Made by a program: the position numbers and the translations under genes
Source of the DNA: Bacteroidota bacterium
Lineage (GTDB): Bacteria; Bacteroidota; Bacteroidia; Cytophagales; Spirosomataceae
NCBI GenBank assembly: GCA_041158445.1
Contig: JBEBBJ010000002.1
Coordinates: 6,672-70,671 of the forward strand
Direction of reading: 5' to 3'
Length of the DNA stretch: 64,000 nt
In this document: positions 1 to 64,000 of the stretch, one piece after another
How the letters are laid out: each line of letters begins with the position of its first letter
Position numbering within the stretch: position 1 is the first letter of the stretch
The notes under the pieces: model-generated
Database searches by the model: none
Told to the model about the DNA's origin: nothing
Seen by the model: only the letters and a program-made list of their open reading frames with translations

Positions 1-3000
1 GATGGCCCCATTTGCAGCTGTATTAGTCGCATCAGCAGGAGAAGCAATAGCAGACGTTAATAAGTTTGTCCAAGTCGTATTATCATTTGATCCTTGCACC
101 ATTAAGCTGCTGGCTGTGTTGGCGAAAATTTGGGTAGAACTTACTTTTTGAATGTACCAGGCGTCTAATTTTACTGGTTTGAAAAAGTTAACTTTGTAGA
201 TGGCTTTCCCAATTTGTGACTGAGCGGTGCTCGTACTGAACGTAATCGATGAAGGGTCTGTGGCTAAATTATCCGTTAGTAAAGTAGAGTTAAACACATT
301 TGTAGTCGTAGCTAAATCAGAGCTTATTAAAGCGAAATTTGATTTATCTTTTGTATTCCAATCCGCTATTTTAAAAAAGCAAGACGGAGACTCTGTTAAG
401 TCTAAAATTCCATCATTATCATCATCGATATCATCAATATCAACAACTCCATCAGTATCCGAATCTATACATTTATTACGTGCAGATTGTAATGCTAAAA
501 AATAGTATGACGAAGGATAATTCGTAATAGCAGAAACTAAATCAGAGGTCTCCACTAAACTGGATAAACCATTTACACCATAAGTTCCGGCCACCGTAGT
601 TACATTGGAGGATACCGCACCTGATTCATAAGCATCATTACAGCCATCGTTGTCAGAATCAGAATCTAGTTGATCTGGAGTGCCGTCTAAATCCGTATCG
701 CGCTCCGTACAATACGCATCGTCTCGATACATACCGATCTCTCGAATTTGGTAGTTCGGTGCCGCTGCTCCAGTCGTTATTCCTGAATAGGCAACTTCTA
801 ATACCATTCGCTTAACCCCTACATAGGTTTTGCTGAATGCATATTTGTCAAACAGCTCATTTCCTGCGCCAGTTGCTCCATTCAAAAGTGGATTAATGGA
901 TTGCTGCGCTAATAATTGATTCGCTTGATTGTATAATTTGATGTTGGCATTCTTAATACCATCACCCACGACCCCATTATCATTCGCAATAAAGAATCCA
1001 TCTGCAATCACAGGGAAATTCAAATTGATATCAATAACAATTGGATTTGCTTGGTTTGTCCAGTTAAAGTTTCCCGTAACCGATTTGGCAATATTTCCAT
1101 CCGTCATATCACTCAAAGGTGTTGCAGTGGTCCCTATCACCGTAAAGTTTTGAGCCGTTACCGACTTAAAATACGTAGGCCCTATGTAGAACGTTCCTGG
1201 AGGAACGCAGAAATTCCCCTCATCGATATCCGTCACACCATCATTATCGTCATCGATATCAATGATATCCGGAACTAAGTCTCCATCTGTATCTAGACAA
1301 GCTTTGATATAAGCTAATTTTGCATAACTGTAAGAATACGTTCCTGAGTAGATTCCAGAATCTGTTCCTGTTTCTAAGGTATTAAGGAAGCCATTTGCCC
1401 CAAAGTTTCCCGTTAAAGGAACTGTGAAATTATACAGCGTAATAATGGATTCTGAAGCGTCATTACAACCGTCATTATCGGAATCCAAATCTTGGTGATT
1501 TAAAATCCCGTCTCCATCATCATCTACTTCACAGGCTAATGTAGGGTACTCTGACGCATTATAAGTGGGAGCCGCAAAACTTATATCCTTTAATTGACCT
1601 GCAGAAACTAGTGTTCCTGCGGTACTATAAACTCGGTAATATTTATATTTATCTGCATTCGTGGATACCGTAAACTTCGTGATATTACCTGTTTCTGACG
1701 TTGAATTAAGTGATTTAGTGGCTAAATCTAACCAGGTAATTCCATCATTTGAACCACGTAAAGTAGCTGAAGATGATGCTCCAAAAATGGTACTAGCAGA
1801 ATTATAATTGAAAGTCAATTCACTTAGCTTCACGCTTCTTGGAAACTCAACTGTAACCACATTTTTATTAACCGCGGACTGGGCATTTAGGAAATCTGTA
1901 TATAAAATCGTCGTCCCTAATGGGTTATCGATCATATTTGTTAATGGTCGAGAAACAGAATTAAGCGTAAGATCAGACGTTATTTTAAGAATTCCTGTGC
2001 GATCCGTGGATCCTAAGCCCATTCCAGCTGCCGTATAAAAACAAGCAGGTGATTCTATGGCATCTAACACACCATCATTATCATCATCGATATCAACGAT
2101 ATCCGTGACACTATCTTGATCAAAATCAGCACAAGCCGCATAGTTTTTTGAGATAGCAAATGGGTAATTATACGTACTATTATAAACACCACTTTCATTG
2201 CTAGTTTCAAGCGAATTAGCAAATCCATTATTCCCAAAAGTAATAGCTGAAGATCCGACCGTAGCCACAACAGCATTTGATAAAGTAGAGGTTAATGTCC
2301 CCGAAAGTATGGTAGAACCGGCTAAGTTTACAGCTGTTCCTGTAGTCAATACAGACGAGGTAATTCCTGATTCCAAGGCATCTGCACAACCATCTCCATC
2401 GGAATCTAAATCCAAATGATTAGCGACGCCGTCTGCATCTGTATCGCAGGTTAAATTAGTTGTACTACTATATGCATTGTAAAATGCCGAAGCTATTTTA
2501 TTCTGATTTGCCGTATACCAAGGTGCTCCCTGGGTAATCGTTCCATCTACAAACCAGGCTACAAACTGATTTTTTGAACTAGTCCCTGGAATTTGTTTCA
2601 TCCCAGCTAGAGCCGAGCCGGCTACCGATGGAGAATAAAATAAGATGTCTGATGGGTCTACATTTAGAATCGGATAGTAATTATTTCCATCTAATGCATT
2701 GGTAGTGAATACAGAGGAATAACTATTGGCATTATTTAATGTAAAGGTTTGGTCAACGGCTGGATGGGACGAAGATAAATCATATTTAGTACCAAAAACA
2801 TTGTTTAATACATTCATTAAACCATTTTGATTTGCTACGACACAGCAGTTGTCCGACTGTATTATAAACGCCTTACTTGTTTTATTTTGAATGGCTGTTT
2901 GTAGGGCTGCCCAGTGATTCGCATGAATGGTATTGAAAGCTGCTCCACCAAAAACAACCATATCATACCCATCATAAAATCCAGCAGGAACAGTGGCTGT

Positions 3001-6000
3001 TTCTATTATATTTGATTGTACAATGGTCGCTCCAGGAGCCTTATTATTATCAAATTCAGCGAACAAGCTAGACCGCATGGTGGAGAAATTTTCATTCGAT
3101 CCTGCAAATAGAATTTTGCCTGGACGCATATCACACTCTGCTCTATCTAAAATCCCATCATTATCATCATCTAAATCTACTACGTCATTCACTCCATCTT
3201 GATCTGAATCTAGACAAGCATTTATCAAAGCAGTTAAGGCATAGGAATTATAATAACTGTTGTAATTAATCGTACCCGCAGTCAGTCCTTCTTTTGTATC
3301 AATTAATCCATTGTTATTTGCATCATTTGTTGGACTTATAAATGAAAATTGAAAATTAGACGTCTGATTTGTAGTTGCTCCCGCTTCCAAAGCATCACTA
3401 CAACCATCCGCATCTGAATCTAGATCTTGAAAATTGAAAAAACCATCTCCATCCGTATCTCCATTACAATTAATCTTTGGATTTACACTTGGTATATAAG
3501 TATCAGGTGTTTCAAAATAAACTTCATTTGCATATCCAGTTGTTCCTACTCCACCACCTGAAACCCAATAAATACGGTAAAATAGGTACTTGCCCGTATT
3601 TTGTGTTACTGTAAACGTATTCGCATTAGTTACACCTATCACCCCAGGAACTGAGGTCACTGCAGAATATCCATTTCCTAAAATAGTCCATGAACTATTA
3701 TCGTTAGATCCTTCTAATCGTAAAACGGTATTTGCATTGAAATGTGTGTTCGCATTAATGTAACCTAAGTAAATGGTTTTTAATTCTACAGCCATAGGCA
3801 TTTTAAATGCATATACCGTTTTGGCAGGCGTAGTAGAAGCGACAAAACTAACCGCCCAACTTGCTGAAGTCGTGCCATTATCACCATCTACTAATTCTTT
3901 CGGACTTTGGTAATAATTACTCATAACCAAATCAGTAGAAACTTGAATATCTGATCGCAATCCTACAAGCCAATCTCGAGAAGAATAAAAACAAGATGGT
4001 GATTCTACTGCATCTAAGGTTCCATCATTATCATCATCTATATCTTGCGGATCAGCAATTCCATCATTATCAAAATCAGAACAAACAGATAGATTTTTTG
4101 CAAGAGCAAAGGGAGTATATTTTGAGAAGTAGCGAATCGAACCACTTTCTGCGGAAGTTTCTACACCATTAGCTAAACCATTCGAACCATAAGGACCAGC
4201 TGCTACCGCATCATTCAATGTGGTCGTAGAAGTGACCGCACCATTGAATCCATTTTTAACCGCTCCTGAATTTAAGGTGCCAGAAACACCTGCCTCCTTT
4301 GCATCCGGACAACCATCTCCATCAGAATCTAAATCGAGATGATTAAAAATTCCATCATTATCGGTATCCATACTACCAGAACAGTACACATCTTTTACTT
4401 CAATTAAAAAAATGTCATCTGCTATAAAATCGGCGGAGTTGGGTGCTCCAGAAGTTTCAAATAACTTAATTAATAAAGACGTATTCGACCCTGTATTAAT
4501 GATGGATTGTTTTGAAACCCAATTAGCTGTAGTTGCAAAATTACCTGTTAAGGCACCTCCATTTATACTATAGCTAACTGTAGCTGGATTCCCATGCTTT
4601 ATTGAAAACCCTAGTTTGTAATTAGTATTAGGTTTTACCGTTATAGTTTGACTCCAAAATTCAGTAAAAGGAGAAGAACAGTCGGCGTTGATTTGTAATG
4701 CATTACCCTCTGATAAAGAGCCCACACTGGAAGCCCAGCCAAAAGGAGCAACAATGTAAGATCCACAAGTACCAATAGAACCTACGTTAACATAGGTTGT
4801 ATTAAATCCAGTATCACCTTGCTCAAAATCACCATTTACAACTAGATTAAATTGTTTTATTACGGGATCATTAAATATTTGTCGATCGTTTGTCAATGCA
4901 GCACAACCATAGCCTTCGGTAATGTCTAAAATACCGTCATTATCATCATCTAAATCTGTTAAATCTGATACCCCATCACCATCAGTGTCTATACCTGTGC
5001 AGGTATTTAAATTTGCAGATAAAGCATAACTAGAATAAGAGGAAATATAATTAATGATCCCACTTTCTGCTGAGGTCTCTAAGGCATCTGCCAATCCATT
5101 TGCTCCATAAGAGTTAACAAGACCAGCCATTGCTTCAGTTGTATTAATGGTAGAAGTTACAACGCCACCATTAGCACCATTTTGTACTGAACCATTACGT
5201 AAGGTTCCCGAAACGCTCGCTTCTTTAGCATCTGTACAGCCATCTCCATCGGAGTCTAAGTCTAAATGATTAGGGACACCATCATTATCGGTATCACAAA
5301 TCTCATAGATTGGATCGGCAGAGATTGAAACACTTGCATTCTGCATGGGCGATACGATTCCCGTATTTTGGAATTGCAAATCATGGCTAGTCGCAGTAGC
5401 TGTAAAGGTAATAAAACGAGTTTCCCAACCGCAACCCAATGTTGGCGTATATTGATCTATTACAGTAGTACCTAATTTAACTGTAATTCTACCTAAAGCT
5501 GGCGTCGCAGCAAATTTCGCATAGTAGGCTTTTAAAATATAAGTCTTTCCAATAGTTAAACCTGAAATAGTCGTTTTGAAAGCTTCTTGCGTATTAGAAT
5601 AAAAGTTCACCCAGGAAGTATGGCCGTTAGGTGCAGCTGGAGCCGTACCAGAACAGCCTCCGATCCATCCATTATAAATGGAGGATGCGGTAGTGGCAAT
5701 ATCTGGAGAGGAATTCGTAATGGTCCATCCAGTAGGAACTTTGAATTGAGTTACCGTGGCAGTTGTATTCGTTGCAGGAAGGAGTATACTTGATTTACAA
5801 TATTCGTCAGTATCCAGTATCCCGTCATTATCATCATCTAAGTCGGACGCATCCAGTACTCCATCCAAATCAGCATCTAATGAAGTACAAATATTTACAC
5901 TAGCTAATTTCGCATAGCTATTGTAATAGGAAGTATAATTAATTAAACCACTTTCAGCCGTCGTTTCTAAACTATTCAATAATCCATTCGCACCTACCGT

Positions 6001-6915
6001 TCCGGAGACTTTGGCGTCAGCTGTGGTAATCGTTGTCGTAACAGAACCTGTGTTATTTCCGTTTTTTACTGACCCAGCAATTAACGTTCCCGGAACTCCT
6101 GCTTCTTTAGCATCAGGACAGCCATCACCATCTGAATCTAAATCAAACTGATTAGGTAACCCATCATTATCCGTATCGCAAAATGCGTCATTTAAAGAAA
6201 TTGTGCTAATGGCATCCAAGGCCATTCTTACACCCACGGGATCGTTTAAAGGATAAGAGCGTGGTTTGATCAACAAAGTCATACTCGTTGCAGTAGCCGT
6301 AAACGTAACTCCTTCGCGCGTCCAAATCGTAGTACTACCATTGAATGATGCCCCAGGACCAGTAGAAACATTGGTTTCACCTAAAACAGCGTTGTTCGCT
6401 TTATTAACAATTTGCCAAAATCCATTTTTGTACCATGCATTACCGTTTTCTTGTCCAACAGCAGCTTGCCAAAATTCAATTCGATAAGATGCACCAATGG
6501 TCAATTGGTTAATCGTTAAACTAGAAAATTCATCTATTGCTGCAGATTGTTGATAAACTGCTGATAGAAATGCACCACCATCAGGACTAACAGGTGTATT
6601 ACTCGGCACATAACCTCCATTAACAGTCATTAAATCGGGTGATGGACTTTCTACGGTAAGGCAACCGGTATTCCCTATATCCTGAACTAATCCAAAAGAT
6701 GGAGCCGAGCAGGAATTCGGTGGATTGACGCGTGGGCATTCTAACAAATCCGGTATACCGTCATTATCATCATCTAAGTCGATGGAGTTAATTATCCCAT
6801 CTCCATCAAAGTCATCAGCGGCGGCAGTGCCACCTACGGTTTGCGCAAAAGCAAACACAGAAACTAACTGAAAACAGAAAATGAGAACGAATCGAATCGG
6901 TAAACGTAATTTCAT
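1..6915 (-). CDS. Giant repetitive cell-surface protein, partial (N-terminal 2305 aa; C-terminus lies beyond window start)
   Basis: Hand translation of the minus strand from ATG at 6915-6913 gives MKLRLPIRFVLIFCFQLVSVFAFAQTVGGTAAADDFDGDGIINSIDLDDDNDGIPD, a signal peptide followed by calcium-binding repeats. The frame is still open at base 1 (..ATNTAANGAI). No complete minus ORF is listed here, consistent with one ORF running off the edge. It has recurrent thrombospondin-type-3-like DxDxDGxxD repeats (e.g. DSDTDGVVDIDDIDDD from 421-468). It also has three discoidin-like GSNDxxxW modules (~79-111, ~1751-1800, ~3691-3720). Confidence 0.85.
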   Translation of the reverse strand, partial: MKLRLPIRFVLIFCFQLVSVFAFAQTVGGTAAADDFDGDGIINSIDLDDDNDGIPDLLECPRVNPPNSCSAPSFGLVQDIGNTGCLTVESPSPDLMTVNGGYVPSNTPVSPDGGAFLSAVYQQSAAIDEFSSLTINQLTIGASYRIEFWQAAVGQENGNAWYKNGFWQIVNKANNAVLGETNVSTGPGASFNGSTTIWTREGVTFTATATSMTLLIKPRSYPLNDPVGVRMALDAISTISLNDAFCDTDNDGLPNQFDLDSDGDGCPDAKEAGVPGTLIAGSVKNGNNTGSVTTTITTADAKVSGTVGANGLLNSLETTAESGLINYTSYYNSYAKLASVNICTSLDADLDGVLDASDLDDDNDGILDTDEYCKSSILLPATNTTATVTQFKVPTGWTITNSSPDIATTASSIYNGWIGGCSGTAPAAPNGHTSWVNFYSNTQEAFKTTISGLTIGKTYILKAYYAKFAATPALGRITVKLGTTVIDQYTPTLGCGWETRFITFTATATSHDLQFQNTGIVSPMQNASVSISADPIYEICDTDNDGVPNHLDLDSDGDGCTDAKEASVSGTLRNGSVQNGANGGVVTSTINTTEAMAGLVNSYGANGLADALETSAESGIINYISSYSSYALSANLNTCTGIDTDGDGVSDLTDLDDDNDGILDITEGYGCAALTNDRQIFNDPVIKQFNLVVNGDFEQGDTGFNTTYVNVGSIGTCGSYIVAPFGWASSVGSLSEGNALQINADCSSPFTEFWSQTITVKPNTNYKLGFSIKHGNPATVSYSINGGALTGNFATTANWVSKQSIINTGSNTSLLIKLFETSGAPNSADFIADDIFLIEVKDVYCSGSMDTDNDGIFNHLDLDSDGDGCPDAKEAGVSGTLNSGAVKNGFNGAVTSTTTLNDAVAAGPYGSNGLANGVETSAESGSIRYFSKYTPFALAKNLSVCSDFDNDGIADPQDIDDDNDGTLDAVESPSCFYSSRDWLVGLRSDIQVSTDLVMSNYYQSPKELVDGDNGTTSASWAVSFVASTTPAKTVYAFKMPMAVELKTIYLGYINANTHFNANTVLRLEGSNDNSSWTILGNGYSAVTSVPGVIGVTNANTFTVTQNTGKYLFYRIYWVSGGGVGTTGYANEVYFETPDTYIPSVNPKINCNGDTDGDGFFNFQDLDSDADGCSDALEAGATTNQTSNFQFSFISPTNDANNNGLIDTKEGLTAGTINYNSYYNSYALTALINACLDSDQDGVNDVVDLDDDNDGILDRAECDMRPGKILFAGSNENFSTMRSSLFAEFDNNKAPGATIVQSNIIETATVPAGFYDGYDMVVFGGAAFNTIHANHWAALQTAIQNKTSKAFIIQSDNCCVVANQNGLMNVLNNVFGTKYDLSSSHPAVDQTFTLNNANSYSSVFTTNALDGNNYYPILNVDPSDILFYSPSVAGSALAGMKQIPGTSSKNQFVAWFVDGTITQGAPWYTANQNKIASAFYNAYSSTTNLTCDTDADGVANHLDLDSDGDGCADALESGITSSVLTTGTAVNLAGSTILSGTLTSTLSNAVVATVGSSAITFGNNGFANSLETSNESGVYNSTYNYPFAISKNYAACADFDQDSVTDIVDIDDDNDGVLDAIESPACFYTAAGMGLGSTDRTGILKITSDLTLNSVSRPLTNMIDNPLGTTILYTDFLNAQSAVNKNVVTVEFPRSVKLSELTFNYNSASTIFGASSSATLRGSNDGITWLDLATKSLNSTSETGNITKFTVSTNADKYKYYRVYSTAGTLVSAGQLKDISFAAPTYNASEYPTLACEVDDDGDGILNHQDLDSDNDGCNDASESIITLYNFTVPLTGNFGANGFLNTLETGTDSGIYSGTYSYSYAKLAYIKACLDTDGDLVPDIIDIDDDNDGVTDIDEGNFCVPPGTFYIGPTYFKSVTAQNFTVIGTTATPLSDMTDGNIAKSVTGNFNWTNQANPIVIDINLNFPVIADGFFIANDNGVVGDGIKNANIKLYNQANQLLAQQSINPLLNGATGAGNELFDKYAFSKTYVGVKRMVLEVAYSGITTGAAAPNYQIREIGMYRDDAYCTERDTDLDGTPDQLDSDSDNDGCNDAYESGAVSSNVTTVAGTYGVNGLSSLVETSDLVSAITNYPSSYYFLALQSARNKCIDSDTDGVVDIDDIDDDNDGILDLTESPSCFFKIADWNTKDKSNFALISSDLATTTNVFNSTLLTDNLATDPSSITFSTSTAQSQIGKAIYKVNFFKPVKLDAWYIQKVSSTQIFANTASSLMVQGSNDNTTWTNLLTSAIASPADATNTAANGAI

Positions 6916-7024
6916 AACGTGCTACGCCGATGCAGAAATAATACAATTCGGCAAACAAATAAAATGAAATCGGGTGTGGGGATTTGTCAAAAAAAGCGCA
7001 TTTGACAGAAATTGGACGAATGAA

Positions 7025-8182
7025 TTAACCTATTCTAGAGCTAAAATACTCTTTAGGCGTGCATCCTTTGGCCTTTTTGAAAGCCGTATAGAAACTCTGA
7101 CGCGACCCAAAACCAGAGGCCTCAGCAATCGTTTCGATGGACGATTTCGCTAAATAGGTGGGGTCACTAAGTTTCTCTTCGATGTACGAAATCCGGTAAT
7201 TGTTCAAATAATCCCTGAAAGATATTCCGTGCGTATGCTTAATCGCTTGACCTATCATTCGGTGCGGATGACCCGTTAATGATCCCAGTAATTCTGCCGT
7301 TAATTGTGAATTTAAAAAGACCTCTGTGGTTCTGAAATATGCTTCTATTTTCGCAGCTAAATGTTGAAGACGCTCACCCTCCTCATCCGTCAATATAACT
7401 TCTGTCTTCTCAGGACCGCGCAAATTTTCGGCAAGAATTTGAACATCTAAAAGCTTCGGATTGATTGCTAGATATAATAGGTGAAAGACGAATTCTGCAA
7501 CAAGTAAATAATCCGTCGTAATGAAAGAAGTCTTTCCATTATCGGTATAAATGAACGTATACCAAATGTAGATAACCGTACAAAGTCGAAAGACTAAAAT
7601 TCCAATAACCCAATAGTGGAAAATACCTTTTTGGAACAAAATCTGATTCTGCTTCTCTCTGCGAAACTGAACATAAAAATAAACCATCGCCACATAGAAA
7701 AGCACGTACATCACAAACTTCGCATAGACATGACAAATGGGATCAAACCACATGAAGCGCTCACTAAAAGCAAAGTAATCTCCCTGAGATAGCATCCATC
7801 TTACCTCTTGAATCTTTGTCGCTTTATCACTTATATAAAAAGGTATATTCTCTACGAGCTGTAGCAGGAAAGGGAAGAAGAATAGGAGATGTGATTTTTT
7901 AAAGGTAGCTCTCGGGTGAAATAAATACCAAAGAAACATAAAATTCAAAGGCGGTACGGTATAAAAAAGTGGGGCTAGGGTTCGGAAAAAATAAGGTGTC
8001 TCAATGATATTTACAGGCATCAGAAAATACGCTGCAACGACCATGTATCCTAGTAACAAAAACTCAATCGCAAGGATTTTGGCAACCACTATATTCCCTT
8101 TTCGAAACAAAAAGTTCAGGCCGAAAAGCACGCAAAGCGAACTAACGATAGAGAAAAGATAAACCGATCCGGCGTTTGACAT
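7025..8182 (-). CDS. Membrane-anchored AraC-family transcriptional regulator
   Basis: 385-aa ORF. The N-terminal ~230 aa are strongly hydrophobic with multiple predicted TM helices. The C-terminus has an AraC/XylS-type HTH (..GFGSRQSFYTAFKKAKGCTPKEYF). It is a paralog of the next gene. Confidence 0.8.
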   Translation of the reverse strand: MSNAGSVYLFSIVSSLCVLFGLNFLFRKGNIVVAKILAIEFLLLGYMVVAAYFLMPVNIIETPYFFRTLAPLFYTVPPLNFMFLWYLFHPRATFKKSHLLFFFPFLLQLVENIPFYISDKATKIQEVRWMLSQGDYFAFSERFMWFDPICHVYAKFVMYVLFYVAMVYFYVQFRREKQNQILFQKGIFHYWVIGILVFRLCTVIYIWYTFIYTDNGKTSFITTDYLLVAEFVFHLLYLAINPKLLDVQILAENLRGPEKTEVILTDEEGERLQHLAAKIEAYFRTTEVFLNSQLTAELLGSLTGHPHRMIGQAIKHTHGISFRDYLNNYRISYIEEKLSDPTYLAKSSIETIAEASGFGSRQSFYTAFKKAKGCTPKEYFSSRIG

Positions 8183-8267
8183 TTAGAACATTTGAATGAT
8201 AAGCTAAATAACAAAAGTTGGACAAGTGTATCTGTCAAGAAAAATGCATTATACAGTTTTTTGACAA

Positions 8268-9443
8268 TTACGATTCTTTCTTTTTCTGTGCAAAAAACAT
8301 CGCTGGAGTGGTGCCATGCAAACGATTTACGGCATTATGAAGGCCTTGTCTAGAACCAAAGCCACTTAACTCCGCCAGCATATCTTGTGAATAGGCCTGC
8401 CAATGCTTGTCAGAATTCCTTTGCTGAATGATGTAATTAATTCGCCAGGAGTTAACAAAATCTGGATAGCCTAACTCATAGATATAGGCGGTGGTGCGCG
8501 ATAAATCTTTCGTCGAAATCTGAAGTTTCTTCGCTGTCTTCTCGAGCGTTAATTCCGAATCTAAAAACGGTTTTTCTTCCGCAAACAAGTCCTCTAAACA
8601 CTTCGCAATTACTTCATATTTTTTTAGTTTTTCGGCATCTTCCCCCTGCTCCGGAAGGCGCTTATCTTCTTGCAGCCGAAGGACTAATGAATGAAACTGT
8701 ATGCCATCCAATATGGAAGGTCGATATAATACTGCCGCTAGATTCACAAAGACAGCTAAATGCATCAGCAAATCAGAATAAGAAAACTTCAAATTGTTAA
8801 ATCCAATAATGCCCAGCACATAAGCCCAAATAAAAAAAATAGATAATATTCCCAACGATCCATGCGCTATAATCCAATTGAAAATAAACCGATTCCTTTG
8901 ATAAATTTTATTGGTATTCTTTAACATATATTGAATAGCAACACCGATAGAACTGGCAGAGTATATAAATGCAAAAGCGACCTTCAGTAAAGACAAAACC
9001 GCCGGTGATAAAACAGTAACAGTTCCGGGATAATTAACCAATGATTTGTATTTTAAAACCAGCTGAATCTGAGCCATTTTGTTTTCAACAGGACCCAGAT
9101 AAAAAGGTAATAATTCGATTAGATGCAGAACAAATGGAATAAAAAGAAGCCCATGCCACAACACAAATTTTTTATTCGGGTAAAATAGAAAGTAAACGAA
9201 TAAAAAAAGCACTGGAGGTGTCAAAAAATGGATAGGAGACCCCAACATAAAAAGATGAGGGTATTGAATAATTCTCCCTCCCGTTGTAAAATATCCTAAA
9301 ATGATACGCGCACAAAAGAGAATAAATGACAAGCCTAAAAATTTTGAAGCAAGTAATCCTTTTCTGAAAAGTAGGTTTAGTCCAAATATCCCCACAAGCG
9401 TGGATATGACAAAATTATACAAAAGTTCGACGATGGTTAGCAA
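8268..9443 (-). CDS. Membrane-anchored AraC-family transcriptional regulator (tandem paralog)
   Basis: 391-aa ORF with the same architecture. The N-terminus aligns with the neighbour (..GIFGLNLLFRKG vs ..VLFGLNFLFRKG). C-terminal HTH: ..LSGFGSRQGLHNAVNRLHGTTPAMFF. TTG start in the track; the exact start is uncertain. Confidence 0.75.
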   Translation of the reverse strand: MLTIVELLYNFVISTLVGIFGLNLLFRKGLLASKFLGLSFILFCARIILGYFTTGGRIIQYPHLFMLGSPIHFLTPPVLFLFVYFLFYPNKKFVLWHGLLFIPFVLHLIELLPFYLGPVENKMAQIQLVLKYKSLVNYPGTVTVLSPAVLSLLKVAFAFIYSASSIGVAIQYMLKNTNKIYQRNRFIFNWIIAHGSLGILSIFFIWAYVLGIIGFNNLKFSYSDLLMHLAVFVNLAAVLYRPSILDGIQFHSLVLRLQEDKRLPEQGEDAEKLKKYEVIAKCLEDLFAEEKPFLDSELTLEKTAKKLQISTKDLSRTTAYIYELGYPDFVNSWRINYIIQQRNSDKHWQAYSQDMLAELSGFGSRQGLHNAVNRLHGTTPAMFFAQKKKES

Positions 9444-9512
9444 AGGTATTGGGTTGTTTCTATCCGCAAAATAAGCATAATTTTTGCAAATGATATAAGC
9501 GGTTTTCAGGAG

Positions 9513-9529
9513 TTGACAACTATTGTCAA
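9513..9529. promoter_or_regulatory. Palindromic element TTGACA-N5-TGTCAA (copy 1), overlapping the -33 region of the thioredoxin-like gene promoter
   Basis: The flanks ttttcagg..ttgaca..tgtcaatacgct are shared with copy 2. Confidence 0.5.
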
Positions 9530-9543
9530 TACGCTAAATTGGG

Positions 9544-9551
9544 TATATTTG
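9544..9551 (+). promoter_or_regulatory. Bacteroidota -7 box (TAnnTTTG)
   Basis: TATATTTG lies 6 nt upstream of ATG 9557. Confidence 0.4.
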
Positions 9552-9556
9552 CCCCC

Positions 9557-10924
9557 ATGAAACAATTCATTGCCCTCTTTCTTTTCATCCCCTTCTTCGC
9601 TCAGGCGCAGTTTAAAATCACGGTTTCCCGTTCTAAGAACCCCATTTACTTCCGTGGAACCCTGTTTGATGAAAAGAATTTCCTGGCAAAAGACACCCTT
9701 CGAGGCACCGTTTTATCTTCCAAAACCCCTATCAAAGGCGGCATTTATTACCTACAATTCGCCCCCTCAAAAGAGCGCATTTACTTCAATATCGAGAACA
9801 ACGACAAATTCGCTTTAACCTTTTCTGGTCCCGCTTTTCTGGCTTCTGCTCATTCATCAGACCCGAAGAATGAGGTATTTTTGAACTACCAAAGACTCGA
9901 AAAATCGTTCTCTGTCATTGACTCGCTATATGCTGTAGAAATTGCACGTGGTCGCAAATTCAAATTCGCAGATAAAGCGGCCTTTTTCCAGTCTAAAACA
10001 GCCGCTTTAGTTGCCTTCCGTAAAAAAGCGCTCGTTTCGCTCCCTCCTTTTAGTGCGGTCGCGCTCTATTTCAAATCGTTAAATACACTCGATGAATCCA
10101 TTCCTAGCCGGACGGATTACGCGGCTCGTGCCCGCTTTTTTGCGAAGATTCCATTCAACGATGGCAAATTACTATTTACCCCCGTTTTCCGCCCTTTGTT
10201 AGTTGAATACCTATCTTATTATCCTTTGCAAGCTGATTCTATCCGCGTAGGAGTGGAAAAAGTTATGTCCAAAATCGACTGCGGAGCTAAGTCCTATCCC
10301 TTCGTTTTCGACTATTTCAGCTCCGTGATGAAGAACCGAAACATCGTGGGAAACACCGAGGGCTATGCTTGGTTTTTGACAAAATATGGCGTTGGGAATG
10401 GGTGCGGCGCGTTTACCGCCGCTCAGAAAAAGGCCTTTAAAGAAGAAGCTGAAAAATTGGGAGCCTTGAAGACGAATACGTTGGCGGAAAATATCGTGTT
10501 GAAAGACACCGCCGGCAACATCCAGGACCTACAGAAATTTGCCGCACAGAACGACTACACATTGTTGATGTTCTACGCGCCTACCTGTGATCATTGCCAA
10601 AAAGAGGTCCCCGAAATCGACTCCACCACCGCCGTCATCGAGCGCATTAAGAACCTAAAAATCGGCCGTTTCGCCGTTTGCAACGAACCTGGCGTATCCC
10701 GCGCTATTTGGCTAGACTTCATCAAGAAATACCACGTAAACACGAACGCTCTTCACGTTGACCTCCCAGCAAACTCCCCTATCCGCGGTACCTATGACGC
10801 CTTCGCGAATCCCACCTTTTATCTTTTAAACCACAAAGGTGAAATCGTCGCAAAAAAAATCAGTCCATCTACCCTGCGCAAATATTTTGCTGGACTACAG
10901 CCTGCACTACCCAATGCGCCCTAG
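9557..10924 (+). CDS. Secreted thioredoxin-fold (TlpA-like) protein
   Basis: Signal peptide MKQFIALFLFIPFFAQAQ. CxxC motif in APTCDHCQKEVP within a C-terminal thioredoxin-like region. I chose ATG 9557 because a TAnnTTTG box at 9544-9551 lies inside the longer track ORF. Confidence 0.7.
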   Translation: MKQFIALFLFIPFFAQAQFKITVSRSKNPIYFRGTLFDEKNFLAKDTLRGTVLSSKTPIKGGIYYLQFAPSKERIYFNIENNDKFALTFSGPAFLASAHSSDPKNEVFLNYQRLEKSFSVIDSLYAVEIARGRKFKFADKAAFFQSKTAALVAFRKKALVSLPPFSAVALYFKSLNTLDESIPSRTDYAARARFFAKIPFNDGKLLFTPVFRPLLVEYLSYYPLQADSIRVGVEKVMSKIDCGAKSYPFVFDYFSSVMKNRNIVGNTEGYAWFLTKYGVGNGCGAFTAAQKKAFKEEAEKLGALKTNTLAENIVLKDTAGNIQDLQKFAAQNDYTLLMFYAPTCDHCQKEVPEIDSTTAVIERIKNLKIGRFAVCNEPGVSRAIWLDFIKKYHVNTNALHVDLPANSPIRGTYDAFANPTFYLLNHKGEIVAKKISPSTLRKYFAGLQPALPNAP

Positions 10925-10985
10925 TGGGCTTAAATGACCCTTTTGTGTGAAATTTCGCGAGACGTGTAGATAGCATTTTCAGGTA

Positions 10986-11002
10986 TTGACACAATTTGTC
11001 AA
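10986..11002. promoter_or_regulatory. Palindromic element TTGACA-N5-TGTCAA (copy 2)
   Basis: gcattttcaggtATTGACAcaattTGTCAATacgct. Confidence 0.5.
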
Positions 11003-11082
11003 TACGCTCATTTCGATTATCAATAACCTGATAGGTTTGTGTTGAAAATTGTTAGAGGTTTGCAAAAATAACCACTAATAAT

Positions 11083-11331
11083 ATGCCCGAAATTTGCCGA
11101 TTCTACGGCCTAACTATTTACATGTTCTTCAACGATCATCTACCTCCGCACTTCAAAGTGAAATTTGCAGAATTCGAAGCCAATATTAAAATTCTAGACG
11201 GCTCAATACTTACAGGAAATTTACCAAAGAATAAACTCAAGCTTGTACAAGCTTGGGCAGAAATTCATACATTTGAATTAATCACCATGTGGGATAGCAA
11301 AAGTTTTCACAGTATTAAACCACTTCAATAA
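11083..11331 (+). CDS. DUF4160-family small protein
   Basis: 82 aa, MPEICRFYGLTIYMFFNDHLPPHFKVKF.., which I recognise as the DUF4160 N-terminal pattern. Confidence 0.6.
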   Translation: MPEICRFYGLTIYMFFNDHLPPHFKVKFAEFEANIKILDGSILTGNLPKNKLKLVQAWAEIHTFELITMWDSKSFHSIKPLQ

Positions 11332-11601
11332 TGATACGCATAGATATATGTTGACTGCCTATTCAATACGGGAGAATTAAAGCGAATTGAAATACTCCCA
11401 CTCCTATTAAATCACCAGCATTTAAATGGAATTGATCAATTAAAAGATTATTCTGTATTTGAAAAAGCGGTGATAGGAGATATGGGTGAATTAAAATGGG
11501 AAAAAATCATTTTATCCCCTAAAGATGATTCCGGACAGCGTTGGGATTATGATATCTCACCTGAGTTTGCTTATGAAATAGGCAACATTTCAAGTTTATA
11601 A
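11331..11601 (+). pseudogene. DUF2442-like gene with apparent frameshift near the 5' end
   Basis: ATG at 11331 overlaps the upstream stop (TAATG) and reads MIRIDIC then TGA at 11352. The +1 frame opens after TAG 11341 and continues ..VDCLFNTGELKRIEILPLL..WDYDISPEFAYEIGNISSL to TAA at 11599-11601. The switch point lies in an ATATAT run at 11344-11349. Confidence 0.5.
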
Positions 11602-11635
11602 ATTCTTTCGAAGCCCTAAAGTCCATTTTCGCAAA

Positions 11636-11652
11636 TTGACAGAAAGTGTCAA
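11636..11652. promoter_or_regulatory. Palindromic element TTGACA-N5-TGTCAA (copy 3, flank inverted relative to copy 2)
   Basis: aATTGACAgaaagTGTCAATacctgaaaag. The reverse complement of the right flank matches the left flank of copy 2 (cttttcaggtattgaca). Confidence 0.5.
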
Positions 11653-11728
11653 TACCTGAAAAGCCCTCTCAGTACCTCGACGTTTATTTCACACATTATT
11701 GCCCCCAGGCGACCTAATCGACATATTT

Positions 11729-11804
11729 GACTAAATCGCAGAGCGATGACTAAACGACAAAGTCGTGACTAAGGCGCAAAGCGCCGACTAAGCCACGAAG
11801 TGGC
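11729..11804. repeat. Tandem array of four 19-nt units: constant GACTAA linker + variable 5-bp stem / 3-nt loop mini-hairpin
   Basis: Unit 1: gactaa ATCGC aga GCGAT. Unit 2: gactaa ACGAC aaa GTCGT. Unit 3: gactaa GGCGC aaa GCGCC. Unit 4: gactaa GCCAC gaa GTGGC. The period is exactly 19 (11729, 11748, 11767, 11786). Degenerate units flank both sides. Confidence 0.9.
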
Positions 11805-11811
11805 GAGTCAA

Positions 11812-13302
11812 CTAAGTCCGCAGGACGCCCTCCGCCAGCGCCCGATCATTCGAGAGGCGGGGAACTTTGTTTTGGCCCCCTAATTTACCCTGGGACTTCA
11901 TGTACGAAATAAATGCGCCTGATGGTAAAGAGGTAAGGACTAAAGGTTGCAAGATGGACCCGGTGATTAGGTCGCGGTAATAGATGTTTTGGGCGCACAT
12001 CGAGGCATCGACAGCTTGTTGAAAAGCTTCCAATGAAGCAGGAGGTGACGAAAATTCCACTAACCACTCATGATAAGGCAAACCAGACGCGGGAGCTACT
12101 TGTGGTGCCACTGTAAATTCCACCACACGAGCTTCAGGACAGGCTGCAAGTCCAGCAGCTAAAGCCTTTTCGACTTCCTCTGCAATCACATGCTCGCCAA
12201 AAGCCGAAATAAAGTGCTTAATTCGCCCCGACACCACAATGCGGTAGGGATTTAAAGAGACAAACTTGACGGTATCGCCGATCGAATACGACCAAAGGCC
12301 TGCATTCGTCGTCAATAAGAGCGCATAATTCACGCCCAAAGAAACCTCTGTGAGGCTTAAGCGGACTGGATTTGCCCCGAAATAGGTATCGGTAGGGACA
12401 AACTCAAAGAAGATCCCGCCGTCTACGTTCAATAATAGCCCTGGTTCGCCCGAAGAGTCTTGAAATGCAATGAACCCTTCCGAAGCCGGATAAGTCTCGA
12501 CTACGTCGATTTCTCGGCCTATCGAGGCCATCAATTTCTCGCGATAAGGTTCAAAGTTCACTCCGCCGGTAACGAAGACCTGGAAATCGGGGAAGAGGTC
12601 GCCTATTTTTTGGCCTGATAATTCTTCCAACCGATCAAAATACATCTGCACCCAGGGAGGAATACCCGAAATCAAACCCATTCGCTTCGAAATCGTTTCC
12701 TGTACAATGGCCTCTAACTTTTGCTCCCAGTCATCGATGCAATTCGTCTTATACGACGGCATTTGGTTGCCGCGCAGATACCCTGGAACATGGTGATTCA
12801 CGATTCCAGACAGGCGGCCAGTAGGTACACCATTAGTCTCTGACATCTCTGGCGAGCCACTTAAAAAGATCAATTTGCGGTCTAAAAACGAGGCATTTCC
12901 GCTGTAATGCACGTAATGCAAAAGCGCATCGCGAGCGGCAGTAATGTGAAAAGGCATGGATTCCGATGAAATCGGGATGTATTTGACGCCGGAGGTCGTG
13001 CCGGAAGTTTTGGCGAAATAGGCTGGCTTGCCTGGCCAAAGAATGTCTTCCTTACCCGCCACCACTTCATCAATATAGGGCTTAATGTCTTCGTATTCAA
13101 AGATGGGCACATTCGACCGGTAGTCGAGGTAGTTCTTGATTTTAGCAAAGGAATGGCCGCGGCCGAAGAGGGTTTTCTCCGCTTTTGCTACCATCTGCTT
13201 CAACCAAAAGTCTTGGCGCTCGAAGGCCTGCTCTTGACTTAAGCGGTACTTTTTAACGACACGGGCCGCTAGAGGTTTGGCAAAAAAGGAACGAATACCC
13301 AT
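11812..13302 (-). CDS. GH3 (auxin-responsive promoter) family acyl-adenylate-forming enzyme
   Basis: 496 aa; ..FAKTSGTTSGVKYIPIS.. adenylation-type motif, with length and overall pattern typical of bacterial GH3-family proteins. Confidence 0.75.
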   Translation of the reverse strand: MGIRSFFAKPLAARVVKKYRLSQEQAFERQDFWLKQMVAKAEKTLFGRGHSFAKIKNYLDYRSNVPIFEYEDIKPYIDEVVAGKEDILWPGKPAYFAKTSGTTSGVKYIPISSESMPFHITAARDALLHYVHYSGNASFLDRKLIFLSGSPEMSETNGVPTGRLSGIVNHHVPGYLRGNQMPSYKTNCIDDWEQKLEAIVQETISKRMGLISGIPPWVQMYFDRLEELSGQKIGDLFPDFQVFVTGGVNFEPYREKLMASIGREIDVVETYPASEGFIAFQDSSGEPGLLLNVDGGIFFEFVPTDTYFGANPVRLSLTEVSLGVNYALLLTTNAGLWSYSIGDTVKFVSLNPYRIVVSGRIKHFISAFGEHVIAEEVEKALAAGLAACPEARVVEFTVAPQVAPASGLPYHEWLVEFSSPPASLEAFQQAVDASMCAQNIYYRDLITGSILQPLVLTSLPSGAFISYMKSQGKLGGQNKVPRLSNDRALAEGVLRT

Positions 13303-13309
13303 CGCTACA

Positions 13310-14020
13310 CTATTTAAAGATGCCTTTCGGGTCTGGCATTTTCGCCGCTAACAATGACCCAAAATTCAAGTCCAATTGCAAAATATCTGCCATGCGAGCT
13401 TCGTGGAAATAGGTCCACGCTAACTCGTAGTTCTCTTTATAATACGCCACCTGACAACGTTTCATCCAGGCATTCGCGTTCTTTGGATCCTGCGCTAAAG
13501 CATGCTTCAATTCTGTTTCTACATCGTCCAATGTTCCACAATCCATACCCTTCTGATAGCAATCCAACTTCACGATGGCATAATCTACGCGCATCATTGA
13601 TTGCGTCGAATCAATTTCTAATCCTTTGTTTAACAAACGAATAGCTAAATCATTATCCCCTCTTTGGAAAGAAATAACACCTAAACCCCAAAACGCATCC
13701 ACGCTATTCGGGTCCAAGGCACTAATCAAATTAAACCTTTGTGTTGCGGTGTCCAAGCGTGCCGTAGCCACATATTCCCAGGCTCTTTCCGCAAAGAAAG
13801 CAACGGCCTCAGCTCTCGAGCCAAAAGACGCATCACAACTCGCTACAAACTCATTTAATTCCTTTTGATCGGCTTTCGAAAGCGGTTTAGATCCATACAA
13901 AACCTCATACTTCGCTTCGCGAGTAGGCTTTACGGGAGCGGCTGCGGCGCTACCTGCCGCGGGTTTTGTTTGTGAGAACGCAGCAAACGAAATCAAACAC
14001 AATAACAGAACTCTTTTCAT
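13310..14020 (-). CDS. TPR-repeat secreted protein
   Basis: Signal peptide MKRVLLLCLISFAAFSQ from the internal ATG at 14020; the longer track ORF would overlap the helicase gene. The remainder is helical-repeat (TPR-like) sequence. Confidence 0.55.
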   Translation of the reverse strand: MKRVLLLCLISFAAFSQTKPAAGSAAAAPVKPTREAKYEVLYGSKPLSKADQKELNEFVASCDASFGSRAEAVAFFAERAWEYVATARLDTATQRFNLISALDPNSVDAFWGLGVISFQRGDNDLAIRLLNKGLEIDSTQSMMRVDYAIVKLDCYQKGMDCGTLDDVETELKHALAQDPKNANAWMKRCQVAYYKENYELAWTYFHEARMADILQLDLNFGSLLAAKMPDPKGIFK

Positions 14021-14030
14021 AGACACAAAA

Positions 14031-15455
14031 CTAACGTTTCTTTTTATTGGACGCGGCACCGGGACGGAATTTTGCATTCTTTCCCGGGCGGTTATTGCGG
14101 ACTATCGGCTTAGGACCTTGAACGGCTCCGCCTTTCGGCCCAGCCTTCGTCACGGCTTTTTTCTGAGGCACTTTTTTACCCGCGGCCTTGGCCTTAATGA
14201 CCCATTTCTTATCGTGGAACGCCCCTTTAAAGTCTGGATCCTCGCGTTTGCGCTGATCATCGACCGCGCGTAACATATCTTGTTGCTCTAAAAACGGCGT
14301 TTCTTCGATCTTGATTCCCTCTGGCAATTGTTCGATTTCAATCTTCTGCTGAATGATCTCTTCGATCTTCGCCCAGTGGTAACTCTCCGCCAAGGTGATA
14401 AAAGTGATCGACTCCCCTATCTCTTCCGCTCGACCTGTACGGCCGATTCGGTGGACGTAATCCTCATAAATTAAAGGCACATCAAAGTTAACCACGTGGG
14501 AAACTTTGGGGATATCGATGCCGCGGGCAGCTACATCTGTCGTCACCAAAACGCGCACATTTCCTTCGCGGAATTGCGCCATCGCGTTGATACGTGTATT
14601 CTGGCCCTTGTTCGAGTGAATCACCCGAACCTGGTCTTTAGGTAATGATTTCAACAACCACTTCTCTACGTCATTTGCCGCATCTTTTGAACGACAAAAT
14701 ACCATAACACGATGAAAATCAGGGTTTTGCATAAAATAAGCGAGAGCATGTAACTTGGTTAATAAGTTAGGCGCCTCGTAAACTGATTGCGTCACCTGAC
14801 TCGCCGGCGTAGCCTGCGGGGTGATTTCAATCTTCATCGGAAACTCCAAAAACTCGTGCGACAAGTTCTCTACCTTCTCTGGGAAAGTGGCAGAAAACAA
14901 GCCATTCATTCGCTTTTTATAAGGAATCTTCTCCAAAATCTGACGAATCTGCGGCATAAAGCCCATATCCATCATCTTATCTGCTTCGTCTAAAATCAAG
15001 AATTTCAATTCCTTCACCACGATCACATCCTTGCGGTATAATTCAAGGAAGCGGCCTGGTGTAGAAACGAGGATGTCGACGCCTTCCTCGAGGGCTTGGA
15101 TTTGCGGCTTTGGCCCTAATCCACCGTATAAAGCAAGAATTCGCAAGTCCGTAAACTGCGCTAAACCGATCATCACCGTGTGAATCTGCATGACTAACTC
15201 CCGCGTAGGCGCTAAAATCAAGGCCCGCGGATTCTTCCCCTGGGCATACTTGCAACGCATTAAAATAGGAAGCGCATAGGCCGCGGTTTTACCCGTACCC
15301 GTCTGCGCGATGCCTAATAAATCGTGGCCCTGCAATAATAAGGGAATCGCCTTCTCCTGAATGGGCGTCGGTTTCGTGTAACCCACCGCTGTGCAAGCGC
15401 GTTGAAGCTGTGGATTTAATCCCAAACTTAAAAATTCATCCATTGGATTCGGCAT
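14031..15455 (-). CDS. DEAD-box ATP-dependent RNA helicase (RhlE-like) with basic C-terminal tail
   Basis: Motifs AQTGTGKT, PTRELV, DEAD, SAT and HRIGRTGRA are all present. The C-terminal tail is lysine/glycine-rich. Confidence 0.9.
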   Translation of the reverse strand: MPNPMDEFLSLGLNPQLQRACTAVGYTKPTPIQEKAIPLLLQGHDLLGIAQTGTGKTAAYALPILMRCKYAQGKNPRALILAPTRELVMQIHTVMIGLAQFTDLRILALYGGLGPKPQIQALEEGVDILVSTPGRFLELYRKDVIVVKELKFLILDEADKMMDMGFMPQIRQILEKIPYKKRMNGLFSATFPEKVENLSHEFLEFPMKIEITPQATPASQVTQSVYEAPNLLTKLHALAYFMQNPDFHRVMVFCRSKDAANDVEKWLLKSLPKDQVRVIHSNKGQNTRINAMAQFREGNVRVLVTTDVAARGIDIPKVSHVVNFDVPLIYEDYVHRIGRTGRAEEIGESITFITLAESYHWAKIEEIIQQKIEIEQLPEGIKIEETPFLEQQDMLRAVDDQRKREDPDFKGAFHDKKWVIKAKAAGKKVPQKKAVTKAGPKGGAVQGPKPIVRNNRPGKNAKFRPGAASNKKKR

Positions 15456-15519
15456 TGTTAATGATTTACAAAGGTAGGGAAAATATAATTCTTACCTTTG
15501 AAACAAAATTATTGTTGTT

Positions 15520-16611
15520 TTGGCTCGAATTAAGGCATTTCTATTGAATCTAGGCCTATTGGTCGCCCTCTCCTTTGCCACAGGGAGCCTGTCTTCGCTA
15601 TTTTTAGCCGGCCTCGACTGGATTCAGCACCACGGATCCTATTTATACGCCTTACCTATTTTAGGTTTAGTCTTCCAAAGCTTCCCCTTTCCCGCCTACC
15701 TCATCATCCCCGCTACCTGGCTCAGTCATTTAGCTGGAGCATCGGTCGGTCGCGAAGGAACAGCCGTTACGATGGGTCGAGTTTTAGGAGAGAGAATTTC
15801 ATCTTCTACTATTTTTCCAAAAGCCGGCATGGCCGCTGGCTTCGCCTCGGTTTTTGGGACACCACTTGCCGGCGCCTTTTTTGCACTCGAAGTAGGAGAG
15901 GTCGGCAAAATAAATTTCCGTCACCTTCCGGCCTGTCTTTTTGCAGCATTTTCAGCCAATTTTGTCAGTCTCCACGTGTACGGCACAAAACATCTTTCTT
16001 ACCCTGTCCTTTTTTTGCCTTCGTTTTCAGGCGAATTTTATGCGAAATTAGCGCTTATGGGCCTATTTTTAGCCCTAATTGCCTTCCTTTATAAGCGCTC
16101 AGAATCGTTTATAATTTCTGCGTTCGACAAATTACCCGTACAAGGTCCGCTAAAAGGGATTCTCGCGGGCTTGATTTTGTTCGGAGTCCTAAGCATCCCA
16201 GTGTTTCACGAAAGCACCGGACTCGGATCTGAATTTTTGTTGAGACCCTTTACTACTGTCGTACCGGACTTCGCCTTATGGAAATTACTCGCCACGAACC
16301 TAAGTTTAGGCCTCGGTTTTAAAGGGGGAGAAGCAACACCATTATTTTTGATCGGCTCGCATGCCGCTTCCGGATTTGCCTCCTGGATCGGCTTGCCTAT
16401 CGGACTTGCGGCAGCTATCGGATTCGTGAGTTTATATGGAGGTCTTGCCAAAACTCCACTAGCCGCCACCCTTTTAGGAGTGGAACTTTTCGGTCCATCT
16501 GCCTGGTTTTGCTATTTATTTATCACCCTGATCGTCTTATTCGGCTCAGGGAAAAAAGGTATATTCTCGAATCAAACCTGGGCAGCTTATCTGCCAAAAC
16601 CACTTTACTAA
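15520..16611 (+). CDS. ClC-family chloride channel protein
   Basis: 363 aa polytopic membrane protein with ClC selectivity-filter-like motifs GREGTAV and GFASVFGTPLAGAFFALEV. TTG start in the track; the start is uncertain. Confidence 0.7.
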   Translation: MARIKAFLLNLGLLVALSFATGSLSSLFLAGLDWIQHHGSYLYALPILGLVFQSFPFPAYLIIPATWLSHLAGASVGREGTAVTMGRVLGERISSSTIFPKAGMAAGFASVFGTPLAGAFFALEVGEVGKINFRHLPACLFAAFSANFVSLHVYGTKHLSYPVLFLPSFSGEFYAKLALMGLFLALIAFLYKRSESFIISAFDKLPVQGPLKGILAGLILFGVLSIPVFHESTGLGSEFLLRPFTTVVPDFALWKLLATNLSLGLGFKGGEATPLFLIGSHAASGFASWIGLPIGLAAAIGFVSLYGGLAKTPLAATLLGVELFGPSAWFCYLFITLIVLFGSGKKGIFSNQTWAAYLPKPLY

Positions 16612-17792
16612 TGTTTACAAAAGCCTTCGAACACTACGAATCCTTCCGTGAAAATCGCCTAAACAAGCGCCGCTTTTCTGCCGCTTTATGGCAGGAATTA
16701 ATGACCGAATGGTCATCTTATTTCGACGTTCGCGAACTCGGAAAAACGGAAGAGGGTAGACCCATCCAGGAGGTAAAATGGGGAGAAGGTCCTATACAAG
16801 TCATCGCTTGGTCCCAAATGCACGGCGACGAGGCCACAGCCACACTCGCTTTAGCTGATATTTTTCGTTTATTATCCACTTCGGGCGAACCGAGTACGGA
16901 GATTAAGCAAAAATTGCATCAGAAAATCACTTTGCGCATCATTCCTCGTTTAAATGCTGATGGTGCAGAAAGATGGCAACGCGAAACGGCTCTAGGCATC
17001 GATATGAACCGTGATGCAACGAAACAAAACTCAGTCGAGGCACAGATTTTATCCTCCTGGGCAGACGAAATCAAACCTTCTTTCGCCTTTAATCTACACG
17101 ACCAAAACCGTTTATATTCCGTAGGAAATAGCCCAGAGCAAACCCACATCGCCTTCCTAGCAACCACAGGTGATGATGAGGGAACCTGGACCCCATCACG
17201 TCTGCGCGCCGGCCAAATCTGCAACCGCATGCTTTCACAAATCCGGCCTATTATACCCGGAAAAATAGCAAAATGGACGGACGAATATGAGTCCCGCGCT
17301 TTTGGCGATACCTTCTCGTCTCGCGGATACGGGCTTGTTTTATTAGAATCTGGTGGAGCAGGATGGGACTTAGAAAAACATGTCTTACGTAAATTAAATG
17401 CCTGTCTTTTAATCGATGCCTTTTGCGCCATCGCAGACGGAAGCTATACATCAGAATCGATTGCAAACTACGAGGCACTTCCTACGAACGAGAGAGCCAT
17501 CGTTGACATCAAAATAACCGACGCACCATTGAGCTCAAGTGTCCGTGCGGACGTCTTATTCAACCTAGTTGAAACGCCGATGACCGACGGAAATATCCAC
17601 TACTCCTGGGTGATAGAAAACATCGGCGACATGTCTCCTTTCTATGGATTAACAGAAATCGACGGGAAAGACTTACATTTGTCCCCTGATTCGAACATTG
17701 CCTTAGGCGATAATTACACCGAATTAGTCCTGTTAAAAGACGGAAAACCAAGTTTCAAATTATCCGATTACACGCATAAAATACAATCCTAA
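16611..17792 (+). CDS. M14-family zinc carboxypeptidase-like protein
   Basis: Start taken at ATG 16611 (TAATG overlap with the ClC stop). ..WSQMHGDEATAT.. and ..DMNRD.. resemble M14 zinc-ligand and active-site regions. Confidence 0.6.
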   Translation: MFTKAFEHYESFRENRLNKRRFSAALWQELMTEWSSYFDVRELGKTEEGRPIQEVKWGEGPIQVIAWSQMHGDEATATLALADIFRLLSTSGEPSTEIKQKLHQKITLRIIPRLNADGAERWQRETALGIDMNRDATKQNSVEAQILSSWADEIKPSFAFNLHDQNRLYSVGNSPEQTHIAFLATTGDDEGTWTPSRLRAGQICNRMLSQIRPIIPGKIAKWTDEYESRAFGDTFSSRGYGLVLLESGGAGWDLEKHVLRKLNACLLIDAFCAIADGSYTSESIANYEALPTNERAIVDIKITDAPLSSSVRADVLFNLVETPMTDGNIHYSWVIENIGDMSPFYGLTEIDGKDLHLSPDSNIALGDNYTELVLLKDGKPSFKLSDYTHKIQS

Positions 17793-18428
17793 ATGACATC
17801 CTTACCTGTAATAATTATTGGAGTTAATCCTTTTGGCCTAGAAGTAGCACACATCTTTGAGAAAAATGACGTCGTAGTCTATGGATTCTTAGATGATGAT
17901 CCAAAGAAAAAGGACACCAGCATCGGTGAAATTCCCGTCTTAGGAGCAGCGGACGATGAGTCTTATTTCAAATTAATTGGCAAAAACTGCGGCGTTTTTG
18001 TAGCCCTAGAAAATCCAATTGAGCGGAAGAAAATGATCGAATTGATCTTAGAGGAACGCGAAGTGAAACCCGTAAATGCGATCCATCCATCAGCTAATAT
18101 CGCCGATGTGAAGAGCCTTTCCTACGGTGTATTCATCGGTAGCGGTGCACAGATTTTACCTGAAACAAAACTAGGGGATCACGTGATTATTGGCTCTGGA
18201 ACCATCATCGAAACGGGTGCACAAATCAATGATTTCGCGTCTATCGGCGCAGGTTCAGTTGTAGGTAAAGAAGCGATTATTGAGAACAATGCCTACGTGG
18301 GAATTCACTCGACTATCGTAGGAAGTGTGAAGGTAGGTAAGAGCGCAACGGTAGGAGCGGGCAGTGTAGTTATTGAGAATGTGGCTGCGAGCAAACGCGT
18401 ATTCGGAAACCCGGCGAAGCCTCTATAA
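17793..18428 (+). CDS. Hexapeptide-repeat sugar O-acyltransferase (NeuD/PglD-like)
   Basis: N-terminal Rossmann-like segment (IIIGVNPFGLEV..), then left-handed beta-helix hexapeptide repeats (IGSGTIIETGAQINDFASIGAGSVVGKEAIIENNAYVGIHSTIVGSVKVG). Confidence 0.75.
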   Translation: MTSLPVIIIGVNPFGLEVAHIFEKNDVVVYGFLDDDPKKKDTSIGEIPVLGAADDESYFKLIGKNCGVFVALENPIERKKMIELILEEREVKPVNAIHPSANIADVKSLSYGVFIGSGAQILPETKLGDHVIIGSGTIIETGAQINDFASIGAGSVVGKEAIIENNAYVGIHSTIVGSVKVGKSATVGAGSVVIENVAASKRVFGNPAKPL

Positions 18429-19148
18429 TTTGACAATATTTTCTGGCGCAACTAGATCTAAAAAGTGAAAACGAAGGTAGAGTTGCGCCACTACAATCAC
18501 ATCTTCTAGGCAATACTCATTGATCCTAGCTAATCCATTTTCTTTGTAAAAAACACGGTTTACCTGGTCACCAGAAAGGTCGGCTTTGGCCCCTGAAATA
18601 CCCATCAATTCCGCTAACAATTCCAACGAAGTATAGGATCTTCTATCCCCAAACTTCCACATCTCCATCGTATCCTGGTGGATAATTTCCCATGGTTTCT
18701 TCCCCTGCAATTGCAAAGATTTCGGAATCTCTAGCCCATTAATTAACATCCGTCTGCACAAATAAGGGAAGTCAAATTCCTTCCCATTGTGTGCCACGAG
18801 GGTCAATTCTCTCGACTTATACGTCTTATTTACAAAGGAAATGAACTCCGTGAGAAGCGTTTTTTCGTCTGCATGCGCGATGGTCTTCACTTTTAAAGCC
18901 ATCTCACCCTGCTTATTCACGAACAAAAATCCCATTCCCACCACAATAATCTTCCCAAATTCCGCATACAAAGGGGCCTTTTCGAAATACATCTCTTCTA
19001 GGCTGATATTAGCTGGATTTACCAGATTCTTCGCCTTTTTTAGCCAAAATTCTTTCATCTTATCCGAAAGAAGGGAAAAATCGGATACTCCAGACGAAGT
19101 TTCGATGTCTATGAAGAGGGTATTCTTGAAGTTCTTTAATGTATCCAT
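18423..19148 (-). CDS. DEDD-type 3'-5' exonuclease (PolB-exonuclease-like)
   Basis: 241 aa; FIDIETSS (ExoI), LVAHNGKEFDFPYL (ExoII) and a C-terminal YCLEDV (ExoIII-like). Confidence 0.7.
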   Translation of the reverse strand: MDTLKNFKNTLFIDIETSSGVSDFSLLSDKMKEFWLKKAKNLVNPANISLEEMYFEKAPLYAEFGKIIVVGMGFLFVNKQGEMALKVKTIAHADEKTLLTEFISFVNKTYKSRELTLVAHNGKEFDFPYLCRRMLINGLEIPKSLQLQGKKPWEIIHQDTMEMWKFGDRRSYTSLELLAELMGISGAKADLSGDQVNRVFYKENGLARINEYCLEDVIVVAQLYLRFHFLDLVAPENIVKL

Positions 19149-19156
19149 CTACATAC

Positions 19157-19170
19157 GTTCCACGTGGAAC
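19157..19170. repeat. Related 14-bp palindrome GTTCCACGTGGAAC
   Basis: Same CACGTG core. It lies between the exonuclease gene start and the lipB stop. Confidence 0.7.
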
Positions 19171-19178
19171 TAAAATTA

Positions 19179-19913
19179 TTATGCATTTAATGTTTCACGT
19201 GAAACATCTACTAATTCCATTTTAAACAAATCAACTAAATGGCCTTTAACCACGTCTGAAACCGACCGAAAATCCATTTCCTGGCCTAATTCCTGCTGTA
19301 ATGACGTTACACCTCGTGTCGCAATTCCACAAGGAACGATGTGCGAGAAATAACTTAGGTCGGTATTTACGTTCAACGCAAACCCGTGCATGCTAATCCA
19401 GCGTGAAGCTTTAACGCCCATCGCACAAATCTTTCGAGCATCCTCTTGTGTTGGATTAATCCACACGCCGGTCAAACCTTCAATACGCCCCGCAACCAAA
19501 CCATAACCCTCGCAGGTCTTAATAATCGCTTCCTCCAGCATCCGTAGATACAAGTGAATATCCGTATAGAAATTCTCTAAGTCCAAAATAGGGTAGCCCA
19601 CTAATTGCCCGGGCCCATGGTAGGTAATATCTCCGCCGCGATTTGTCTTAAAATAGGTCGCACCTATGGTAGACAAAAACGACTCTTGTAATAACAAATG
19701 CGACTCGTCACCACTCTTACCTAGGGTATACACATGTGGGTGCTGGCAGAATAAAAGGAAGTTTTCAGTGATCTCTTTGCTGTCATCAGAAAGCCCGCGG
19801 TTCGCTAATTTTACTGTCGCTATGCGATTTAATAAAGTCTCCTGTAGATCCCAAGCCTGCTTGTATTCTACCAGATTTAAATCAACAAATTGGACTTCTT
19901 TATTCTGATTCAT
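19179..19913 (-). CDS. lipB: Lipoyl(octanoyl) transferase
   Basis: 244 aa with RGGDITYHGPGQLVGYPI and KICAMGVK (catalytic Lys region), both typical of LipB. Confidence 0.9.
   Translation of the reverse strand: MNQNKEVQFVDLNLVEYKQAWDLQETLLNRIATVKLANRGLSDDSKEITENFLLFCQHPHVYTLGKSGDESHLLLQESFLSTIGATYFKTNRGGDITYHGPGQLVGYPILDLENFYTDIHLYLRMLEEAIIKTCEGYGLVAGRIEGLTGVWINPTQEDARKICAMGVKASRWISMHGFALNVNTDLSYFSHIVPCGIATRGVTSLQQELGQEMDFRSVSDVVKGHLVDLFKMELVDVSRETLNA
19190..19207. repeat. 18-bp perfect palindrome ATGTTTCACGTGAAACAT (copy 1, in the last codons of lipB)
   Basis: Exact match to 20772-20789. Confidence 0.85.
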
Positions 19914-19983
19914 TCTTTATCAATTACCTGATAGCATCCGCAGAAACACGCCGCTACCTTTAGTAAAAAACAAAGATACAAGA

Positions 19984-20337
19984 ATGGCAAAACATTTGAC
20001 ACAAGGAAAATTAGGCGAGCAATTAAGTGTAGACTATTTGCTAAAAAACGCCTACACCATCGAGGCGAGAAACTACCGCTACAAAAGGGCAGAAGTAGAC
20101 ATCGTTGCAAAGAAAGGGGATCTTCTCATCTTTATTGAGGTGAAATCCCTTCGGAGAAATACACACGGACATCCAGAGCAAAAAATCACAAAAAATAAAA
20201 TACGGCTTTTAAGTAGAGCTGCTTGTGCTTACCAATACCAACATAAATGGCGCCAAGAGATTCGTTTTGACAGCATTTCGGTGAATTTTTATCCACAAGC
20301 CTTCAAAATAGAGCATTTCGAGGATGCTTTTTCGTAA
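19984..20337 (+). CDS. yraN: YraN-family (UPF0102) endonuclease-like protein
   Basis: 117 aa; GEQLSVDYLLKNAYTIEARNYRYKRAEVDIVAKKGDLLIFIEVK matches the YraN/UPF0102 pattern. Confidence 0.8.
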   Translation: MAKHLTQGKLGEQLSVDYLLKNAYTIEARNYRYKRAEVDIVAKKGDLLIFIEVKSLRRNTHGHPEQKITKNKIRLLSRAACAYQYQHKWRQEIRFDSISVNFYPQAFKIEHFEDAFS

Positions 20338-20360
20338 ATTCGCGCTTTAATAGCGCGCAC

Positions 20361-20771
20361 ATGATTCATTTTTGTACTGAAGACATAACATTCTCCTTAA
20401 AAGAGAAGTTAAAACACAAAGCCTGGTTAAACGAGGTGGCGAAACAGGAAGGGAAAAAGATCCTAGAATTGACTTACGTTTTTTGTTCAGACGAGTACTT
20501 ATTACAGATTAATCAAGAGTACTTGAATCACGATACGCTGACCGATATTGTTACGTTTGACAATTCAGAAGATCCGAAAAAAATCGAAGGCGACATCTTT
20601 ATCTCCATTGAAAGAGTGAGAGAGAATGGTAACAAATTGGGGACTTCGGAAACGGAGTTAGAACGTGTTATGGTGCACGGATTATTGCACCTGCTCGGTT
20701 ACAAAGACAAGAAGAAAGAGGATAAAGCGTTGATGACCGAGAAGGAAGATTTTTACATTAAACAGTACTAA
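20361..20771 (+). CDS. ybeY: rRNA maturation endoribonuclease YbeY
   Basis: 136 aa with the zinc motif HGLLHLLGYKD. Confidence 0.9.
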   Translation: MIHFCTEDITFSLKEKLKHKAWLNEVAKQEGKKILELTYVFCSDEYLLQINQEYLNHDTLTDIVTFDNSEDPKKIEGDIFISIERVRENGNKLGTSETELERVMVHGLLHLLGYKDKKKEDKALMTEKEDFYIKQY

Positions 20772-20789
20772 ATGTTTCACGTGAAACAT
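20772..20789. repeat. 18-bp perfect palindrome ATGTTTCACGTGAAACAT (copy 2, directly after the ybeY stop)
   Basis: Exact match to 19190-19207. Confidence 0.85.
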
Positions 20790-20797
20790 GAAATGAT

Positions 20798-22657
20798 ATG
20801 CTAAATTCATACGATGTAATTGTGGTGGGAGCGGGACACGCCGGATGTGAAGCAGCTTATGCGGCAGCACAAATGGGATCACGTGTTTTGTTAGTAACCA
20901 TGAATATGCAGACGATTGCCCAAATGTCCTGCAACCCAGCGATGGGTGGCGTGGCTAAAGGTCAAATCGTACGAGAGATTGACGCATTAGGTGGAATGTC
21001 TGGAATCATTTCAGACAAGACCATGATTCAATTCAGAATGCTAAACCGATCAAAAGGTCCGGCAATGTGGTCACCACGTTGTCAATCGGATCGTATGCGT
21101 TTTGCAGAGGAATGGAGAAACGCGCTGGAAGGAAATTTGAATGTAGATTTTTGGCAAGATTCTGTTCAACAATTAATCGTTGAAAAAGGCGAAGTAAAGG
21201 GGGTGATTACTCGTATGGGTATGACTTTTACAGCGAGAGCAGTGGTGCTTACAAATGGTACTTTCTTAAATGGATTGATCCACATAGGAGAGAAGAATTT
21301 TGGGGGAGGCCGCATGGCTGAACCGATGGCCATCGGCTTAACAGAACAGTTAATTCAACTGGGTTTCGAATCCGGTAGAATGAAGACGGGAACTCCGCCG
21401 CGTGTCGACGGAAGAAGCTTAGACTTCGCTGCGATGGAAGAACAAAAGGGGGATGAAAACCCAAGCTCTTTTTCATACTTAACTGAAACGCCATTAACAG
21501 AACAGCGCTCTTGCTGGATTACACACACAAACACAAAGGTGCACGAAGTCTTGAGAAAAGGTTTCGATCGTTCACCTATGTTCGCCGGAAGAATCAAGGG
21601 TTTAGGCCCACGCTATTGTCCCTCCGTAGAAGATAAAATCAACCGCTTTGCAGATAAAGATTCACACCAAATTTTCGTAGAACCGGAAGGATGGAGCACG
21701 GTGGAAATTTATGTCAATGGATTTTCGACATCGTTACCAGAGGACATCCAATTTGAGGCGATTCGCTTAATCCCTGGATTTGAAAAAGCAAAGATGTTCC
21801 GCCCGGGTTATGCCATCGAATACGATTATTTCCCGCCTACCCAATTAACATCGACGTTGGAAACAAAGCGAGTAAGCGGACTATTCTTCGCCGGCCAAAT
21901 CAACGGGACCACGGGCTACGAAGAGGCGGCATGCCAAGGCTTAATCGCCGGCATTAATGCCCACCAAAAAACACACGAATTAGATCCGTTTACCTTGTCA
22001 CGTTCGGACGCTTACATCGGCGTGTTGATCGACGATTTAATCAACAAGGGAACAGACGAACCATATCGCATGTTCACGTCGCGTGCCGAGTTCAGAACTT
22101 TGCTTAGACAAGACAATGCGGATGAACGCTTAACCGCAAAAGGATATCAATTAGGATTAGCGACGGAAAAACGTTGGAATAGATTTCAAGAGAAGAAGGC
22201 GCAAGTCGCGGCTTTGACAGAAGAAATCAAAAACACGAAAGTGAAACCAACAGAAGTGAACGATTGGTTAGAGCAGGAGGGAAGCGCTTCGTTGAAAGAG
22301 GGTGCGCCTATCGTGAATTTGCTGAGAAGATCCGATTTGTCTTTTGATCGAATTGCAACACACCCTAGCATCGAGCCTATCGTGAGAAACTATTCTCAAG
22401 AGGTGCGCGAGCAGGTGGAGATTTTAGTGAAATACGAAAGCTATATCGAAAAGGAAAGATTGATGGTGGACAAAATGCGCTCGATGGAAGACTTATCCAT
22501 TCCGGCGAATTTCGATTACGATAAAATCAAAACGCTGTCGACAGAATCACGCATAAAATTGAAATCGATTTTACCTCAGACCATCGGTCAGGCAAGTCGC
22601 ATTTCCGGAGTGTCGGCTTCTGACATTTCTATCTTACTTTTATTCATGGGACGCTAA
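20798..22657 (+). CDS. mnmG: tRNA uridine 5-carboxymethylaminomethyl modification enzyme MnmG (GidA)
   Basis: 619 aa; FAD-binding N-terminus [16 protein letters not shown], plus [11 protein letters not shown] and [16 protein letters not shown] signatures. Confidence 0.95.
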
Positions 22658-23541
22658 TGGAAAATATACAAAACTGCCCCGTTTGCGGATCACCTAATTC
22701 GACCTTAAAATTTAAGGCAAAAGATTATACTGTATCGAACGAGCAATTCCACATCGTTAGCTGTGATGCTTGTTCTTTGATCTACACAAACCCAAGACCT
22801 GCAGCGAACGAAGCTGGACCTTATTACCATGCGAGTGCTTACATTTCCCATAGTGATACGAATGAGGGAATTGTTAATAAGCTTTACCATGCGGTTCGCA
22901 AGTTCACACTTCAATCAAAATTGAATTGGATTGCGCCGGACAAAAAAGCCAATAAAGAATTACTAGATATCGGTTGCGGTAACGGGCATTTTCTAGCTGC
23001 CGCAAAAGAAAAAGGTTGGAATATCAATGGCTTGGAATTAGACCCAGAAACGGCGGCTAGAGCGGCTAAATTAACGGGGCTTAGCATCTCGCCATCTTTA
23101 GCAGAAATCGCTCCGGAAAAACAATTTCAAGTGATCACCTTGTGGCACGTTTTGGAACACGTCTACGAACTAGATGAGTATTTTAACTTCTTCCAAAGCC
23201 GACTGAATAAAGGCGGGAAATTATTGTTAGCCCTGCCTAACCCGGCGAGTTTCGATGCCGATTATTTCGAAGAATACTGGGCTGCCTACGATGTTCCACG
23301 ACACATCTACCATTTCACGCCAGCTACAATCACAGCGCTAGCGGCAAAGTATGGTTTTAAATTACAGAAGAGCCGCGGGCTTATTTTCGATAGCTTTTAC
23401 ATTTCGTTGTTAAGCAACGAATACAAAACAGGTAATAAACGCCTGCTTCATTCGTTTTTAATTGGATTCATTTCTAACCTACGAGCGATGCTGGGCAAGC
23501 CGAATTATTCAAGTAATCTATATACATTTGAACATGCGTAA
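22657..23541 (+). CDS. Class I SAM-dependent methyltransferase with N-terminal zinc ribbon
   Basis: CPVCGS..CDAC cysteine pairs, then LLDIGCGNGHFL (SAM motif I). Confidence 0.75.
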   Translation: MENIQNCPVCGSPNSTLKFKAKDYTVSNEQFHIVSCDACSLIYTNPRPAANEAGPYYHASAYISHSDTNEGIVNKLYHAVRKFTLQSKLNWIAPDKKANKELLDIGCGNGHFLAAAKEKGWNINGLELDPETAARAAKLTGLSISPSLAEIAPEKQFQVITLWHVLEHVYELDEYFNFFQSRLNKGGKLLLALPNPASFDADYFEEYWAAYDVPRHIYHFTPATITALAAKYGFKLQKSRGLIFDSFYISLLSNEYKTGNKRLLHSFLIGFISNLRAMLGKPNYSSNLYTFEHA

Positions 23542-25165
23542 TTACCTGAAATTCAGCCTTTTAATTATATTCCTAGGCCTAGGAATCAGCTTGGTTTTCT
23601 TACAGAGCTGCGCCCAAATGGCCGCACCTCCGGGTGGGAAAAAAGATACATTAGCACCAGTGGTTATCAACTCGATTCCGTTAAATAAGAGCAAGAATTT
23701 CAAAGGCAAAAAGATTGAATTAACCTTCAACGAATACGTGACCATCAAAGGCTTGAACCAAGAGTTGTTAATCACGCCTTCGATTGGAAACTACGAAACG
23801 CGCATTCGTCCTACGGGGCTAACTTTGGTATTAGACAGCGCATTAAAAGAAAATACGACCTATACCTTTAACTTCAGAAATGCGGTGGAGGATGTCGCAG
23901 AGAGAAATAAGGGGAGAAATATCAAACTGGTTTTCAGTACCTCGAACACCATCGATTCCTTGAAAATTCAAGGGAAAGTAAAACACCTGCTGACGAACAA
24001 AAAGGCCGATAATATCACGGTAGGCTTATATCCTTACAATGACAGCTTGCGTATCGATAAGGCGAAACCTTATTATTTCGTGAGAACTGATACGTCGGGA
24101 ACCTATACTTTGGAGAACTTGGCCGCCGGAAAATACTACATGGCGGCCTTCGACGACGCGAATAATAACTTGCTGTATAATTCAGCTAAAGAATCGGTAG
24201 ACTTTATCCCCGAGGCTTTCATCGACCTACAGAAAAATGAAACCCGGGATTTCAAAATCGCCCTGCAAAACCAGGATCCCTTGAAATTAATGAAAACGAC
24301 GACGACCGCTAAAACGGTTTTATATGAGTTTTCGCGGGGTATAAAAGCGGCTAACCTACGCTTTTCGTCTGAGGAAAAGCCGCTTTATCAAATTGAAAAT
24401 GACCGCAACCTACGGATTTACGTAGGTGGTTTAAATAAAGCGGATACCTTAGGTATTGATGCAGCACTTGAAGATTCCGTGGGCCGAAGCATCGATTTTA
24501 AACTAAAAGCTAAATTCAGAGAATTGGCTAAGAAGGAAAAGGCCACAAACGTTCCTTTAGGCTTCGATATCTTCCCAAAAGCGGGTTCTCTCATCGTTCC
24601 GACTGATTCCATCTTGATTATTTTCCCTAAACCCGTCTTACAATGGGTGTCTAAGAAAGTCCATATTTTAACGGAAAACGAGGATGATTTAACCTTCCCG
24701 GACGAGGCGTTTAGCTGGAATAAGTTCCAGAACATCCTAACTATTAAAAGCGCCTTCTTACCGAAGCGGGAGAAATTCACACTAGCGTTAGATAAAATCG
24801 CTTTCGTGGGCCCTGAGGCAGATTCTACGAATGAATACAAACAGCTCATCAAGCGATTGGATCCAGAGGAAACGGGTATAATCGAAGGGGGTATTCGCAA
24901 ACCTGGGCATTATATCTACCAATTATTAAAAGGAGAAAAGTTAGAAAAGGCCTACGAGCTTAAGTCTAATGGAACCTGTTCTTTCCAAAACGTGGAACCC
25001 GGCATCTATACACTGCGGGTAATCGTGGATGAAAATGAGAATGGCCAATGGGATATAGGCGATTTCAAGACTAAGAAAAAGCCAGAAGCGATCTATTACT
25101 TTGAAAATAAGATCAAATTAAAGGCGAATTTCCAATTAAGTGACTTGTGGATAAACACCCCTTAG
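23534..25165 (+). CDS. Ig-like domain lipoprotein
   Basis: Internal ATG 23534 gives MRNYLKFSLLIIFLGLGISLVFLQSCAQ (lipoprotein signal with Cys). An SbsA-type Ig-like N-terminal segment follows (DTLAPVVINSIP..). The last codons contain the first DnaA box. Confidence 0.6.
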   Translation: MRNYLKFSLLIIFLGLGISLVFLQSCAQMAAPPGGKKDTLAPVVINSIPLNKSKNFKGKKIELTFNEYVTIKGLNQELLITPSIGNYETRIRPTGLTLVLDSALKENTTYTFNFRNAVEDVAERNKGRNIKLVFSTSNTIDSLKIQGKVKHLLTNKKADNITVGLYPYNDSLRIDKAKPYYFVRTDTSGTYTLENLAAGKYYMAAFDDANNNLLYNSAKESVDFIPEAFIDLQKNETRDFKIALQNQDPLKLMKTTTTAKTVLYEFSRGIKAANLRFSSEEKPLYQIENDRNLRIYVGGLNKADTLGIDAALEDSVGRSIDFKLKAKFRELAKKEKATNVPLGFDIFPKAGSLIVPTDSILIIFPKPVLQWVSKKVHILTENEDDLTFPDEAFSWNKFQNILTIKSAFLPKREKFTLALDKIAFVGPEADSTNEYKQLIKRLDPEETGIIEGGIRKPGHYIYQLLKGEKLEKAYELKSNGTCSFQNVEPGIYTLRVIVDENENGQWDIGDFKTKKKPEAIYYFENKIKLKANFQLSDLWINTP

Positions 25166-25570
25166 CACTGTGGATAAGTGCCCTTTTTATCCACATTCTA
25201 TCCACAATTTGTGTGCATAACTGTGTATAACTTTTGAGCTCACCTCACCTATGTGGATAAGTCCGAGGTTATCCACAAGTTGTTAGACACTTATCCACAG
25301 TGGCATATTGGCTTTTGATTTCCCAAAACATAGTCATATCAAGTACTTACAAACACGATATTGACTTATCCACTTATCCACAGAGAACAACAAGAAGAAA
25401 CAAAAAAGAGATTTTAAAATTCTTTTCTTTTTTTAATTTATGTGTGTGGATAAGTTTTTAGGCTGAAAAAAGGATTTTGATGCTTTTTTGATATTTCATA
25501 CCTATTAATTTAGTAAAGCAGGTAATTAAATATCAAAACACCTTATTCTATGTGGATAACTTGTGGATAA
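25146..25570. other. Putative chromosomal replication origin (oriC): DnaA-box cluster plus AT-rich tract
   Basis: Ten perfect TTATCCACA/TGTGGATAA boxes at 25146, 25169, 25187, 25252, 25269, 25291, 25374, 25445, 25551 and 25562. One-mismatch boxes at 25198, 25212, 25222 and 25366. An AT-rich stretch lies at 25383-25550. Confidence 0.8.
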
Positions 25571-25641
25571 GTAATTTAGATGCAAAAAGAACTTTATTTA
25601 ATACTATTTGGCTAAATTGCTTTCTCAAAATCTTTCCTTTT

Positions 25642-27414
25642 ATGGTTCATCAACAATTCACACGCGTATTTGATTTATTACAAGCTTATGCCAGCTTCAA
25701 GAAAGAAGACCTATTTAATCTAAAGAGAGATGGCGAATGGAAGAAGTATTCGGTAGACGAAACTTTGGAGACCATTCAAACATTGGCTTTGGGATTATTA
25801 GAGCTTAAAATTAAGCCAGGTGAAAAAGTAGCCATCATTTCAGGGAATCGTCCCGCTTGGAACTTTGTTGATTTTGCCGTTCAAATGATCGGTGGTGTGA
25901 CTGTTCCCATGTATCCTACAATTACGATTGAGGATTACGACTATATTTTTAAAGATGCTGAAGTGAAGTTTGTCTTCTGTGAAAATGAAGAACTGTACTT
26001 GAAAGTGAAGGCAGCATCGAAAGATAATAAGAAGATTAAGGGCATTTATACCTTTGATCCGGTGGCGGATGTGGAACGTTGGACAGCGGTGAAGGATTTA
26101 GGGGAAGGAAAAGATCCAGCTAAATTGAAGCCTTTGATGGATGCGGTGCAGCCGAGTGATTTACTGACTTTGATTTATACTTCGGGAACGACGGGTCGTC
26201 CGAAGGGCGTGATGTTAACGCACCACAATATCGTGAGTAATGTGAAATCCTTAGTGCGTGGGAATTTCTTTGATTTGTTGCCCTCAGATCGCGCTTTGAG
26301 TTTCTTGCCGTTGTGCCACATATATGAGCGCACGGACATTTATATGTACATGTACTACGGCGTTTCGGTCTATTATGCGGAGAGCATGGAGACAATCGCG
26401 GACAATATTAGAGAGGTGAAGCCGGCGATGTTTGCGACGGTGCCACGTTTATTGGAGAAAGTATATGATAAGATTTTGGCCAAAGGAAATGAACTTACCG
26501 GCATCAAGCGTGCTCTTTTCTTTGGGGCATTGGATTTTGGTTTGAAATACGATCCGATGGAGAAGCTGGGCTTAATCGATTCTTTAAAATTAGGCTTCTA
26601 CCGCAAAGTGATTTTCAGTAAATGGAAAGAAGCCTTAGGCGGAAATGTTCGTTTGATCGCTTCTGGTTCTGCTGCTTTACAACCTCGTCTTTCTCGTGTT
26701 TTCTGGGCGGCCGGCATTCCGGTTTCGGAAGGCTATGGCTTAACGGAAACCTCTCCGGTGATTTCGGTTTCACGTGTGAAGCCAGTTGATTTCAAAGTAG
26801 GTTGCGTGGGATCGCTAGTTGATTCGATTGAATTGAAGATTGCGGAGGACGGAGAAATTTGTGTGAAGGGAGATTCAGTGATGGTGGGTTATTATAAAAA
26901 TCCGGAGGCTACGGCTGAGGCGATTGATAAGGACGGTTGGTTCCACACCGGTGACATCGGGATGATGGTAGACGGCAAGTATTTGAAGATTACGGATCGC
27001 AAGAAAGAGATCTTCAAAACTTCAGGTGGTAAATACGTCGCACCGCAATTAGTGGAAAACAAGTTAAAAGAATCGGCCTTTATTGAGCAATGTATGGTCG
27101 TAGGTGAAGGCCAAAAATTCCCATCGGCGCTGATTATCCCCGAGTTTAATGCCTTGCAAGTTTGGGCAGATCAACAAGGAATTAAGGCCAAAGGTCCTGA
27201 GTCACTGATTACGAACAAGGAGATCATCGCTAAAATAGAAGAAGAAGTTTTAGATACGATGGGTTCTGTTGCGAAATACGAACAGGTGAAAAAATTCGTT
27301 CTATTGCCACGCTTATTCACGGTAGCGGATGGAGAAATCACCCCTACGTTGAAATTAAAACGCAAGGCAATTTACGCGAAACACGAGAAGGCCATTTTAG
27401 CCTTGTATGAATAA
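25642..27414 (+). CDS. Long-chain fatty acid-CoA ligase (AMP-dependent synthetase)
   Basis: YTSGTTGRPKGV AMP-binding motif, GYGLTETSP, and TGDIG..DRKKEIFKTSGGKYVAP. Start moved to ATG 25642 because the track start lies inside DnaA boxes. Confidence 0.85.
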   Translation: MVHQQFTRVFDLLQAYASFKKEDLFNLKRDGEWKKYSVDETLETIQTLALGLLELKIKPGEKVAIISGNRPAWNFVDFAVQMIGGVTVPMYPTITIEDYDYIFKDAEVKFVFCENEELYLKVKAASKDNKKIKGIYTFDPVADVERWTAVKDLGEGKDPAKLKPLMDAVQPSDLLTLIYTSGTTGRPKGVMLTHHNIVSNVKSLVRGNFFDLLPSDRALSFLPLCHIYERTDIYMYMYYGVSVYYAESMETIADNIREVKPAMFATVPRLLEKVYDKILAKGNELTGIKRALFFGALDFGLKYDPMEKLGLIDSLKLGFYRKVIFSKWKEALGGNVRLIASGSAALQPRLSRVFWAAGIPVSEGYGLTETSPVISVSRVKPVDFKVGCVGSLVDSIELKIAEDGEICVKGDSVMVGYYKNPEATAEAIDKDGWFHTGDIGMMVDGKYLKITDRKKEIFKTSGGKYVAPQLVENKLKESAFIEQCMVVGEGQKFPSALIIPEFNALQVWADQQGIKAKGPESLITNKEIIAKIEEEVLDTMGSVAKYEQVKKFVLLPRLFTVADGEITPTLKLKRKAIYAKHEKAILALYE

Positions 27415-27463
27415 ATTGCGTTAGGCCCGTTTTTTGCGTAATTTTGACTTCTTAATGAATCGT

Positions 27464-28543
27464 ATGTCGACAGGAAAAAAGGTAGCTCTCATTACGGGCG
27501 TAACAGGACAAGATGGCGCTTATTTAGCGGAATTTCTTTTAAATAAAGGATACATCGTACACGGAATCAAGCGCAGAAGCTCTTTGATTAACACGGATCG
27601 CATTGATCATTTGTACCAAGATCCGCACGTGGATTCCGCCTCTTTTATCTTGCACTATGGCGATTTAAGTGATTCTACGAACATCATTCGCATCATTCAA
27701 GAAGTACAACCGGACGAAATTTACAACCTTGGGGCCATGTCCCACGTGAAAGTTTCTTTCGACGAACCAGAATATACCGCGCAGGTAGACGGCATCGGAA
27801 CCTTGCGTATTTTAGAGGCCATTCGTTTGCTAGGTTTGGTGAAAAAGACCAAAGTGTATCAAGCGTCCACTTCGGAACTTTACGGCCTCGTACAGGAAGT
27901 TCCGCAATCAGAAACGACTCCTTTTTATCCCCGCTCACCTTACGCAGTTGCTAAATTATATGGCTACTGGATCACTGTGAATTACCGCGAAGCCTACGGG
28001 ATGTTTGCAGTAAACGGTATTTTATTTAACCACGAATCCCCGCTTCGCGGCGAGACTTTCGTGACACGTAAAATCACTCGTGGTGTAGCTCAGATTGCTT
28101 TAGGGCAAGAGAAAAAGATCCATTTAGGTAACCTGGACGCGAAACGCGACTGGGGCCACGCGAAAGATTATATCGAGGCGATGTGGTTGATTTTGCAACA
28201 AGATACGCCGGAAGATTATGTGATCGCGACCGGAATCACGACGACGGTGCGCGAATTTATCCGCATGTCGTTTGCTGAATTAGGTATCGAAGTGGCGTTC
28301 TCAGGCGAAGGTGTGAACGAAAAAGGAACCGTGGTTTCTTGCTCGAATCCAGCCTACCAAGTGCCGGTGGGACAAGAAGTCATCGCCATCGACCCGCGCT
28401 ATTTCCGCCCGACGGAGGTAGAATTATTAATAGGTGATCCTACGAAGGCCAAAGAAAAACTAGGCTGGACCCTTAAATACGATTTAGCCGCGCTAGTAAA
28501 AGACATGGTTCAGGCGGACGTAAAATTATTCTCGACGAAATAA
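27464..28543 (+). CDS. gmd: GDP-mannose 4,6-dehydratase
   Basis: [35 protein letters not shown].., [10 protein letters not shown] (YxxxK), [10 protein letters not shown]. Confidence 0.9.
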
Positions 28544-28544
28544 G

Positions 28545-29798
28545 ATGAGTACACGGATCGCCATTATAGGCTTAGGATATGTGGGTTTTCCGCTGGCGGT
28601 GGAGTTTGGCAAGAAAATTCCTACGCTCGGCTTTGACATCGACACGAGTCGCATAGCTGAATTAAACACCGGTTTTGATCGCACGCACGAAGTAAAGCCG
28701 GAGCAATTAAAAGCATCGGTTTCTTTGAGCTTTTCATCGAATGCGGCTGATTTAGCGGCCTGCAATACTTTTATTGTAACAGTCCCCACTCCCATCGATC
28801 ACTTCAAAAAGCCGGACTTAAGCCCGCTTTTAAAGGCTTCTGAAATGATCGGAAAAGCCTTGAAAAAAGGTGATTTAGTCATTTACGAATCGACGGTTTA
28901 TCCGGGTTGTACGGAGGAGGATTGTGTTCCTGTTTTGGAGAAATTCTCTGGACTAAAATTCAACGAAGACTTCTTCTGTGGCTACTCGCCAGAACGCATT
29001 AATCCAGGTGACAAGGTAAACACCTTGACCAAAATCAAGAAAGTTACCTCCGGCTCCACACCCGAAATCGCCGAAAAAGTCGACCAATTATACCGCTCCA
29101 TCATCACCGCCGGTACGCACAAAGCGCCTTCGATGAAAGTGGCGGAAGCCAGCAAAGCCATCGAAAATGCCCAACGCGACGTCAATATCTCCTTCGTAAA
29201 CGAGCTAGCCTTGATCTTCGATCGCATGGGCATCGACACGACGGAAGTATTAGAAGCGGCCGGAACGAAGTGGAACTTCCTGAATTTCAAACCCGGCTTA
29301 GTGGGCGGCCATTGCATCGGCGTGGACCCCTATTACTTATTGCACAAGTCCGAAAGCTTAGGCTATTACCCACAGGTGATCCTTTCTGGTCGCCGCGTGA
29401 ATGATAACATGGGTATTTTCGTCGCCAATAAATTAGTCAAATTGTTGATTAATAAAGGCCAAAAAATAGGCGGCGCCAAAACCCTCATGCTCGGCATCAC
29501 CTTCAAAGAAAACTGTCCCGACATCCGCAACTCTCGCGTTGTTGATATCTATAAAGAGCTCGTTGATTTTGGGATGGACGTAGACGTCTATGACCCTTGG
29601 GCAAACGCCGCCGAAGTGAAACACGAACACGGCATCGACTTAGTCACAAAACTAGCTGATCAATACCAGGCGATTGTTTTGACCGTAGCCCACAACGAAT
29701 TTCTAGACCTCCCCTTCGCATCCTTGCGCGCCGAAAACGGGGTCATCTTCGACATCAAATCCATCTTATCCAAAGACTTGGCTGACGCCCGATTATAA
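28545..29798 (+). CDS. Nucleotide-sugar dehydrogenase (TviB/WbpO-like UDP-N-acetyl-hexosamine 6-dehydrogenase family)
   Basis: 417 aa; N-terminal IAIIGLGYVGFPLA Rossmann motif and the catalytic-Cys region GLVGGHCIGVDPYY. Confidence 0.8.
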   Translation: MSTRIAIIGLGYVGFPLAVEFGKKIPTLGFDIDTSRIAELNTGFDRTHEVKPEQLKASVSLSFSSNAADLAACNTFIVTVPTPIDHFKKPDLSPLLKASEMIGKALKKGDLVIYESTVYPGCTEEDCVPVLEKFSGLKFNEDFFCGYSPERINPGDKVNTLTKIKKVTSGSTPEIAEKVDQLYRSIITAGTHKAPSMKVAEASKAIENAQRDVNISFVNELALIFDRMGIDTTEVLEAAGTKWNFLNFKPGLVGGHCIGVDPYYLLHKSESLGYYPQVILSGRRVNDNMGIFVANKLVKLLINKGQKIGGAKTLMLGITFKENCPDIRNSRVVDIYKELVDFGMDVDVYDPWANAAEVKHEHGIDLVTKLADQYQAIVLTVAHNEFLDLPFASLRAENGVIFDIKSILSKDLADARL

Positions 29799-29800
29799 GC

Positions 29801-30283
29801 ATGGCTTGGTACGCGATTTACACGAAATCCAGAATGGAGAAGAAAGTCTCCTTGCGCCTTCAGGAGCTAGGCATCGAAGCCTACTGCCCTACTACGAAGC
29901 GCAAGAAGCAATGGTCTGACCGCAAAAAATGGGTTGAAGAAGTTCTCTTCCGCTCCTACGTTTTCGTTAACATCGACCTTGAAAAGCAAAGTGGCCTAGT
30001 CCGCCGAACCTTCGGAGTCGTTAACTTCGTCTACTGGCTCCACAAACCCGCTGTCATCCAAGATGACGAAATCCTGGCCATCAAACAATTCTTATCCGAC
30101 CACCTCGAAGTCGAAACCATCGGCACCACCGCAAAAGTGGGCGACTACATCACCATCGAATCTGGCCCACTAACCGGCCAAACCGCCAAGATCGTCGGGC
30201 TGAAGAATAAGCACGAGGTGAGGCTTAAGATTGAGAGCCTTGGGTTTGAGCTTGTTGCGGCCCTGCGGGACGCAGGAGAGTAG
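29801..30283 (+). CDS. UpxY-family (NusG-like) transcription antiterminator
   Basis: 160 aa; MAWYAIYTKSRMEKKV.. NGN-like N-terminus and a KOW-like C-terminus (GDYITIESGPLTGQTAKIVG). Confidence 0.8.
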   Translation: MAWYAIYTKSRMEKKVSLRLQELGIEAYCPTTKRKKQWSDRKKWVEEVLFRSYVFVNIDLEKQSGLVRRTFGVVNFVYWLHKPAVIQDDEILAIKQFLSDHLEVETIGTTAKVGDYITIESGPLTGQTAKIVGLKNKHEVRLKIESLGFELVAALRDAGE

Positions 30284-30329
30284 AGATAAGAGATTAGAGA
30301 GAGGAGATAAAAGAGTAGAGATTATAGAT
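30281..30329. repeat. Degenerate heptamer array (TAGAGAT-type), 7 units, starting at the UpxY TAG stop
   Basis: tagagat aagagat tagagag aggagat aaaagag tagagat tatagat, read directly from the sequence. Confidence 0.85.
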
Positions 30330-30413
30330 TGGCTCACTTTATCATCTAAATTACCAATTTCTTGATAGGCTTTCAGGCGCTTCCTGAATAATATTGTCAT
30401 CAAATATTAACCG

Positions 30414-30764
30414 ATGACTATAAGCCCCGCACAAACAAAATCATACGATTTTTCTGTTAAAATGGTTACTCTTTGTCGCAAACTAATGGTTGAGGATAAA
30501 GAATTTGTGCTTAGTCGACAATTATTAAAGTCCGCAACTTCCATAGGAGCAAATATTGAAGAGGCAATTGGCGGCTTTTCTCGTAATGACTTTAAGTACA
30601 AAATTTCTATTTCTTACAAAGAAGCACGCGAATCTAGATATTGGATTCGCTTATTGGTTAGTACTGGATTTATTTCAAAAGAAGAGGGATTCTCGGCCCT
30701 AGCCGATTTAGATGAATTAATGCGAATGCTAATGTCAACCTTGAAGACTTTAAATAGAGTATAG
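30414..30764 (+). CDS. Four-helix-bundle protein (23S rRNA intervening-sequence protein family)
   Basis: 116 aa; ..SRQLLKSATSIGANIEEAIGGFSRNDFKYKISISYKEARESRYWIRLL.. is the characteristic pattern of this family. Confidence 0.8.
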   Translation: MTISPAQTKSYDFSVKMVTLCRKLMVEDKEFVLSRQLLKSATSIGANIEEAIGGFSRNDFKYKISISYKEARESRYWIRLLVSTGFISKEEGFSALADLDELMRMLMSTLKTLNRV

Positions 30765-30768
30765 TTTT

Positions 30769-30853
30769 TAGATTAGAGAGAGTAGAGATTAGAGAGTAAA
30801 GATAAGAGAGAGAAAACCCATCTATACTCTTTACTCTCTAATCTCTACTCTCT
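30769..30853. repeat. Heptamer array folded into a perfect 26-bp inverted repeat (probable bidirectional terminator)
   Basis: Heptamers tagatta gagagag tagagat tagagag taaagat aagagag run from 30769. Left arm 30777-30802 (agagagtagagattagagagtaaaga) is the exact reverse complement of 30828-30853, with a 25-nt loop. It lies between convergent stop codons at 30764 and 30856. Confidence 0.85.
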
Positions 30854-30855
30854 TA

Positions 30856-32091
30856 CTATCCAAAAAACAAATAGCTCACCCCCACCGCTGTAAGGATCCC
30901 CACCAAGTCAGCCGCCAAGCCCGCCCACAGCGTGTAGCGAATATTGCGTACCTGAACGGAGCCGTAGTAAAGGGCGATGACGAAAAGGACGGTTTCTGCG
31001 GAGCCTTGGAAGACGCAAGATAAGCGGCCAGCGAAGGAGTCTGGACCGAAGGTTTTCATCGTGTCGATCATCATGGCGCGGGAACCGCTACCCGAGACTG
31101 GGTGTAAAAGGGCGGTAGGCATCGCGTCTGTGAATCGGTTGTCTATGCCGAAGCTGTTAACGGCGAATTTCATGCCGTCTACGATGAAATCTAAAACACC
31201 GGAATTACGAAGGCAAGAAATGGCAACGAGCATTCCTACGAGGTAGGGAATGATGCGGACGGAGGTTTCGAAGCCTCCTTTGGCGCCTTCGACGAAGGTT
31301 CCGAAAATATCTACTTTCTTATAAAAGGCCGCGGCGATGAAGGAGAAAATGAGGGCGAAAAGGATGCCGTTGCTGAAGAGTTTGGACTGGATATCGATTT
31401 GCTCTTTTGGGAGGCTGCTGAAGTACCATAAGATACCCGCTAAAATGGCGGTGATGCTGAAAAGCCAGCCAAAAAGAACAGGGTCGAAAAGACGTATTTT
31501 TTGCTTGATGGAGACGAAGATTAAACCCGTTATGGTAGCCGCATAGGTGGCCATTAGGCAGGGAATAAAGACGTCAGAGGCATCTTGGGCGCCATAAATG
31601 GCACGCTGTGCCATGATGGAAAGAGGGATTAAAACGGGACCTGCACTGTGGAGCACGAGGAACATGATTTGGGCGTTTGAGGCGGTTTCTTTTTCTGGAT
31701 TGATGTCCTGCAAACCTTGCATCGCTTTTAGACCAAAAGGTGTCGCCGCGTTGTCTAGACCTAACAGGTTCGCGGAGAAGTTCATAATCATTTGGCCATG
31801 AACGGGGTGGTCTTTGGGTACTTCTGGAAAAAGGCGCGAGAAGAAGGGTTGAATTTTGCGGGCTAAAAAGTGGATTGCGCCAGCCTTCTCCCCTACTTGT
31901 AAGATGCCCATGAAGAAGGCCATCACCCCGGTTAGCGGAAGTGCGACTTTCATGACCGCGACTTCAGCGGAGTCAAACATGCCATCGACTAGGACTTTAA
32001 AGATGTCGGCGTTGCCGAAGAAAATGAATTGAATGAGGGCGACGACGAATGCGACACCGAAGAACAAAAACCAAATCCAATTTAAAGCCAT
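30856..32091 (-). CDS. Nucleoside-recognition-domain membrane protein (fused SpmA/SpmB-like)
   Basis: Polytopic membrane protein. Start taken at the internal ATG 32091 (MALNWIWFLFFGVAFVVALIQ..). The family call is from overall pattern only. Confidence 0.55.
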   Translation of the reverse strand: MALNWIWFLFFGVAFVVALIQFIFFGNADIFKVLVDGMFDSAEVAVMKVALPLTGVMAFFMGILQVGEKAGAIHFLARKIQPFFSRLFPEVPKDHPVHGQMIMNFSANLLGLDNAATPFGLKAMQGLQDINPEKETASNAQIMFLVLHSAGPVLIPLSIMAQRAIYGAQDASDVFIPCLMATYAATITGLIFVSIKQKIRLFDPVLFGWLFSITAILAGILWYFSSLPKEQIDIQSKLFSNGILFALIFSFIAAAFYKKVDIFGTFVEGAKGGFETSVRIIPYLVGMLVAISCLRNSGVLDFIVDGMKFAVNSFGIDNRFTDAMPTALLHPVSGSGSRAMMIDTMKTFGPDSFAGRLSCVFQGSAETVLFVIALYYGSVQVRNIRYTLWAGLAADLVGILTAVGVSYLFFG

Positions 32092-32140
32092 AGGTTGACA
32101 GAGGTAAAAAACGATTAAATTTAGGGAAAATTCCGTCAAA

Positions 32141-32824
32141 ATGAAGAGACATTTCGCTAAAGCAGGAATTATCCTACTACTTAGCCTATCCTTAAAAGCA
32201 CAAAAATCGACTTGCGCTGCCGAGCTTTCGATGCAAAAGCAGGGTCTTCAAGAAGTTACCGCGCAGGTTCCGGGTGTGTTAGTCGAATTAAAATATGCGA
32301 CTACTGATAATTTTATGGGCAAGGACGTGTACGGTTGTTTGACGCACGCGTATTTGCAAAAAGAGACGGTGGCGATGTTGAAGAAGGCGCAGGAGAATTT
32401 GGAAAAAGCACATCCTGGTTATCATTTGTTGATTTATGATGCGGCGAGGCCGCTTTCGAAGCAGTGGGAACTTTGGAATACATTGACCCAGTATACGCCT
32501 GAAAAGCGTCGTACGTATGTGGCGGATCCGAAAGAGCATTCGATTCATAATTATGGAAGTGCGATCGATTTAACAGTGGCGGATGAGAAGGGAAAGCCGC
32601 TAGAGATGGGGACGAAATACGATTTTTTTGGTGAAATGGCCTATCCGAAAGAGGAAGCGAGGCTGTTAAAAGCGGGGAAATTGTCGGCTAAGGCTTTGGC
32701 AAATCGCCTCATCCTACGCAAAGCGATGACCCAGGCCGGTTTTATGCCCATCGAATATGAGTGGTGGCATTTTAATGCGTTCTCCCGAAAAGTGGCCAAA
32801 GAAAAATTTCAAGTAATACCCTAA
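32141..32824 (+). CDS. M15-family D-alanyl-D-alanine dipeptidase (VanX/DdpX-like), secreted
   Basis: Signal peptide; SIHNYGSAIDLTV (SxHxxGxAxD) and EWWHF motifs. Confidence 0.75.
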   Translation: MKRHFAKAGIILLLSLSLKAQKSTCAAELSMQKQGLQEVTAQVPGVLVELKYATTDNFMGKDVYGCLTHAYLQKETVAMLKKAQENLEKAHPGYHLLIYDAARPLSKQWELWNTLTQYTPEKRRTYVADPKEHSIHNYGSAIDLTVADEKGKPLEMGTKYDFFGEMAYPKEEARLLKAGKLSAKALANRLILRKAMTQAGFMPIEYEWWHFNAFSRKVAKEKFQVIP

Positions 32825-32922
32825 ACTGCGATTTTATCCTGAACCCTTGCCGTTTATCCTAAAATCAGGAGGGGCTTTCCGGGGAATGTTTACCTTTGCA
32901 TACATTATTTTATTGTCGACCT

Positions 32923-34275
32923 ATGTACTTAAAAATAGTTAGTCTTACCTCCCTCCTTTTCGTTAGCGGAATGCAGGTGAATGCTCAGAGCGCTTCGGCG
33001 ATTCAGGCAAACGCAAATACGGTGCAGTTATCGCTTACGAAGGCGGTGGAAATCGCGTTGCAACATAACCTAAACGTGAAGTCGTACGAGGTGAGTTTGC
33101 GCAATGCACAATTGCAATTTCAGCAGTCTAAGAACAATGCGCTGCCTAATTTAAGTGCGAATATTAATCAGTCGGCGAGTTTTGGCCGTAGTATTAACCC
33201 CTTCACGAACGGTTACGATTCGCGAAATATCAATTACAATAACTTAGGTTTAAACGCGGGAATGCTTCTTTTTAATGGAGGCCAAATCCGTAACACGGTT
33301 CTCCAGAACGATTATAATCTAAAGGCATCGCAAGAAGATTTAGCGTCCATCAAGGAAAACATTTCCCTGCAAGTCGTGCTTTCGTATTTAGCGATTCTGA
33401 ATTCAGAAGATCAATTAAGCATCGCAAAGACGCAAACAGAGATCACGAAATTACAGATTACCCGCACCGAAAAATTAGTTAATGCGGGCTCTTTAGCCCC
33501 ATCCAACCTATTGGATTTGAAGGCGCAATTAGCGAGTGAAGAGTCGAATGTGGTGAATTTCCAGAGCTCTTTGGACCTAAATAAACTGACTTTACTTCAA
33601 TTATTGAATGATTCGAGCATCACGGCGATCGAATTACAGCGCATTCAAGTTCCTGCGCCTAGTTCGAGTGGCTATGATACGGGAATAGAGGATTTATATG
33701 CCAAAGCCCTAGCGATTCAACCCCTCGTAAAGGCGGCTGACTTACGCGTTCAGAGTGCATTAAAAGGCATTTCGGTTGCGAAAGCAGGAACACTACCTAC
33801 CCTATCCTTTAGCGCGAGCATGTCGGCTAACCAGTCAAATGCGTTAACGATGGGCTATTTTGATCAGCTAAATAACACCCAAAACAAGGTGCTTTCTTTA
33901 GGCTTAAACATCCCTATTTTTACGCGATTTGCAGCTAAAACAAGAATTGCTCAAGCAGGTTTACAACGCGAGAACGCTTCCATTGAAGCAGCAAAAGCAC
34001 GCCAAAACTTGCGTCAAAACATCGAGCAAGCTTACGTGAACTTAAATAATGCAGCGATGAAATATGAGGCAGGCCTTTCACAGGTATCTGCTTTAGAAGA
34101 ATCCTTCCGCGCGGCTGAGAGCCGTTTTGGGGCTGGAACCATTGACTTCGTGAGCTATAACTTACAAAAAACGAATTTAGATAAAGCGCGCTTGAGCTTG
34201 ATTCAATCGAAATACGACTTCGTGTTTAGAACGAAGATTTTGGATTTTTATCAGGGGAAAAGCTTAACCTTTTAG
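32923..34275 (+). CDS. TolC-family outer-membrane efflux protein
   Basis: Signal peptide MYLKIVSLTSLLFVSGMQVNAQ. Two-fold repeated coiled-coil/beta pattern typical of TolC (LSLTKAVEIALQHNLNVK..). Confidence 0.8.
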   Translation: MYLKIVSLTSLLFVSGMQVNAQSASAIQANANTVQLSLTKAVEIALQHNLNVKSYEVSLRNAQLQFQQSKNNALPNLSANINQSASFGRSINPFTNGYDSRNINYNNLGLNAGMLLFNGGQIRNTVLQNDYNLKASQEDLASIKENISLQVVLSYLAILNSEDQLSIAKTQTEITKLQITRTEKLVNAGSLAPSNLLDLKAQLASEESNVVNFQSSLDLNKLTLLQLLNDSSITAIELQRIQVPAPSSSGYDTGIEDLYAKALAIQPLVKAADLRVQSALKGISVAKAGTLPTLSFSASMSANQSNALTMGYFDQLNNTQNKVLSLGLNIPIFTRFAAKTRIAQAGLQRENASIEAAKARQNLRQNIEQAYVNLNNAAMKYEAGLSQVSALEESFRAAESRFGAGTIDFVSYNLQKTNLDKARLSLIQSKYDFVFRTKILDFYQGKSLTF

Positions 34276-34349
34276 ATTAGAGATTATAGAGTAGAGAGTA
34301 TAGATAAAATCTGCTAGCGACTGGCGACTGGCGACTATTGACTAAAATT
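34273..34349. repeat. Degenerate heptamer array filling the whole TolC-HlyD intergenic spacer (11 x 7 nt)
   Basis: tagatta gagatta tagagta gagagta tagataa aatctgc tagcgac tggcgac tggcgac tattgac taaaatt. It runs from the TAG stop (34273) exactly to the ATG at 34350. Confidence 0.8.
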
Positions 34350-35747
34350 ATGGCAACAAACAACAACAGTAAGCGGACTTGGATGATCATCGGAGGCGCG
34401 GTGGTATTAATTTTTGGTGGATTATTTCTAGCCAAAAAAATGGAGTGGATCGGCAAGGTCGAGCCTACGGAAGTAGAATTCGCGAAGGCGTCTCGTTCGA
34501 CGATCATTGAAAAGGTTTCAGCGTCTGGAAAGATCCAGCCAGAGGTAGAGGTGAAATTATCACCGGACGTTTCTGGGGAGATTGTTTCCTTGAACGTGGC
34601 GGAAGGCGATTCAGTAGTAGCTGGACAGGAATTATTGAAGATTCGTCCAGATAACTATGTGTCTCTTTTAGCACGTGCGGAAGCTCAAATGAATGCTACG
34701 AAGGCAAACATGGAGCAAAGCAAGGCGGTGTTAGCCCAAAGCGAAGCACGTCTTTCGAAAGCGAAAATCGACTACGATCGTAACGCGAAATTGCACAAGG
34801 ACAAGGTGATTTCTGATGCAGATTTTGACCAATTCGTATCGGCTTATACGGTAGCTAAACAAGATTTAGAGGCGGCAAAAGCAAACGTGAATGCAGCTAA
34901 CTACAACGTGAAATCGTCTCAGGCGACCTTGAAAGAAGCAAAAACGAACTTAACGAAGACGACGATTTATGCTCCCCAAAGCGGTATCATCTCGAAGTTG
35001 AACGTTGAATTAGGTGAGCGTGTGGTAGGTACTTCGCAGATGGCGGGTACGGAAATGTTGCGTATCGCGAACTTGAATAAAATGGAAGTGCGCGTGAATG
35101 TAAACGAAAATGACATCACACGTGTGAGCATCGGTGATACGGTGTTAATTGATGTAGATGCCTTCTCTTCTAGCGAGCGTAAGTTCAAAGGGGTTGTTTA
35201 TGAGATCGCGAGTTCAGCGAATTCAAGTGGAACGGCTTCTGCAGTTTCAAATGATGCGGTGACGGAATTCGAAGTAAAGATTCGTGTTTTGCGTTCTTCT
35301 TATGCAGACTTAATCAAGGGTAAATTATCGTATCCATTAAAGCCGGGAATGACGGCGTCTGTGGAGATTTTGACAAACAGAAAGGACAATACCTTAACGG
35401 TTCCATTATCGTCTGTGACAACGCGTGAAATAGGTGCAGTAGCAGAGGGTGAGAAGAAAGAGGAGGATGGAACGAATTCGACGAATGCGAATGATGCTTT
35501 GGAGGCCAAAAAACGCAAGGAAAACACCAAAGAAGTCGTTTTTGTAATGGAAAAAGGCAAAGCGAAGATGATCCAAGTGAAAACAGGCATCTCAGATTTC
35601 GAAAACATCGAAATTGTATCTGGCTTGAAAGACGGTCAAGAGATCATCGCAGGTCCATACGCGACAGTAGCTAAGAAGTTGAAAGAAGGAGACTTAGTGA
35701 AGAAAAAGGATCCGAAAGCAGCAGAAAAGGCCGCTGACAAGAAATAA
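34350..35747 (+). CDS. Efflux-pump periplasmic adaptor (HlyD/MacA family)
   Basis: N-terminal TM anchor, biotinyl/lipoyl-like hairpin (VSGEIVSLNVAEGDSVVAGQELLKI), long coiled coil and a beta-barrel region. Confidence 0.8.
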   Translation: MATNNNSKRTWMIIGGAVVLIFGGLFLAKKMEWIGKVEPTEVEFAKASRSTIIEKVSASGKIQPEVEVKLSPDVSGEIVSLNVAEGDSVVAGQELLKIRPDNYVSLLARAEAQMNATKANMEQSKAVLAQSEARLSKAKIDYDRNAKLHKDKVISDADFDQFVSAYTVAKQDLEAAKANVNAANYNVKSSQATLKEAKTNLTKTTIYAPQSGIISKLNVELGERVVGTSQMAGTEMLRIANLNKMEVRVNVNENDITRVSIGDTVLIDVDAFSSSERKFKGVVYEIASSANSSGTASAVSNDAVTEFEVKIRVLRSSYADLIKGKLSYPLKPGMTASVEILTNRKDNTLTVPLSSVTTREIGAVAEGEKKEEDGTNSTNANDALEAKKRKENTKEVVFVMEKGKAKMIQVKTGISDFENIEIVSGLKDGQEIIAGPYATVAKKLKEGDLVKKKDPKAAEKAADKK

Positions 35748-35760
35748 ATTCAAAAAAAAC

Positions 35761-35800
35761 AGGGGGCTATCTTGCATTTAATGATTTAGCCCCCTATTTT
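35761..35800 (+). terminator. Rho-independent terminator after the adaptor gene
   Basis: agggggcta (35761-69) pairs with tagccccct (35787-95), followed by a T-run. Confidence 0.65.
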
Positions 35801-35823
35801 TGCAGTCCCAATAGGAACAAAAT

Positions 35824-35897
35824 TCCTTCTTAGCTCAGTTGGTTAGAGCACATGACTGTTAATCATGGGGTCCCTGGTTCGAGCCCAGGAGAGGGAG
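35824..35897 (+). tRNA. tRNA-Asn (anticodon GTT)
   Basis: Hand-folded cloverleaf. Acceptor TCCTTCT/AGAGGGA, D stem GCTC/GAGC, anticodon stem CATGA/TCATG with loop CTGTTAA, T stem CCTGG/CCAGG with loop TTCGAGC. 74 nt. Confidence 0.9.
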
Positions 35898-35900
35898 CAA
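35856..35900 (+). repeat. attL core: 45-bp direct repeat (anticodon loop to 3' end of tRNA-Asn)
   Basis: ctgttaatcatggggtccctggttcgagcccaggagagggagcaa is identical to 61667-61711. Confidence 0.9.
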
Positions 35901-35905
35901 ACACG

Positions 35906-35932
35906 AAAGTCACTAGAAATAGTGACTTTTTT
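35906..35932 (+). terminator. Rho-independent terminator downstream of the intact tRNA (island-derived)
   Basis: aaagtcact / agtgacttt stem with a 6-nt loop, followed by a T-run. Confidence 0.7.
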
Positions 35933-36049
35933 CGTTTATAATCCATCTCTATTTCGTCTATTCATCGATTTTCTTGGTTCAAGACTAGTAGAGGGTTTAG
36001 TGTTTTTTCGACGATTTTAGTTGAGAGTTATACCTGTGATTTTAGTTTT

Positions 36050-36070
36050 GTGCCAAGAATGTGCCAAGAG
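36050..36070 (+). promoter_or_regulatory. Putative arm-type integrase binding sites (left end)
   Basis: gtGCCAAGAATgtGCCAAGAg, a tandem motif ~150 bp inside attL. The same tandem motif occurs at 61534-61558. Confidence 0.55.
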
Positions 36071-36249
36071 TTGGTTTTGGATCTGTGTTTATGTATTTCT
36101 AAATGCCTTATACTTATTGTAAGTTAAAGGAAGTTGATCATTACATAAAAAAGGAATAATTGAATATTCACAATGACCGAATGCATGCTAATTGCCCAAT
36201 TCATAAAATTTCACCACCATTAATGGTGATTTTCGAGATTAAAACATCT

Positions 36250-37920
36250 TTATGCTTTAATCTTCTTCAAATAGGAAACGGAAAATCCAGTCACCTGGGC
36301 GATGTCTTCTTCTCGGCGGCGTTCGCGGCGCATTTTGCGGACCAGGTCAAGGCGCTTAGAGCGGATGAGTTCGCCGGGTTTGTCGTTACCTAAAATATCA
36401 TTTAGCTGGAGTGGGTTGATTTTGAATTCGTAGCAAATGTTTACGATGGTGACATCTTTTAGGTTTGCGTCGATGTAGGCGATGATCTCTGCGGCTTTGG
36501 CTTTACTATCAGAAACAGGAGATTTTTTGCGTATAATGAGGTATATGCTTAGTCCTAAAAGAAGCACAATGAGTGCTGTTAAGCCATAAATAATTTCCTG
36601 CGAATGGTTCTCATACGAAGGTATGGCCTCTAGCTTGATCTCTTCTTGGCGCTGAATGACCAGCTGTTCTATTTGAGCTTTTGTTAATTGGTAATAGCCG
36701 TGAATAGTCCCTAAAAAGAAAAATGAAGGGGTTATATAAACGGCTCGGTGATTGAATTCATCTCGAATTAAATGAGGAATCCATTCCCTAGTATCTATAT
36801 TATAGCTAGACAACCCTTCATTAGAGGTAATCAGTAGGAGATTGTTTAATGGAATAATGTGGTGATTGCCCAGTAAGTTTTCTGCAAGATGTTGATAAGA
36901 GTACTTATTCTCTTGTAGATTAGACATCGCCTTAACCAACTTGTTTTCAGTTAAAAAATAGATGTTTGCAGTGGAATTCATGTAAACATCCTCGATGTTG
37001 CCTAGTTTAGCATCAATTTGTAATAATGTGGTGTAAGCATCATTAAGCAAATTGAATTTTTGTATTCTATTATTATCGATGTAATAAATTACAACTGGTA
37101 GATTGTCGCGGTAATAGGCCTTAATAAATCGTGGTTCAGGGCCAGATGTTTTCTTTTGAATCCAACGCAATTTTGTTTTCAAATCACTGATGCATAACCC
37201 TTTATCAGAAAAAAGAAGGTAGCGACTTGTATCTATTTTGAAGATATCTTTTACTTTACCTAAATCCACGCTCGCTACTTGAGTGTTCCCATTATTTGCC
37301 TCATAGCGCAGCGTATCCGTGCCCATGATGCGCATTAATCCATCATAACAGATGAATGTTTCCCCGGGATATTCCCGAATATACCCATTAGTGTATTCGG
37401 GGTAGGTGAATCGTTTGCCATTGGAAAATAATCCGCCGTAGGATCCAATAAAGTTTTTAGATAAGGTTCGAATACTCAGTGTATCTGCTTTCGGTTTTAC
37501 CGTCTTTTTGTAGATGAACAACTGCCCTTTAGAAATAATCAAAAGATTGTTTTTAAAAGTAGTCCCGATAATTGAATTGTGCCTAAATCCATCCGGTAAA
37601 AGTGGCTTGTAGTGCGGTGTAAACAGGTTTCCGTTTAAGTAAATGGAACTTTTTAACTGTCCATTCTCTAGAAAGATATAACCCTTCTTAGTCGAGTTAT
37701 CTACTTTTATATGTAAAGGATCTTTATAGGCCAAAACCCCGGCGTCACTCCCTATATATAGGTTCGTCCCCACATATTCAAAGTTATAATGGAAGCGTTC
37801 TGAGCTCACTGAAATGAGCTGGTAGCCAGACAAATCGTCCGCACTAGCAGTCAATTGACTCATCAAGAAAAGTGCCCATAGGGCGCCTAATCGGCCGAGA
37901 TGTTTTATGAATTTGCTCAT
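36250..37920 (-). CDS. Single-pass transmembrane one-component regulator: extracytoplasmic sensor domain + cytoplasmic AraC-type HTH
   Basis: 556 aa. Signal peptide (..LFLMSQLTASADD), a ~420-aa beta-rich ectodomain and a TM helix (IIYGLTALIVLLLGLSIYLII). C-terminal HTH segments ..VNICYEFKINPLQLNDIL.. and ..IAQVTGFSVSYLKKI. Divergent from the adhesin gene. Confidence 0.65.
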   Translation of the reverse strand: MSKFIKHLGRLGALWALFLMSQLTASADDLSGYQLISVSSERFHYNFEYVGTNLYIGSDAGVLAYKDPLHIKVDNSTKKGYIFLENGQLKSSIYLNGNLFTPHYKPLLPDGFRHNSIIGTTFKNNLLIISKGQLFIYKKTVKPKADTLSIRTLSKNFIGSYGGLFSNGKRFTYPEYTNGYIREYPGETFICYDGLMRIMGTDTLRYEANNGNTQVASVDLGKVKDIFKIDTSRYLLFSDKGLCISDLKTKLRWIQKKTSGPEPRFIKAYYRDNLPVVIYYIDNNRIQKFNLLNDAYTTLLQIDAKLGNIEDVYMNSTANIYFLTENKLVKAMSNLQENKYSYQHLAENLLGNHHIIPLNNLLLITSNEGLSSYNIDTREWIPHLIRDEFNHRAVYITPSFFFLGTIHGYYQLTKAQIEQLVIQRQEEIKLEAIPSYENHSQEIIYGLTALIVLLLGLSIYLIIRKKSPVSDSKAKAAEIIAYIDANLKDVTIVNICYEFKINPLQLNDILGNDKPGELIRSKRLDLVRKMRRERRREEDIAQVTGFSVSYLKKIKA

Positions 37921-37973
37921 TTTTTATCTCCACTTTTAGCTGAAATATGTTATAACGAAAAGTGGTTGCTGGG

Positions 37974-37981
37974 CAAATATA
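37974..37981 (-). promoter_or_regulatory. Bacteroidota -7 box (TAnnTTTG) for the regulator gene
   Basis: The minus strand reads TATATTTG about 50 nt upstream of ATG 37920. Confidence 0.4.
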
Positions 37982-38070
37982 GTACTTAAATGGATCAAAA
38001 ATACATTATTTGATGTTTTTTATGGTTTTTTAGTTTTTGTCTTTTGTACTGATAGGGGGAATGGAATGGG

Positions 38071-38078
38071 TAGTTTTG
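38071..38078 (+). promoter_or_regulatory. Bacteroidota -7 box (TAnnTTTG) for the giant adhesin operon
   Basis: TAGTTTTG, 37 nt upstream of ATG 38115. Confidence 0.45.
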
Positions 38079-38114
38079 AAATTGAACTGAAAAATTACCA
38101 AGAATTAAGACCTT

Positions 38115-41100
38115 ATGTCTATTAAATCTCGTTTGCAAAGATTTGCCTCTTTAAGTGTAGTATTATTCTCATTGATTTTGCCTGTTGTCAAAACACAAGG
38201 TCAAACTGCTCAATTTCAACTAACGGAAAGTGATGGATTAAATCCCTACTTGTATGTCATTGAAAAGTCTTCAGGCAGGGTATTTATGAATAATACCCTT
38301 TCTGATAATAGTATTCATGGACGGATTTACTTACCCAAAGGTGATTATCACACTTCAGATGCGACGGTTACCTATCTAGGAGAGGCAGCTAATGATGCGG
38401 TTATTCAAGTATACTCCTATAAGACTGATAGGCTCTATCCTAATATTAATGCTGCTTTATTCATTACGCAGTCTGGTAAGGCATATTTATATCAGTTGGA
38501 TTTAGGTGGTTATGATGTATGGAATCCACAATGGAAAGGAAACACACCTCGTTTAGTGAGTGTGGGATCTAATGAAGTAGTTATTGGTGGTCGCTTAATG
38601 AATGAAAGCATCACTCAAACTAATTATGCAATGAATTTATACCTGATTACACAATCAGGAAAGCTTTTTAAGTCTGCTTGGACAATGGGAACCGCTGGAG
38701 GATATAATACGAGTACAGAAGTTACAGGTGTAAGCGGAATAACAAGAATTAGCGGTAATGATAAAGACAAATTGTTTTTATTGACAAGTAGTAATGCGCT
38801 TTACTTGAGAAAAGATTTTGGAAGGTCTGGTGGGGGATTAGGGAATTTTTTAGTGAACATAAGCAGTCTACCCGCGGGTAGAACTATTTCAAAAATTGTA
38901 TCTAATACGAATGGGGATTTTGCTCTATTAGATAACGGTACCGTTTTCAGCATGGGAATTGAAATGGCTAATGGGACTGTTACAGCCAGTTTCGTTGCTT
39001 TACCATCTGGGCCAACCTATAATAGCGGGTCTGGTAATTTAGGGGAGGAATCGAATAATAAAATCACAAAAATTGCAGCTGCAGGTGATAAAATTGCTTT
39101 CATTACTGAGAAAGGCCAAGTATACCTTGCAGGAAGTGATTTAGTTGCGATGCCTGTGGATCATTTAGCAAATGTAACACAATCATTAAGTACAGATAGA
39201 GATAAGCATTGGTTATTGTCCAAACAAAGTGGACAATCATTATTTGGCGGATCTGCAAGTCCTACATATGATTTCTACGGAGATAATAGTGAGTCCGCTG
39301 CCACTGGATTTGCATTCTATGATAATGGACGTTTTGCTATTCAAGATAATGCGAATAATATTTTCATATATGGAGGTAGGCGCTATAATACAAATACGAC
39401 GAATTGGTCTGCAAGTGCTTCTGATTATACAAATGTTGATGTAAAAATTGGAGCAAACTATGTGGGATTACCCATGGTGGATTATGCTACAAATGGAATA
39501 TTAAATAGCTATGTTTCTGATGTAACCAAGCCTGTTTATACACTTACGCCTGTAAATTTCAAGAGTGGAGAAAGACATAATTCTAGAACTTTCCAGTTTA
39601 AATTAGAAGTGTCTGAAATGCCCCTTGTTCCACCTACTAATTTTATTAATACGGTAATAAATACAGGAACGGGTGCAGCAACAGTTAGCAATGTCAAATT
39701 CATTTCGGATTTTACACTGGCTAAAAAAGCGGTAGACCAAAAATACATTTATACTTTTGATGTAGTTATTTCAGGAACATCTACCATTTATGATGTTGAT
39801 GTTAATCTGCCTTTAGGAGTCATTAAAGATCGAAGGGGAAATATTGCTGACGGAACTTCTACCTTTAAATTATTATTAGATCTAAGCCCTACTACGGTAA
39901 CCTTACTAAACAGGGTTGTGACTAAGGATGTTGCCAAAGGTAAATGGTATGTGGACATTCAAGCCACACCAAACCGGATATATACTCCTTCCAGCCCTGA
40001 TAAAAAATTATTACCTAGTTCTTTCCAATTGGAACAAAACTATTATGGAAGTGCTCCAGCCAGCTTTAATGAAATTGCTGAAATTGGAAACGGTATTTAT
40101 CGCTTATATTTTGCCGAAGATTTTTCAACTTCAACCTATAGAAACGAAGATCTCGGATGGCAGTTCCATGCCGGTAATATTGTTGATTTTAACCAACAAA
40201 GCATCGAATTATACGGAGGTCTTTCTTATAGATTAGGCTTTTTAACGGGTAAAGAGGGTCCCAATTTTATCACTTTTATAGATGCAAGAAAACCAACTCC
40301 AGTAATTTCAGGAGTAAGTAATACGAATAATCCTTCTAATGGATCTAAAGGATTTAAAATACATATTCCACATGAATATGTTTCTTTGACAGAAGGAGAA
40401 GGGGATAATACCAAAATTGGAAAAGATGATATTGTCATAACCGTAAACGGCACAACGGTAACTAATACAACAAGTTATATCAGTAATTTTAGAAAGACAG
40501 AATTCTACAACGCAAGAGGTACAAACTATTTTGACATAGGTAGATGGTGGCCGAGTGAACAAACTTCAATTTTTGCCTATCAAGATTGGGAATTTACATT
40601 AACTCCACCCGCAGGTGTAGAGGGTACTATAACCGTATCAGTGGGGGCTAATACATTTGCAGACGCACGCGGAAATACCAATGTGGTGTCTAATGTGTAT
40701 TCTTGGACGCATGACATTACTCCTCCCACCATTTCAAACATAGTTGTTAGTGCTGATAATAAATATGCAGAAGTCACTTTTAGCGAGGATGTTAATTTTG
40801 TAAACAATGCATCAGGAGTATTGACTCCAGCAGATTTTGCTTTATCCATGGCAACAAATTCGGGTAATGCGTTTTTAGCGTCATCGGATTTAATACCTAT
40901 TAATCCAGATTTTTCAACTTCTAATGCTACTTATGTAGGGGTTAATCCGGTAACCAAAATAGCGAGTAATAAAATTAAAGTATTCTTTAAAAGCTCTTAT
41001 ACATCGGATGCTGGACCAGCTGAAATTCAAGATGAAGGACCATCTGATAGAAATTTCGACGTCCGTTCTGTAAAAAAGGCAAAAGGTGTCGAACAGTTAA

Positions 41101-44100
41101 CAGTAGGTGTTCTTATCGGTAAAATAAGTGACAAAGCAGGCAATCTAAATTCAGGAACAATTTCTTCTACGGTTGGTGCAGGAGCTACGTTAAAGGATTT
41201 GTATGCGCCAAGTTTGTCATTAGTGGTAAAGGGAAGTGATGCAGTAGCTATTAATGCAGGAGCCACAGTTCAAAAAGCGCCTTATGTATTTACTTATACT
41301 GCTGATGAAGCTTTGAGTGCATCTACTTCAATTACATTAGCGAATTTAAGTACGTATTTTAATGTTACTGGTACTTCAATTGCCTCTGTTACTTATGATG
41401 CAATAAATAAAAAAATTACATTAACTACTTCAAGTTCTATTACCGATGGGACGACTATTACTATTGCCGTAAAGACTAAAACCTTGTCCGATGTGGCAGG
41501 GAATTTAATGCGAAAAAACAATAGTTTTAGTTTTATACATAATACTGCAGCCATATCATTTGGTGGTTATATATACTCTACCATCGGAGGCAAAAAAGTC
41601 GGTGTTAGTACTATTACGGGTAATGGAACATACAATAAAAATTATTTCCAAATAAATACTTTTTGGTATGGTATAAATGGTGCTTTCAATGCTACTAATG
41701 GATATAATAAGTTACTGAATTGGGGAGGGTCCGCCCAAAATGGTACCATTGCGAATAGTAATTTTTCAATTAAAGTGTATCAAGCTGATGGAGTAACAGA
41801 AATTCCTGGTGCTGCTACATTGATTAATAGTGCGAATAATAGCTACACTAAAACAGATGAATTTGGGAATACTCAATACACTATTCAGGCTGATTTTAGT
41901 TTAAATTTTACACCTAATGGAACGGAGAAAATCACCTTTGGTCCTGTAAATGATAACACCTTTAAATTATCGGGTAGTAATAACCCGTGGCTAGCTAGTC
42001 AATCTTCTACTTTGACCGAATTGCCTGATCTAAGGAATGATGTTTCAATAACAGTTAAGGATGGAAATGGAGTAGATTTACCGGCCATGTCAACATTAAT
42101 TTCTGGAGGAACATTGTTTTCAAATACGACTCCAACTTCCATTACGAATGTTATCACTACTGATGTGATTAAAGTAAAAGTGAGTATTCCAACTTCATGG
42201 AATTCTATTGCAACTTATTTAACAAGTGGTTCACCAGGTTCTTTAACCACATTTGCAACACTTACTGATTATGTTAGAAGTACTTTATTTATTAATAAAT
42301 TGCCAACTTCAGGTAGTACATTGTCAACTTTATCTAATGGTTCGGATTATGTTTTGGAAAACTTTGTTACCTCAAATAACGGATTGACATGTGAATTTGA
42401 TTTGCGATTTATTAATAAAATAGATGCCACTAATTCAAAGTTTGCCTATTTTTCTTTAGGACAATTTTTTGGAATACCACCAGGGGGATATCAACAATTA
42501 TTTTCTGCCTATAATACAGCTGGAGTCAATACGGCAATAAATTCTACAAACTCTCCTCAACTGTATTACTATCTTGAAAATGGAATAACCCCATATATGT
42601 ATGCAGGACCTGGAGTGTATAGGAGTTATGGAGTAATTTATGCCTTTAGTGAGGTCCAGGGTTATGGTTCAATTAAAGTTACATCTACCGTTCAAGCTAG
42701 TACTAAAAAAGTATTAGGAGTTTACGATGTGGCTAATGAGAAATCACTCCCAGCAAATACATTCATTTGGTCTGTAAAAGATCCAGATAAAAATAAAGTA
42801 GCAGACACAAGGTTGCCAGGAGGTACTAGTAATGGATTTCCTGTATTTTACGGTGATCAATTTAATACGATTGATTTCTCAAACAATACAATGCCTGCCT
42901 CTGGATCTTATTTGATGAATTGGGCAAACTTTAAATCATCTCCCTCCTCATCCACATATAGTAATCACGATAATTGGGGATTCGGACAAGATTTACGAGA
43001 TGGTTGGAATAACGTAATAGTTTCAGCTGCCAGTAGAAAGGTAAATATCTATGCATACGAAAAAAGTGATGGAACAAGCCGTTCAATAGTTAATTATACA
43101 TCAGGGCCCACTGGAACATGGACTATACAAAAGCAGTTTAAAGCAACAAACAGTGTATTAGGATCTAATGACCTTTGGTTTATTACTGGTGCACCTACAA
43201 TTGCTTCAGCAGCTCTTGATGATATGGTTGCAAATCCATCGGATTATTATTATAGCACGGTTACAAACATGGATTTTGGCAGTACTCAAACAGCTACTGC
43301 ATCTAAATCCTATAAGTCAAAAATGGTATTAACTAGCGATGTGCAAAACGTAGCAGGTGATGCAGGTGATTTTACCGTTAATGATTTGACTTTTACTTCT
43401 ACCAATTCGGCTGTTACTATTTCCAATAAATCATTGACTAGAGTAGATGCCAAAAATTATACTTTATCTTTTGATGTATCAGGTTATGGAACTTCTACCA
43501 TTAAAATAAACATACCAAATAATAGTTATAAAAATACCTTAGGCGCATGGAATAAAGAAGACTTTACCGAGGCCTCAGCTATGGAATTTGTGTATCAAGG
43601 TCCATCCACTCCTGTAGTGACCCCGCGTGCTTTACCTACCATTTCCATGGAACTAAAAAGTGCTTTGGGTACGGTATTAAACGGTAAAACTAATTTGAAG
43701 GAAAATTTAAATTTAGAAGTCACCTGGGCAACAGCGGGTTCAACTTACACAAACACTTCTGATATTTATAATACCTATAATGATCCATTATTCTTAAAGA
43801 ATAATAATTTCTTAGTGACGGATAATACAGATTCTGATGGAGATGGTACGCCGGATTATTCAGCACAAGTTCTTTCTTCTTCTTTGATGTACCGTTCGGG
43901 AGATACGCGTTATCCGATAGGAGTTAAACTAGGTTTGAAAATTAATCTCGATCCTACACCTTATACATCTGGTTCAGGTAATAATACCACGGCAAATCAA
44001 TTCAAAGATGCACAATCTGTAAATATACCACGGAATATTTCGTTTACTATTCCGGCCAATACCTTTGCATTAGTACCTACCGACTATGTGGTTAGTACTA

Positions 44101-47100
44101 CTGCTACTCCTACTTCGTATGATTGGACTACTTATTTAGCAGCTGCAGGTACGGTTTCAAAGACAACAGCAGATACCTATAGTTTTGTGTATAGTGGTGG
44201 CGGAACAAGTCCTACTATTTCAGCTACGACTAATGGAACTGCACTGATTTCTGGCGATAAAGCTTATGCCACACCGATTACAATTACCACGGTTTTTGAT
44301 AGGTCGATCGATGCGAACTCTATAAGTTTATCCGACTTTGATATTACAGGTGCTACTGCCTCTTCTGGGACATTATCAGGAACAACCTACACGTTTACAT
44401 TAACTCCATCTAATGTGAGTTATTCGAATATAACGGTTTCATTAAGAGCTGGTACGATTTCTGATACGTATGGGAATGCAAATCTAGCTTCTAATGAGTT
44501 TAGCTTAACTTATGATCACAGAGCGCCTACACCTACGGTGTCCTTATCAGATGGAACAAATGTGTTAAGCCAAAACGAAATAACCAGTAAATCCCCGCTA
44601 TATGCAACTGTTTTATTTGATTCAGATGTAACGGGTTTTGACCTAACTGATATAACGAATTCAATTACCGGCGGTACATATGTGACTAATTCATTAGTTC
44701 AAAGTGGCCGCTTGTATTCATTCACAATAACACCTACTGCAAATACTGCTCTTACCATTTCGGTGCCTGCTGGAACTGCAACCGGGGTGAATAATGTATC
44801 ATCTGTTGCATCAAATACTTTAACAGTTACAAATAGTTCTAATTCAAGTGTATTATTATCGGCGTATAAAAATACGATATCAAATAACGTGACTTCGACC
44901 GTTAGTCTAAGCAATAACGATGTTGTTTTACAATCGCCTGTTTACATAAATTTAGCTAGTTCCCAAGCTTTTGCAGGAACACTTTCTATGACAAACTTTA
45001 CGCTATCTAATTGTACGATTACCATTACAAATAATGGGAATGGCAATTATTTATTAGAAGTAAGTCCTACCGCTGCAGGTGATTTCAGCATTAAAATGCC
45101 AGCGAATTCATTGGCGAATAGTTTAGGAGGCCAAAATTTAGCTTCTAATGAAATCATTTTAAATTATGATAACCAGGTTCCCATCATCACAGGATCGGTT
45201 TTAAATCAATCTCAAAATAAGATTACGGTAACCTTTGATCAAGACATTTATAATGCAGTAAAGTCGGGAACCTTCACTGCCACTGATCTCACATTAAGCT
45301 TAACAGGAACAGGATCTCATGCTACTTTGGCTTCCACTGCAATATCAAGCATTGTAACTACTTCTACTAATTCAGTAGTCATTACCTATCAATTAAATCA
45401 ATCACCCGCTCCTAATGGAACAGAGGTAATAACCATTCTACCTGCGTTAAATTCGATCATGGATGCGAATGGGAATTTTGCTAGCAATACTACTCAATCA
45501 AATAACCAGGTTAGCTTAGAGGACGTTAATCCCTTAACAGTTACTCTTTCTGTTTCAGAGATTGACGGAAGTAATAACGATATTATAGCAAATGGCACAT
45601 TTGTTGAGAGTCAAACCTTATCAATCACTTTAAGTAAACCAGTCCAAAGTTTAGACTTATTGGATTTTGCTGTTACGAATGCAGTATTAAGTGATCTGAC
45701 CTACATAGACGATACACACTATTCCGCAATTGTTAATTATTCTCCTACTGGATCAAACATTATTACAGTACAATTAAATGCAAATGAAATTCAGGATTTA
45801 GGTGGAACAATGAATTCAGCATCTAATACACTGAGTTACACGTTTAATCAGCGTACGGAAGTAACGGTTTCTGTGTACGATAACTTTGGTCGATTATTAA
45901 GAACCGGAGCTACTGTAAAAAATCCAAACATTCGTGTGGTTATGGTGGCAAGTGATGAGCCATCAAGTTCAGGATCAGATGCTTTAGAATTAAACGATGT
46001 TTTAGTTAGTGCAACTAATTTAACGGGCTCTAGCTATACTACGAGCAATTGGTCTGGAACAGGGTATGTACGCTCTTTTAATATGGCTATTGGAGACGCG
46101 AACAAGTTATTCTCTATTTCAATTCCTGCAAATAAGTTTAAAGGGTCAAATACTAATTCGAATAACGTAGTTTCTAACGTATTTGGTATTACTTATTCTG
46201 CGCCTAATAATCCACCAGCAATCGCGGCTAGGGTTTATGCTTACCAAGAAGATGCTTCGAATTTATCTCTTGATTTATTAGACGGCATTACAGACCCAGA
46301 ATCAAATAGCCTCTCCATTTCAAATATTACTTTAAAGTATTTAGAAGCGACAGGTGGAACCAGCAGTTTCTTGGGTGTTACAAACAGCTCTAGAGTGACG
46401 AAATATGAGAATATTTCGAAATTAGCTAACCTAGTAAACAACCAAACTCTACCACTTACGTTTACAAGTTCCAAGTTCTTAAGAGGATCAGAAAAGGCGA
46501 AATTCCAATTAACCTATAAAGTATATGATGGGACAACTTATGTTCCCGTAACTCGAAATATAGAAATCCAAGGTTTAAATACTACACCTAGGTCTAGTGC
46601 TAAGAATGTGACGAATATAGATCCATCTACTTTATTAAGGGAAGGGGGGCTTGTTCATGATAATTTGGAAATGACCGATGATGACGATGGAGATCAAGTA
46701 GGCTTAATTTATGTGGATGACTCAGGAAATGAACAAACGATTTCTTCGAATACAATCATCAATTTGTCTTCCGGAACGTTAACTCTTACAGCTAATGGAG
46801 CATTTGATTTTAAAGCAAATTCGAATGCCTATGGCACACAAGCATTTAGGTATAAATTACTAGATAATGCTAGTTCTGTAAATAGTAAATCTGGTATTTA
46901 TACGGCTACTATTCAAATTACAGAAACACCTGATGCTGATGGTATTGATACTAAAATGGAAGTTTTAGGTAAATCCCGAGATATTAATGGTGATGGTATT
47001 GATGATAGAAAGCAAAATAGTATTACCCATTTCCCAATGGGTTCTAAAGCAGCCTATGATAATGCTGTAGATTGGGTGGCAGGAACTAATCCAACGGCTC

Positions 47101-50100
47101 CCTCACAATCTGGATTTGGGGCAATTTTAGTTGCTAAAGTTACTGATAACGCTAAGGCAAAACGAACGTTATCTTTAAACTCAGCTTCAGAATTAGATGT
47201 CTTAAACTTTAATTCAAGGCTGAGTAATGTTAGTACAGTTGCAAGACCTGTTTCTGTTCCTAGTTATGTTGCTTTTGAAAAAGATCCTATTTCATTTTCT
47301 GTCGTAGGCGAGAATGGTGGTTCATTAATTGATATGGATGGAGATGCTACAAATGGTATTCAACAACGTATTATTATTGATTTGCCTTCTGGTTACAAGG
47401 GGTCTACCTATTTGAAACAAAATGCAAATGGCACTTTCAGTTCATTCTTAGATGACCAGGATTTATCTACTTGGGATAACGGAGCAACCTTGTTTGACAC
47501 AAATGGTAAAACAAGAAATGAACAAGGTTTTAATAAGGATCAATTAGCTAGAATCGTTGTTACTATTACCGATAATGGCCCAGGTGATGCCGATAATACG
47601 GTAGGCAGAATTACTGACCCTGCTACATCCGGCTTTATATATCCATTAATTAATGATGCCTCTGCTACTTCAGTTAATGAGAGAATCACTACAAATACGG
47701 AATTATATGATATAAATGATGCGAATTCGAGTGCCGATACAGATGCGGAGGCTCAAGCTTTAACGTATGCCTTAACAAGTACAAACTCCACCTTATTAGA
47801 TGCTGTACAAATTAATAGTACTGATGGAAAAATTACGGTTAAAGACCAGGTTAAATTTGATTTCGAATTATTTAAAGCCGCTGGCTTATTATCAAACGAA
47901 ACAACGGTTAACAATAAAATAGTTAGTGGTACACTTTCTATAACAGTTCGTGCAACAGATACCGATGGATATACTGATGATGCAACAATTGCTCTAGTTA
48001 TCAAAAACATTAATGAATCTATTAGTATTACAAATGCATCTGGAGGCACTATTACTACCTCTGTTAATGAGAAACAAACATCAACAGGACTTACGATTGC
48101 GACTGCTGATGACGATCAATTAACGGGTGACGCAGCGACATTTACTTTATCCGGTACAGATGCGTCTTATTTTAGTATTTCATCTACAGGAGTTATTACC
48201 TTTAATGTAGCACCGGTATATGCGGCAGGTAAAATATTATACAACTTTAATGTAACTGCGACGGATATATACAGAGGATCAGCTGGCACTGATGCAGCTA
48301 CTTCTGCAACAAGTGCGGTAGTTATTAACTTGTTAGATATTACACCTCCTACTTTAAGTACAGTAGTTCTATCTAGTTCAAATAATAATTCTTCCGTTGC
48401 AAAAACGAACGATGTACTTACGCTTAGTATTACTGCTAATGAACCAATAACAACTCCTGTTGTTACAATAGCAGGCCAATCTGCAACAGTTACGGGGACA
48501 TCTAGCACCTATACGGCGACATTTACTGTAACTAATTCGACACCTCAGGGCACAGCCACTATTTCTGTAACCTATGTCGATGTAAATGGTAACCCTGGAA
48601 CTGCTGTAACAAGTACGACGAATAGTAGCACTGTGGTAGTGGATACAGCAGTACCTACACTAGGAACGGTATCGGTTAGCAGTAGCAACACTAATACCAG
48701 TCAAGAAGCTATTCAAACGCCGACAGTGACAGTAGCTGGACAAGTTGCATCAGTCACAGGAACGGGTTCAACTTACGCTGCCACCTATACGGTAACTAGC
48801 AATACGCCACAAGGAACGGCCTCCATTAGTGTGACATTTAGTGATGTGGCTAACAACCTAGGAACTGCGGTAACTAGTACGACGAACAGTAGCACGGTGG
48901 TTGTGGATACAGCAGTCCCAACTTTGTATACGGTGGATTGGATTCCGGCTTCTATAGATAATGCTAATTTCCGTAACGTAGGATTTACTTTAACAAACGC
49001 AGAACTAGGAGCTACTTATTCTTACATTATATCAAGTGGAACGTCTAGTTTGACGGCCTCTGGAACCGTGACTAATTCGACTCAGGTAATTGGAAATATC
49101 AATACAAGTACATTGCGTGATGGTATAATTACCTTAAGCTTAAAGATTATTGACCAGGCGGGTAATTCAGGGTTAGTGGTTACTGACACCATTAATAAAG
49201 CAACAAATGGTGGACCGACAGGAACTCCTACTCCTATTACCTTATCTCAAAACGACCCAGATCAAACGATTAATCTATTAAATGGTATCACTGATGCCGA
49301 AGGCGATCCACTCACCGTCAGCAACGTAACGATTTCTTATTCGATTGAAAATGTGGTGACGAATCAGCCAGTGGTGATTAATTCTACCTTGTTGACGAAG
49401 TTCCAAGATGTTGTCTCCACTTCGGATTTAACGGGAACGAATTTATTCATCGAAATGAGCAAGTCGAAGTTCTTGAACGGCTCACAGAAGGGACAAATTA
49501 ACATCGCTTATGTGGTGACGGATGGGAATAATAACCTAAATGCGAACGCGGTCTTAAACATCATAGGTGCAAATGACCAGCCTACAGGTTCGGCCGTGAC
49601 TTTAAACCAGGTCGTGATTAATGGCCAAAACATGGGTATTCCATTAACCGAGGGAGTAGGCGTAAGCACGAACGTACCAGGAATCGATCCGGATGATGAT
49701 TCGGTGACCTATACCTTAGATCAAAACTCTTCCGTTTCTAACGGACAATTCGTCTTCAATCCGGATGGTTCATTTAATTTCTTGCCAGATGCAAACTACT
49801 ATGGTGAGCAAGAATTTGACTATTACATTAAAGATCAAAGTGGGGTCTTAAATGGTCCGTACAAAGTAAAAATTGTCATCGCAGAAAACCCAGATATTGA
49901 TGGTATTCCATCGAAATTAGAAGAGGTGGCTCCTAATGGGGGTGACGTGAACGGTGATGGTATTCCGGATCGTAAGCAGAATAATATCACGAACGTGCCT
50001 TTAGGTTCTTTTGCAGATTACCAAGCGGGAATTGACTGGGCGAATGGTGTTCCGGGTGCTACGCGCCCTTCTACTTCGAAAGTAGGATCTCTCTTAATCG

Positions 50101-51974
50101 GATCTCTTCCTGGTGGTAAAAGTGGGTTGGATTCACTTGATTTAGATCCGAATGCGAAATTCAGAAATGTAGCTTTATTGCCTACGCCTAACATCGCAAA
50201 TACGGATCGCCAATTCTCGTCTGACTTGTATCAATTCACGATCGAAGGTTTACTAACAAACGCAGCGGATACACTTTCGCCACGCTTACCTCTGCGCGAT
50301 TTAGATCCTACTAGACCAGGATTACAGGTTCGTGCGGTATTGGAATTCCCAGTGGGAATGAAAGGTTCTACTTATTTGAAACAGAATAAAGCAGGAGAGT
50401 GGAAGAGCTTTAAGGACGATCAAAATCTGGCGACCTATGACGATGGTGCCACATTAATCGACTTAGATAATGACCCTAGTACGATTGAACGTATTGTGTT
50501 GACGTTCACGGACGGAGCTTTTGGGGATAAGGATACTTTAGTGAACAACTCGATTAGTGACCCGGGTGGGTTGGGAATCATTAAGCCGGTGATCGATGAT
50601 GCGACGCTTCCTACCCGTGCGGAGGGAGTGGCTACAGCGACTACCTTGTTTAATGTATTCGAAAGGAACTCCCGATTAGATGTGGATGAAGAAGGCCAAA
50701 AACTCTACTACACCATCGACTCCACTAACAACTCCGCTGCGGTTCGGGCGGCCGTTAAAATCGACTCCTTAACTGGGGTGATTACGGTGCGCGATGCGGG
50801 CGGTTTTGACTACGAATCTTTTGTGGATGCGAATGGCTTAGCGAAGTTTAACATCGTGGTGAAGGCGACTGATACGGATGGGAATTTTGACTTAGCGACC
50901 TTTACTCAGACGATCACAAACGTAGACGAATATCCGCGCATCATTTCAGGTAAAACGGTTTCGTACCGCGAGAAACAGCCGACCACGGTGGCCGTGATTA
51001 AGGTTCAAACCTTACCGGATTACCAAGATTTAACGAGCTTCTCGATACTATCAGGGTTAGATGGAGCCTTCTTTACCATAGATCCTGCTACAGGAGTCTT
51101 GCGTTTCAAGAACAGCCCTAATTACGATGATAAGCCTGTTTATACGCTTGATATTCAGTCTCAAGATTTAAGTGGCAAAACGGATCACGCGGTGTTTACG
51201 GTGAACATCATCGACATCGATGCGGATAATGATGGCATTTTAGATGACGAGGAAATAGGTCCAGATCCATTAAATCCAATTGATACAGATAAGGACGGAA
51301 TTCCGGATTACAAAGACACAGATTCCGATGGGGATGGTATTCCAGATTTATTAGAGTCGAAATCTGATACGGACAAAGATGGTATCCCAGATTACTTGGA
51401 TACGGACTCGGATGGTGATGGTATTTTGGACAAAATCGAAGCCGGCCCTAATCCATTAAAACCACTAGATTCAGATGGTGATGGCATTCCAGATTTCAGA
51501 GAATTGGATGCGGATAATGACGGCTATCTAGATAGCTATGAGAAGAGTATCGATACGGATAAGGATGGTATTCCAGACTTCCAAGATACGGACTCAGATG
51601 GAGATGGTATTCTGGATAAGGTGGAGGATGACCTGGATTTTGGCAATATCAAAGACTGCGATCATGACGGAATCGAGAACCGCATCGACCCAGATGTGTG
51701 CGATCTGATTCTGCCGCAAATCATCACACCGAATGGCGATGGGATGAACGACGTGCTGAAGATTCCAGGTATTATGCGCCTGCAACCTAATCACATCACG
51801 ATTATTAACCGCTGGGGTGCTGTGGTGTATGACGCAGAAAATTACCAAAACACCTGGGGTGGCACAGGTGACTCCGGTGAATTGCCAGACGGAACGTATT
51901 ATTATGTCGTCGACTTCAAGGGAGCGAAACCGACGATTTCGAACTTTATTTACTTAGATCGCACAGGAAAATGA
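38115..51974 (+). CDS. Giant (4619 aa) T9SS-secreted adhesin with type-B (gliding-motility) C-terminal sorting domain
   Basis: N-terminal signal-like segment (..ASLSVVLFSLILPVVKTQGQ). Many Ig-like/cadherin-like modules. TSP3-type DxDxDGxxD repeats at ~51210-51690 (DTDKDGIPDYKDTDSDGDGIPD..). The C-terminus ..ITPNGDGMNDVLKI..INRWGAVVY..GTYYYVV.. is typical of the T9SS type-B CTD. Confidence 0.9.
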   Translation: MSIKSRLQRFASLSVVLFSLILPVVKTQGQTAQFQLTESDGLNPYLYVIEKSSGRVFMNNTLSDNSIHGRIYLPKGDYHTSDATVTYLGEAANDAVIQVYSYKTDRLYPNINAALFITQSGKAYLYQLDLGGYDVWNPQWKGNTPRLVSVGSNEVVIGGRLMNESITQTNYAMNLYLITQSGKLFKSAWTMGTAGGYNTSTEVTGVSGITRISGNDKDKLFLLTSSNALYLRKDFGRSGGGLGNFLVNISSLPAGRTISKIVSNTNGDFALLDNGTVFSMGIEMANGTVTASFVALPSGPTYNSGSGNLGEESNNKITKIAAAGDKIAFITEKGQVYLAGSDLVAMPVDHLANVTQSLSTDRDKHWLLSKQSGQSLFGGSASPTYDFYGDNSESAATGFAFYDNGRFAIQDNANNIFIYGGRRYNTNTTNWSASASDYTNVDVKIGANYVGLPMVDYATNGILNSYVSDVTKPVYTLTPVNFKSGERHNSRTFQFKLEVSEMPLVPPTNFINTVINTGTGAATVSNVKFISDFTLAKKAVDQKYIYTFDVVISGTSTIYDVDVNLPLGVIKDRRGNIADGTSTFKLLLDLSPTTVTLLNRVVTKDVAKGKWYVDIQATPNRIYTPSSPDKKLLPSSFQLEQNYYGSAPASFNEIAEIGNGIYRLYFAEDFSTSTYRNEDLGWQFHAGNIVDFNQQSIELYGGLSYRLGFLTGKEGPNFITFIDARKPTPVISGVSNTNNPSNGSKGFKIHIPHEYVSLTEGEGDNTKIGKDDIVITVNGTTVTNTTSYISNFRKTEFYNARGTNYFDIGRWWPSEQTSIFAYQDWEFTLTPPAGVEGTITVSVGANTFADARGNTNVVSNVYSWTHDITPPTISNIVVSADNKYAEVTFSEDVNFVNNASGVLTPADFALSMATNSGNAFLASSDLIPINPDFSTSNATYVGVNPVTKIASNKIKVFFKSSYTSDAGPAEIQDEGPSDRNFDVRSVKKAKGVEQLTVGVLIGKISDKAGNLNSGTISSTVGAGATLKDLYAPSLSLVVKGSDAVAINAGATVQKAPYVFTYTADEALSASTSITLANLSTYFNVTGTSIASVTYDAINKKITLTTSSSITDGTTITIAVKTKTLSDVAGNLMRKNNSFSFIHNTAAISFGGYIYSTIGGKKVGVSTITGNGTYNKNYFQINTFWYGINGAFNATNGYNKLLNWGGSAQNGTIANSNFSIKVYQADGVTEIPGAATLINSANNSYTKTDEFGNTQYTIQADFSLNFTPNGTEKITFGPVNDNTFKLSGSNNPWLASQSSTLTELPDLRNDVSITVKDGNGVDLPAMSTLISGGTLFSNTTPTSITNVITTDVIKVKVSIPTSWNSIATYLTSGSPGSLTTFATLTDYVRSTLFINKLPTSGSTLSTLSNGSDYVLENFVTSNNGLTCEFDLRFINKIDATNSKFAYFSLGQFFGIPPGGYQQLFSAYNTAGVNTAINSTNSPQLYYYLENGITPYMYAGPGVYRSYGVIYAFSEVQGYGSIKVTSTVQASTKKVLGVYDVANEKSLPANTFIWSVKDPDKNKVADTRLPGGTSNGFPVFYGDQFNTIDFSNNTMPASGSYLMNWANFKSSPSSSTYSNHDNWGFGQDLRDGWNNVIVSAASRKVNIYAYEKSDGTSRSIVNYTSGPTGTWTIQKQFKATNSVLGSNDLWFITGAPTIASAALDDMVANPSDYYYSTVTNMDFGSTQTATASKSYKSKMVLTSDVQNVAGDAGDFTVNDLTFTSTNSAVTISNKSLTRVDAKNYTLSFDVSGYGTSTIKINIPNNSYKNTLGAWNKEDFTEASAMEFVYQGPSTPVVTPRALPTISMELKSALGTVLNGKTNLKENLNLEVTWATAGSTYTNTSDIYNTYNDPLFLKNNNFLVTDNTDSDGDGTPDYSAQVLSSSLMYRSGDTRYPIGVKLGLKINLDPTPYTSGSGNNTTANQFKDAQSVNIPRNISFTIPANTFALVPTDYVVSTTATPTSYDWTTYLAAAGTVSKTTADTYSFVYSGGGTSPTISATTNGTALISGDKAYATPITITTVFDRSIDANSISLSDFDITGATASSGTLSGTTYTFTLTPSNVSYSNITVSLRAGTISDTYGNANLASNEFSLTYDHRAPTPTVSLSDGTNVLSQNEITSKSPLYATVLFDSDVTGFDLTDITNSITGGTYVTNSLVQSGRLYSFTITPTANTALTISVPAGTATGVNNVSSVASNTLTVTNSSNSSVLLSAYKNTISNNVTSTVSLSNNDVVLQSPVYINLASSQAFAGTLSMTNFTLSNCTITITNNGNGNYLLEVSPTAAGDFSIKMPANSLANSLGGQNLASNEIILNYDNQVPIITGSVLNQSQNKITVTFDQDIYNAVKSGTFTATDLTLSLTGTGSHATLASTAISSIVTTSTNSVVITYQLNQSPAPNGTEVITILPALNSIMDANGNFASNTTQSNNQVSLEDVNPLTVTLSVSEIDGSNNDIIANGTFVESQTLSITLSKPVQSLDLLDFAVTNAVLSDLTYIDDTHYSAIVNYSPTGSNIITVQLNANEIQDLGGTMNSASNTLSYTFNQRTEVTVSVYDNFGRLLRTGATVKNPNIRVVMVASDEPSSSGSDALELNDVLVSATNLTGSSYTTSNWSGTGYVRSFNMAIGDANKLFSISIPANKFKGSNTNSNNVVSNVFGITYSAPNNPPAIAARVYAYQEDASNLSLDLLDGITDPESNSLSISNITLKYLEATGGTSSFLGVTNSSRVTKYENISKLANLVNNQTLPLTFTSSKFLRGSEKAKFQLTYKVYDGTTYVPVTRNIEIQGLNTTPRSSAKNVTNIDPSTLLREGGLVHDNLEMTDDDDGDQVGLIYVDDSGNEQTISSNTIINLSSGTLTLTANGAFDFKANSNAYGTQAFRYKLLDNASSVNSKSGIYTATIQITETPDADGIDTKMEVLGKSRDINGDGIDDRKQNSITHFPMGSKAAYDNAVDWVAGTNPTAPSQSGFGAILVAKVTDNAKAKRTLSLNSASELDVLNFNSRLSNVSTVARPVSVPSYVAFEKDPISFSVVGENGGSLIDMDGDATNGIQQRIIIDLPSGYKGSTYLKQNANGTFSSFLDDQDLSTWDNGATLFDTNGKTRNEQGFNKDQLARIVVTITDNGPGDADNTVGRITDPATSGFIYPLINDASATSVNERITTNTELYDINDANSSADTDAEAQALTYALTSTNSTLLDAVQINSTDGKITVKDQVKFDFELFKAAGLLSNETTVNNKIVSGTLSITVRATDTDGYTDDATIALVIKNINESISITNASGGTITTSVNEKQTSTGLTIATADDDQLTGDAATFTLSGTDASYFSISSTGVITFNVAPVYAAGKILYNFNVTATDIYRGSAGTDAATSATSAVVINLLDITPPTLSTVVLSSSNNNSSVAKTNDVLTLSITANEPITTPVVTIAGQSATVTGTSSTYTATFTVTNSTPQGTATISVTYVDVNGNPGTAVTSTTNSSTVVVDTAVPTLGTVSVSSSNTNTSQEAIQTPTVTVAGQVASVTGTGSTYAATYTVTSNTPQGTASISVTFSDVANNLGTAVTSTTNSSTVVVDTAVPTLYTVDWIPASIDNANFRNVGFTLTNAELGATYSYIISSGTSSLTASGTVTNSTQVIGNINTSTLRDGIITLSLKIIDQAGNSGLVVTDTINKATNGGPTGTPTPITLSQNDPDQTINLLNGITDAEGDPLTVSNVTISYSIENVVTNQPVVINSTLLTKFQDVVSTSDLTGTNLFIEMSKSKFLNGSQKGQINIAYVVTDGNNNLNANAVLNIIGANDQPTGSAVTLNQVVINGQNMGIPLTEGVGVSTNVPGIDPDDDSVTYTLDQNSSVSNGQFVFNPDGSFNFLPDANYYGEQEFDYYIKDQSGVLNGPYKVKIVIAENPDIDGIPSKLEEVAPNGGDVNGDGIPDRKQNNITNVPLGSFADYQAGIDWANGVPGATRPSTSKVGSLLIGSLPGGKSGLDSLDLDPNAKFRNVALLPTPNIANTDRQFSSDLYQFTIEGLLTNAADTLSPRLPLRDLDPTRPGLQVRAVLEFPVGMKGSTYLKQNKAGEWKSFKDDQNLATYDDGATLIDLDNDPSTIERIVLTFTDGAFGDKDTLVNNSISDPGGLGIIKPVIDDATLPTRAEGVATATTLFNVFERNSRLDVDEEGQKLYYTIDSTNNSAAVRAAVKIDSLTGVITVRDAGGFDYESFVDANGLAKFNIVVKATDTDGNFDLATFTQTITNVDEYPRIISGKTVSYREKQPTTVAVIKVQTLPDYQDLTSFSILSGLDGAFFTIDPATGVLRFKNSPNYDDKPVYTLDIQSQDLSGKTDHAVFTVNIIDIDADNDGILDDEEIGPDPLNPIDTDKDGIPDYKDTDSDGDGIPDLLESKSDTDKDGIPDYLDTDSDGDGILDKIEAGPNPLKPLDSDGDGIPDFRELDADNDGYLDSYEKSIDTDKDGIPDFQDTDSDGDGILDKVEDDLDFGNIKDCDHDGIENRIDPDVCDLILPQIITPNGDGMNDVLKIPGIMRLQPNHITIINRWGAVVYDAENYQNTWGGTGDSGELPDGTYYYVVDFKGAKPTISNFIYLDRTGK

Positions 51975-52864
51975 GAAAGATAGTATTAGCAGCGTTTCTA
52001 TTTTTAGGGGGACACGTCGTTTCAGCCCAAATCGAATCGATGTACTCGATGTACCAAATCAACCCCATCGTCTCTTCGCCAGCCTATGCAGGCCTAGTGG
52101 CGAATGGCGCGAAAGGGGAATTCGTCGCTATTAATCGCCAGCAATGGATAGGCGTGCAGGGTTCGCCACGCACCTCGTTGATGACGGGAAATTACCAGTT
52201 GAAACCGAAGATCGGGATAGGCGCCATTTTAGCGACCGATCAAGCGGGTCCTTTGCGCATTACAAGCGTGTCTGGTGATTTAGCGTACTCGGTTCGTTTG
52301 AATGAGGACTGGAAGATGAATGGCGGACTACGTCTTTCATTAGCGTCCGTTTACATCGATTATGCGGGACTTACGGCGATCGATATCAACGATCCCTACA
52401 TCCAAGTCAATAAGTCGACGGGGTTAAAAGCAAACACCGGTTGGGGCCTACATTTCGCGCATCGCGGGGGTAGCTTCTTATCAGTTTCGCAACCTCGGGT
52501 GCTGAGCTATGATTTTGGCAATTTATCCGGTGCGTTTAAGGACGTTTCGTATTTCTATTTGCAAGCAGGAACGGCTATTCAGGCGGCTCCGGGGATTCGT
52601 GTGAGCCCATCGGTGATGGCGCGTTTAGCTTCATCGACGCCATTTAGCTGGGATGCGAACGTGATCGTGAATCTACAAGAAAAAGTGGATGTGGGTCTGA
52701 TTTACCGCGATAAAATCAGTTATGGAGCGCGTGTAGGTGTACCTTTTTCTAAGAAAGTGTATGTGGCCTACACGGGAGAATTTCCGCTGGCGACCTTGAA
52801 TGCGTTTGGGGTGCAGACGCACGAATTAGCGCTTAAAATTTCCTTATTCGAGAAACAAAAATGA
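51971..52864 (+). CDS. PorP/SprF-family T9SS membrane protein
   Basis: 297 aa; signal peptide then ..SMYSMYQINPIVSSPAYAG.. (PorP/SprF N-terminal signature). ATGA overlap with the adhesin stop. Confidence 0.85.
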   Translation: MRKIVLAAFLFLGGHVVSAQIESMYSMYQINPIVSSPAYAGLVANGAKGEFVAINRQQWIGVQGSPRTSLMTGNYQLKPKIGIGAILATDQAGPLRITSVSGDLAYSVRLNEDWKMNGGLRLSLASVYIDYAGLTAIDINDPYIQVNKSTGLKANTGWGLHFAHRGGSFLSVSQPRVLSYDFGNLSGAFKDVSYFYLQAGTAIQAAPGIRVSPSVMARLASSTPFSWDANVIVNLQEKVDVGLIYRDKISYGARVGVPFSKKVYVAYTGEFPLATLNAFGVQTHELALKISLFEKQK

Positions 52865-53931
52865 GATCATATACACTAGTCTTTTTCCTGTGTGCCGTTT
52901 CGTATTTTTCATACGGCCAAAAATCCCTTTCCTTCTCCCTCGGTTCCACCGCTCGCTCTTTACAACAGGCATCGAACCGCCGAGATGTGCTTTTGGATTA
53001 CACTTCTGTGGGTGCGCAGTTCAGTTATTTCACTTCGCCTAAAGCAGAGCTTTTTAGCGGTGTTTCGTATGGTTTTCAGTCATCGGGTACTGCTAAGTTT
53101 GCTGGCGCGCAGGCCGGGATGCGGTATTTTCTGAACTTGCCTTTGCCTGCGCGCCTTCGGGTGTTTGGCCAATTTGCGGGGGAGGTTTTGTTAGATAATT
53201 CCTATGCGATTACGAACCGTGATGCTGATTTTATCGGTGCGGCTGGTGCAGGATTTGACTTTAAAATTTCGTCTGCTGTATCCTTACGTGGCTCCGCAAA
53301 TTTAGGGTTGCCCTTCCTTTCAACCGGGTCTTTAAGCCCGTACACAAACAGTGGATCTAATTTTACAGCAGGGATCGGTTTAGTGTTCTTATTGCCTTCG
53401 AAGAAAGAGGCTGTTGTTGCGCCTGTTATTGTGGTAGTGGAGGAGCCAATTGTTGCGGCTGTTGCGAGTCCTGAACCTGTGAAAGCCACAGTTCCTGCAC
53501 CGGTAATTAAAGAGCAAGCACCTGTGGTAGCTGTTGCGCCTGTTGATGAACGTGCTGAGCCAGTTGCTGTGCCTGCTGCGGTAGTGGTGGCCGAAGTGAA
53601 TTTGGACAGCTTATTCAATAAAGAAATTTACTTCAAGACAGATAAGTCTTGGGTGGGTCCTGAGTCTGCCAAAAAACTCGATTTAATCGTCGCTTTAATG
53701 GCAAAATATCCGGACGTGAAGGTGCACTTAAAAGGACACACAGATTACCGAAAATCAGAGGATTACAACTTAAAACTTTCTGCGAAGCGGGTGGAGAATG
53801 TGCGTTTGTATTTAGTTAAACACGGGGTAGCTGCAGCCCGTTTTAAAGCGGAGGCATTCTCCGAAGAGGTTCCAGCCTCTAGAACAGATTTACAATTAAA
53901 TCGCCGGGTGGAAGTCCGGATTTGGAAATAA
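52861..53931 (+). CDS. OmpA-family protein (beta-barrel-like N-domain, P/V/A-rich linker, OmpA C-terminal domain)
   Basis: C-terminus ..LKGHTDYRKSEDYNLKLSAKRVENVRLYLVKHGV..NRRVEVRIWK is an OmpA_C peptidoglycan-binding domain. ATGA overlap with the upstream gene. Confidence 0.85.
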   Translation: MRSYTLVFFLCAVSYFSYGQKSLSFSLGSTARSLQQASNRRDVLLDYTSVGAQFSYFTSPKAELFSGVSYGFQSSGTAKFAGAQAGMRYFLNLPLPARLRVFGQFAGEVLLDNSYAITNRDADFIGAAGAGFDFKISSAVSLRGSANLGLPFLSTGSLSPYTNSGSNFTAGIGLVFLLPSKKEAVVAPVIVVVEEPIVAAVASPEPVKATVPAPVIKEQAPVVAVAPVDERAEPVAVPAAVVVAEVNLDSLFNKEIYFKTDKSWVGPESAKKLDLIVALMAKYPDVKVHLKGHTDYRKSEDYNLKLSAKRVENVRLYLVKHGVAAARFKAEAFSEEVPASRTDLQLNRRVEVRIWK

Positions 53932-54185
53932 TGAAATCTATTCGCTTAAAATATTGTAGCGCCCAAGGCTGCACATTTAAGTTTGTGAACAAAGCAAATC
54001 TGAAAGAACACGTTATTTCAGAGAAGGATGGAGTTGTTTTTATACGCTTGTTTTTAAAGACAGGAGAAGAGATTTCGCTATCTGGCGTATCTGAGACGGT
54101 AGAAATAATTAACCTGCGCTGGTCGCGGTTTGAGACTTCGGATGAGATCTTTTTTGATCTCGCAGAGTTCGAAGTGATAAATTAA
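53931..54185 (+). CDS. Small hypothetical protein (84 aa), last gene of the adhesin operon
   Basis: ATG 53931 overlaps the OmpA stop (TAATG). A terminator follows at 54205-54236. I recognise no family. Confidence 0.45.
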   Translation: MKSIRLKYCSAQGCTFKFVNKANLKEHVISEKDGVVFIRLFLKTGEEISLSGVSETVEIINLRWSRFETSDEIFFDLAEFEVIN

Positions 54186-54204
54186 TTTAGAACACGGAGT
54201 TTTG

Positions 54205-54236
54205 AAACCCTTTGGCTATTGGCTGAAGGGTTTTTT
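54205..54236 (+). terminator. Rho-independent terminator ending the adhesin operon
   Basis: aaaccctt (54205-12) pairs with aagggttt (54226-33), followed by TTT. Confidence 0.65.
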
Positions 54237-54647
54237 CATTATAAGGGTTTACTTTTCTTTTGGGCAAGTTTTTTTGTATTTAAGGTTTAAAGCGTACAAT
54301 CCTATTATAAATCGTTTATTTTTTACATTATATAAGCGGATGTTTCCAGTTAGTTTTGAGTGTTTGAAAAAGGCGGGCTAATTACAAAGTATTCCGATAA
54401 AGGGAAGAGAGTACTTGAATTCTGGTGAAAAAAACTGGAAAATTTTTAAATCAAATTTCGAGGCTTACTGGATTGAGAATCATTTTTTTCCAGAATTTTT
54501 GTTCTCGAAAGTAAGTATCCCCCTGTATTTTGAAGTTTTTTGTCTATTACTAGTCCTGGGATACCTAGGGAGGGAAGGGGGCTAGGGGCTGATCAAACAT
54601 GATCATAACTTAAGTTTACTGGATTATGATGAATTGAAAAAAGGTCA

Positions 54648-55262
54648 CTATAACCTATTCATGAGTTTTTTGATTTTGGTTATAGTGTTAATGTTTAATC
54701 CAGTAATCTTTGCGACTTCTGATCCTTTGTAATTCTTTTTTATAAGTTCCATCGCTCGCCTATTCTTCACTTTAGATAAAAATTTCAGCGGGTCTTCTTT
54801 GGTATTGGGTTTTCTTCCTAAATATACATCCCCTTTGAGCTTTGCTAGAGCGACCCCTTCTTTCTGTCTCTCTAGCGTGAGCTTTCTTTCCATCTCCGCT
54901 ACGACCCCAAGAATCGAAATCACCATTTTAGAAATTGGATTTTCTTCCCCATTTTCATGGATGGTACAAAGTCCTTGGTTGATAAACTTAACAGGGATTT
55001 TTCTCTCAGTAGTATATTTAATAAAAGAAAGAATGTCATGAAGATCTCTTCCACACCGATCAATTTGCCAAATAGATATACTTGATACCAAATTCAGGTC
55101 GATGAGTTTTTTAAGTTCAATCCCGCCGGTTCTAGAAAACATGGAAATACTTCCACTACAACGGTCTTCAATGACCTTATCGAAATCTTTTTCATTTACA
55201 CGTTGTCGGTCTGAGTTTTGTTCAATGGTGCTGCAACGCACATAAAGGATGGAAATACTCAT
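54648..55262 (-). CDS. Serine recombinase (resolvase/invertase family) with C-terminal HTH
   Basis: From the internal ATG 55262: MSISILYVRCSTIEQNSDRQ (catalytic Ser motif). ..IWQIDRCGRD.. and a C-terminal HTH (..VAKITGLNINTITKI). Confidence 0.8.
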   Translation of the reverse strand: MSISILYVRCSTIEQNSDRQRVNEKDFDKVIEDRCSGSISMFSRTGGIELKKLIDLNLVSSISIWQIDRCGRDLHDILSFIKYTTERKIPVKFINQGLCTIHENGEENPISKMVISILGVVAEMERKLTLERQKEGVALAKLKGDVYLGRKPNTKEDPLKFLSKVKNRRAMELIKKNYKGSEVAKITGLNINTITKIKKLMNRL

Positions 55263-55376
55263 AAAATTAGCTTGGTAGGGTGATAAGGCTAATTTCCAGA
55301 GAATAAACCGGTATTGCTGCATTTTTAAGCCGCTTTTTCAAATTTAAAGATGCGCAATAAAAAGTACACCCTAAAT

Positions 55377-55574
55377 TTAGGAGTCCGAATTGCGCTTGAA
55401 GAAGTCATTTAGTAAATCACTAGCCTTTAAGCGGATCTCAAACTCTTTTTGATGTAACCTTCTCCATTCTACAGCAACTGGATCGTCCGATGTAATTAGT
55501 AGATTGAATTCTTCTTTGGTCAAATCAGAAAGTTTCTTAATTGAATTAAGTGGTTTAAATTCTTCAGCTTTCAT
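55377..55574 (-). CDS. Hypothetical small protein (65 aa)
   Basis: ORF only, co-oriented with the recombinase. No recognisable motif. Confidence 0.35.
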   Translation of the reverse strand: MKAEEFKPLNSIKKLSDLTKEEFNLLITSDDPVAVEWRRLHQKEFEIRLKASDLLNDFFKRNSDS

Positions 55575-55942
55575 TTAATATGGATTGAGATTCACGAATG
55601 GGTTAGTTCCCACCTAGTTAAATTACGATAAAAAATAACTAAAAATTGACTTCAAATTGTGGATTATAATACGATTATCCCAAATCTTGAATTTGGTCAC
55701 TACCAGTTCTTCTCTATAGTTCCACTACGACAAAACTTCGTTTAATTTAAACGAAGTAATGGAAAGTTTGTTAGCAATTCCTTAGCATTGGAGCCTTCCC
55801 TTTATCGCTTATTTCCTTTATATTTTAGTAAAGTACATAGTTGAAGGGTTACAGATTCAACTCCAGTACATAAGATATTGATTACCCCCTCATTGTGAGT
55901 AGTTGACTGTAACCAACGAAGCAATGGGGGATTCTTTTTAAA

Positions 55943-56692
55943 ATGTCAGAACGATATTTGAATGTTCCTTATAGTATCCTATTAAATCCCAATCTAACAT
56001 GTGATGAGAAATTCATCCTTGCAGAAATTGTATCCCTTGATAAAAGACCCAGAGGTTGTACCGCTAGTGATAACCATTTTGCTGAAATCATAAATAAGAC
56101 AAGACAGACTACTAATGGTATAATAAAGAACCTGGAGTTCAAAGGATTAATTCATATTGAAGTCAGACCTGGAGTTGGGAAGAAGACTAAACCTGCGGCC
56201 AAATTTTGGGAGTTAATCAAAATACGTGTCGAGAATGATGACACCTTGGAATCCAATCAGAAGGATAGAGGTGTCGGAAAAACTGATACCACGTGTCGGG
56301 ATTCAATACAGGTAGGTGTCGAGTTTCATGACACCACGTGTCGAGATTCCGACACAACTAATACAATTACTAATACAGATATACTAATACAAAGAGAATT
56401 ACAATATACTGGGGCAACCGCTAGTCTGTCTGTTGAATATAAAAAAATAGAAAAGCTCCTCTCTACAGATCCAGCATTTATTTCAAATGATTTTCTAATA
56501 GATTTCCAGTACTATTCTTTTAAACTAGAGGAATACTTTGGGTCTAGCATCTTTGAGCAAATGAATATTTTAAAGACTAATCAAGAGATATATGAGATTT
56601 ATAATGCTACTAATTTGCATGGGATCCGGGATGAATTAAACTTCGTAAAATCAAATATGGCTAGATTTCTAAGAATTGAAACATATATATAG
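55943..56692 (+). CDS. Winged-helix DNA-binding protein (possible replication/regulatory protein of the island)
   Basis: The N-terminal ~90 aa resemble wHTH phage/plasmid Rep-organiser proteins (..CDEKFILAEIVSL..NHFAEIINKTRQTTNGIIKNLEFKGLIHIE). The central region is encoded by repeated GTGTCG-containing DNA (DTTCRDS twice). Confidence 0.45.
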   Translation: MSERYLNVPYSILLNPNLTCDEKFILAEIVSLDKRPRGCTASDNHFAEIINKTRQTTNGIIKNLEFKGLIHIEVRPGVGKKTKPAAKFWELIKIRVENDDTLESNQKDRGVGKTDTTCRDSIQVGVEFHDTTCRDSDTTNTITNTDILIQRELQYTGATASLSVEYKKIEKLLSTDPAFISNDFLIDFQYYSFKLEEYFGSSIFEQMNILKTNQEIYEIYNATNLHGIRDELNFVKSNMARFLRIETYI

Positions 56693-56836
56693 GCTCTCAA
56701 CGAAGATCGGGAGTGAATCGAGCGAATCATATAAGTCCTTAGGACTTCAAACCCCTCCCCGATTCCGCTCGGCCCCTCCCCCCAAAAAAAAATTAAAAAA
56801 AATATCTACGAGTCTTGATTTATTGATTTATTATAC

Positions 56837-56844
56837 TACCTTTG
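56837..56844 (+). promoter_or_regulatory. Bacteroidota -7 box (TAnnTTTG)
   Basis: TACCTTTG lies 8 nt upstream of ATG 56852, so the mRNA would be near-leaderless. Confidence 0.4.
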
Positions 56845-56851
56845 TATCGCT

Positions 56852-57550
56852 ATGATTAAAACACATAAAAATATCCGTAATGTTTTAGGGGAGCTTTTAG
56901 CCTCTGAAGACTATAATAAGAACCTGTTAGAGGTTCTTAAAAAGAACGTTTCAATAGATTTTAATGACATCGTTTCATCATTAAATGAAATTTACAATGA
57001 TGGTGGAGATTTGTTGAAATCAAAAGCAACTGTTGAGGAAGAATCAGTTGTAATAAAACGTAACAAGGTAATTAACAAAAACTACTCTGGACTATTAGAG
57101 CAAATTTTAAATAATGAAGGTGAGTTTATTACAGAACTAAGATTGTTTAAGCACCTTGAAACGATAATTATTAATACGCAATTTTTATTAAATCTTAATT
57201 TTAAAATTTCATTTTTAAAGCAGAAAAAGGGTTTATCTACACGTACTTATCTAATTGCAAAAGCTCCATTTTATTTACCAGATGCTGTTAGACAAGAAGC
57301 GAGAGTTTATGTTAGAAAGAATGTTTTAGAATTATATGAAATAGAAGATGGAGATAGAGTAGAAGACTATCAATGTGACGAAAAGGTAATGCAATTGGCA
57401 AAGGAGCAATTACTTAAAAGTATGCATAGTTCAATTATAAGAACACTAATGGAGTTTCATGATTTGAAAAATAATGTCAAATATGATTCTAACATAGTTC
57501 GTTTGTACAACCAATATTTTAACGATCTTAAAAAAGTCAAAAAAGAGTAA
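56852..57550 (+). CDS. Hypothetical protein (232 aa)
   Basis: ORF only; K/E/N-rich and helical-looking. No motif recognised. Confidence 0.4.
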   Translation: MIKTHKNIRNVLGELLASEDYNKNLLEVLKKNVSIDFNDIVSSLNEIYNDGGDLLKSKATVEEESVVIKRNKVINKNYSGLLEQILNNEGEFITELRLFKHLETIIINTQFLLNLNFKISFLKQKKGLSTRTYLIAKAPFYLPDAVRQEARVYVRKNVLELYEIEDGDRVEDYQCDEKVMQLAKEQLLKSMHSSIIRTLMEFHDLKNNVKYDSNIVRLYNQYFNDLKKVKKE

Positions 57551-57614
57551 GTATATTTTTTTCATCCGTTTACGAGTCAAAGAATCGTGATTCGTAGACA
57601 TAAATAATAACAAA

Positions 57615-59138
57615 ATGACACATAAAATCAACATTCAAGAAATCGAAATTGATTTCATCAAAATTCACCCTTTGCTTGAGCAATTTGTGAAACCCAAAAA
57701 GAAGGACCACATCGAATACACCATGCATCGTTTGGGTCAATTCACACCTTTACTAGGAAACCTAGTTGACGGAACATTCTACGTCACAGATGGGATTGTA
57801 CGATTGGACGTTGCAAAATCTTTAGGACTGAAAACACTACAATGTTTACACGTTAACATCCCCGATGAAGATGTAGTGAAGATTAGATTAACTAGTAATC
57901 AACGAACGACTATGTCATACTCAGAGATGGCACACTATGCGGAACATTTATTAGGTCTTTTGGGGAAATCTCAAGGTAAGAAAAGAGACTTAATGGGATT
58001 TGATTTTGTTGACAAAGACGATCATTACGGATTGATTGGAAAGAATCGATTTGAGTTGGTATGCCACCTTCTTAACCTACCTATCAAGGCTTCATCCTTA
58101 CGGAAATTGATGGAAGTTAAATGGTTTGAAGATGATAATCCGGATAACAAAATTGGAGTAATGGCTGGTTTGGAAAATGGATTATATAAAATTGATAAAG
58201 CCCATCAATTACTAGGGGAAAAAGGAAAGAAGGAAGCCCAAATTGCAGAAAGAAAACGTAGAGATTTTGAGGGAAAAGTAAATGATGTAAGTTATCATTT
58301 ATTTAACACGTCCTCACTAGACCTGTCTGATATTCCTGATTCTAGTTTTAGAATGTTCATTCAATCCCCACCATATTTTCAACTTCGCGATTATGTAAAT
58401 CAGTTAAAAGACTTTGTTCATGGTCAAGAGAAGACCTTAACGGAATACATTGAAAATGAAATTAAGTTTTACGAAGGGACTAAGAGAAAGCTACTTCCCA
58501 ATGGGGTAATTGTTATTATTATTGGGGAGACATACAGAGATGGCTACCAGGGTGTTTGTACCAAATTGGAAACGGCTTTAGCTGAAAATGGGTGGTATAT
58601 TTTTGATGTAAATACCTTTGTTAAGACCAATGCCAAGGCTACCCCTCATATTGGAAGATTTCTGAATTCTAAGGAAACAATCATTGTAGCAGGATTACAA
58701 CCCTACACAGAAACATTGTTCAATGATGTTACAAGACCATCATCCATTGGAGAATTTAAAGTAATACCGGGTTCTTCAAGAACTTCAGGGGCTAAGGGAT
58801 ATTCCATGGCCTCTCCTGAATCATCCATTACTAATGTATTTATTGAATCCGTATTTCAAAAGTCTGAATATGATGATGTTGATGAAGACTTCTATCACCA
58901 AGCTCCCACTTCAATTAACATTTATGAGAAGTTCATTAAGGCTTATAGCAATCCAGGGGATAACGTTGGAGATTTATTTGTAGGGAGTGGATCTGGACTT
59001 GAAAGTGCAATTTTAAACGGAAGAAATGGGTACGGGTGGGACGTGGACCACAAGTCGATTGAATTTTGTAACAAACGTTTGACAAAAAGACTTAAGGAGC
59101 GCATGAATAACAAAGAAGTATTATTACAAGCAGCATAA
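57615..59138 (+). CDS. ParB/Srx-like N-terminal domain fused to a beta-class N6A/N4C DNA methyltransferase
   Basis: ParB-like ..FYVTDGIVRLDVAKSLG.. (DGxxR). Motif IV FIQSPPYF precedes motif I VGDLFVGSGSGLESA near the C-terminus, the order typical of N-4/N-6 methylases. Confidence 0.75.
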   Translation: MTHKINIQEIEIDFIKIHPLLEQFVKPKKKDHIEYTMHRLGQFTPLLGNLVDGTFYVTDGIVRLDVAKSLGLKTLQCLHVNIPDEDVVKIRLTSNQRTTMSYSEMAHYAEHLLGLLGKSQGKKRDLMGFDFVDKDDHYGLIGKNRFELVCHLLNLPIKASSLRKLMEVKWFEDDNPDNKIGVMAGLENGLYKIDKAHQLLGEKGKKEAQIAERKRRDFEGKVNDVSYHLFNTSSLDLSDIPDSSFRMFIQSPPYFQLRDYVNQLKDFVHGQEKTLTEYIENEIKFYEGTKRKLLPNGVIVIIIGETYRDGYQGVCTKLETALAENGWYIFDVNTFVKTNAKATPHIGRFLNSKETIIVAGLQPYTETLFNDVTRPSSIGEFKVIPGSSRTSGAKGYSMASPESSITNVFIESVFQKSEYDDVDEDFYHQAPTSINIYEKFIKAYSNPGDNVGDLFVGSGSGLESAILNGRNGYGWDVDHKSIEFCNKRLTKRLKERMNNKEVLLQAA

Positions 59139-59186
59139 TTTATTTTTAACTAAAACCCCGTTGGTGGTTGACCAACATTAAAAAAC

Positions 59187-59522
59187 ATGACTGAAGCTGT
59201 CAAAAACAAAAAAAAAGAATTTGGAGACCTTATTCAAAAACTTGAATCTCATGAATGCCATTTCGGTAGTTATATTATTGAAGATGTTGATATTATCTCT
59301 TCCATTGGACATCATTTTGATTACAATTATGATGTGATCGATTATAATCTCTTGGTGAAATATCTGAATGATAAAAAAGAGGAGATTTCCAATTTGGTAA
59401 ATAAAAACTTTGGCAATTATGAATCAGATATTTTGGAGGGGATTGATGAAGATATTTGGAGTGAATTTGGTGATGAAATTGTAAAATTATGCAATTTAAA
59501 TTCAGGTAATTCTGATAAATAA
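59187..59522 (+). CDS. Hypothetical acidic protein (111 aa)
   Basis: ORF only; strongly D/E-rich. Confidence 0.4.
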   Translation: MTEAVKNKKKEFGDLIQKLESHECHFGSYIIEDVDIISSIGHHFDYNYDVIDYNLLVKYLNDKKEEISNLVNKNFGNYESDILEGIDEDIWSEFGDEIVKLCNLNSGNSDK

Positions 59523-59713
59523 TCGCCTAAAAATAATCACAACATCATCGTGATTTAGAATTCCATAGTTAAATCTGGAATATTGAAATCCTCATCAAAT
59601 CGATGGGTAGGGGGATTTGTGTATTAAATATTAGAAACCTGTGGGTGTATAGGATGTCAAACCCTCTTCAAACTTTAACCTTTTGGTGTATAAGGTCAAC
59701 CATAATTTTTAAA

Positions 59714-59992
59714 ATGATTGCAGAGAAATCATTATCAATTGGTAAAAATGGAAGTTTTGAAGTTTATCAGAAATTGCGTTTTGAACAAAAATTGAATATC
59801 TGTCTAATGGCGGATCGTGATATGCTTAGACATTTCTTTGGGGTAGAATTTACGAATAAAGAATGGGATGACTTTTTGAAAATGTGTGATGAGTTCTATT
59901 TGGAAAATAAGCACAGCTGGACAAACGAAATCATTAAAAAATGGAAACGAGCCAAATCCAAAAAGCAAAACTCAATTAAAATGACTTCATAG
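59714..59992 (+). CDS. Hypothetical protein (92 aa from internal ATG)
   Basis: ORF only. The ATG at 59714 (MIAEKSLSIG..) is preferred over the upstream non-ATG start. Confidence 0.35.
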   Translation: MIAEKSLSIGKNGSFEVYQKLRFEQKLNICLMADRDMLRHFFGVEFTNKEWDDFLKMCDEFYLENKHSWTNEIIKKWKRAKSKKQNSIKMTS

Positions 59993-60064
59993 GAAGTTAT
60001 GAATTAGTATGCGGCGTCATTGAATTGGAAGCAATATCTTTGGCGCCGTTTTCAACAAACTACA

Positions 60065-60313
60065 ATGAGAGACTTCGTTTTCGACTACACAAAGTACCTA
60101 ACCATAAAGATGACATGTGACTATCTTAATATATCACGTTCCACATTAGGCGCATGGATGAAAGAAGGTAAGATACCATTTTCAAGGATTGGTCGTTCAC
60201 CTCGATTCGACAGAGAAGAACTTGATCAGTGGATTAAATCAGGAGTAAGAACAACTATGGAGTTACCTCCATTACCAACATTAAATAGAAAAGTACGCTA
60301 TGGCAACAATTAA
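60065..60313 (+). CDS. Excisionase-family (MerR-like) HTH DNA-binding protein
   Basis: ..LTIKMTCDYLNISRSTLGAWMKEGKIPFSRIGRSPRFDREELDQWI.. is the excisionase/AlpA-type pattern. It overlaps the integrase start. Confidence 0.7.
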   Translation: MRDFVFDYTKYLTIKMTCDYLNISRSTLGAWMKEGKIPFSRIGRSPRFDREELDQWIKSGVRTTMELPPLPTLNRKVRYGNN

Positions 60314-61532
60314 TATTAGATTAGATAAGAGAGGGAATAGACCCGATAAACATGGGAGATTTAATCTTTCTGTCATTGTTCAGCACCAAGGTGAAGTCTT
60401 ATACCTGAATGTTGATAAGCTGACGGAACAACAGTATAACCACGTTTTTGTTAAGCGTTCGTTGGATGACAAGAGTAAAGAATACCGGCTACGATGTGAT
60501 GAGTTTTTAGAGAAGGCGGAGAAGGTATTCGCAAGAGTAATACCATTTGATAGACAACAGTTTAGAGAGGAGTTTTTTAAGGAGGAGGTAGTTGAACCGG
60601 TCGTTAAGGTTACACCAACTGAAATGACCTATTTCGAAATGGCGGAATATTTTAGAGAGAATAAGAGATTAAAACCTGCCTCGAAAAACAGAATGAAGAC
60701 CGCAAGAAACCAGTTGGAAAAGTTCAAGCCAGGGTTAACCTACAAGGACATTACCGTTAACTTCTTACATGATTTTGAATATGAGGTATCGAAACGAGGC
60801 GGTTCACCAGCAACCATTTCAGGCTACATGACAGATATTCGTACTGTCTTAAATTACCACAGAAACATCACCAAGTTTATTCCTCAAGATTATGAGTATC
60901 CATTTGGAGCAGGTGGTTATGGTATCAAAACGTTCTTCCCAACCAAGATAGTTTTAGGTGCTGAGGAAATCCAATCTATTGCGGAATTAACAGAGTTTGA
61001 AACCACAAAACAGGAATGGGCGCGTGATATTTGGTTGTTTTTATATAGATGTAATGGAATCAATTTTGTGGACCTTTTGGCGATGAGATGGAACCATATC
61101 CAAAGCGGTAGTTTTATCTTCTATAGGACAAAAACCAAGACCACAAGAAGGAGTAATATTAAACCCATCTCGGTGCCAATTGATGATAAACTACAAGCGG
61201 TGTTGGACAAGATTGCTGTTAAGGATAGTCCTTTTATTATCGGAAAGATGAAGGATGGATATACCGATACTACCTTGGCAAATAAGTCTCATAAGTTATG
61301 TGCTGAGATAAACAAGGAGCTCAATTATGTTACGCAGAAATTGAACTTGTCATTAAGTCTTGTCTTAGATATTGCTAGAGACTCTTATGCGACTACGCTT
61401 AATAGAAATGGGCGTTCAATTAATCATATCGCAGAATGTATGGGGCATGCTTCGCCGGTCATTACTTCAAAACATTATGTGGGGCAATTATCGAAAGAGC
61501 AGGTCATGGAGATTAATAGTTGTTTGTATTAA
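60300..61532 (+). CDS. Tyrosine-type site-specific integrase (Bacteroidota type with N-terminal arm-binding domain)
   Basis: 410 aa. N-terminus MATINIRLDKRGNRPDKHGRFNLSV.. resembles arm-binding domains. C-terminus ..ARDSYATTL.. and ..MGHASPVITSKHYV holds the catalytic Arg, His and Tyr box. Confidence 0.85.
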   Translation: MATINIRLDKRGNRPDKHGRFNLSVIVQHQGEVLYLNVDKLTEQQYNHVFVKRSLDDKSKEYRLRCDEFLEKAEKVFARVIPFDRQQFREEFFKEEVVEPVVKVTPTEMTYFEMAEYFRENKRLKPASKNRMKTARNQLEKFKPGLTYKDITVNFLHDFEYEVSKRGGSPATISGYMTDIRTVLNYHRNITKFIPQDYEYPFGAGGYGIKTFFPTKIVLGAEEIQSIAELTEFETTKQEWARDIWLFLYRCNGINFVDLLAMRWNHIQSGSFIFYRTKTKTTRRSNIKPISVPIDDKLQAVLDKIAVKDSPFIIGKMKDGYTDTTLANKSHKLCAEINKELNYVTQKLNLSLSLVLDIARDSYATTLNRNGRSINHIAECMGHASPVITSKHYVGQLSKEQVMEINSCLY

Positions 61533-61533
61533 T

Positions 61534-61558
61534 GCGCCAAGAATCACGCCAAGAATGG
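61534..61558 (+). promoter_or_regulatory. Putative arm-type integrase binding sites (right end)
   Basis: gcGCCAAGAATcacGCCAAGAATgg, ~110 bp inside attR. It matches the tandem motif at 36050-36070. Confidence 0.55.
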
Positions 61559-61666
61559 TGAACATAGATGAACAAATTCGGACAATCAATATTAATTAGT
61601 TTAAGATTATGTTTATATGGGGGTTTAAACCCTGTATGATAACATTAGGTTATGACCCTTTTCAAT

Positions 61667-61711
61667 CTGTTAATCATGGGGTCCCTGGTTCGAGCCCAGG
61701 AGAGGGAGCAA
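61667..61711 (+). repeat. attR core: displaced 3' half of tRNA-Asn (45-bp direct repeat)
   Basis: Identical to 35856-35900. No 5' half of a tRNA lies upstream. Confidence 0.9.
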
Positions 61712-61718
61712 GTTGAGA

Positions 61719-61746
61719 AAAGAGGTCGAAATGACCTCTTTTTTTG
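61719..61746 (+). terminator. Rho-independent terminator (probable original tRNA-Asn terminator)
   Basis: aaagaggtc / gacctcttt stem with a gaaat loop, followed by a T-run. Confidence 0.7.
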
Positions 61747-61771
61747 TTTAGAAATATGCTGAGTCAGTCGC

Positions 61772-62110
61772 TTATAATTTTGACTCAATGTCCTTCGCTA
61801 AATGGGAATTACCCCACTTGGCAACTTCAATTAAAACAGGCATCAAACTCAGTCCCGCCTTTGTTAATTTGTATTCTACTCTCGGAGGTTTTTCGTCAAA
61901 CTCAATTCGATCGATTAATCCTAAAGTTTCTAGGTCATTAAGTTCTTTTGAAAGAACCTTATTCGATATCGCGGGTATTAACTGATTTAGTTTACCAAAG
62001 CGGATAGTTTTATCCCCGATACAATTCAAGACAATCGGTTTCCATTTACCACCAATGATTGACATGGTACGAGTCACGGGACACTGAAAGGGATTGTCTA
62101 TAAAACGCAT
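61772..62110 (-). CDS. HxlR-family winged-helix transcriptional regulator
   Basis: 112 aa; CPVTRTMSIIGGKWKPIVL..RFGKLNQLIPAISNKVLSKELNDLETLGLIDR..VEYKLT is the HxlR pattern. Confidence 0.85.
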   Translation of the reverse strand: MRFIDNPFQCPVTRTMSIIGGKWKPIVLNCIGDKTIRFGKLNQLIPAISNKVLSKELNDLETLGLIDRIEFDEKPPRVEYKLTKAGLSLMPVLIEVAKWGNSHLAKDIESKL

Positions 62111-62198
62111 TTTCTAGTTACTTAGAGGTTACTACTAATTGAATAATGGTTACAAATATATACCACAATTAGGTAGCTTTGATGAAAAATAGATAAAT

Positions 62199-63290
62199 AT
62201 GAGAAAAGTATTGATAGTAGGGCTAACGATTATGTTAGCTACGTTTTCTTCTTTTGCACAACGCAAGGAAGTTATTTATGTGAATGCTAATTCGGGTGAA
62301 GATGGAGCGGCTGGCTCACAAGCTGCTCCTTTGAAGACATTGACGGAGGCGGCTAAACGTGTCAATAAATTAGTGGGTAAAGGAAGTATAAAAGTGCTTT
62401 TATCCGAGGGTACCTATGGGCTTGCAGAAACCGCAGCATTTAACCCAGTTCAGTGGGAGTTTTCAAATCAAGATCGCTTAGAAATTCAAGCTGAAATATT
62501 ACCAGATAGTTCCGTTTGGGAACCTAATAAAATGCCAATTATAGTCTCTACGATGCCATTTAAAATAGAACGCGATGACAAAAAAATAATTACTGGCGGT
62601 TCAAACTATGGTATATTAATTGAAAACAGTCATACCACAATTCAAGGACTTCGTATTTTAGGTGAACCTGTTCATGAGAAACCAAGAGCTGGTGTACTTG
62701 TTAGAAATTATCCAATTGTTTGGGAAGGGAAGAACTTAAGTGATTTGCGTGTTACGCAATGTTTGTTTTTGGGAAATCAATTCGCTTTACCTAATCACTT
62801 GGGGATTCTTGCAAATGGGAAACAACTGGAAGTAGACCATTGTGTATTTTACGGTGTGAAAGACGCAGTCGTAATGTGGAATTCGCCTGCAGAGCAATCA
62901 AGTATGCACCATAATTTAGTTTTGAACAGTTACGGGGCAGCTGTTTGGACATGGTCTACAACACCGGACTTCAAATTTTATAATAATGTTTTAAGTGGAA
63001 TTAATGTCTTTTGGGTGCTAGAGAAAGAAGCAAAAAATTCCTATCAGATTCAGAATTCTTTGCTTGTTGGATATAATGAATTGGTTAATCAAGGCGGTGG
63101 CCCACAGGATTTTGGCACACCTGCTGATCCGAAAAAATTGGTCTATAAGCCTGACTTTGTGGTTCAAAAATCAGGTGTCTTAGCCATTGAAGAAGATCAA
63201 ACGAGTCGTTTTTATTTACAATTAAAACCTGGAACTTTGGGCACGACATATGGCGCAGGGTTATTTTATAAATCATCAAATGAGAAATAA
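62199..63290 (+). CDS. Secreted right-handed beta-helix (DUF1565-like) protein
   Basis: Signal peptide, then YVNANSGEDGAAGSQAAPLKTLTEAAKRV, which is typical of DUF1565/pectin-lyase-fold proteins. Confidence 0.55.
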   Translation: MRKVLIVGLTIMLATFSSFAQRKEVIYVNANSGEDGAAGSQAAPLKTLTEAAKRVNKLVGKGSIKVLLSEGTYGLAETAAFNPVQWEFSNQDRLEIQAEILPDSSVWEPNKMPIIVSTMPFKIERDDKKIITGGSNYGILIENSHTTIQGLRILGEPVHEKPRAGVLVRNYPIVWEGKNLSDLRVTQCLFLGNQFALPNHLGILANGKQLEVDHCVFYGVKDAVVMWNSPAEQSSMHHNLVLNSYGAAVWTWSTTPDFKFYNNVLSGINVFWVLEKEAKNSYQIQNSLLVGYNELVNQGGGPQDFGTPADPKKLVYKPDFVVQKSGVLAIEEDQTSRFYLQLKPGTLGTTYGAGLFYKSSNEK

Positions 63291-63975
63291 AGTTTTTATT
63301 GCATTCATGATATTGTTGGCTCTACCAACCTATGCCCAACAATTCACCTGGGGAAATCAGGAATATAAAGCCATTAATTCTGTCGCTAAAGTTGTTGAAA
63401 TGGATGGATCAATGGTATTAGAAGTCACGAGAGACTTGGTGAAATCTCCGTTTGATATCAATAACATCGAGAATTCGGTAGATGGGCCCACATTTGTTAA
63501 GTTAGCGAATACCGACATCGAAAATGGTACTGTCGAAGTGAAGATGTTGAGTAAGATTCAATCAGACTCACCGTTTCCACAAGCTCGTGGATTTATTGGT
63601 TTGGCCTACCGAATTGACGAAGCGAATACGATGTTTGAAAATATATATTTGCGTCCAAGTAACGGTCGCGCAGATGATCAACTTCGCAGAAACCATACCG
63701 TACAGTATTTTGCTTACCCCGGTTATACCTTTAGTCGTTTACGCAAAGAGTCAAATGGCTTATATGAAACGTATGCAGATATTGGGTTAAATGAATGGAT
63801 AGATGTCCGGATTGAATTTTATAAGGAGAAAGTCGCTTTGTTTATTAATAACCAAAAGGCACCCAATTTCATCGTTAATAAAATGTTAGGCAAATCTACC
63901 CACGGAAGTGTTGGCTTGTGGGTGGAAGTGGGAACAGTCGGTTACTTCAAAGATTTGAAAGTGACAAAGAATTAA
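63280..63975 (+). CDS. Secreted concanavalin-A-like/DUF1080-like protein
   Basis: Signal peptide MRNKVFIAFMILLALPTYAQ from the internal ATG. The C-terminus ..VRIEFYKEKVALFINNQ..GSVGLWVEVGTVGYFKDLKV resembles the DUF1080 jelly-roll pattern. Confidence 0.45.
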   Translation: MRNKVFIAFMILLALPTYAQQFTWGNQEYKAINSVAKVVEMDGSMVLEVTRDLVKSPFDINNIENSVDGPTFVKLANTDIENGTVEVKMLSKIQSDSPFPQARGFIGLAYRIDEANTMFENIYLRPSNGRADDQLRRNHTVQYFAYPGYTFSRLRKESNGLYETYADIGLNEWIDVRIEFYKEKVALFINNQKAPNFIVNKMLGKSTHGSVGLWVEVGTVGYFKDLKVTKN

Positions 63976-64000
63976 ATAAAAAAGGGGCTCTACTAATGAG

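Follow-up and report, generated by a model that had tools for sequence, protein, structure and literature searches.

Introduction

The repeats studied here are closest to the GTAG-tagged REP/BIMEs, especially the GTAG-1 type and the clustered family with 5-bp stems of Thauera sp. MZ1T (PMC3733652). In Bacteroidota, only CGTC repeats have been reported; GTAG REPs have been proposed as substrates of RAYT, and REPs are believed to function at the RNA level (PMC3733652). REP/BIMEs are also stated, as background, to bind gyrase, IHF and Pol I (PMC2817692).

A different point of comparison is a small DNA hairpin. Among the 64 GCNNNGC DNA loops, the mini-hairpin was formed by GNA only and required C-G closure, while RNA versions and TTC loops are of ordinary stability (PMC13037366; PMC3201870). 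Both primases and the N4 polymerase recognise the DNA mini-hairpin, a stable motif of ssDNA (PMC13037366). Single copies of it are known from phage and plasmid single-strand origins and from N4 promoters.

Short direct repeats that contain stop codons include the cyanobacterial STRR/SDR. The TAACTGA heptamer repeats of Beggiatoaceae, Cyanobacteria and five Bacteroidetes are short, intergenic and stop-bearing, with a period of 1 mod 3 that closes all frames, and they are lineage-restricted and variable between close relatives (PMC4679880). All of these features are shared by the arrays described below, but the heptamers are plain repeats without hairpin spacers, mostly in forward orientation and just upstream of start codons (PMC4679880).

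Here, a stretch of 64,000 nucleotides (the window) was analysed, in which an array of small hairpins stands at the 3′ end of a GH3-family gene. The array is a member of an apparently undescribed REP-like family that extends across the freshwater genus Aquirufa, and a full-text literature search returned nothing relevant on repeats in this genus. On the strand of the gene, a unit consists of a perfect hairpin of 9, 11 or 13 nt followed by the 6-nt tag TTAGTC, and units are joined head-to-tail. The original prediction, made from the sequence, had set the array apart from REPs; this view was not sustained, as placement, architecture and behaviour were closest to tagged REP elements (PMC3733652). 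Both are short palindromes with a conserved tag that stays unpaired on one side (the loop of REPs is 2-3 nt), and the dinucleotide between tag and stem of GTAG-1 compares with TTAG-TC-stem in the Aquirufa arrays (PMC3733652). Both are intergenic, mostly ≤ 20 bp downstream of ORFs of convergent or unidirectional genes, with a tag that often gives the TAG stop (PMC3733652). Both form subfamilies with alternative complementary stem residues, with double changes at all five pairs in Aquirufa, and both have clusters amplified in tandem. Because convergent genes each carry their own array, the tags face both ORFs, which compares with head-head REP dimers.

The Aquirufa repeats also differ from REPs. 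The Aquirufa tag TTAGTC (core AGTC) fits neither the GTAG group (GYAG, GYRG, GTRG, GTMG, GTGG) nor the CGTC group (TGTC, CCTC), the body measures only 9-13 nt, and the stems, at 3-5 bp, do not exceed the shortest on record (5 bp, Thauera). Units all run head-to-tail and are spaced by the tag alone, whereas the REP families described so far have few or no head-tail dimers, and several stem types share one common tag inside a single array. The alternating orientation of neighbouring units (HH/TT dimers) that marks BIMEs does not occur within Aquirufa arrays.

Results

The array at the 3′ end of the GH3 gene

The four units of the original prediction, with an exact 19-nt period, differing arms and perfect arm complementarity, were all confirmed at 11729-11804 (Table 1), and the arms ATCGC, ACGAC, GGCGC and GCCAC represent four common subfamilies. 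Degenerate units had been proposed on both flanks. The downstream one on the plus strand (11805-11826) is real and gives the TAG stop and the last codons of GH3, but 11711-11728 is not a unit: it was reassigned to the conserved first part of a second repeat element, which lies 3′ of the array in all relatives, even in one without hairpin units. The predicted closure of all three frames on both strands was also found, with the TAA of the tags at 11732, 11751 and 11770 and the minus-strand TAG likewise.

Table 1. Features of the array region (window coordinates; the plus-strand reading is given 5′ to 3′).
Feature	Position	Strand	Plus-strand reading	Remarks
Inverted second copy of tail and palindromic core	10944..11007	+		
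Second dispersed element 3′ of the array	11626..11728	-		Conserved arm (AAATATGTCG...), 'tail' (GTGTGAAATAAACGTCGAGGTACTGAGAGGGC), palindromic core (TTTTCAGGTATTGACA-N5-TGTCAA..., 11626-11662)
Unit: hairpin ATCGC-TCT-GCGAT (11735-11747), terminal tag TTAGTC (11729-11734)	11729..11747	-	GACTAA ATCGC AGA GCGAT	Commonest stem of the family
Unit: hairpin ACGAC-TTT-GTCGT (11754-11766), tag TTAGTC (11748-11753)	11748..11766	-	GACTAA ACGAC AAA GTCGT	Stem type no. 2 by frequency, family-wide
Unit: hairpin GGCGC-TTT-GCGCC (11773-11785), tag TTAGTC (11767-11772)	11767..11785	-	GACTAA GGCGC AAA GCGCC	Predicted RNA dG -7.1 kcal/mol; recurrent stem
Unit: hairpin GCCAC-TTC-GTGGC (11792-11804), tag TTAGTC (11786-11791)	11786..11804	-	GACTAA GCCAC GAA GTGGC	Predicted RNA dG -5.6 kcal/mol
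GACTC remnant separating the first tag from the next hairpin	11805..11809	-	GAGTC	
Degenerate tag TTAGTT	11810..11815	-	AACTAA	Holds the GH3 TAG stop, 11812-11814 (plus strand CTA)
First unit hairpin GTCC-TGC-GGAC, 4-bp stem	11816..11826	-	GTCC GCA GGAC	Encoded by the last GH3 codons
GH3-family gene	11812..13302	-		ORF; Pfam GH3 N, M and C domains; array at its 3′ end

The GH3 protein of the window shares 77% amino acid identity with Aquirufa GH3 proteins, and these homologs place the window in the Aquirufa clade of Cytophagales; a cyanobacterial origin, considered because of the heptamer repeats, was rejected on this ground. The same parts were found behind GH3 genes of relatives. The hairpin GTCC-TGC-GGAC also terminates GH3 in L001, L243, L244 and L246 and is frequent among the 11-nt units of the whole family, and the canonical TTAGTC is present in relatives where the window has the degenerate TTAGTT. 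The string 'ttagtc GACTC GCCACTTCGTGGC' is also present in L246, the GCCAC stem was found again in other genomes, and the ATCGC unit is a distal anchor unit that is kept in most relatives.

GACTAA-N13-GACTAA occurs three times in the window, all in this array, against 0.38 expected, and three occurrences were reached in none of 100 shuffles. Perfect 5-3-5 hairpins followed by NNAGTC numbered five in 64 kb, as compared with 0-2 in 20 shuffles, and four of the five belong to this array; the fifth match (15654) was dismissed as chance, lying inside a chloride-channel coding sequence. The 19-nt spacing was also reported by a repeat finder, and folding of the plus strand of the array gave four hairpins (z = -3.35). 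The window holds one array of this type. Two assemblies made independently (L002 from JGI and L003 from Logan) carry it without any difference, indicating that it is not an assembly artefact.

The exclusion of CRISPR and of a simple terminator in the original prediction was borne out. The regular alternation of constant sequence with variable segments recalls CRISPR, but the constant part measures 6 nt instead of 24-48, a limited set of 9-13-nt palindromes takes the place of the spacers, and many small arrays per genome stand at gene ends; no Cas family was identified by Pfam in the six ORFs neighbouring the array. Intrinsic terminators, including tandem and U-tract-less ones, likewise have GC-containing stem-loops directly 3′ of a gene, and the arrays are sometimes the only structure of their region. 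Unlike intrinsic terminators, however, the array hairpins lack a U tract (UUAGUC follows) and have short stems (3-5 bp), and neither strand gave a terminator-like site at 11700-11830. Rfam gave only tRNA at the gathering threshold in the window, and nothing relevant at E ≤ 1 in 10900-11900.

The repeat family in Aquirufa genomes

An exact scan for TTAGTC-N13-TTAGTC-N13-TTAGTC was carried out across 185,579 species genomes and returned at least 119 loci. Among the matches listed, at least 42 loci in at least about 16 genomes of the Aquirufa clade were of the hairpin type, and all 42 were from Aquirufa or from 'Cytophagaceae'/'Bacteroidota' freshwater MAGs. The (GACTAA-N13)n pattern is thus dispersed through genomes of this clade, with homologs well beyond the locus where it was first noticed. 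Among the matches listed, a single genome had as many as 6 loci and the longest array ran to 17 units; the largest number of strict arrays per genome, counted among 8-kb pieces of each genome, was at least 6, as compared with > 100 copies for REPs. The other 77 listed loci were plain tandem repeats with hairpin spacers in 1 of 202 cases, and the non-Aquirufa matches (Actinomycetota, Gemmatimonadaceae, Methanosarcina and others) were discarded as unrelated plain 19-nt tandem repeats. A variable-gap pattern was used as a control in viral contigs, where the matches listed were ordinary tandem repeats with 0 of 73 hairpin spacers.

Unit spacing in the family is mixed (15, 17 or 19 nt), and the tag varies as AAGTC, GAGTC, CAGTC and CTAGTC with AGTC as the conserved core. 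Units within an array are always oriented head-to-tail; the opposite orientation was confined to convergent gene pairs, whose two arrays are inverted relative to each other.

Stems covary and loops follow a rule

The array statistics refer to loci that were picked by the array pattern itself among the matches listed. Among the listed loci, 230 of 267 13-nt spacers between AGTC cores were perfect hairpins, whereas shuffling of partners gave a mean of 36 and a maximum of 50; the shorter spacers were perfect in 74 of 90 (9 nt) and 30 of 41 (11 nt) cases. Across 115 distinct units, 93% of the cells were paired as compared with 65.6% after shuffling of partners, a value as high being reached in 0 of 500 shuffles, while slid registers were only 21-48% paired. 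Double changes were found at all five stem pairs. The conservation of fold and linker with differing stems, as originally noted, is thus real covariation. The stem sequence is not free, as had been supposed: the 159 perfect units use 19 stems, the top six of which make up 83%; a separate count gave 25 distinct perfect stems.

The consensus on the gene strand is RYSRC-TNC-GYSRY, with a loop-closing C-G pair in 334 of 338 units. TNC loops, which read GNA on the GACTAA strand, were found in 70 of 74 9-nt units (95%), 27 of 30 11-nt units (90%) and 158 of 234 13-nt units (68%), the difference between short and long stems being significant (P = 1e-7). Most units on the GACTAA strand are therefore C-GNA-G with a free middle base and a stricter loop rule on short stems, like d(GCGNAGC)/d(cGNAg) (PMC13037366; PMC3201870), and ATCGCGAAGCGAT includes GCGAAGC, the mini-hairpin motif sequence. 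This likeness in sequence has exceptions, as 32% of the 13-nt units are non-GNA, as are three of the five window loops; the latter read GCA, GAA, AAA, AAA and AGA on the complementary strand and, with GNA in 2 of 5, are atypical for the family. The known d(cGNAg) motifs also differ in setting, being single copies and not arrays that stand in a chromosome after stop codons.

As RNA, the most frequent 9-nt unit, GACUUCGUC, was predicted to be unfolded (dG 0); the predicted RNA dG of 13-nt units ranged from -3.3 to -7.1 kcal/mol. Single mismatches were used as a test of the folding strand, G-T versus A-C, and the counts of 6 versus 12 were not significant; G-U wobbles were not enriched on the sense strand.

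Divergence was measured in 25 orthologous unit pairs from hand-aligned arrays, a set biased to arrays with unit order kept, and was 40% at the middle base of the loop, 8% at the loop ends, 4.4% in stems and 2.7% in tags. The same alignments, with the same bias, contain in-situ compensatory pair changes, for example ACGAC/GTCGT to GCGAC/GTCGC and GCGGC/GCCGC to ACGGC/GCCGT. The contrast of ACGAC in the window with ACGGT in L001 was considered as a further compensatory change and rejected, since replacement by a unit type of the ACGGC family describes it better.

Arrays are anchored to stop codons in the sense orientation

Placement was scored against crude stop-to-stop ORFs of ≥ 120 aa. Among the listed loci, 36 of 80 arrays stood at or ≤ 25 nt from a same-sense stop and none at an opposite-sense stop, and in 20 of the 36 the stop is the tag's own TAG. 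Arrays lay between convergent ORFs in 45 of 81 cases. Both orientations were present within 8 kb in 22 of 24 multi-array loci, indicating that orientation follows genes and not replication. By a simple scan, a canonical terminator was found ≤ 300 nt downstream of only 8 of 41 stop-anchored arrays; behind GH3 in relatives, a canonical bidirectional terminator that is separate from the array stands about 190 nt beyond it.

A second repeat family in the window, GA-rich and hairpin-less, is also stop-anchored and sense-oriented.

Arrays turn over rapidly between strains

The arrays behind GH3 had 0, 4, 4, 5, 5 and 5 units in strains with 94-97% identical protein, and unit types and order differed. 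The 'empty' GH3 site (L245) retains a single TTAGTC, so that a filled site equals the empty one plus n x (hairpin + TTAGTC). Elsewhere, L232 has 12 units and L222 about one, with flanks that are 91% identical. Blocks of three units are repeated in L188, L232 and L151; the original opposition to simple duplication is not supported, as block duplication clearly builds arrays. Uncompensated decay was seen in some arrays (L242, L243 and L142/L153), which speaks against selection being strong at all loci.

A second element accompanies part of the arrays

The second element that begins at the end of the window array is repeated at many Aquirufa loci. Where it accompanies an array (25 of 76), it lies downstream in every case, at a distance of 37-142 nt with a mode of 66-67, and 51 of 76 arrays had no core within 200 nt. 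The composite architecture of array and second element was present in L180, L238 and L234. In the window, the inverted copy and 11626-11697 bracket a two-gene DUF4160 cassette (11083-11601; Pfam), and a small ORF is similarly bracketed in L234.

Discussion

We propose that the arrays are genus-wide tagged mini-palindromes of the REP/BIME kind, in which a template-strand DNA hairpin, slippage at the tags and punctuation of gene 3′ ends act jointly, and we give this joint reading an even chance. Arrays begin at or overlap the stop of the upstream gene, often providing its TAG. The C-G closure, the GNA loop on the template strand with its free middle base and the stricter rule on short stems fit d(cGNAg), which points to a DNA hairpin on the template strand, not a strong mRNA hairpin, as the structure that is probably maintained. 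Placement tracks the mRNA sense strand, whereas the loop rule fits the complementary strand; that the two belong together is what we infer. Pairing may be kept by purifying selection, by intra-hairpin templated correction or by both. Arrays probably grow, shrink and are reshuffled by units or blocks, and this remodelling could take place by slipped-strand mispairing or template switching at the identical tags, aided by the hairpins. By analogy with REP/BIME, the effect may be structural punctuation at gene 3′ ends: the array region would be co-transcribed, closing all reading frames, and could impede polymerases, ribosomes or exonucleases.

The perfect arms could also be produced by a mechanism and not by selection. 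The units would then be ultra-small selfish elements of 15-19 nt that a dedicated enzyme writes or inserts next to TTAGTC, which we regard as fairly unlikely. The enzyme could be a RAYT-like or IS200/IS605-like HUH/Y1 transposase with ssDNA hairpins as substrate, or a templated polymerase activity. The empty L245 site with exactly one TTAGTC, to which filled sites add n units, would be explained in this way, as would the same unit types at many loci and in species whose GH3 proteins are only 77% identical, and the perfection of 86% of units though some orthologous arrays decay at about the rate of their flanks; the hairpin matches the stable ssDNA motif of primases and the N4 polymerase, and GTAG REPs are proposed RAYT substrates. 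However, a tblastn search with E. coli RayT of 467 kb of array-flanking Aquirufa-clade DNA gave nothing better than E = 4.6 (a weak test), no transposase-like gene was seen between arrays, orientation, unlike that of IS200/IS605, is set by genes and not by the replication strand, block duplications require no enzyme, and in-situ compensation with stems diverging 10-fold more slowly than the loop middle fits selection or correction. Distinctly unlikely, in our judgement, is the idea that an unrecognised templated or enzymatic process writes perfect hairpin-plus-tag units (15-19 nt) at stop-adjacent TTAGTC with a polarity set by transcription, or that arrays and core form an attC-like ssDNA recombination site for cassettes. 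The former would make these the smallest known actively propagated repeat units; the latter would be a new kind of recombination site, analogous to integron attC, with the DUF4160 pair as a cassette inserted between convergent genes. It is still more doubtful that the arrays are DNA or RNA binding sites of a lineage-specific protein and form the outer arms of a larger convergent-junction module (array, 66-nt arm, palindromic core with 16-bp arms, arm, array) that serves topology, recombination or cassette insertion. The almost invariant tag (divergence of 2.7%, with 40% for the middle base of the loop), the fixed distance of about 66-67 nt to a core that is always downstream, the symmetric modules in L180 and L238, the duplication of the core around small inserted cassettes of genes, seen in L234 as well as in the window, and the binding of REP/BIMEs by gyrase, IHF and Pol I (PMC2817692) are consistent with such a protein, but the 51 of 76 arrays that have no core within 200 nt are not; the highly variable number and order of units and their spacing of 15, 17 or 19 nt would be odd for a phased binding array, and no candidate protein is known.

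A selected sense-strand RNA, in which 3′-UTR stem-loops are strung together with single-stranded UUAGUC between them, is in our estimate unlikely. Its role would be protection from 3′-to-5′ exonucleases, tandem termination without a U tract or modulation of translation termination, and Liang, Rudd and Deutscher reportedly described in 2015 effects on translation of REP elements close to stop codons. The strict sense polarity and stop anchoring (36 versus 0), the 33 of 41 arrays with no canonical terminator downstream, the predicted folding of 13-nt units (dG -3.3 to -7.1 kcal/mol) and the view of REPs as RNA elements (PMC3733652) agree with it, and the stop-anchored, hairpin-less GA-rich family hints at a transcript-level cause. 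Against it, the commonest short unit has a predicted RNA dG of 0 and yet keeps its pairing and a TNC loop in 95% of cases, no terminator-like site was called in the window array, the sense strand shows no excess of G-U wobbles (6 versus 12, a difference that is not significant), and a mere barrier would leave the invariant 6-nt linker unexplained. We know of no RNA motif that explains the U-N-C triloop rule, while its complement, the C-G-closed G-N-A loop, is a known DNA motif. That the array is a local accident of simple tandem duplication with coincidental palindromes, belonging to no family and under no constraint, agrees with the presence of just one array in the 64-kb window but is hardly credible, given at least 42 loci in at least about 16 genomes, covariation far beyond the controls, and only 1 of 202 hairpins in non-hairpin tandem repeats that share the tag.

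The family takes the REP concept to a minimum, with bodies of 9-13 nt, a 6-nt tag and pure head-to-tail arrays, in an abundant freshwater genus. Its hundreds of tiny hairpins provide unusually clean natural statistics on which positions are constrained, and the match of this pattern to the physical chemistry of d(cGNAg) is a rare genomic hint that mini-hairpins may matter in chromosomes. The same-sense stop anchoring (36 versus 0) offers a testable handle on REP-like roles at gene ends and on DNA versus RNA action. For practical work, the changed arrays beside near-identical flanking genes are possible strain markers, and the arrays are likely to break short-read assemblies. Gene annotation is affected as well, since the arrays supply stop codons and the last few codons to genes.

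The array at the 3′ end of the GH3 gene

Direct reading of the sequence confirmed the four units noted earlier at 11729-11804, each 19 nt long with fully complementary 5-bp arms, followed on the plus strand by GAGTC-AACTAA-GTCC-GCA-GGAC, ending at 11826. As the adjoining gene for a GH3-family protein lies on the minus strand, the region was read on the gene's own strand, where the array starts with ...GTCC-TGC-GGAC TTAG/TT GACTC GCCAC-TTC-GTGGC TTAGTC and continues with GGCGC-TTT-GCGCC TTAGTC ACGAC-TTT-GTCGT TTAGTC ATCGC-TCT-GCGAT TTAGTC. This reading bore out the original prediction that a terminal unit supplies the stop and last codons of GH3: the first tag provides the TAG stop, and the four codons before it encode a hairpin.

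The array pattern is far above chance, with three overlapping matches against 0.38 expected and three reached in 0 of 100 shuffles; a perfect hairpin followed by NNAGTC occurred five times in the window versus 0-2 in shuffles. The array was the same in two independent public assemblies, without any difference. No Rfam family matched it and no terminator-like site was called in it. A lone perfect hairpin with tag at 15654-15672 on the plus strand (ACCTA-TTT-TAGGT TTAGTC), in a chloride-channel coding region, is best read as a chance match because its AT-rich stem and TTT loop are off the family consensus.

Features of the arrays, the second dispersed element and the GA-rich repeats (L-numbers, retrieved loci of other genomes)
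Feature	Locus	Position	Strand	Remark
GH3-family protein gene	window	11812-13302	-	adjoins array
Unit GACTAA-ATCGC-AGA-GCGAT	window	1st of four within 11729-11804	read on +
Unit GACTAA-ACGAC-AAA-GTCGT	window	2nd of four within 11729-11804	read on +
Unit GACTAA-GGCGC-AAA-GCGCC	window	3rd of four within 11729-11804	read on +
Unit GACTAA-GCCAC-GAA-GTGGC	window	4th of four within 11729-11804	read on +
GH3 array	window			five hairpin units
GH3 array	L001			five units, types other than window's
GH3 array	L244, L246			four units
GH3 array	L242, L243			five units, stems broken, tags mutated
GH3 site	L245			no units; ...GCGGT TTAGTC AGATATG...; C-terminus GLLAV* vs GVLRT*
Second element	window	11626-11697	-
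Second element	window	10944-11007	+	inverted relative to 11626-11697
Second element	L180	2040-2140
Second element	L238	2370-2450
Second element, two copies	L234	6800-6880, 7110-7200
GA-rich array	window	30276-30329
GA-rich array	window	30769-30816	+
GA-rich array	window	30821-30853	sense on -
GA-rich array	window	34273-34305

A family of hairpin arrays in the Aquirufa clade

By its GH3 homologs (77% amino acid identity to Aquirufa species), the source organism is a member of the Aquirufa clade within Cytophagales. Three tags spaced 19 nt apart were sought by exact matching in one genome per bacterial or archaeal species; at least 119 loci came back, and the share of hairpins among their spacers split these into two classes. 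Among the matches listed, at least 42 loci were of the hairpin type (41 by an automatic criterion and L218 by inspection), with at least six as the maximum per genome; their only sources were Aquirufa originis, A. esocilacus, A. antheringensis, Aquirufa sp. 2-BAHN-186B, Aquirufa MAGs and freshwater MAGs labelled Cytophagaceae, Bacteroidota or 'Spirosoma fluviale'. The longest array had at least 17 units (L188). The window array belongs to this family, and a singleton reading fails. The remaining 77 loci among the matches listed were ordinary tandem repeats of unrelated phyla (self-complementary spacers, 1/202), and when viral contigs were scanned with a relaxed pattern, 0 of 73 spacers among the matches listed were hairpins. 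No paper dealing with repeats in Aquirufa came up in a full-text literature search.

Two groups carry 19-nt, multi-locus TTAGTC tandem repeats of their own, without hairpin spacers and unrelated to the Aquirufa-clade family. The Actinomycetota MAG MFD00905.bin.1.260 (L132, L157, L175, L191, L207) has TTAGTC-CCGAGGACAGCCG units and then inverted CTAACGGCTGTCC units, and Gemmatimonadales/Gemmatimonadaceae MAGs (L128, L133, L190, L195, L203, L205, L221) have the 19-nt unit TTAGTC-CCCCAATTCGTAG. These may be iteron-like or protein-binding arrays.

Arms covary within a restricted consensus

Of 267 13-nt spacers between AGTC tag cores, 230 were perfect 5-3-5 hairpins and 29 had a single mismatch, whereas random re-pairing of the 5′ and 3′ arms gave a mean of 36 and a maximum of 50. 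Among 115 distinct units, 93% of cells were paired versus 65.6% in column-preserving shuffles (reached by 0/500), the covariation score was 0.79 versus 0.28, double changes occurred at all five stem pairs, and a slid register lowered pairing to 21-48%. The predicted covariation of the arms is thus real and family-wide. Contrary to the earlier proposal, the stems are not free: units follow the consensus R-Y-S-R-C / T-N-C / G-Y-S-R-Y, a C-G pair closes the loop in 334 of 338 perfect units, and six stems (ATCGC, ACGAC, GCGAC, GTCAC, GCTGC, GGCGC) make up 83% of the 13-nt units with perfect stems. All four arms in the window are common stem types of the family. Shorter bodies also exist, of 9 nt (3-bp stem) and 11 nt (4-bp stem), for example GAC-TTC-GTC, GCC-TNC-GGC and GTCC-TNC-GGAC.

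On the gene strand, the T-N-C loop was found in 95% of 9-nt and 90% of 11-nt units but in 68% of those of 13 nt (Fisher p = 1e-7 for shorter stems against 5-bp ones, with pseudo-replicates left in); on the complementary GACTAA strand such units read C-GNA-G. Of 64 GCNNNGC loops, only those with GNA form an extraordinarily stable DNA mini-hairpin, with a Tm of 70-76 °C with two G-C pairs (PMC13037366); C-G closure is needed (PMC13037366; PMC3201870), RNA versions are far less stable and TTC-loop hairpins behave ordinarily (PMC13037366). Divergence in 25 hand-aligned orthologous unit pairs was 40% at the loop middle base, 8% at loop ends, 4.4% in stems and 2.7% in tags, and a free N flanked by constrained G and A is the mini-hairpin expectation. 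From the GNA loop rule, C-G closure and free N, we infer that the structure being maintained is probably a hairpin formed by DNA of the mRNA-complementary strand. Three of the five window loops are ANA, not GNA, and a mismatch-type test for the folding strand showed no significant difference.

Arrays turn over and follow gene 3′ ends

GH3 proteins were 94-97% identical, yet the arrays behind them varied in unit number, type and order, the stable anchors being the GTCC unit at the start and the ATCGC unit at the end. Arrays were kept at orthologous sites in genomes with 76-93% identical flanks, with large changes: 12 units in L232 versus about one in L222, and tandem duplication of three-unit blocks. 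Compensatory change in situ was observed (outer pair A-T to G-C, loop and neighbours unchanged; L222 versus L200/L232, L130 versus L238), as was decay without compensation (L142/L153; L222 versus L232).

With ORFs called crudely in 41 loci (stop-to-stop, at least 120 aa), 36 of 80 arrays started within 25 nt downstream of, or overlapped, a stop codon whose ORF shares the sense of the TTAGTC strand, and none ended within 25 nt of an opposite-sense ORF stop. The stop was the tag's TAG in 20 of these 36. Convergent ORFs flanked 45 of 81 arrays, and such pairs often had two arrays, each in sense with its own gene (L180, L238). Both orientations occurred within 8 kb in 22 of 24 loci having at least two arrays, indicating that arrays are oriented with the genes rather than with the replication strand. 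An antisense array next to a gene could supply TAA/TGA equally, so stop-codon need does not explain the polarity. In a simple scan, a canonical hairpin with T-run lay within 300 nt downstream of only 8 of 41 stop-anchored arrays. Relatives carry a canonical bidirectional terminator about 190 nt past the GH3 stop; the window lacks it (AAAAAGCCTGAATAACAGGCTTT), having lost it by a 46-nt deletion between GH3 and the convergent cassette.

Relation to known repeats and possible roles

Tagged REP elements are the closest described class. Both have a short palindrome bearing an unpaired tag at one end, subfamilies that differ by alternative but still complementary residues in the stem, locations within 20 bp downstream of ORFs and between convergent or unidirectional genes, tags donating TAG stops, and tandem amplification (PMC3733652); a Thauera REP family is clustered with a 5-bp stem (PMC3733652). 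However, the Aquirufa-clade tag is outside both GTAG and CGTC, its units are strictly head-to-tail, an arrangement absent or rare in described REPs (PMC3733652), and its bodies are shorter than all described. Given these shared features and differences, the arrays were filed as REP/BIME-like, outside the GTAG and CGTC super-families. The initial exclusion of REP was not supported: the arrays resemble REP/BIME in unpaired tag, stem subfamilies, ORF-downstream placement and TAG stops. TAACTGA-type heptamers (PMC4679880) are likewise stop-rich with a period of 1 mod 3, but lack hairpins and lie mostly upstream of start codons.

We give roughly an even chance to the arrays being REP-like, based on DNA mini-hairpins, remodelled by slippage and punctuating gene 3′ ends, a function proposed by analogy with REP/BIME. 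Whole-unit and block indels would arise most simply if identical tags served as points of slippage or template switching. Enzyme-driven or templated propagation is unlikely though conceivable; no RAYT was found near arrays, a weak test. Slightly less probable still is a role in the sense-RNA 3′-UTR as the primary selected function. The arrays are in sense with their genes, but the commonest short unit, GACUUCGUC, retains pairing and the loop rule although its sense RNA is predicted by nearest-neighbour calculation to be unfolded (dG 0). A protein-binding or recombination module is improbable, and a small remainder of the probability was assigned to no reading.

A second dispersed element and other repeats

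A second element lay 37-142 nt (mode 66-67) downstream of 25 of 76 arrays and upstream of none. It consists of a ~65-nt tail (GTGAAATAAAC.TCGAGGTACTCAGAGGGC) and a long palindrome, TTTTCAGGTATTGACA-N5-TGTCAATACCTGAAAA; between convergent genes, the complete arrangement runs stop, array, arm, core, arm, array, stop. No core was near 51 arrays, so array and core are separable. In the window, inverted core copies bracket a two-gene DUF4160 cassette (11083-11601), and two copies surround another small ORF in L234; the pattern resembles a hotspot for inserted small cassettes, or their boundary. In the comparison with L002 and L003, identity of the window to JGI contig Ga0451687_0000081 was 99-100%. 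Two differences (~11590, ~11320-11345) set them apart: the missing 46-nt terminator segment, and a deletion in the window that puts the 96-aa partner of DUF4160 out of frame.

Several kinds of repeat seem to be drawn to the GH3 3′ end. Aquirufa lineages with 77% identical GH3 have other repeats directly after its stop: a ~41-nt tandem repeat in L249 and L267 (~2976-3230) with hairpin AGACGCGA-NACTT-CGCGTCT, beginning at TAG, and AGTCCGGAGGGAAATAGTCCGGAG-type elements in L254-L257 and L266. The latter loci also carry CAGTCGT heptamers after GH3, related to (GCGACTG)x3 at window 34317-34345; this AGTC/GACT-containing repeat, followed by TTGACTAA, lies just upstream of a gene start at ~34338-34351, opposite in orientation to stop-anchored arrays.

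The window also holds a hairpin-less, TAG-carrying GA-rich family of ~7-nt units (AGAGTAG, AGATTAG, AGAGATA). All its arrays begin at the upstream gene's stop codon and are sense-oriented; those at 30769-30853, from convergent genes, jointly form one long inverted repeat. In L153 and L223, repeats of this GA-rich family adjoin TTAGTC arrays. Cumulative GC skew declines over 1 to ~20 kb and then climbs up to 64 kb; this turn could reflect either a replication origin or a mere gene-strand switch.

Follow-up and report, generated by a model that had tools for sequence, protein, structure and literature searches.

Within the Cytophagales, the oriC that DoriC predicts for Cytophaga hutchinsonii has been verified experimentally with autonomously replicating oriC plasmids (Xu et al. 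2012, according to the account of that work in PMC3531139). Its coordinates are not given in the papers using oriC plasmids, and the basal unwinding system (BUS) table compiled from DoriC lists it at ~4.058 Mb of its record and Cytophagales oriCs in general at 2.0–6.7 Mb of theirs. In a different order, the oriC predicted for Prevotella intermedia OMA14 (DoriC/Ori-Finder; PMC4755523) spans a few hundred bp, carries multiple consensus DnaA boxes and lies at a GC-skew transition far from dnaA. Escherichia coli oriC (mnmG/gidA-oriC-mioC) also has a link to mnmG and lies apart from dnaA; the box beside its unwinding element aims into the element, with the main array on the far side of that box, and the T-rich strand 5' of TGTGGATAA contains TTGT/TTATT-type motifs (PMC10797057; E. 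coli entry of the BUS table). In the Bacillus subtilis-type BUS (PMC8287927, PMC6669920), tandem boxes spaced 0–3 bp apart abut DnaA-trios followed by AT-rich DNA, and the BUS rule (Pelliciari 2021) calls for at least three DnaA-trios (3'-NAN-5') no more than 16 bp from a box, on the strand complementary to 5'-TTATCCACA-3'. Thermoanaerobacter tengcongensis has a "bilateral" oriC, with boxes on both sides of an AT-rich unwinding region (PMC1888806; PMC13643167), and has been reported as the sole experimentally validated origin of this type (PMC13643167). A literature search on DnaA-trios in Bacteroidetes, on DoriC coverage of Bacteroidetes and on Flavobacteria origins yielded nothing useful.

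The DNA analyzed here, a stretch of 64 kb referred to below as the window, comes from Aquirufa, a freshwater genus of the Cytophagales. The 425 bp at positions 25146–25570, which occupy the gap between a gene for a Big_5 surface protein and an acyl-CoA ligase gene, are very probably the DnaA-dependent chromosomal replication origin (oriC) of the Aquirufa genome, as judged from the box cluster, unique within the window, the conservation of its boxes, its AT-rich core and the accompanying skew and strand switch. This in silico evidence agrees with the original prediction, which had read the region as a probable origin and had counted ten perfect and four one-mismatch boxes in it, a count that proved exact. 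The ten perfect 9-mers (TTATCCACA/TGTGGATAA) occur in both orientations, and outside the cluster the 64 kb contain just one more, at 20289. The density had been claimed to exceed chance, and it does so by far, as 100 shuffles that preserved dinucleotides contained on average 0.59 and at most 3 perfect boxes per 64 kb. A weighted box score in 500-bp windows reached 49 at the cluster compared with 9 for the runner-up (mean 2.6, S.D. 3.8), and no second box cluster was found by this score in the 64-kb window.

The left box array (25146–25299), the putative DnaA assembly region, comprises six perfect boxes, with starts at 25146, 25169, and 25252 on the minus strand and at 25187, 25269, and 25291 on the plus strand, and three one-mismatch boxes at 25198 (plus), 25212 (minus), and 25222 (minus). 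It is followed on the plus strand by two overlapping tandem boxes at 25366–25382, the one-mismatch box TTATCCACT starting at 25366 and the perfect box TTATCCACA at 25374, 8 bp apart from start to start and aimed into the AT-rich core. The right edge of the core is formed by a convergent perfect box (25445–25453, minus strand; a 9-mer match), and further to the right a pair of perfect boxes at 25551–25570 (minus strand; starts at 25551 and 25562, 11 bp apart) is aimed left into the AT-rich region. Eleven boxes lie to the left of 25383–25444 and three to the right, and because boxes are present on both sides of the AT-rich core the layout is bilateral, like that of T. tengcongensis. The two origins nevertheless belong to unrelated phyla with unrelated sequences, the Aquirufa layout is known from sequence alone, and its right-hand boxes are partly the relic of a lost gene. 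As in E. coli, the box beside the predicted unwinding element aims into the element with the main array on its far side, but the Aquirufa locus has many more perfect boxes, carries them on both flanks of the core and shows no GATC clustering.

The AT-rich DNA at 25383–25550 is 76% A+T compared with 59% for the window. This tract of about 170 bp had been proposed as the unwinding element, and its AT-richness is borne out, but its conserved part is 62 bp long and positions 25454–25550 are hypervariable. The predicted DNA unwinding element is likely to be the conserved 62-bp core at 25383–25444 and not the whole tract. Including its boxes, the conserved core (25366–25453) runs from the two overlapping boxes through 28 nt of purines, TTTTAAAA and a T-rich tract to the convergent box. 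The purine tract (GAGAACAACAAGAAGAAACAAAAAAGAG, 25383–25410, plus strand) can be read as eight consecutive A-centered, DnaA-trio-like triplets, and its complement is a pyrimidine-only strand with three 5'-TTGT-3' motifs, which relative to the adjacent tandem boxes lies 5' of TGTGGATAA, as does the T-rich strand of E. coli oriC. Together with the T-rich half of the core (ATTTTAAAATTCTTTTCTTTTTTTAATTTATGTG, 25411–25444, plus strand), the purine tract makes up a quasi-palindromic stretch of 79% A+T. This 62-bp stretch, lying between inward-pointing boxes and conserved in the genus, is the least stable duplex in the gap between the Big_5 and ligase genes (60-bp ΔG of −65.5 compared with a window mean of −78.6); among all 60-bp stretches of the window it is one of the ~10 least stable and not the lowest, because the window holds low-GC islands.

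The box cluster is kept at the same syntenic position in every Aquirufa locus examined. In a phylogenetic footprint of nine Aquirufa lineages (eight besides the window's own), whose ligases are 73–94% identical, conservation was 82% for the boxes, 51% for non-box positions, and 80% for the purine tract. Boxes 25169, 25252, 25269, and 25291 are 93–99% conserved across the eight other lineages, with the spacers between them at 21–47%; the tandem boxes 25366/25374 and the convergent box 25445 are each 96% conserved, and the right pair 88–96%. Of the three positions in the A-centered triplets, the middle one varies least, with A in 85% of cells. All Aquirufa genome loci, and Siphonobacter as well, have a single copy of the core 25366–25453 per locus, at the corresponding syntenic position; the tandem box pair is present in all Aquirufa loci and, in a degenerate form, TTTTCCACCTTTCCACC, in a Siphonobacter locus (L025). 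Among 30 metagenome contigs matching the core, 26 have it in the same gene context; of the other four, three are short, with 5–6 perfect boxes and no identifiable flanking gene, and one is seemingly spurious. In more distant Cytophagales MAGs the syntenic site shows a box, about 62 nt of AT-rich DNA, and then a convergent box, and in distant MAGs (L022, L039, and L042) there are few boxes at the site and no skew switch within the 20-kb loci.

Independently of the strand on which genes lie, GC skew in the window is below zero between 1 and 20 kb and above zero between 20 and 64 kb, and genes are 77% on the minus strand on the left and 90% on the plus strand on the right. When the skew was modeled as a step, the residual sum of squares fell from 1.71 to 1.21; the fit was best with the breakpoint at 20 kb and had a second optimum at 25–25.5 kb. 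All ten Aquirufa loci have a left flank of negative and a right flank of positive skew (local sequence of 64 kb and 22 kb), and in these loci the skew and strand switch is located 0–6 kb from the cluster. In four other Aquirufa species (L016–L019) the cumulative G−C minimum is no more than 400 bp from the cluster; in the window's lineage both this minimum and the change of gene strand are found 4.7–5.9 kb to the left of the cluster, at the lipB|yraN divergence (19.9 kb), and in the window itself the switch is 4.75 kb to the left. The five genes between this point and the cluster would be head-on to a leftward fork, and their GC3 skew is near zero. They form a plus-strand run, yraN-ybeY-mnmG-methyltransferase-Big_5 (19984–25165; Pfam/NCBIfam), transcribed toward the cluster, in which mnmG at 20798–22657 ends 2.49 kb upstream of the boxes, in agreement with the 2.5 kb given before. 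Their direction had been raised as a caveat to the origin assignment; all five do point at the cluster, but this orientation is conserved across the genus and beyond and so is no argument against an origin. In E. coli, by comparison, mnmG is transcribed away from the origin.

The original prediction had also noted that dnaA and dnaN are missing from the window, and indeed neither gene was found among ORFs of at least 150 aa by Pfam and NCBIfam profiles, nor did a DnaA signature regex give a match. DnaA Walker-A and signature regexes, applied to 86 loci, likewise detected no dnaA up to 10 kb from the ligase homologue, a result with little bearing on where dnaA is located. Because Bacteroidetes oriCs are commonly far from dnaA (PMC4755523), an origin distant from this gene is ordinary. 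In this respect, as in its length of a few hundred bp, its multiple consensus boxes, and its skew transition, the Aquirufa locus resembles the P. intermedia oriC, although that organism belongs to another order, its flanking genes are different (unreported), and both loci are predictions. The oriC of C. hutchinsonii is a DnaA-box origin in the same order as Aquirufa.

In the mechanism that we propose, DnaA-ATP would bind to the left array with its high-affinity boxes, to the overlapping tandem pair, to the convergent box 25445 and to the right pair. The 62-bp core would then melt, and one strand of the purine/pyrimidine tract at 25383–25410 would be held single-stranded by the DnaA AAA+ oligomer, leading to helicase loading and bidirectional replication. 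The strand may be held in an E. coli R1-DUE-like geometry, from the near boxes, or in the canonical trio polarity, from the convergent box.

Clusters of DnaA boxes also exist outside origins, as in E. coli at datA and DARS1/2, which have 3–5 boxes and no unwinding element and are not positioned at a skew switch. The Aquirufa cluster resembles these loci in carrying boxes away from dnaA, and it could in principle be a DnaA-titrating, -inactivating, or -reactivating site or a DnaA-controlled promoter that binds DnaA without firing. Several observations fit such a role: the right box pair is 70–90 bp upstream of the ligase ATG, the core-edge box overlaps the start codon of a TPR gene in relatives, so that DnaA binding could also affect transcription, and the skew and box scans cover local sequence. 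The number of boxes, ten perfect and four near-perfect, nevertheless far exceeds that of datA or DARS, and between its convergent boxes the cluster encloses a conserved AT-rich core that includes a conserved purine tract. In ten Aquirufa loci it coincides with a switch of skew and gene strand of the kind expected at an origin. Moreover, the boxes stay with the mnmG–Big_5 side whether the next gene is TPR or ligase and are kept, now perfect, after TPR loss, indicating that they are not tied to one promoter. We consider a non-firing site improbable.

The 4.7–5.9-kb offset of the skew minimum in the window's lineage is what might be expected if the genome had a split origin or two origins and the cluster served only as an auxiliary place for DnaA assembly, with initiation or unwinding elsewhere, for example nearer the 19.9-kb switch or next to dnaA, and bipartite origins with kilobase-scale separation are known from Helicobacter pylori and B. 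subtilis (PMC3479198; PMC13643167). However, the 70-bp lipB|yraN spacer (19914–19983), considered as another place for initiation, lacks both boxes and AT-richness, the 64 kb hold no further box cluster, L016–L019 have their skew minimum at the cluster itself, and an AT-rich core is conserved within the cluster, all of which makes a split arrangement slightly less probable still. A chance or repeat-driven build-up of the 9-mer with no role for DnaA, for example a mobile or satellite repeat, has nothing in its favor beyond the repetitive look of the region and is extremely improbable: none of 100 shuffles reached even four boxes, the units share only the 9-mer and a weak A-(C/G) 5' flank with unrelated spacers between them, and throughout the genus the site is present as a single copy in the same gene context.

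In a comparison with the BUS, tandem boxes stand beside the predicted unwinding region at 25366/25374 (plus) and 25562/25551 (minus), and the former abut A-centered triplets followed by AT-rich DNA, as in the B. subtilis type. In contrast to the BUS, these tandem boxes overlap by 1 nt, and the triplets have the opposite strand and polarity relative to them; no canonical trios are present at 25366/25374, where the complementary strand is without A for 28 nt. The conserved run of eight triplets has the canonical polarity only for the convergent box 25445, across a spacer of 38 nt where the rule allows a maximum of 16. Box 25551 nominally satisfies the rule with four trios and a spacer of 11, within the hypervariable segment. 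It is conceivable, although we think it rather unlikely, that unwinding at Cytophagales origins involves a variant module conserved between Aquirufa and Siphonobacter. Such a module would consist of two overlapping boxes in an 8-bp register abutting 7–8 A-centered triplets whose strand and polarity are the reverse of those in the canonical BUS and which have the canonical polarity only for the convergent box across a 34-nt T-rich spacer. If so, a DnaA filament could be nucleated from the far box, the pyrimidine-only (TTGT) strand could be captured by the near-box complex, or two opposed filaments could open the quasi-palindromic element, giving a natural bilateral origin. The coincidence of a box with the TPR start codon in relatives would then couple occupancy by the initiation complex to expression of the TPR lipoprotein. 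As a well-footprinted Bacteroidota origin with bilateral boxes and an odd trio-like tract, the locus could offer a test case for the generality of the BUS and ssDUE-recruitment models. The origin location in a widespread freshwater genus would also aid in orienting and circularizing MAGs and in growth-rate estimates from metagenome coverage (peak-to-trough ratio), and the oriC would be useful for shuttle plasmids, as already done for C. hutchinsonii.

The convergent box 25445 overlaps the ATG of the TPR lipoprotein gene in the relatives that carry it. In L013 and L016–L021 the sequence ATGTGGA(T/A)A encodes M-W-K/I, the start of a TPR protein with a signal-peptide-like N terminus, and in TPR-bearing species the right-pair sites are located inside TPR codons ~90–97 (C-G-x-x-V-D-N/K-L). 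To judge from the alignments, the variable AT-rich spacer at 25454–25550 (51% conservation) is the decayed remnant of the 5' part of this gene, which was lost in the window's lineage; the TPR-bearing species have an insertion with coding sequence in the alignment. Within the spacer, 25496–25550 (alignment columns 377–431) occurs in two forms of unrelated sequence among strains that are otherwise nearly identical.

Directly past the Big_5 stop codon a terminator-like hairpin with a T-run (25165–25181, plus strand) has box 25169 in its loop; the evidence for it is weak, since one such site was seen compared with 0.8 expected in shuffles. A σ70 promoter scan, not designed for Bacteroidota promoters, gave nothing above chance. 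An rRNA operon was suspected at 0.5–7 kb, where no ORFs had been listed, but Rfam and ARAGORN gave only a tRNA-Asn at 35824, and the region is a minus-strand gene of more than 2307 aa running off the window. The known picture of origins is left unchanged by the Aquirufa locus, and one gene start is corrected. The mechanically called ORF of the acyl-CoA (fatty-acid) ligase begins with GTG at 25552, within the box at 25551–25559; the start at 25642 that had been put forward in its place gives a 590-aa protein (25642–27414, plus strand; NCBIfam and Pfam AMP-binding). This start is upheld by the maximal ORF of 590 aa in close relatives (L007–L009) and by homologues that align from residues 1–8 of the 590-aa form, and gene callers also give a 590-aa ligase in L001, L003, and L004.

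The number of boxes in the DnaA-box cluster at 25146-25570, its conserved AT-rich core, and the skew switch at or near this place support the reading of the cluster as a predicted oriC, which we regard as very probable. The cluster contains exactly 10 perfect TTATCCACA/TGTGGATAA 9-mers in both orientations together with four one-mismatch boxes (25198, 25212, 25222, and 25366), as counted in the original prediction, whose other descriptive details proved accurate wherever they were checked. The remaining 63.5 kb of the window holds one further perfect box, at 20289, and dinucleotide-preserving shuffles of the window gave a mean of 0.59 and a maximum of 3 perfect boxes. The weighted box score in 500-bp windows was 49 at the cluster compared with 9 in the runner-up, and accumulation of the boxes by chance is excluded. 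The lone perfect box (20289-20297) lies inside yraN, close to the turning point of the cumulative GC skew, and is kept in the closest species (loci L008 and L009), not in more distant ones.

The cluster occupies the gap between two plus-strand genes. The gene to its left, which ends at 25165 and encodes a surface protein with a Big_5 domain, is the last of a plus-strand yraN-ybeY-mnmG-methyltransferase-Big_5 run at 19984-25165, with lipB diverging leftward at 19913; the gene to its right encodes an AMP-binding acyl-CoA ligase. E. coli provides the classical case of an oriC linked to mnmG. A terminator-like hairpin with a T-run, whose loop is a perfect DnaA box, is located immediately 3' of the Big_5 stop (25165-25181) and may keep transcription from entering the origin; one such site was found against 0.8 expected, making this weak evidence for the hairpin. 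Copies of the mnmG protein identical to that of the window occur on freshwater metagenome contigs and in one NCBI MAG, and the ligase shares 89-94% identity with its counterparts in Aquirufa esocilacus, A. antheringensis, and related MAGs, thus placing the window in Aquirufa (Cytophagales, Bacteroidota). As originally stated, dnaA and dnaN are absent from the 64 kb, as judged by Pfam and NCBIfam searches with every ORF of at least 150 aa. An oriC distant from dnaA is expected for the phylum, since the predicted oriC of Prevotella intermedia is a 476-bp multi-box locus at a skew transition far from dnaA, an arrangement that its authors, citing DoriC, describe as common in Bacteroidetes (PMC4755523); the DoriC-predicted oriC of Cytophaga hutchinsonii was confirmed by oriC plasmids (PMC3531139); and origins of other Cytophagales records have DoriC-derived positions of 2.0-6.7 Mb (supplementary table, Pelliciari 2021).

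The cluster lies immediately 3' of Big_5 in every Aquirufa locus. In a footprint alignment of nine lineages with ligases 73-94% identical to that of the window, conservation was 82% at box positions compared with 51% at non-box positions, with individual spacers down to 21%. The best-conserved part is the core at 25366-25453, which is comprised of two overlapping boxes (TTATCCACTTATCCACA), a 28-nt purine tract (80% conserved), TTTTAAAA, a T-rich tract, and a convergent TGTGGATAA. A relaxed pattern of this core gave a single match in each Aquirufa genome locus, always syntenic, and is present with degenerate boxes at the syntenic place in Siphonobacter; one extra match, in L019, looks spurious. 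The exact pattern was found on 30 contigs in public metagenomes, 26 of them with identical gene context. Three short contigs (L095, L110, and L115) carry 5-6 perfect boxes and no identifiable flanking gene, and the last (L099), with only one box, looks spurious. In more distant Cytophagales MAGs, Big_5 is followed by a box, ~62 nt of AT-rich DNA, and a convergent box. Among L007, L013, and L053, some MAG records with an Aquirufa-type locus are titled 'Spirosoma fluviale' and one locus whose ligase is Bacteroidota-like carries the label Gammaproteobacteria, probably reflecting taxonomic mislabels or binning errors in public records.

In many relatives (L013, L016-L021, L023, L039, and L042) the core is followed by a gene for a putatively secreted TPR protein (504-606 aa, signal-peptide-like N-terminus), which lies between core and ligase at, for example, L013:8419-9933, L016:8391-9905, and L039:8070-9890. 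The start codon (ATG) of this gene overlaps the box that flanks the core (ATGTGGAAA/ATGTGGATAA), and the sites of the right pair of boxes (25551 and 25562, minus strand) correspond to TPR codons ~90-97. The gene has been deleted in the lineage of the window, where 25445-25570 retains both TPR-associated box sites, now perfect, separated by ~100 bp of decayed sequence. Within this, 25496-25550 (55 bp; columns 377-431 of the alignment of near-identical strains) exists as two unrelated haplotypes, one in the window, L002, and L003 and the other in L001, L004, and L005, with nearly identical flanks, which suggests recombinational replacement inside the origin. Retention of the box sites beside a decayed, two-haplotype tract argues for selection on the boxes themselves and against the variable tract being the sequence-specific unwinding element. 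Of the proposal that 25383-25550 could act as the unwinding element, the AT-richness holds (76% A+T compared with 59% window-wide), and a sequence-specific role of its variable part is unlikely.

The skew evidence is local, coming from stretches of 22-64 kb. Plus-strand GC skew is negative over 1-20 kb and positive over 20-64 kb irrespective of gene strand. Almost every gene of the left side, whichever its strand, has a GC3 skew of -0.13 to -0.38, with mostly positive values on the right side, and genes are 77% minus on the left side and 90% plus on the right. Such a polarity is characteristic of an origin rather than a terminus. When a step was added to a coding-strand model, the residual sum of squares fell from 1.71 to 1.21, with the best breakpoint at 20 kb and a second optimum at 25-25.5 kb. 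The cumulative G-C minimum of the window lies 4.75 kb left of the cluster, at the lipB|yraN junction, and in the nearest species the distance is 4.7-5.9 kb, again to the left; four other species (L016-L019) have the minimum within 400 bp of the cluster. The lipB|yraN spacer was searched for boxes and contains none. The cluster could be merely the auxiliary half of a split origin, which we consider highly improbable given that a second cluster is absent from the 64 kb and that the skew minimum falls on the cluster in those four species. A datA/DARS-like or purely regulatory box cluster is also improbable, given how many boxes there are, that the AT-rich core is conserved, and that the site coincides with the skew switch. 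The five genes between lipB|yraN and the cluster are oriented head-on to a leftward fork. Their transcription toward the cluster, raised earlier as a caveat, is real; being conserved across the order, it is a stable feature and no argument against an origin. Just to the right of the predicted oriC, a locus at 27434-30283 carries sugar-nucleotide genes (gmd and a TviB-like dehydrogenase) and an UpxY antiterminator; three of its genes have GC3 skews of -0.08 to -0.36 despite the positive-skew arm, a possible sign that a polysaccharide locus was recently acquired or inverted.

The AT-rich core at 25383-25444 (62 bp, 79% A+T) is quasi-palindromic and has 11 boxes to its left and 3 to its right, corresponding to the 'bilateral' layout discussed in PMC13643167. 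DnaA would assemble on the boxes and 25383-25444 would then melt, with either strand possibly being captured. The tandem boxes (25366/25374, plus strand) adjoin the AT-rich core with the geometry of the E. coli R1-DUE, and the strand complementary to 5'-TTATCCACA-3' in the core is T-rich with three 5'-TTGT-3' motifs, TTGT being among the E. coli ssDUE motifs (PMC10797057). The orientation of the rule for the basal unwinding system (BUS) was set from Pelliciari 2021, whose supplementary table gives it as 3'-AATAGGTGT-spacer-(NAN)n-5'. By this rule there are no DnaA-trios at the conserved tandem boxes, and the right pair has a nominal four trios in a poorly conserved segment. The purine tract can be read as eight A-centred triplets in which the middle A is the best-conserved position, but their polarity is canonical only with respect to the convergent box at 25445 (minus strand), 38 nt away. 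The remaining novelty is this non-canonical placement of a trio-like tract together with the bilateral layout, and it seems unlikely, if conceivable, that they represent a real mechanistic variant.

The mechanically called ligase ORF has a GTG start at 25552, within a box. The proposed correction to 25642 is supported by the maximal ORF of 590 aa in A. esocilacus, A. antheringensis, and L007 (a close relative), by homologue alignments that begin at residues 1-8 of this form, and by gene callers, which picked 590 aa on 3 of 5 close contigs.

Elsewhere in the window, a low-GC island at 54000-61600 (34-35% compared with 41%) encodes a serine resolvase (54648-55322, minus strand), an N6/N4 DNA methylase (57615-59138), and a tyrosine integrase (60300-61532), with several ORFs lacking a Pfam match, and is probably an integrated mobile element. 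The region at 38115-53931 holds the gene for a cadherin/Ig-repeat protein of 4619 aa that carries a CHU_C type IX secretion signal; PorP/SprF and OmpA-family genes come next. Another giant gene (1-6921, minus strand; >2307 aa), missing from the mechanical ORF list, encodes an F5/8 type C domain and extends beyond the left end of the window.

Follow-up and report, generated by a model that had tools for sequence, protein, structure and literature searches.

A four-helix-bundle gene between inverted heptamer arrays in Aquirufa: a likely intervening-sequence-type cassette outside rRNA

Described systems and the cassette in the window

In Coxiella burnetii, the intervening sequence (IVS) in helix 45 of the 23S rRNA carries tandem GACAGAT heptamers, in numbers that vary between strains, in front of the ORF for the S23p protein (PMC4990558). 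RNase III cuts this IVS at the first repeat (Warrier et al., 2016, PMC4990558), and in the view of the authors S23p is unlikely to be expressed (PMC4990558). An ORF-bearing IVS in the 23S rRNA is also mentioned for Leptospira (Ralph and McClelland, 1993, as cited in PMC4990558). The Coxiella IVS is the sole printed precedent that we found for heptamers accompanying an ORF of this kind.

Heptamer repeats of cyanobacteria, the STRRs, were reportedly described by Mazel and co-workers in 1990. Other families include the TAACTGA repeats of the Beggiatoaceae, cyanobacteria and Bacteroidetes (PMC4679880), the GGGNATC repeats of Xanthomonas and Nostoc, with 70-75 convergent inverted pairs in Xanthomonas (PMC4692102), and the heptanucleotide elements of Geobacter (PMC2700814); none of these three papers links heptamer arrays to a gene family.

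The window analyzed here, a stretch of 64,000 nucleotides from a Bacteroidota bacterium of the Spirosomataceae, contains a four-helix-bundle (4HB) protein gene of the 23S-rRNA-IVS-protein family (30414..30764, plus strand, 116 aa). This gene is co-directional with an UpxY-family antiterminator gene (29801..30283, plus strand; NF033644, 132.6 bits, cut-off 100) and is followed by a convergent gene for a Gate-domain (SpmA/SpmB-like nucleoside-recognition) membrane protein (30856..32139, minus strand; PF07670, 81.7 bits). The original prediction had placed the gene between these two neighbors, with heptamer arrays starting at 30281, with seven units, and at 30769 and with an exact 26-bp stem downstream, and all of these elements were recovered. 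The 4HB protein passed the cut-offs of both family profiles over nearly its full length (PF05635, 82.5 bits, cut-off 33.8, residues 8-107; TIGR02436, 93.9 bits, cut-off 24, residues 8-113), and its nearest solved structure is 2rld_A (E = 1.5e-24). The suggested resemblance to IVS proteins and to the Avd accessory protein of diversity-generating retroelements (DGRs) is correct at the level of the family. PADLOC and PHROGs gave no match for the protein, and neither these nor the profile searches identified a recognizable nuclease or recombinase motif. No rRNA was detected in an Rfam scan of 29700-34500, and the neighbors of the cassette are protein genes.

A conserved leader of 83 nt precedes the gene (30331..30413, plus strand), with a TTGATAGGC box at 30362-30370 and a TAATATTG box at 30389-30396. 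The latter resembles the Bacteroidota -7 promoter motif TAnnTTTG and may serve as a promoter element; since it is located downstream of the left array, a transcript initiated within the cassette may not include the left arm. The leader is 96-99% identical between strains with flanks that are ~90% identical, and the homologous leaders of cassette alleles B and C, described below, hold TAGTTTTG, TAATCTTG or TAACCTTG at the matching place. The 4HB gene is present in RNA, as metatranscriptome contigs cover 30277-30718; these are assembled contigs, the ends of which at the arrays are assembly breaks and not processing sites.

The outer left arm is a solo forward array (F1, 30275..30330, plus strand) of the units GGAGAGT, AGAGATA, AGAGATT, AGAGAGA, GGAGATA, AAAGAGT, AGAGATT and ATAGATT, seven of which are counted from the UpxY TAG at 30281. 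Downstream of the gene, an inner forward array (F2, 30769..30811, plus strand) is followed by a reverse-orientation array (R2, 30819..30853, minus strand) that extends to within 2 nt of the Gate stop codon. R2 can pair with F2 in a local hairpin or with F1, with the gene in the loop. The local hairpin has a perfect stem of 26 bp (30777-30802 / 30828-30853, exact reverse complement) and a 25-nt loop, and the stem lengthens to 33 nt at 91% complementarity (30777-30809 / 30821-30853); its fold of -50 kcal/mol compares with -19.8 ± 3.1 for shuffles (z = -9.7). F1 at 30276-30308 shows 82% complementarity to the far arm at 30820-30852 over a length of 33 nt, at a distance of 511 nt. The cassette can thus be closed, as in an IVS, by complementary termini built from heptamers of variable number; nonetheless, the predicted minimum in the window is the local F2/R2 hairpin and not the fold with the gene in the loop (duplex energies of -47.9 kcal/mol for F2-R2 and -42.9 kcal/mol for F1-R2).

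Periods of 7, 14 and 21 were identified in the arrays with TRF, in agreement with a lag-7 scan, and the unit consensus in the window is A[AGT]AGA[GT][AGT]. The motif AGAGATTAGAGA occurs 18 times in the window with at most two mismatches versus 6.3 ± 2.3 expected, a count that none of 100 shuffles reached, and 17 of the 18 matches fall in three intergenic spots, namely the cassette arms and an array at 34273. The number of array units varies between strains while the 4HB gene differs by 0-7 nt, and the stem is imperfect, with other unit numbers, in other strains. The last ~7 codons and the TAG stop of the UpxY gene are repeat-derived, the TAG at 30281 being the first heptamer unit, and the 3' end of this gene has been remodeled, as homology to two sister lineages (L219 and L220) stops at 30261. 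Because the units contain TAG or TAA, an array terminates any ORF that extends into it, and the location at a stop codon, from which a repeat family seeding at TAG stops had been proposed, is better read as a by-product. The idea that the arrays serve as stops in all three frames was dropped, since one frame of F1 is without a stop.

The similarity to the Coxiella IVS is considerable in layout: complementary termini capable of forming a long stem surround an ORF of the same family, tandem heptamers in strain-variable numbers immediately precede the ORF, and the ORF is sense to the host transcript. The sporadic distribution of ORF-bearing IVSs, which suggests horizontal spread, is another likeness. 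The cassette differs in being located between protein-coding genes and not in helix 25 or 45 of the 23S rRNA, in having arms that are long arrays on both sides, with a unit that differs from locus to locus, and, in the window, in having a self-contained hairpin on the right side and a solo array on the left. Furthermore, unlike the decaying ORF in Coxiella, the 4HB protein in the window is under purifying selection (pN 0.09-0.19 versus pS ~0.85 between alleles). RNase III cleavage has been demonstrated for the Coxiella IVS, whereas it is putative for the cassette. With the named heptamer families, the arrays share intergenic tandem 7-nt units of variable copy number next to start or stop codons, convergent inverted pairs, and transcription of the repeats. 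They differ from these in that they enclose a particular gene and match in pairs, and the unit in the window is not the CCCCAGT, TTGGTCA, CAACAGT, TAACTGA or GGGNATC of the STRRs and other named families.

A layout typical of the protein subfamily across phyla

The association between gene and arrays was examined in a protein-seeded sample of 80 metagenomic relatives, selected without regard to repeats, which contained 69 complete 4HB genes. A period-7 array was present in a flank of 58 of these 69 genes, and seven was the best period in all 45 strong upstream flanks and in 46 of the 47 strong downstream flanks. Downstream arrays were identified at 47 of 66 4HB genes versus 3 of 95 among the remaining long ORFs of these loci (p = 2e-21), and no shuffled flank showed one. 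The enrichment next to 4HB genes that the original prediction had anticipated is thus evident in a repeat-blind sample, and the arrays are not randomly distributed with respect to these genes.

The two arm units match within a locus in 28 of 31 cases, as compared to 128 of 930 pairings between loci (p = 3e-20). The arms are locus-specific and mutually complementary, with 23 distinct units in the 31 loci, and do not form a single repeat family common to all such genes. The cassette was sense to both neighbors in 32 cases and antisense to both in one (p = 8e-9). In most relatives, the arms are separated by the whole gene and there is no local hairpin. The layout recurs with other units in Parcubacteria, Anaerolineae, Clostridia and Flavobacteriia, and characterizes this protein subfamily in various phyla; it is not an oddity of Aquirufa.

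Mismatches in the arms gave no sign of selection at the RNA level, with 28 of the G:U type versus 50 of the A:C type (p = 0.017), a difference opposite to that expected under such selection. In many cases, one arm mirrors the other perfectly, irregular units included, and copying at the DNA level therefore fits better than selection on the RNA.

Cassette alleles and gene-less arrays in Aquirufa

A comparison of orthologous UpxY loci, as suggested in the original prediction, identified relatives both with and without the cassette. In A. aurantiipilula, A. ecclesiirivi, A. nivalisilvae and a group at 86% identity, the UpxY/Gate junction holds wzi and no arrays. The lineages L218, L221, L219 (A. 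antheringensis), L220 and L222 carry the cassette inverted at this junction, and different arms (AAAGCAT) occur among the sister lineages. At least three allele classes, differing in orientation and/or arm unit, can be distinguished at the junction. Alleles A and B have the arm unit AGAGATT and encode proteins that are 83% identical, while allele C has AAAGCAT; arm unit and protein allele change together. Homology in the flanks extends to 30328 and is seen again from 30753, and the segment 30351-30855 matches L218 in reverse. The Gate gene is the right-hand boundary of the cassette site, with flank homology to sister lineages resuming at 30857.

In a comparison of the window with lineage L009, dS is 0.055 for the cassette versus 0.42-0.52 for the flanks. 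The corresponding values for L218 and L219 are a flank dS of 0.73-0.89 and a cassette pS of 0.84-0.86, which is saturated, with a pN of 0.09-0.19. The genealogy of the cassette is decoupled from that of its flanks, and one cassette allele has recently spread across lineages with flanks that are ~10% diverged. The cassette-like insertion that had been suspected is borne out by the junction with wzi and no arrays in distant Aquirufa species and by the inverted or differently armed cassettes in the sister lineages; these patterns and the decoupled genealogy are new.

All ten strains share one orientation, with no inversion or excision polymorphism, and neither an inverted or excised form nor a strand-switch joint was identified in the DNA contigs of four metagenomes. 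Synonymous sites are saturated between alleles A and B, so that an incoming cassette may have replaced the resident one, and the opposite orientation need not stem from an in-place flip. No paralogous cassette was found at other Aquirufa loci among the best 17 protein clusters placed; as all close protein relatives are located at one locus, movement to new sites is not supported. Similar to invertons, a gene-sized segment is located between inverted repeats, with both orientations among relatives and boundaries inside the repeats. In contrast to invertons, there is no adjacent invertase, the orientation is fixed per lineage, and the two orientations are deeply diverged alleles.

A third array, which the original prediction had grouped with the two at the gene, is indeed present in the TolC-HlyD spacer (34273..34306, plus strand), but it belongs to a wider gene-less population in the genus and is not part of the cassette. 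It starts at the TolC TAG stop, and GCGACTG units, which belong to a second repeat family, come next. The same spacer is repeat-free in named Aquirufa species, and holds a TAGGTAA-type heptamer array in L217 and ~15 GACTAA mini-hairpins in L001. Arrays of the cassette unit without a 4HB gene are common in Aquirufa (loci L045, L048, L060 and L064), and more are present on other contigs of the source metagenome. The gene-less hairpins at L048 and L064 adjoin gene ends, and some enclose classical terminator hairpins. One "skip 530" joint with 21-nt sides was observed in the DNA metagenomes and corresponds to another gene-less hairpin locus. In a pattern scan of genome contigs in 8-kb tiles, which is biased toward AGAGA-type units, a 4HB gene was present in 7 of 120 AGAGA-type array loci from all phyla, and within ~100 bp in 4 of the 120, among the matches listed. 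The arrays do not need the 4HB gene. Nor do long loops of ~450 nt always hold this gene, as the loops at L058 and L099 hold other sequence.

The resemblance to REP/BIME-RAYT systems and MITEs lies in the short, dispersed, hairpin-forming intergenic repeats at gene ends, and in the single small gene, a possible master copy, that accompanies some of them. However, neither an HUH nor a transposase motif is present in the 4HB protein, the arms are tandem 7-mers and not a fixed palindrome, no target-site duplication was seen, and the cassette was not observed to have spread to another Aquirufa locus. Among the features of MITEs and insertion sequences, inverted arms are present, whereas no transposase or recombinase was identified within 5 kb of the cassette among the called genes of ten strains, and no direct repeat is visible outside the arms.

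Possible functions of the arms and the protein

We favor the hypothesis that the locus is an IVS-type cassette outside rRNA, the arms of which are recombination-prone inverted repeats in the DNA and probably stem-forming processing sites in the RNA, and assign it a probability of roughly 0.55. The module would consist of a 4HB (PF05635) gene and a short leader between inverted arrays of a tandem 7-nt unit. At the DNA level, the arms may act as inverted repeats at which recombination flips or exchanges the cassette, as suggested by the boundaries of the inverted, divergent segment, which fall inside the arrays, and slippage may alter the length of the arrays. At the RNA level, by analogy with the Coxiella IVS, R2 and F2 in a read-through transcript would form the local 26-bp hairpin, while the less favorable pairing of R2 with F1 would loop out the gene. 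The long duplex could be an RNase III-type processing site or a stem that protects the 3' end, and would insulate the cassette from the UpxY and Gate transcripts that converge on it.

We also considered the possibility that the arrays are lineage-specific, STRR-like simple repeats that spread by slippage, with the 4HB gene located there by chance and without a functional link. Such an origin would suit the arrays of the cassette unit that have no 4HB gene, at 34273, at the four Aquirufa loci and on other metagenome contigs, the low share of the listed AGAGA-type array loci that hold the gene (7/120), the different repeat families of the TolC-HlyD spacer in different lineages, and the gene-independent heptamer arrays in Beggiatoaceae, cyanobacteria, Bacteroidetes, Xanthomonas and Geobacter. 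We regard it as quite improbable, because the link is very strong and extends across phyla when seen from the side of the gene (47/66 versus 3/95), the locus-specific units are matched between arms, the orientation rule holds at 32:1, and sister alleles at one site pair a different arm unit with a different protein allele. Even the 4 of 120 listed array loci with a 4HB gene within ~100 bp are far above chance for a family of 350-bp genes. The enrichment of arrays at 4HB genes speaks against chance proximity as a full explanation. It is also unlikely that the 26-bp hairpin is a bidirectional terminator or 3'-end stabilizer between the convergent 4HB and Gate genes and the other arrays are incidental, despite its extreme stability, its location exactly between the convergent stops at 30764 and 30856, and the gene-less hairpins at L048 and L064, which are likewise found at gene ends and in part around classical terminators. 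An intrinsic terminator has a G+C-rich stem and a U-tract, whereas the stem here is G+C-poor, purine/pyrimidine-asymmetric and 26-33 bp long, and has T5 before and A6 after it on both strands, opposite to the order expected. The terminator scan made no call at the arrays or the hairpin, and the hairpin is not a canonical intrinsic terminator; Rfam returned only sub-threshold microRNA-precursor look-alikes for the hairpin. Furthermore, the whole gene separates the arms in most relatives, and a terminator would leave both the upstream array and the cross-phylum association unexplained.

Yet another idea is that the arrays are binding sites for the 4HB protein, with a 7-nt word of its own in each protein lineage, for the purpose of autoregulation or of a REP/RAYT-like maintenance or spread of the arrays. 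The joint switch of arm unit and protein allele at one locus (A and B with AGAGATT, C with AAAGCAT), the locus-specific units and the gene-less arrays with the unit of the cassette that are scattered over the same genome are all consistent with this idea, as is the related Avd protein, which according to the available accounts binds the reverse transcriptase and its RNA, and the Xanthomonas homolog, which these describe as a pentamer, with a toroid in solved relatives. Nevertheless, we consider it rather doubtful. The arm unit is common to alleles A and B, the proteins of which are only 83% identical, S23p was judged to be probably not expressed in Coxiella (PMC4990558), the protein has no recognizable nuclease or recombinase motif, and binding is itself putative. 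Finally, it is barely conceivable that the gene encodes the Avd accessory protein of a DGR and that the repeats are remnants of its template and variable repeats. The PF05635 proteins are homologous to Avd and share its four-helix-bundle fold, but no reverse transcriptase of the RVT family was identified among the called genes within 5 kb on each side in ten strains, the repeats are tandem arrays of 7 nt and not a template/variable-repeat pair of ~100 nt, and there was no match in PHROG or PADLOC; the gene content of the locus contradicts this interpretation.

The hypothesis of an IVS-type cassette can be extended to a broader, and decidedly tentative, proposal in which the 4HB genes and the heptamer hairpins represent one genetic system. 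The protein would recognize or maintain its own arms, and the cassette would be subject to exchange, inversion and, now and then, transfer from one transcribed junction to another, rRNA helices among them. The many gene-less arrays of the same unit in a genome would then be footprints or satellites of the system, as REPs are to RAYTs.

Both the ORF in the IVSs of the 23S rRNA and the unusual abundance of tandem heptamers in certain bacterial phyla have been unexplained for about 30 years. The locus described here demonstrates a gene-plus-heptamer module outside rRNA, and if the proposal of one genetic system is true, both puzzles would be explained together. The culturable freshwater genus Aquirufa offers a natural experiment, with lineages that have wzi and no cassette, and others in which the cassette occurs in one or the other orientation and with one of two different arm units. 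These variants turn into testable questions whether the arms are RNase III sites, whether they are bound by the protein, and whether they drive the inversion or exchange of the cassette.

The gene and its arrays

The four-helix-bundle (4HB) gene of the 23S rRNA intervening sequence (IVS) family (30414–30764, + strand) encodes 116 aa and scores 82.5 bits against PF05635 and 93.9 bits against TIGR02436, both far over the cut-offs; the closest solved structure is 2rld_A (E 1.5e-24). As the original prediction had placed it, the gene lies between a UpxY-family antiterminator gene (29801–30283) and a convergent Gate-domain membrane protein gene, the ORF of which ends at 30856. The same-family arrays claimed for both sides are present, with the consensus A[AGT]AGA[GT][AGT]: one upstream at 30275–30330 (+) and two downstream at 30769–30811 (+) and 30819–30853 (−). 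The third, gene-less array was likewise recovered in the TolC-HlyD spacer (34273–34306). With up to two mismatches, a 12-mer of the heptamer family occurs 18 times in the window versus 6.3 ± 2.3 times in shuffles, and all but one of these occurrences (17/18) fall in the three array spots.

The exact 26-bp stem also holds, as 30777–30802 is the exact reverse complement of 30828–30853, and the hairpin at 30777–30853 has a predicted fold of −50 kcal/mol (z = −9.7). The upstream array is complementary to the far right arm too (33 nt, 82%, 511 nt apart), with a predicted duplex of −42.9 kcal/mol versus −47.9 for the arms of the local hairpin. Repeat-derived sequence forms the 3' end of upxY (30261–30283): homology to two relatives' loci, L219 and L220, ends at 30261, the final codons hold the mini-hairpin CCTGCGGGACGCAGG (30262–30276), and the array's first TAG serves as the stop codon.

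Arrays with and without the gene

A four-unit array pattern scanned over one genome per species gave at least 120 loci; among the 120 listed, a 4HB gene was identified in 7 and the array abuts the gene in 4. The same design occurs with other units, namely AGAGAAG in Aequorivita, GATGAAA in Anaerolineae, AGGGTAC in Parcubacteria, TACGAAT and CAATTAA in Flavobacteriia, and a purine-rich hairpin in Clostridia. A metagenome scan seeded with the protein and blind to repeats recovered 80 relatives of 37–64% identity, nearly all with an array in forward orientation before the gene and the reverse complement of that array after it; the downstream array often begins within the TAA stop of the 4HB gene. 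A period-7 array was found in at least one flank of 58/69 complete 4HB genes and in both flanks of 33/69, and seven was the best period in 45/45 strong upstream and 46/47 strong downstream flanks. The enrichment beside 4HB genes on which the original prediction depended was found: 47/66 of their downstream flanks carry such an array, versus 3/95 for other long ORFs at the same loci (p = 2e-21). Shuffled downstream flanks gave none, and the single positive among 30 flanks in the window is the 34273 array. The two arms of each locus covary in the subfamily nearest the window's protein, their consensus units lying within one base of each other at 28/31 loci versus 128/930 cross-locus pairs (p = 3e-20), with 23 distinct arm units in the 31 loci. 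At two relatives' loci (L012, 4857–4916; L055, 2440–2481) the 4HB reading frame continues into the downstream array, and heptamer repeats encode the last 10–25 residues. At a third, L136, a tRNA-like sequence, GGGTTGTTAGCTCAGTTGG..., directly follows the downstream arm, ~60 nt past the 4HB stop (near locus position 1915), and this cassette may thus adjoin a tRNA gene.

At least 24 adjacent inverted array pairs occur among the 120 listed loci, with loops of 10–60 nt (12), 100–200 nt (6), 365–479 nt (5) and 1345 nt (1); among the matches listed, 3/5 of the 365–479-nt loops contain a 4HB gene and 2/5 do not. In other Aquirufa spacers, AGAGATT-type arrays are solo or form short-loop hairpins, some enclosing classical terminators, and they are also found on further contigs of the window's source sample. 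The relationship is therefore asymmetric: 4HB genes of this subfamily are nearly always armed, whereas arms are often gene-less. The two long-loop pairs that lack a 4HB gene have loops of 446 nt (L058, a Treponema MAG, 4202–4726), containing terminator-like hairpins and a very small ORF whose product has a lysine/arginine-rich tail, and of 479 nt (L099, a Ruminococcus MAG, 3427–3984), a non-coding sequence that has inner repeats of its own. The spacer between TolC and HlyD is a hot spot for repeats: in named Aquirufa species it measures 20 nt and carries none, but it holds AGAGATT heptamers and GCGACTG units in the window (34273–34349), TAGGTAA-type heptamers beginning at the stop in L217 (630–720) and ~15 GACTAA-linked mini-hairpins across 387 nt in L001 (8845–9231). 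An Aquirufa MAG locus (L045, 6150–6650) has at least four tandem modules of ~100 bp, each combining ACTG-type heptamers with an AGAGTAT-type array and with the classical terminator hairpin AAAAAAGGCGCAATTTGCGCCTTTTTT.

Where both neighbours were callable, 32 cassettes (leader, 4HB gene and arms) are sense to both and 1 is antisense to both (p = 8e-9); the cassette thus either relies on transcription of its host or has to avoid running against it. Another 15 lie at convergent or divergent junctions, as in the window.

Alternative states at the UpxY/Gate site

Comparison of UpxY loci among relatives, the check put forward with the original prediction, found the site both with and without the cassette, and the idea of a cassette-like insertion is borne out by relatives with an empty site, an inverted cassette or another arm unit. 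In the empty state, seen in A. aurantiipilula, A. ecclesiirivi, A. nivalisilvae and a group at 86% identity, UpxY is followed by wzi (487–494 aa) and the convergent Gate gene, and the tight spacers of these sites contain no arrays. The capsule assembly gene wzi (PF14052) sits between upxY and Gate in these other Aquirufa (L211–L217); the window clade lacks it at this position (window 29801–32139). Lineages with flanking proteins 96–98% identical to those of the window (86–88% at the nucleotide level) have this site occupied by a 4HB gene that is co-directional with Gate and hence inverted relative to the window. Two of their loci, L218 and L221 (allele B), have a protein 83–84% identical to the window's (allele A), AGAGATT-type arms and a full hairpin on each side, while L219 (A. 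antheringensis), L220 and L222 (allele C) have a protein of 66–70% identity, AAAGCAT-type arms and structured ~95-nt loops. Each AAAGCAT-arm hairpin encloses a conserved loop of this kind with two small hairpins, e.g., TTTCAAAATAGGCTCCGCCCATTTTGA and ATAACCGAAGGTTAT, and the module is found on either side of the gene in inverted orientation. A 95%-identical allele in L224 and L225 has the orientation and layout of the window.

Flank homology between the window and L218 crosses the left array as far as 30328 and returns from 30753, and window segment 30351–30855 aligns in reverse; the inverted segment therefore begins and ends inside the arrays. Given the great age of alleles A and B, the reversed orientation could reflect either an in-place flip or replacement by a cassette that entered in the opposite direction. 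Either way, the alignments place the change between the arms.

The genealogies of cassette and flanks differ. Compared with L009, a window-like cassette with diverged flanks, dS is 0.42 for ugd and 0.52 for Gate, versus 0.055 for the 4HB gene, which has no amino-acid changes (4/351 differences versus 219/2490 in the flanks; p = 5e-9). The conserved tract comprises the leader and the 4HB gene, and identity falls at both arrays. Compared with L218 or L219, flank dS is 0.73–0.89 while the synonymous sites of the 4HB gene are saturated (pS 0.84–0.86; pN 0.09–0.19). By these measures the cassette allele is far younger than its flanks against L009 and far older than them against L218 and L219, a pattern characteristic of allelic exchange at one fixed site. 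Purifying selection acts on the protein.

The exact window protein was also identified on freshwater metagenome contigs and in GCA_045310395.1 (Aquirufa sp. 2-BAHN-186B). Among ten loci of this kind, differences in the gene amount to 0–7 nt, whereas both arrays vary in unit number and the hairpin in pairing quality. The arrays thus act like variable-number tandem repeats on either side of a near-constant gene.

Transcription and likeness to the Coxiella IVS

Metatranscriptome contigs span 30277–30718, so the 4HB gene is transcribed or, at the least, represented in RNA libraries; these are assembled contigs, the ends of which at the arrays carry no processing information. The leader (30331–30413) is conserved, with TAATATTG in the window and TAGTTTTG, TAATCTTG and TAACCTTG at the corresponding place in alleles B and C. 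The Bacteroidota −7 promoter box is TAnnTTTG, which these words resemble, so a promoter of the cassette's own may lie between the left arm and the gene. The hairpin at 30777–30853 does not resemble an intrinsic terminator: its T-run comes before the stem, its A-run after, and the terminator scan made no call. No Rfam family matched the structure. Arm mismatches show no G:U excess (28 G:U-type versus 50 A:C-type), and in many pairs one arm mirrors the other perfectly, irregular units included. These patterns fit copying at the DNA level at least as well as selection at the RNA level.

The 23S IVS of Coxiella burnetii has tandem GACAGAT heptamers immediately 5' of its 4HB-family ORF, S23p, in two or three copies depending on the strain, and RNase III cleaves where the first repeat begins (PMC4990558). 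Intergenic heptamer arrays, convergent pairs included, have been described in Beggiatoaceae, cyanobacteria and Bacteroidetes (PMC4679880), Xanthomonas and Nostoc (PMC4692102) and Geobacter (PMC2700814), three papers that do not mention the 4HB gene family; beyond the Coxiella paper, a full-text search found none that joins the family with heptamers. A figure legend in the FLSHclust survey names "23S rRNA IVP" among domains in new CRISPR associations (PMC10910872), and this entry may reflect either heptamer arrays taken for CRISPR-like repeats or a real link. Searches of PADLOC and PHROG gave no match for the window protein, and the called genes within 5 kb of the cassette in ten strains include neither a reverse transcriptase nor a recombinase.

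The element is best read as an IVS-type, heptamer-armed 4HB cassette outside rRNA. It shares with the Coxiella IVS the heptamers of strain-variable number and the 4HB-family ORF, whereas the latter sits in 23S rRNA, where RNase III cleavage has been shown, and the window cassette sits between protein genes. New here are the wzi state without arrays, the orientation and arm variants at one site, and the genealogy decoupled from the flanks. We hypothesize that the arms mediate inversion or exchange of the cassette, and that in RNA the stems may serve as sites of RNase III-type processing or as protection for RNA ends, by analogy with Coxiella.
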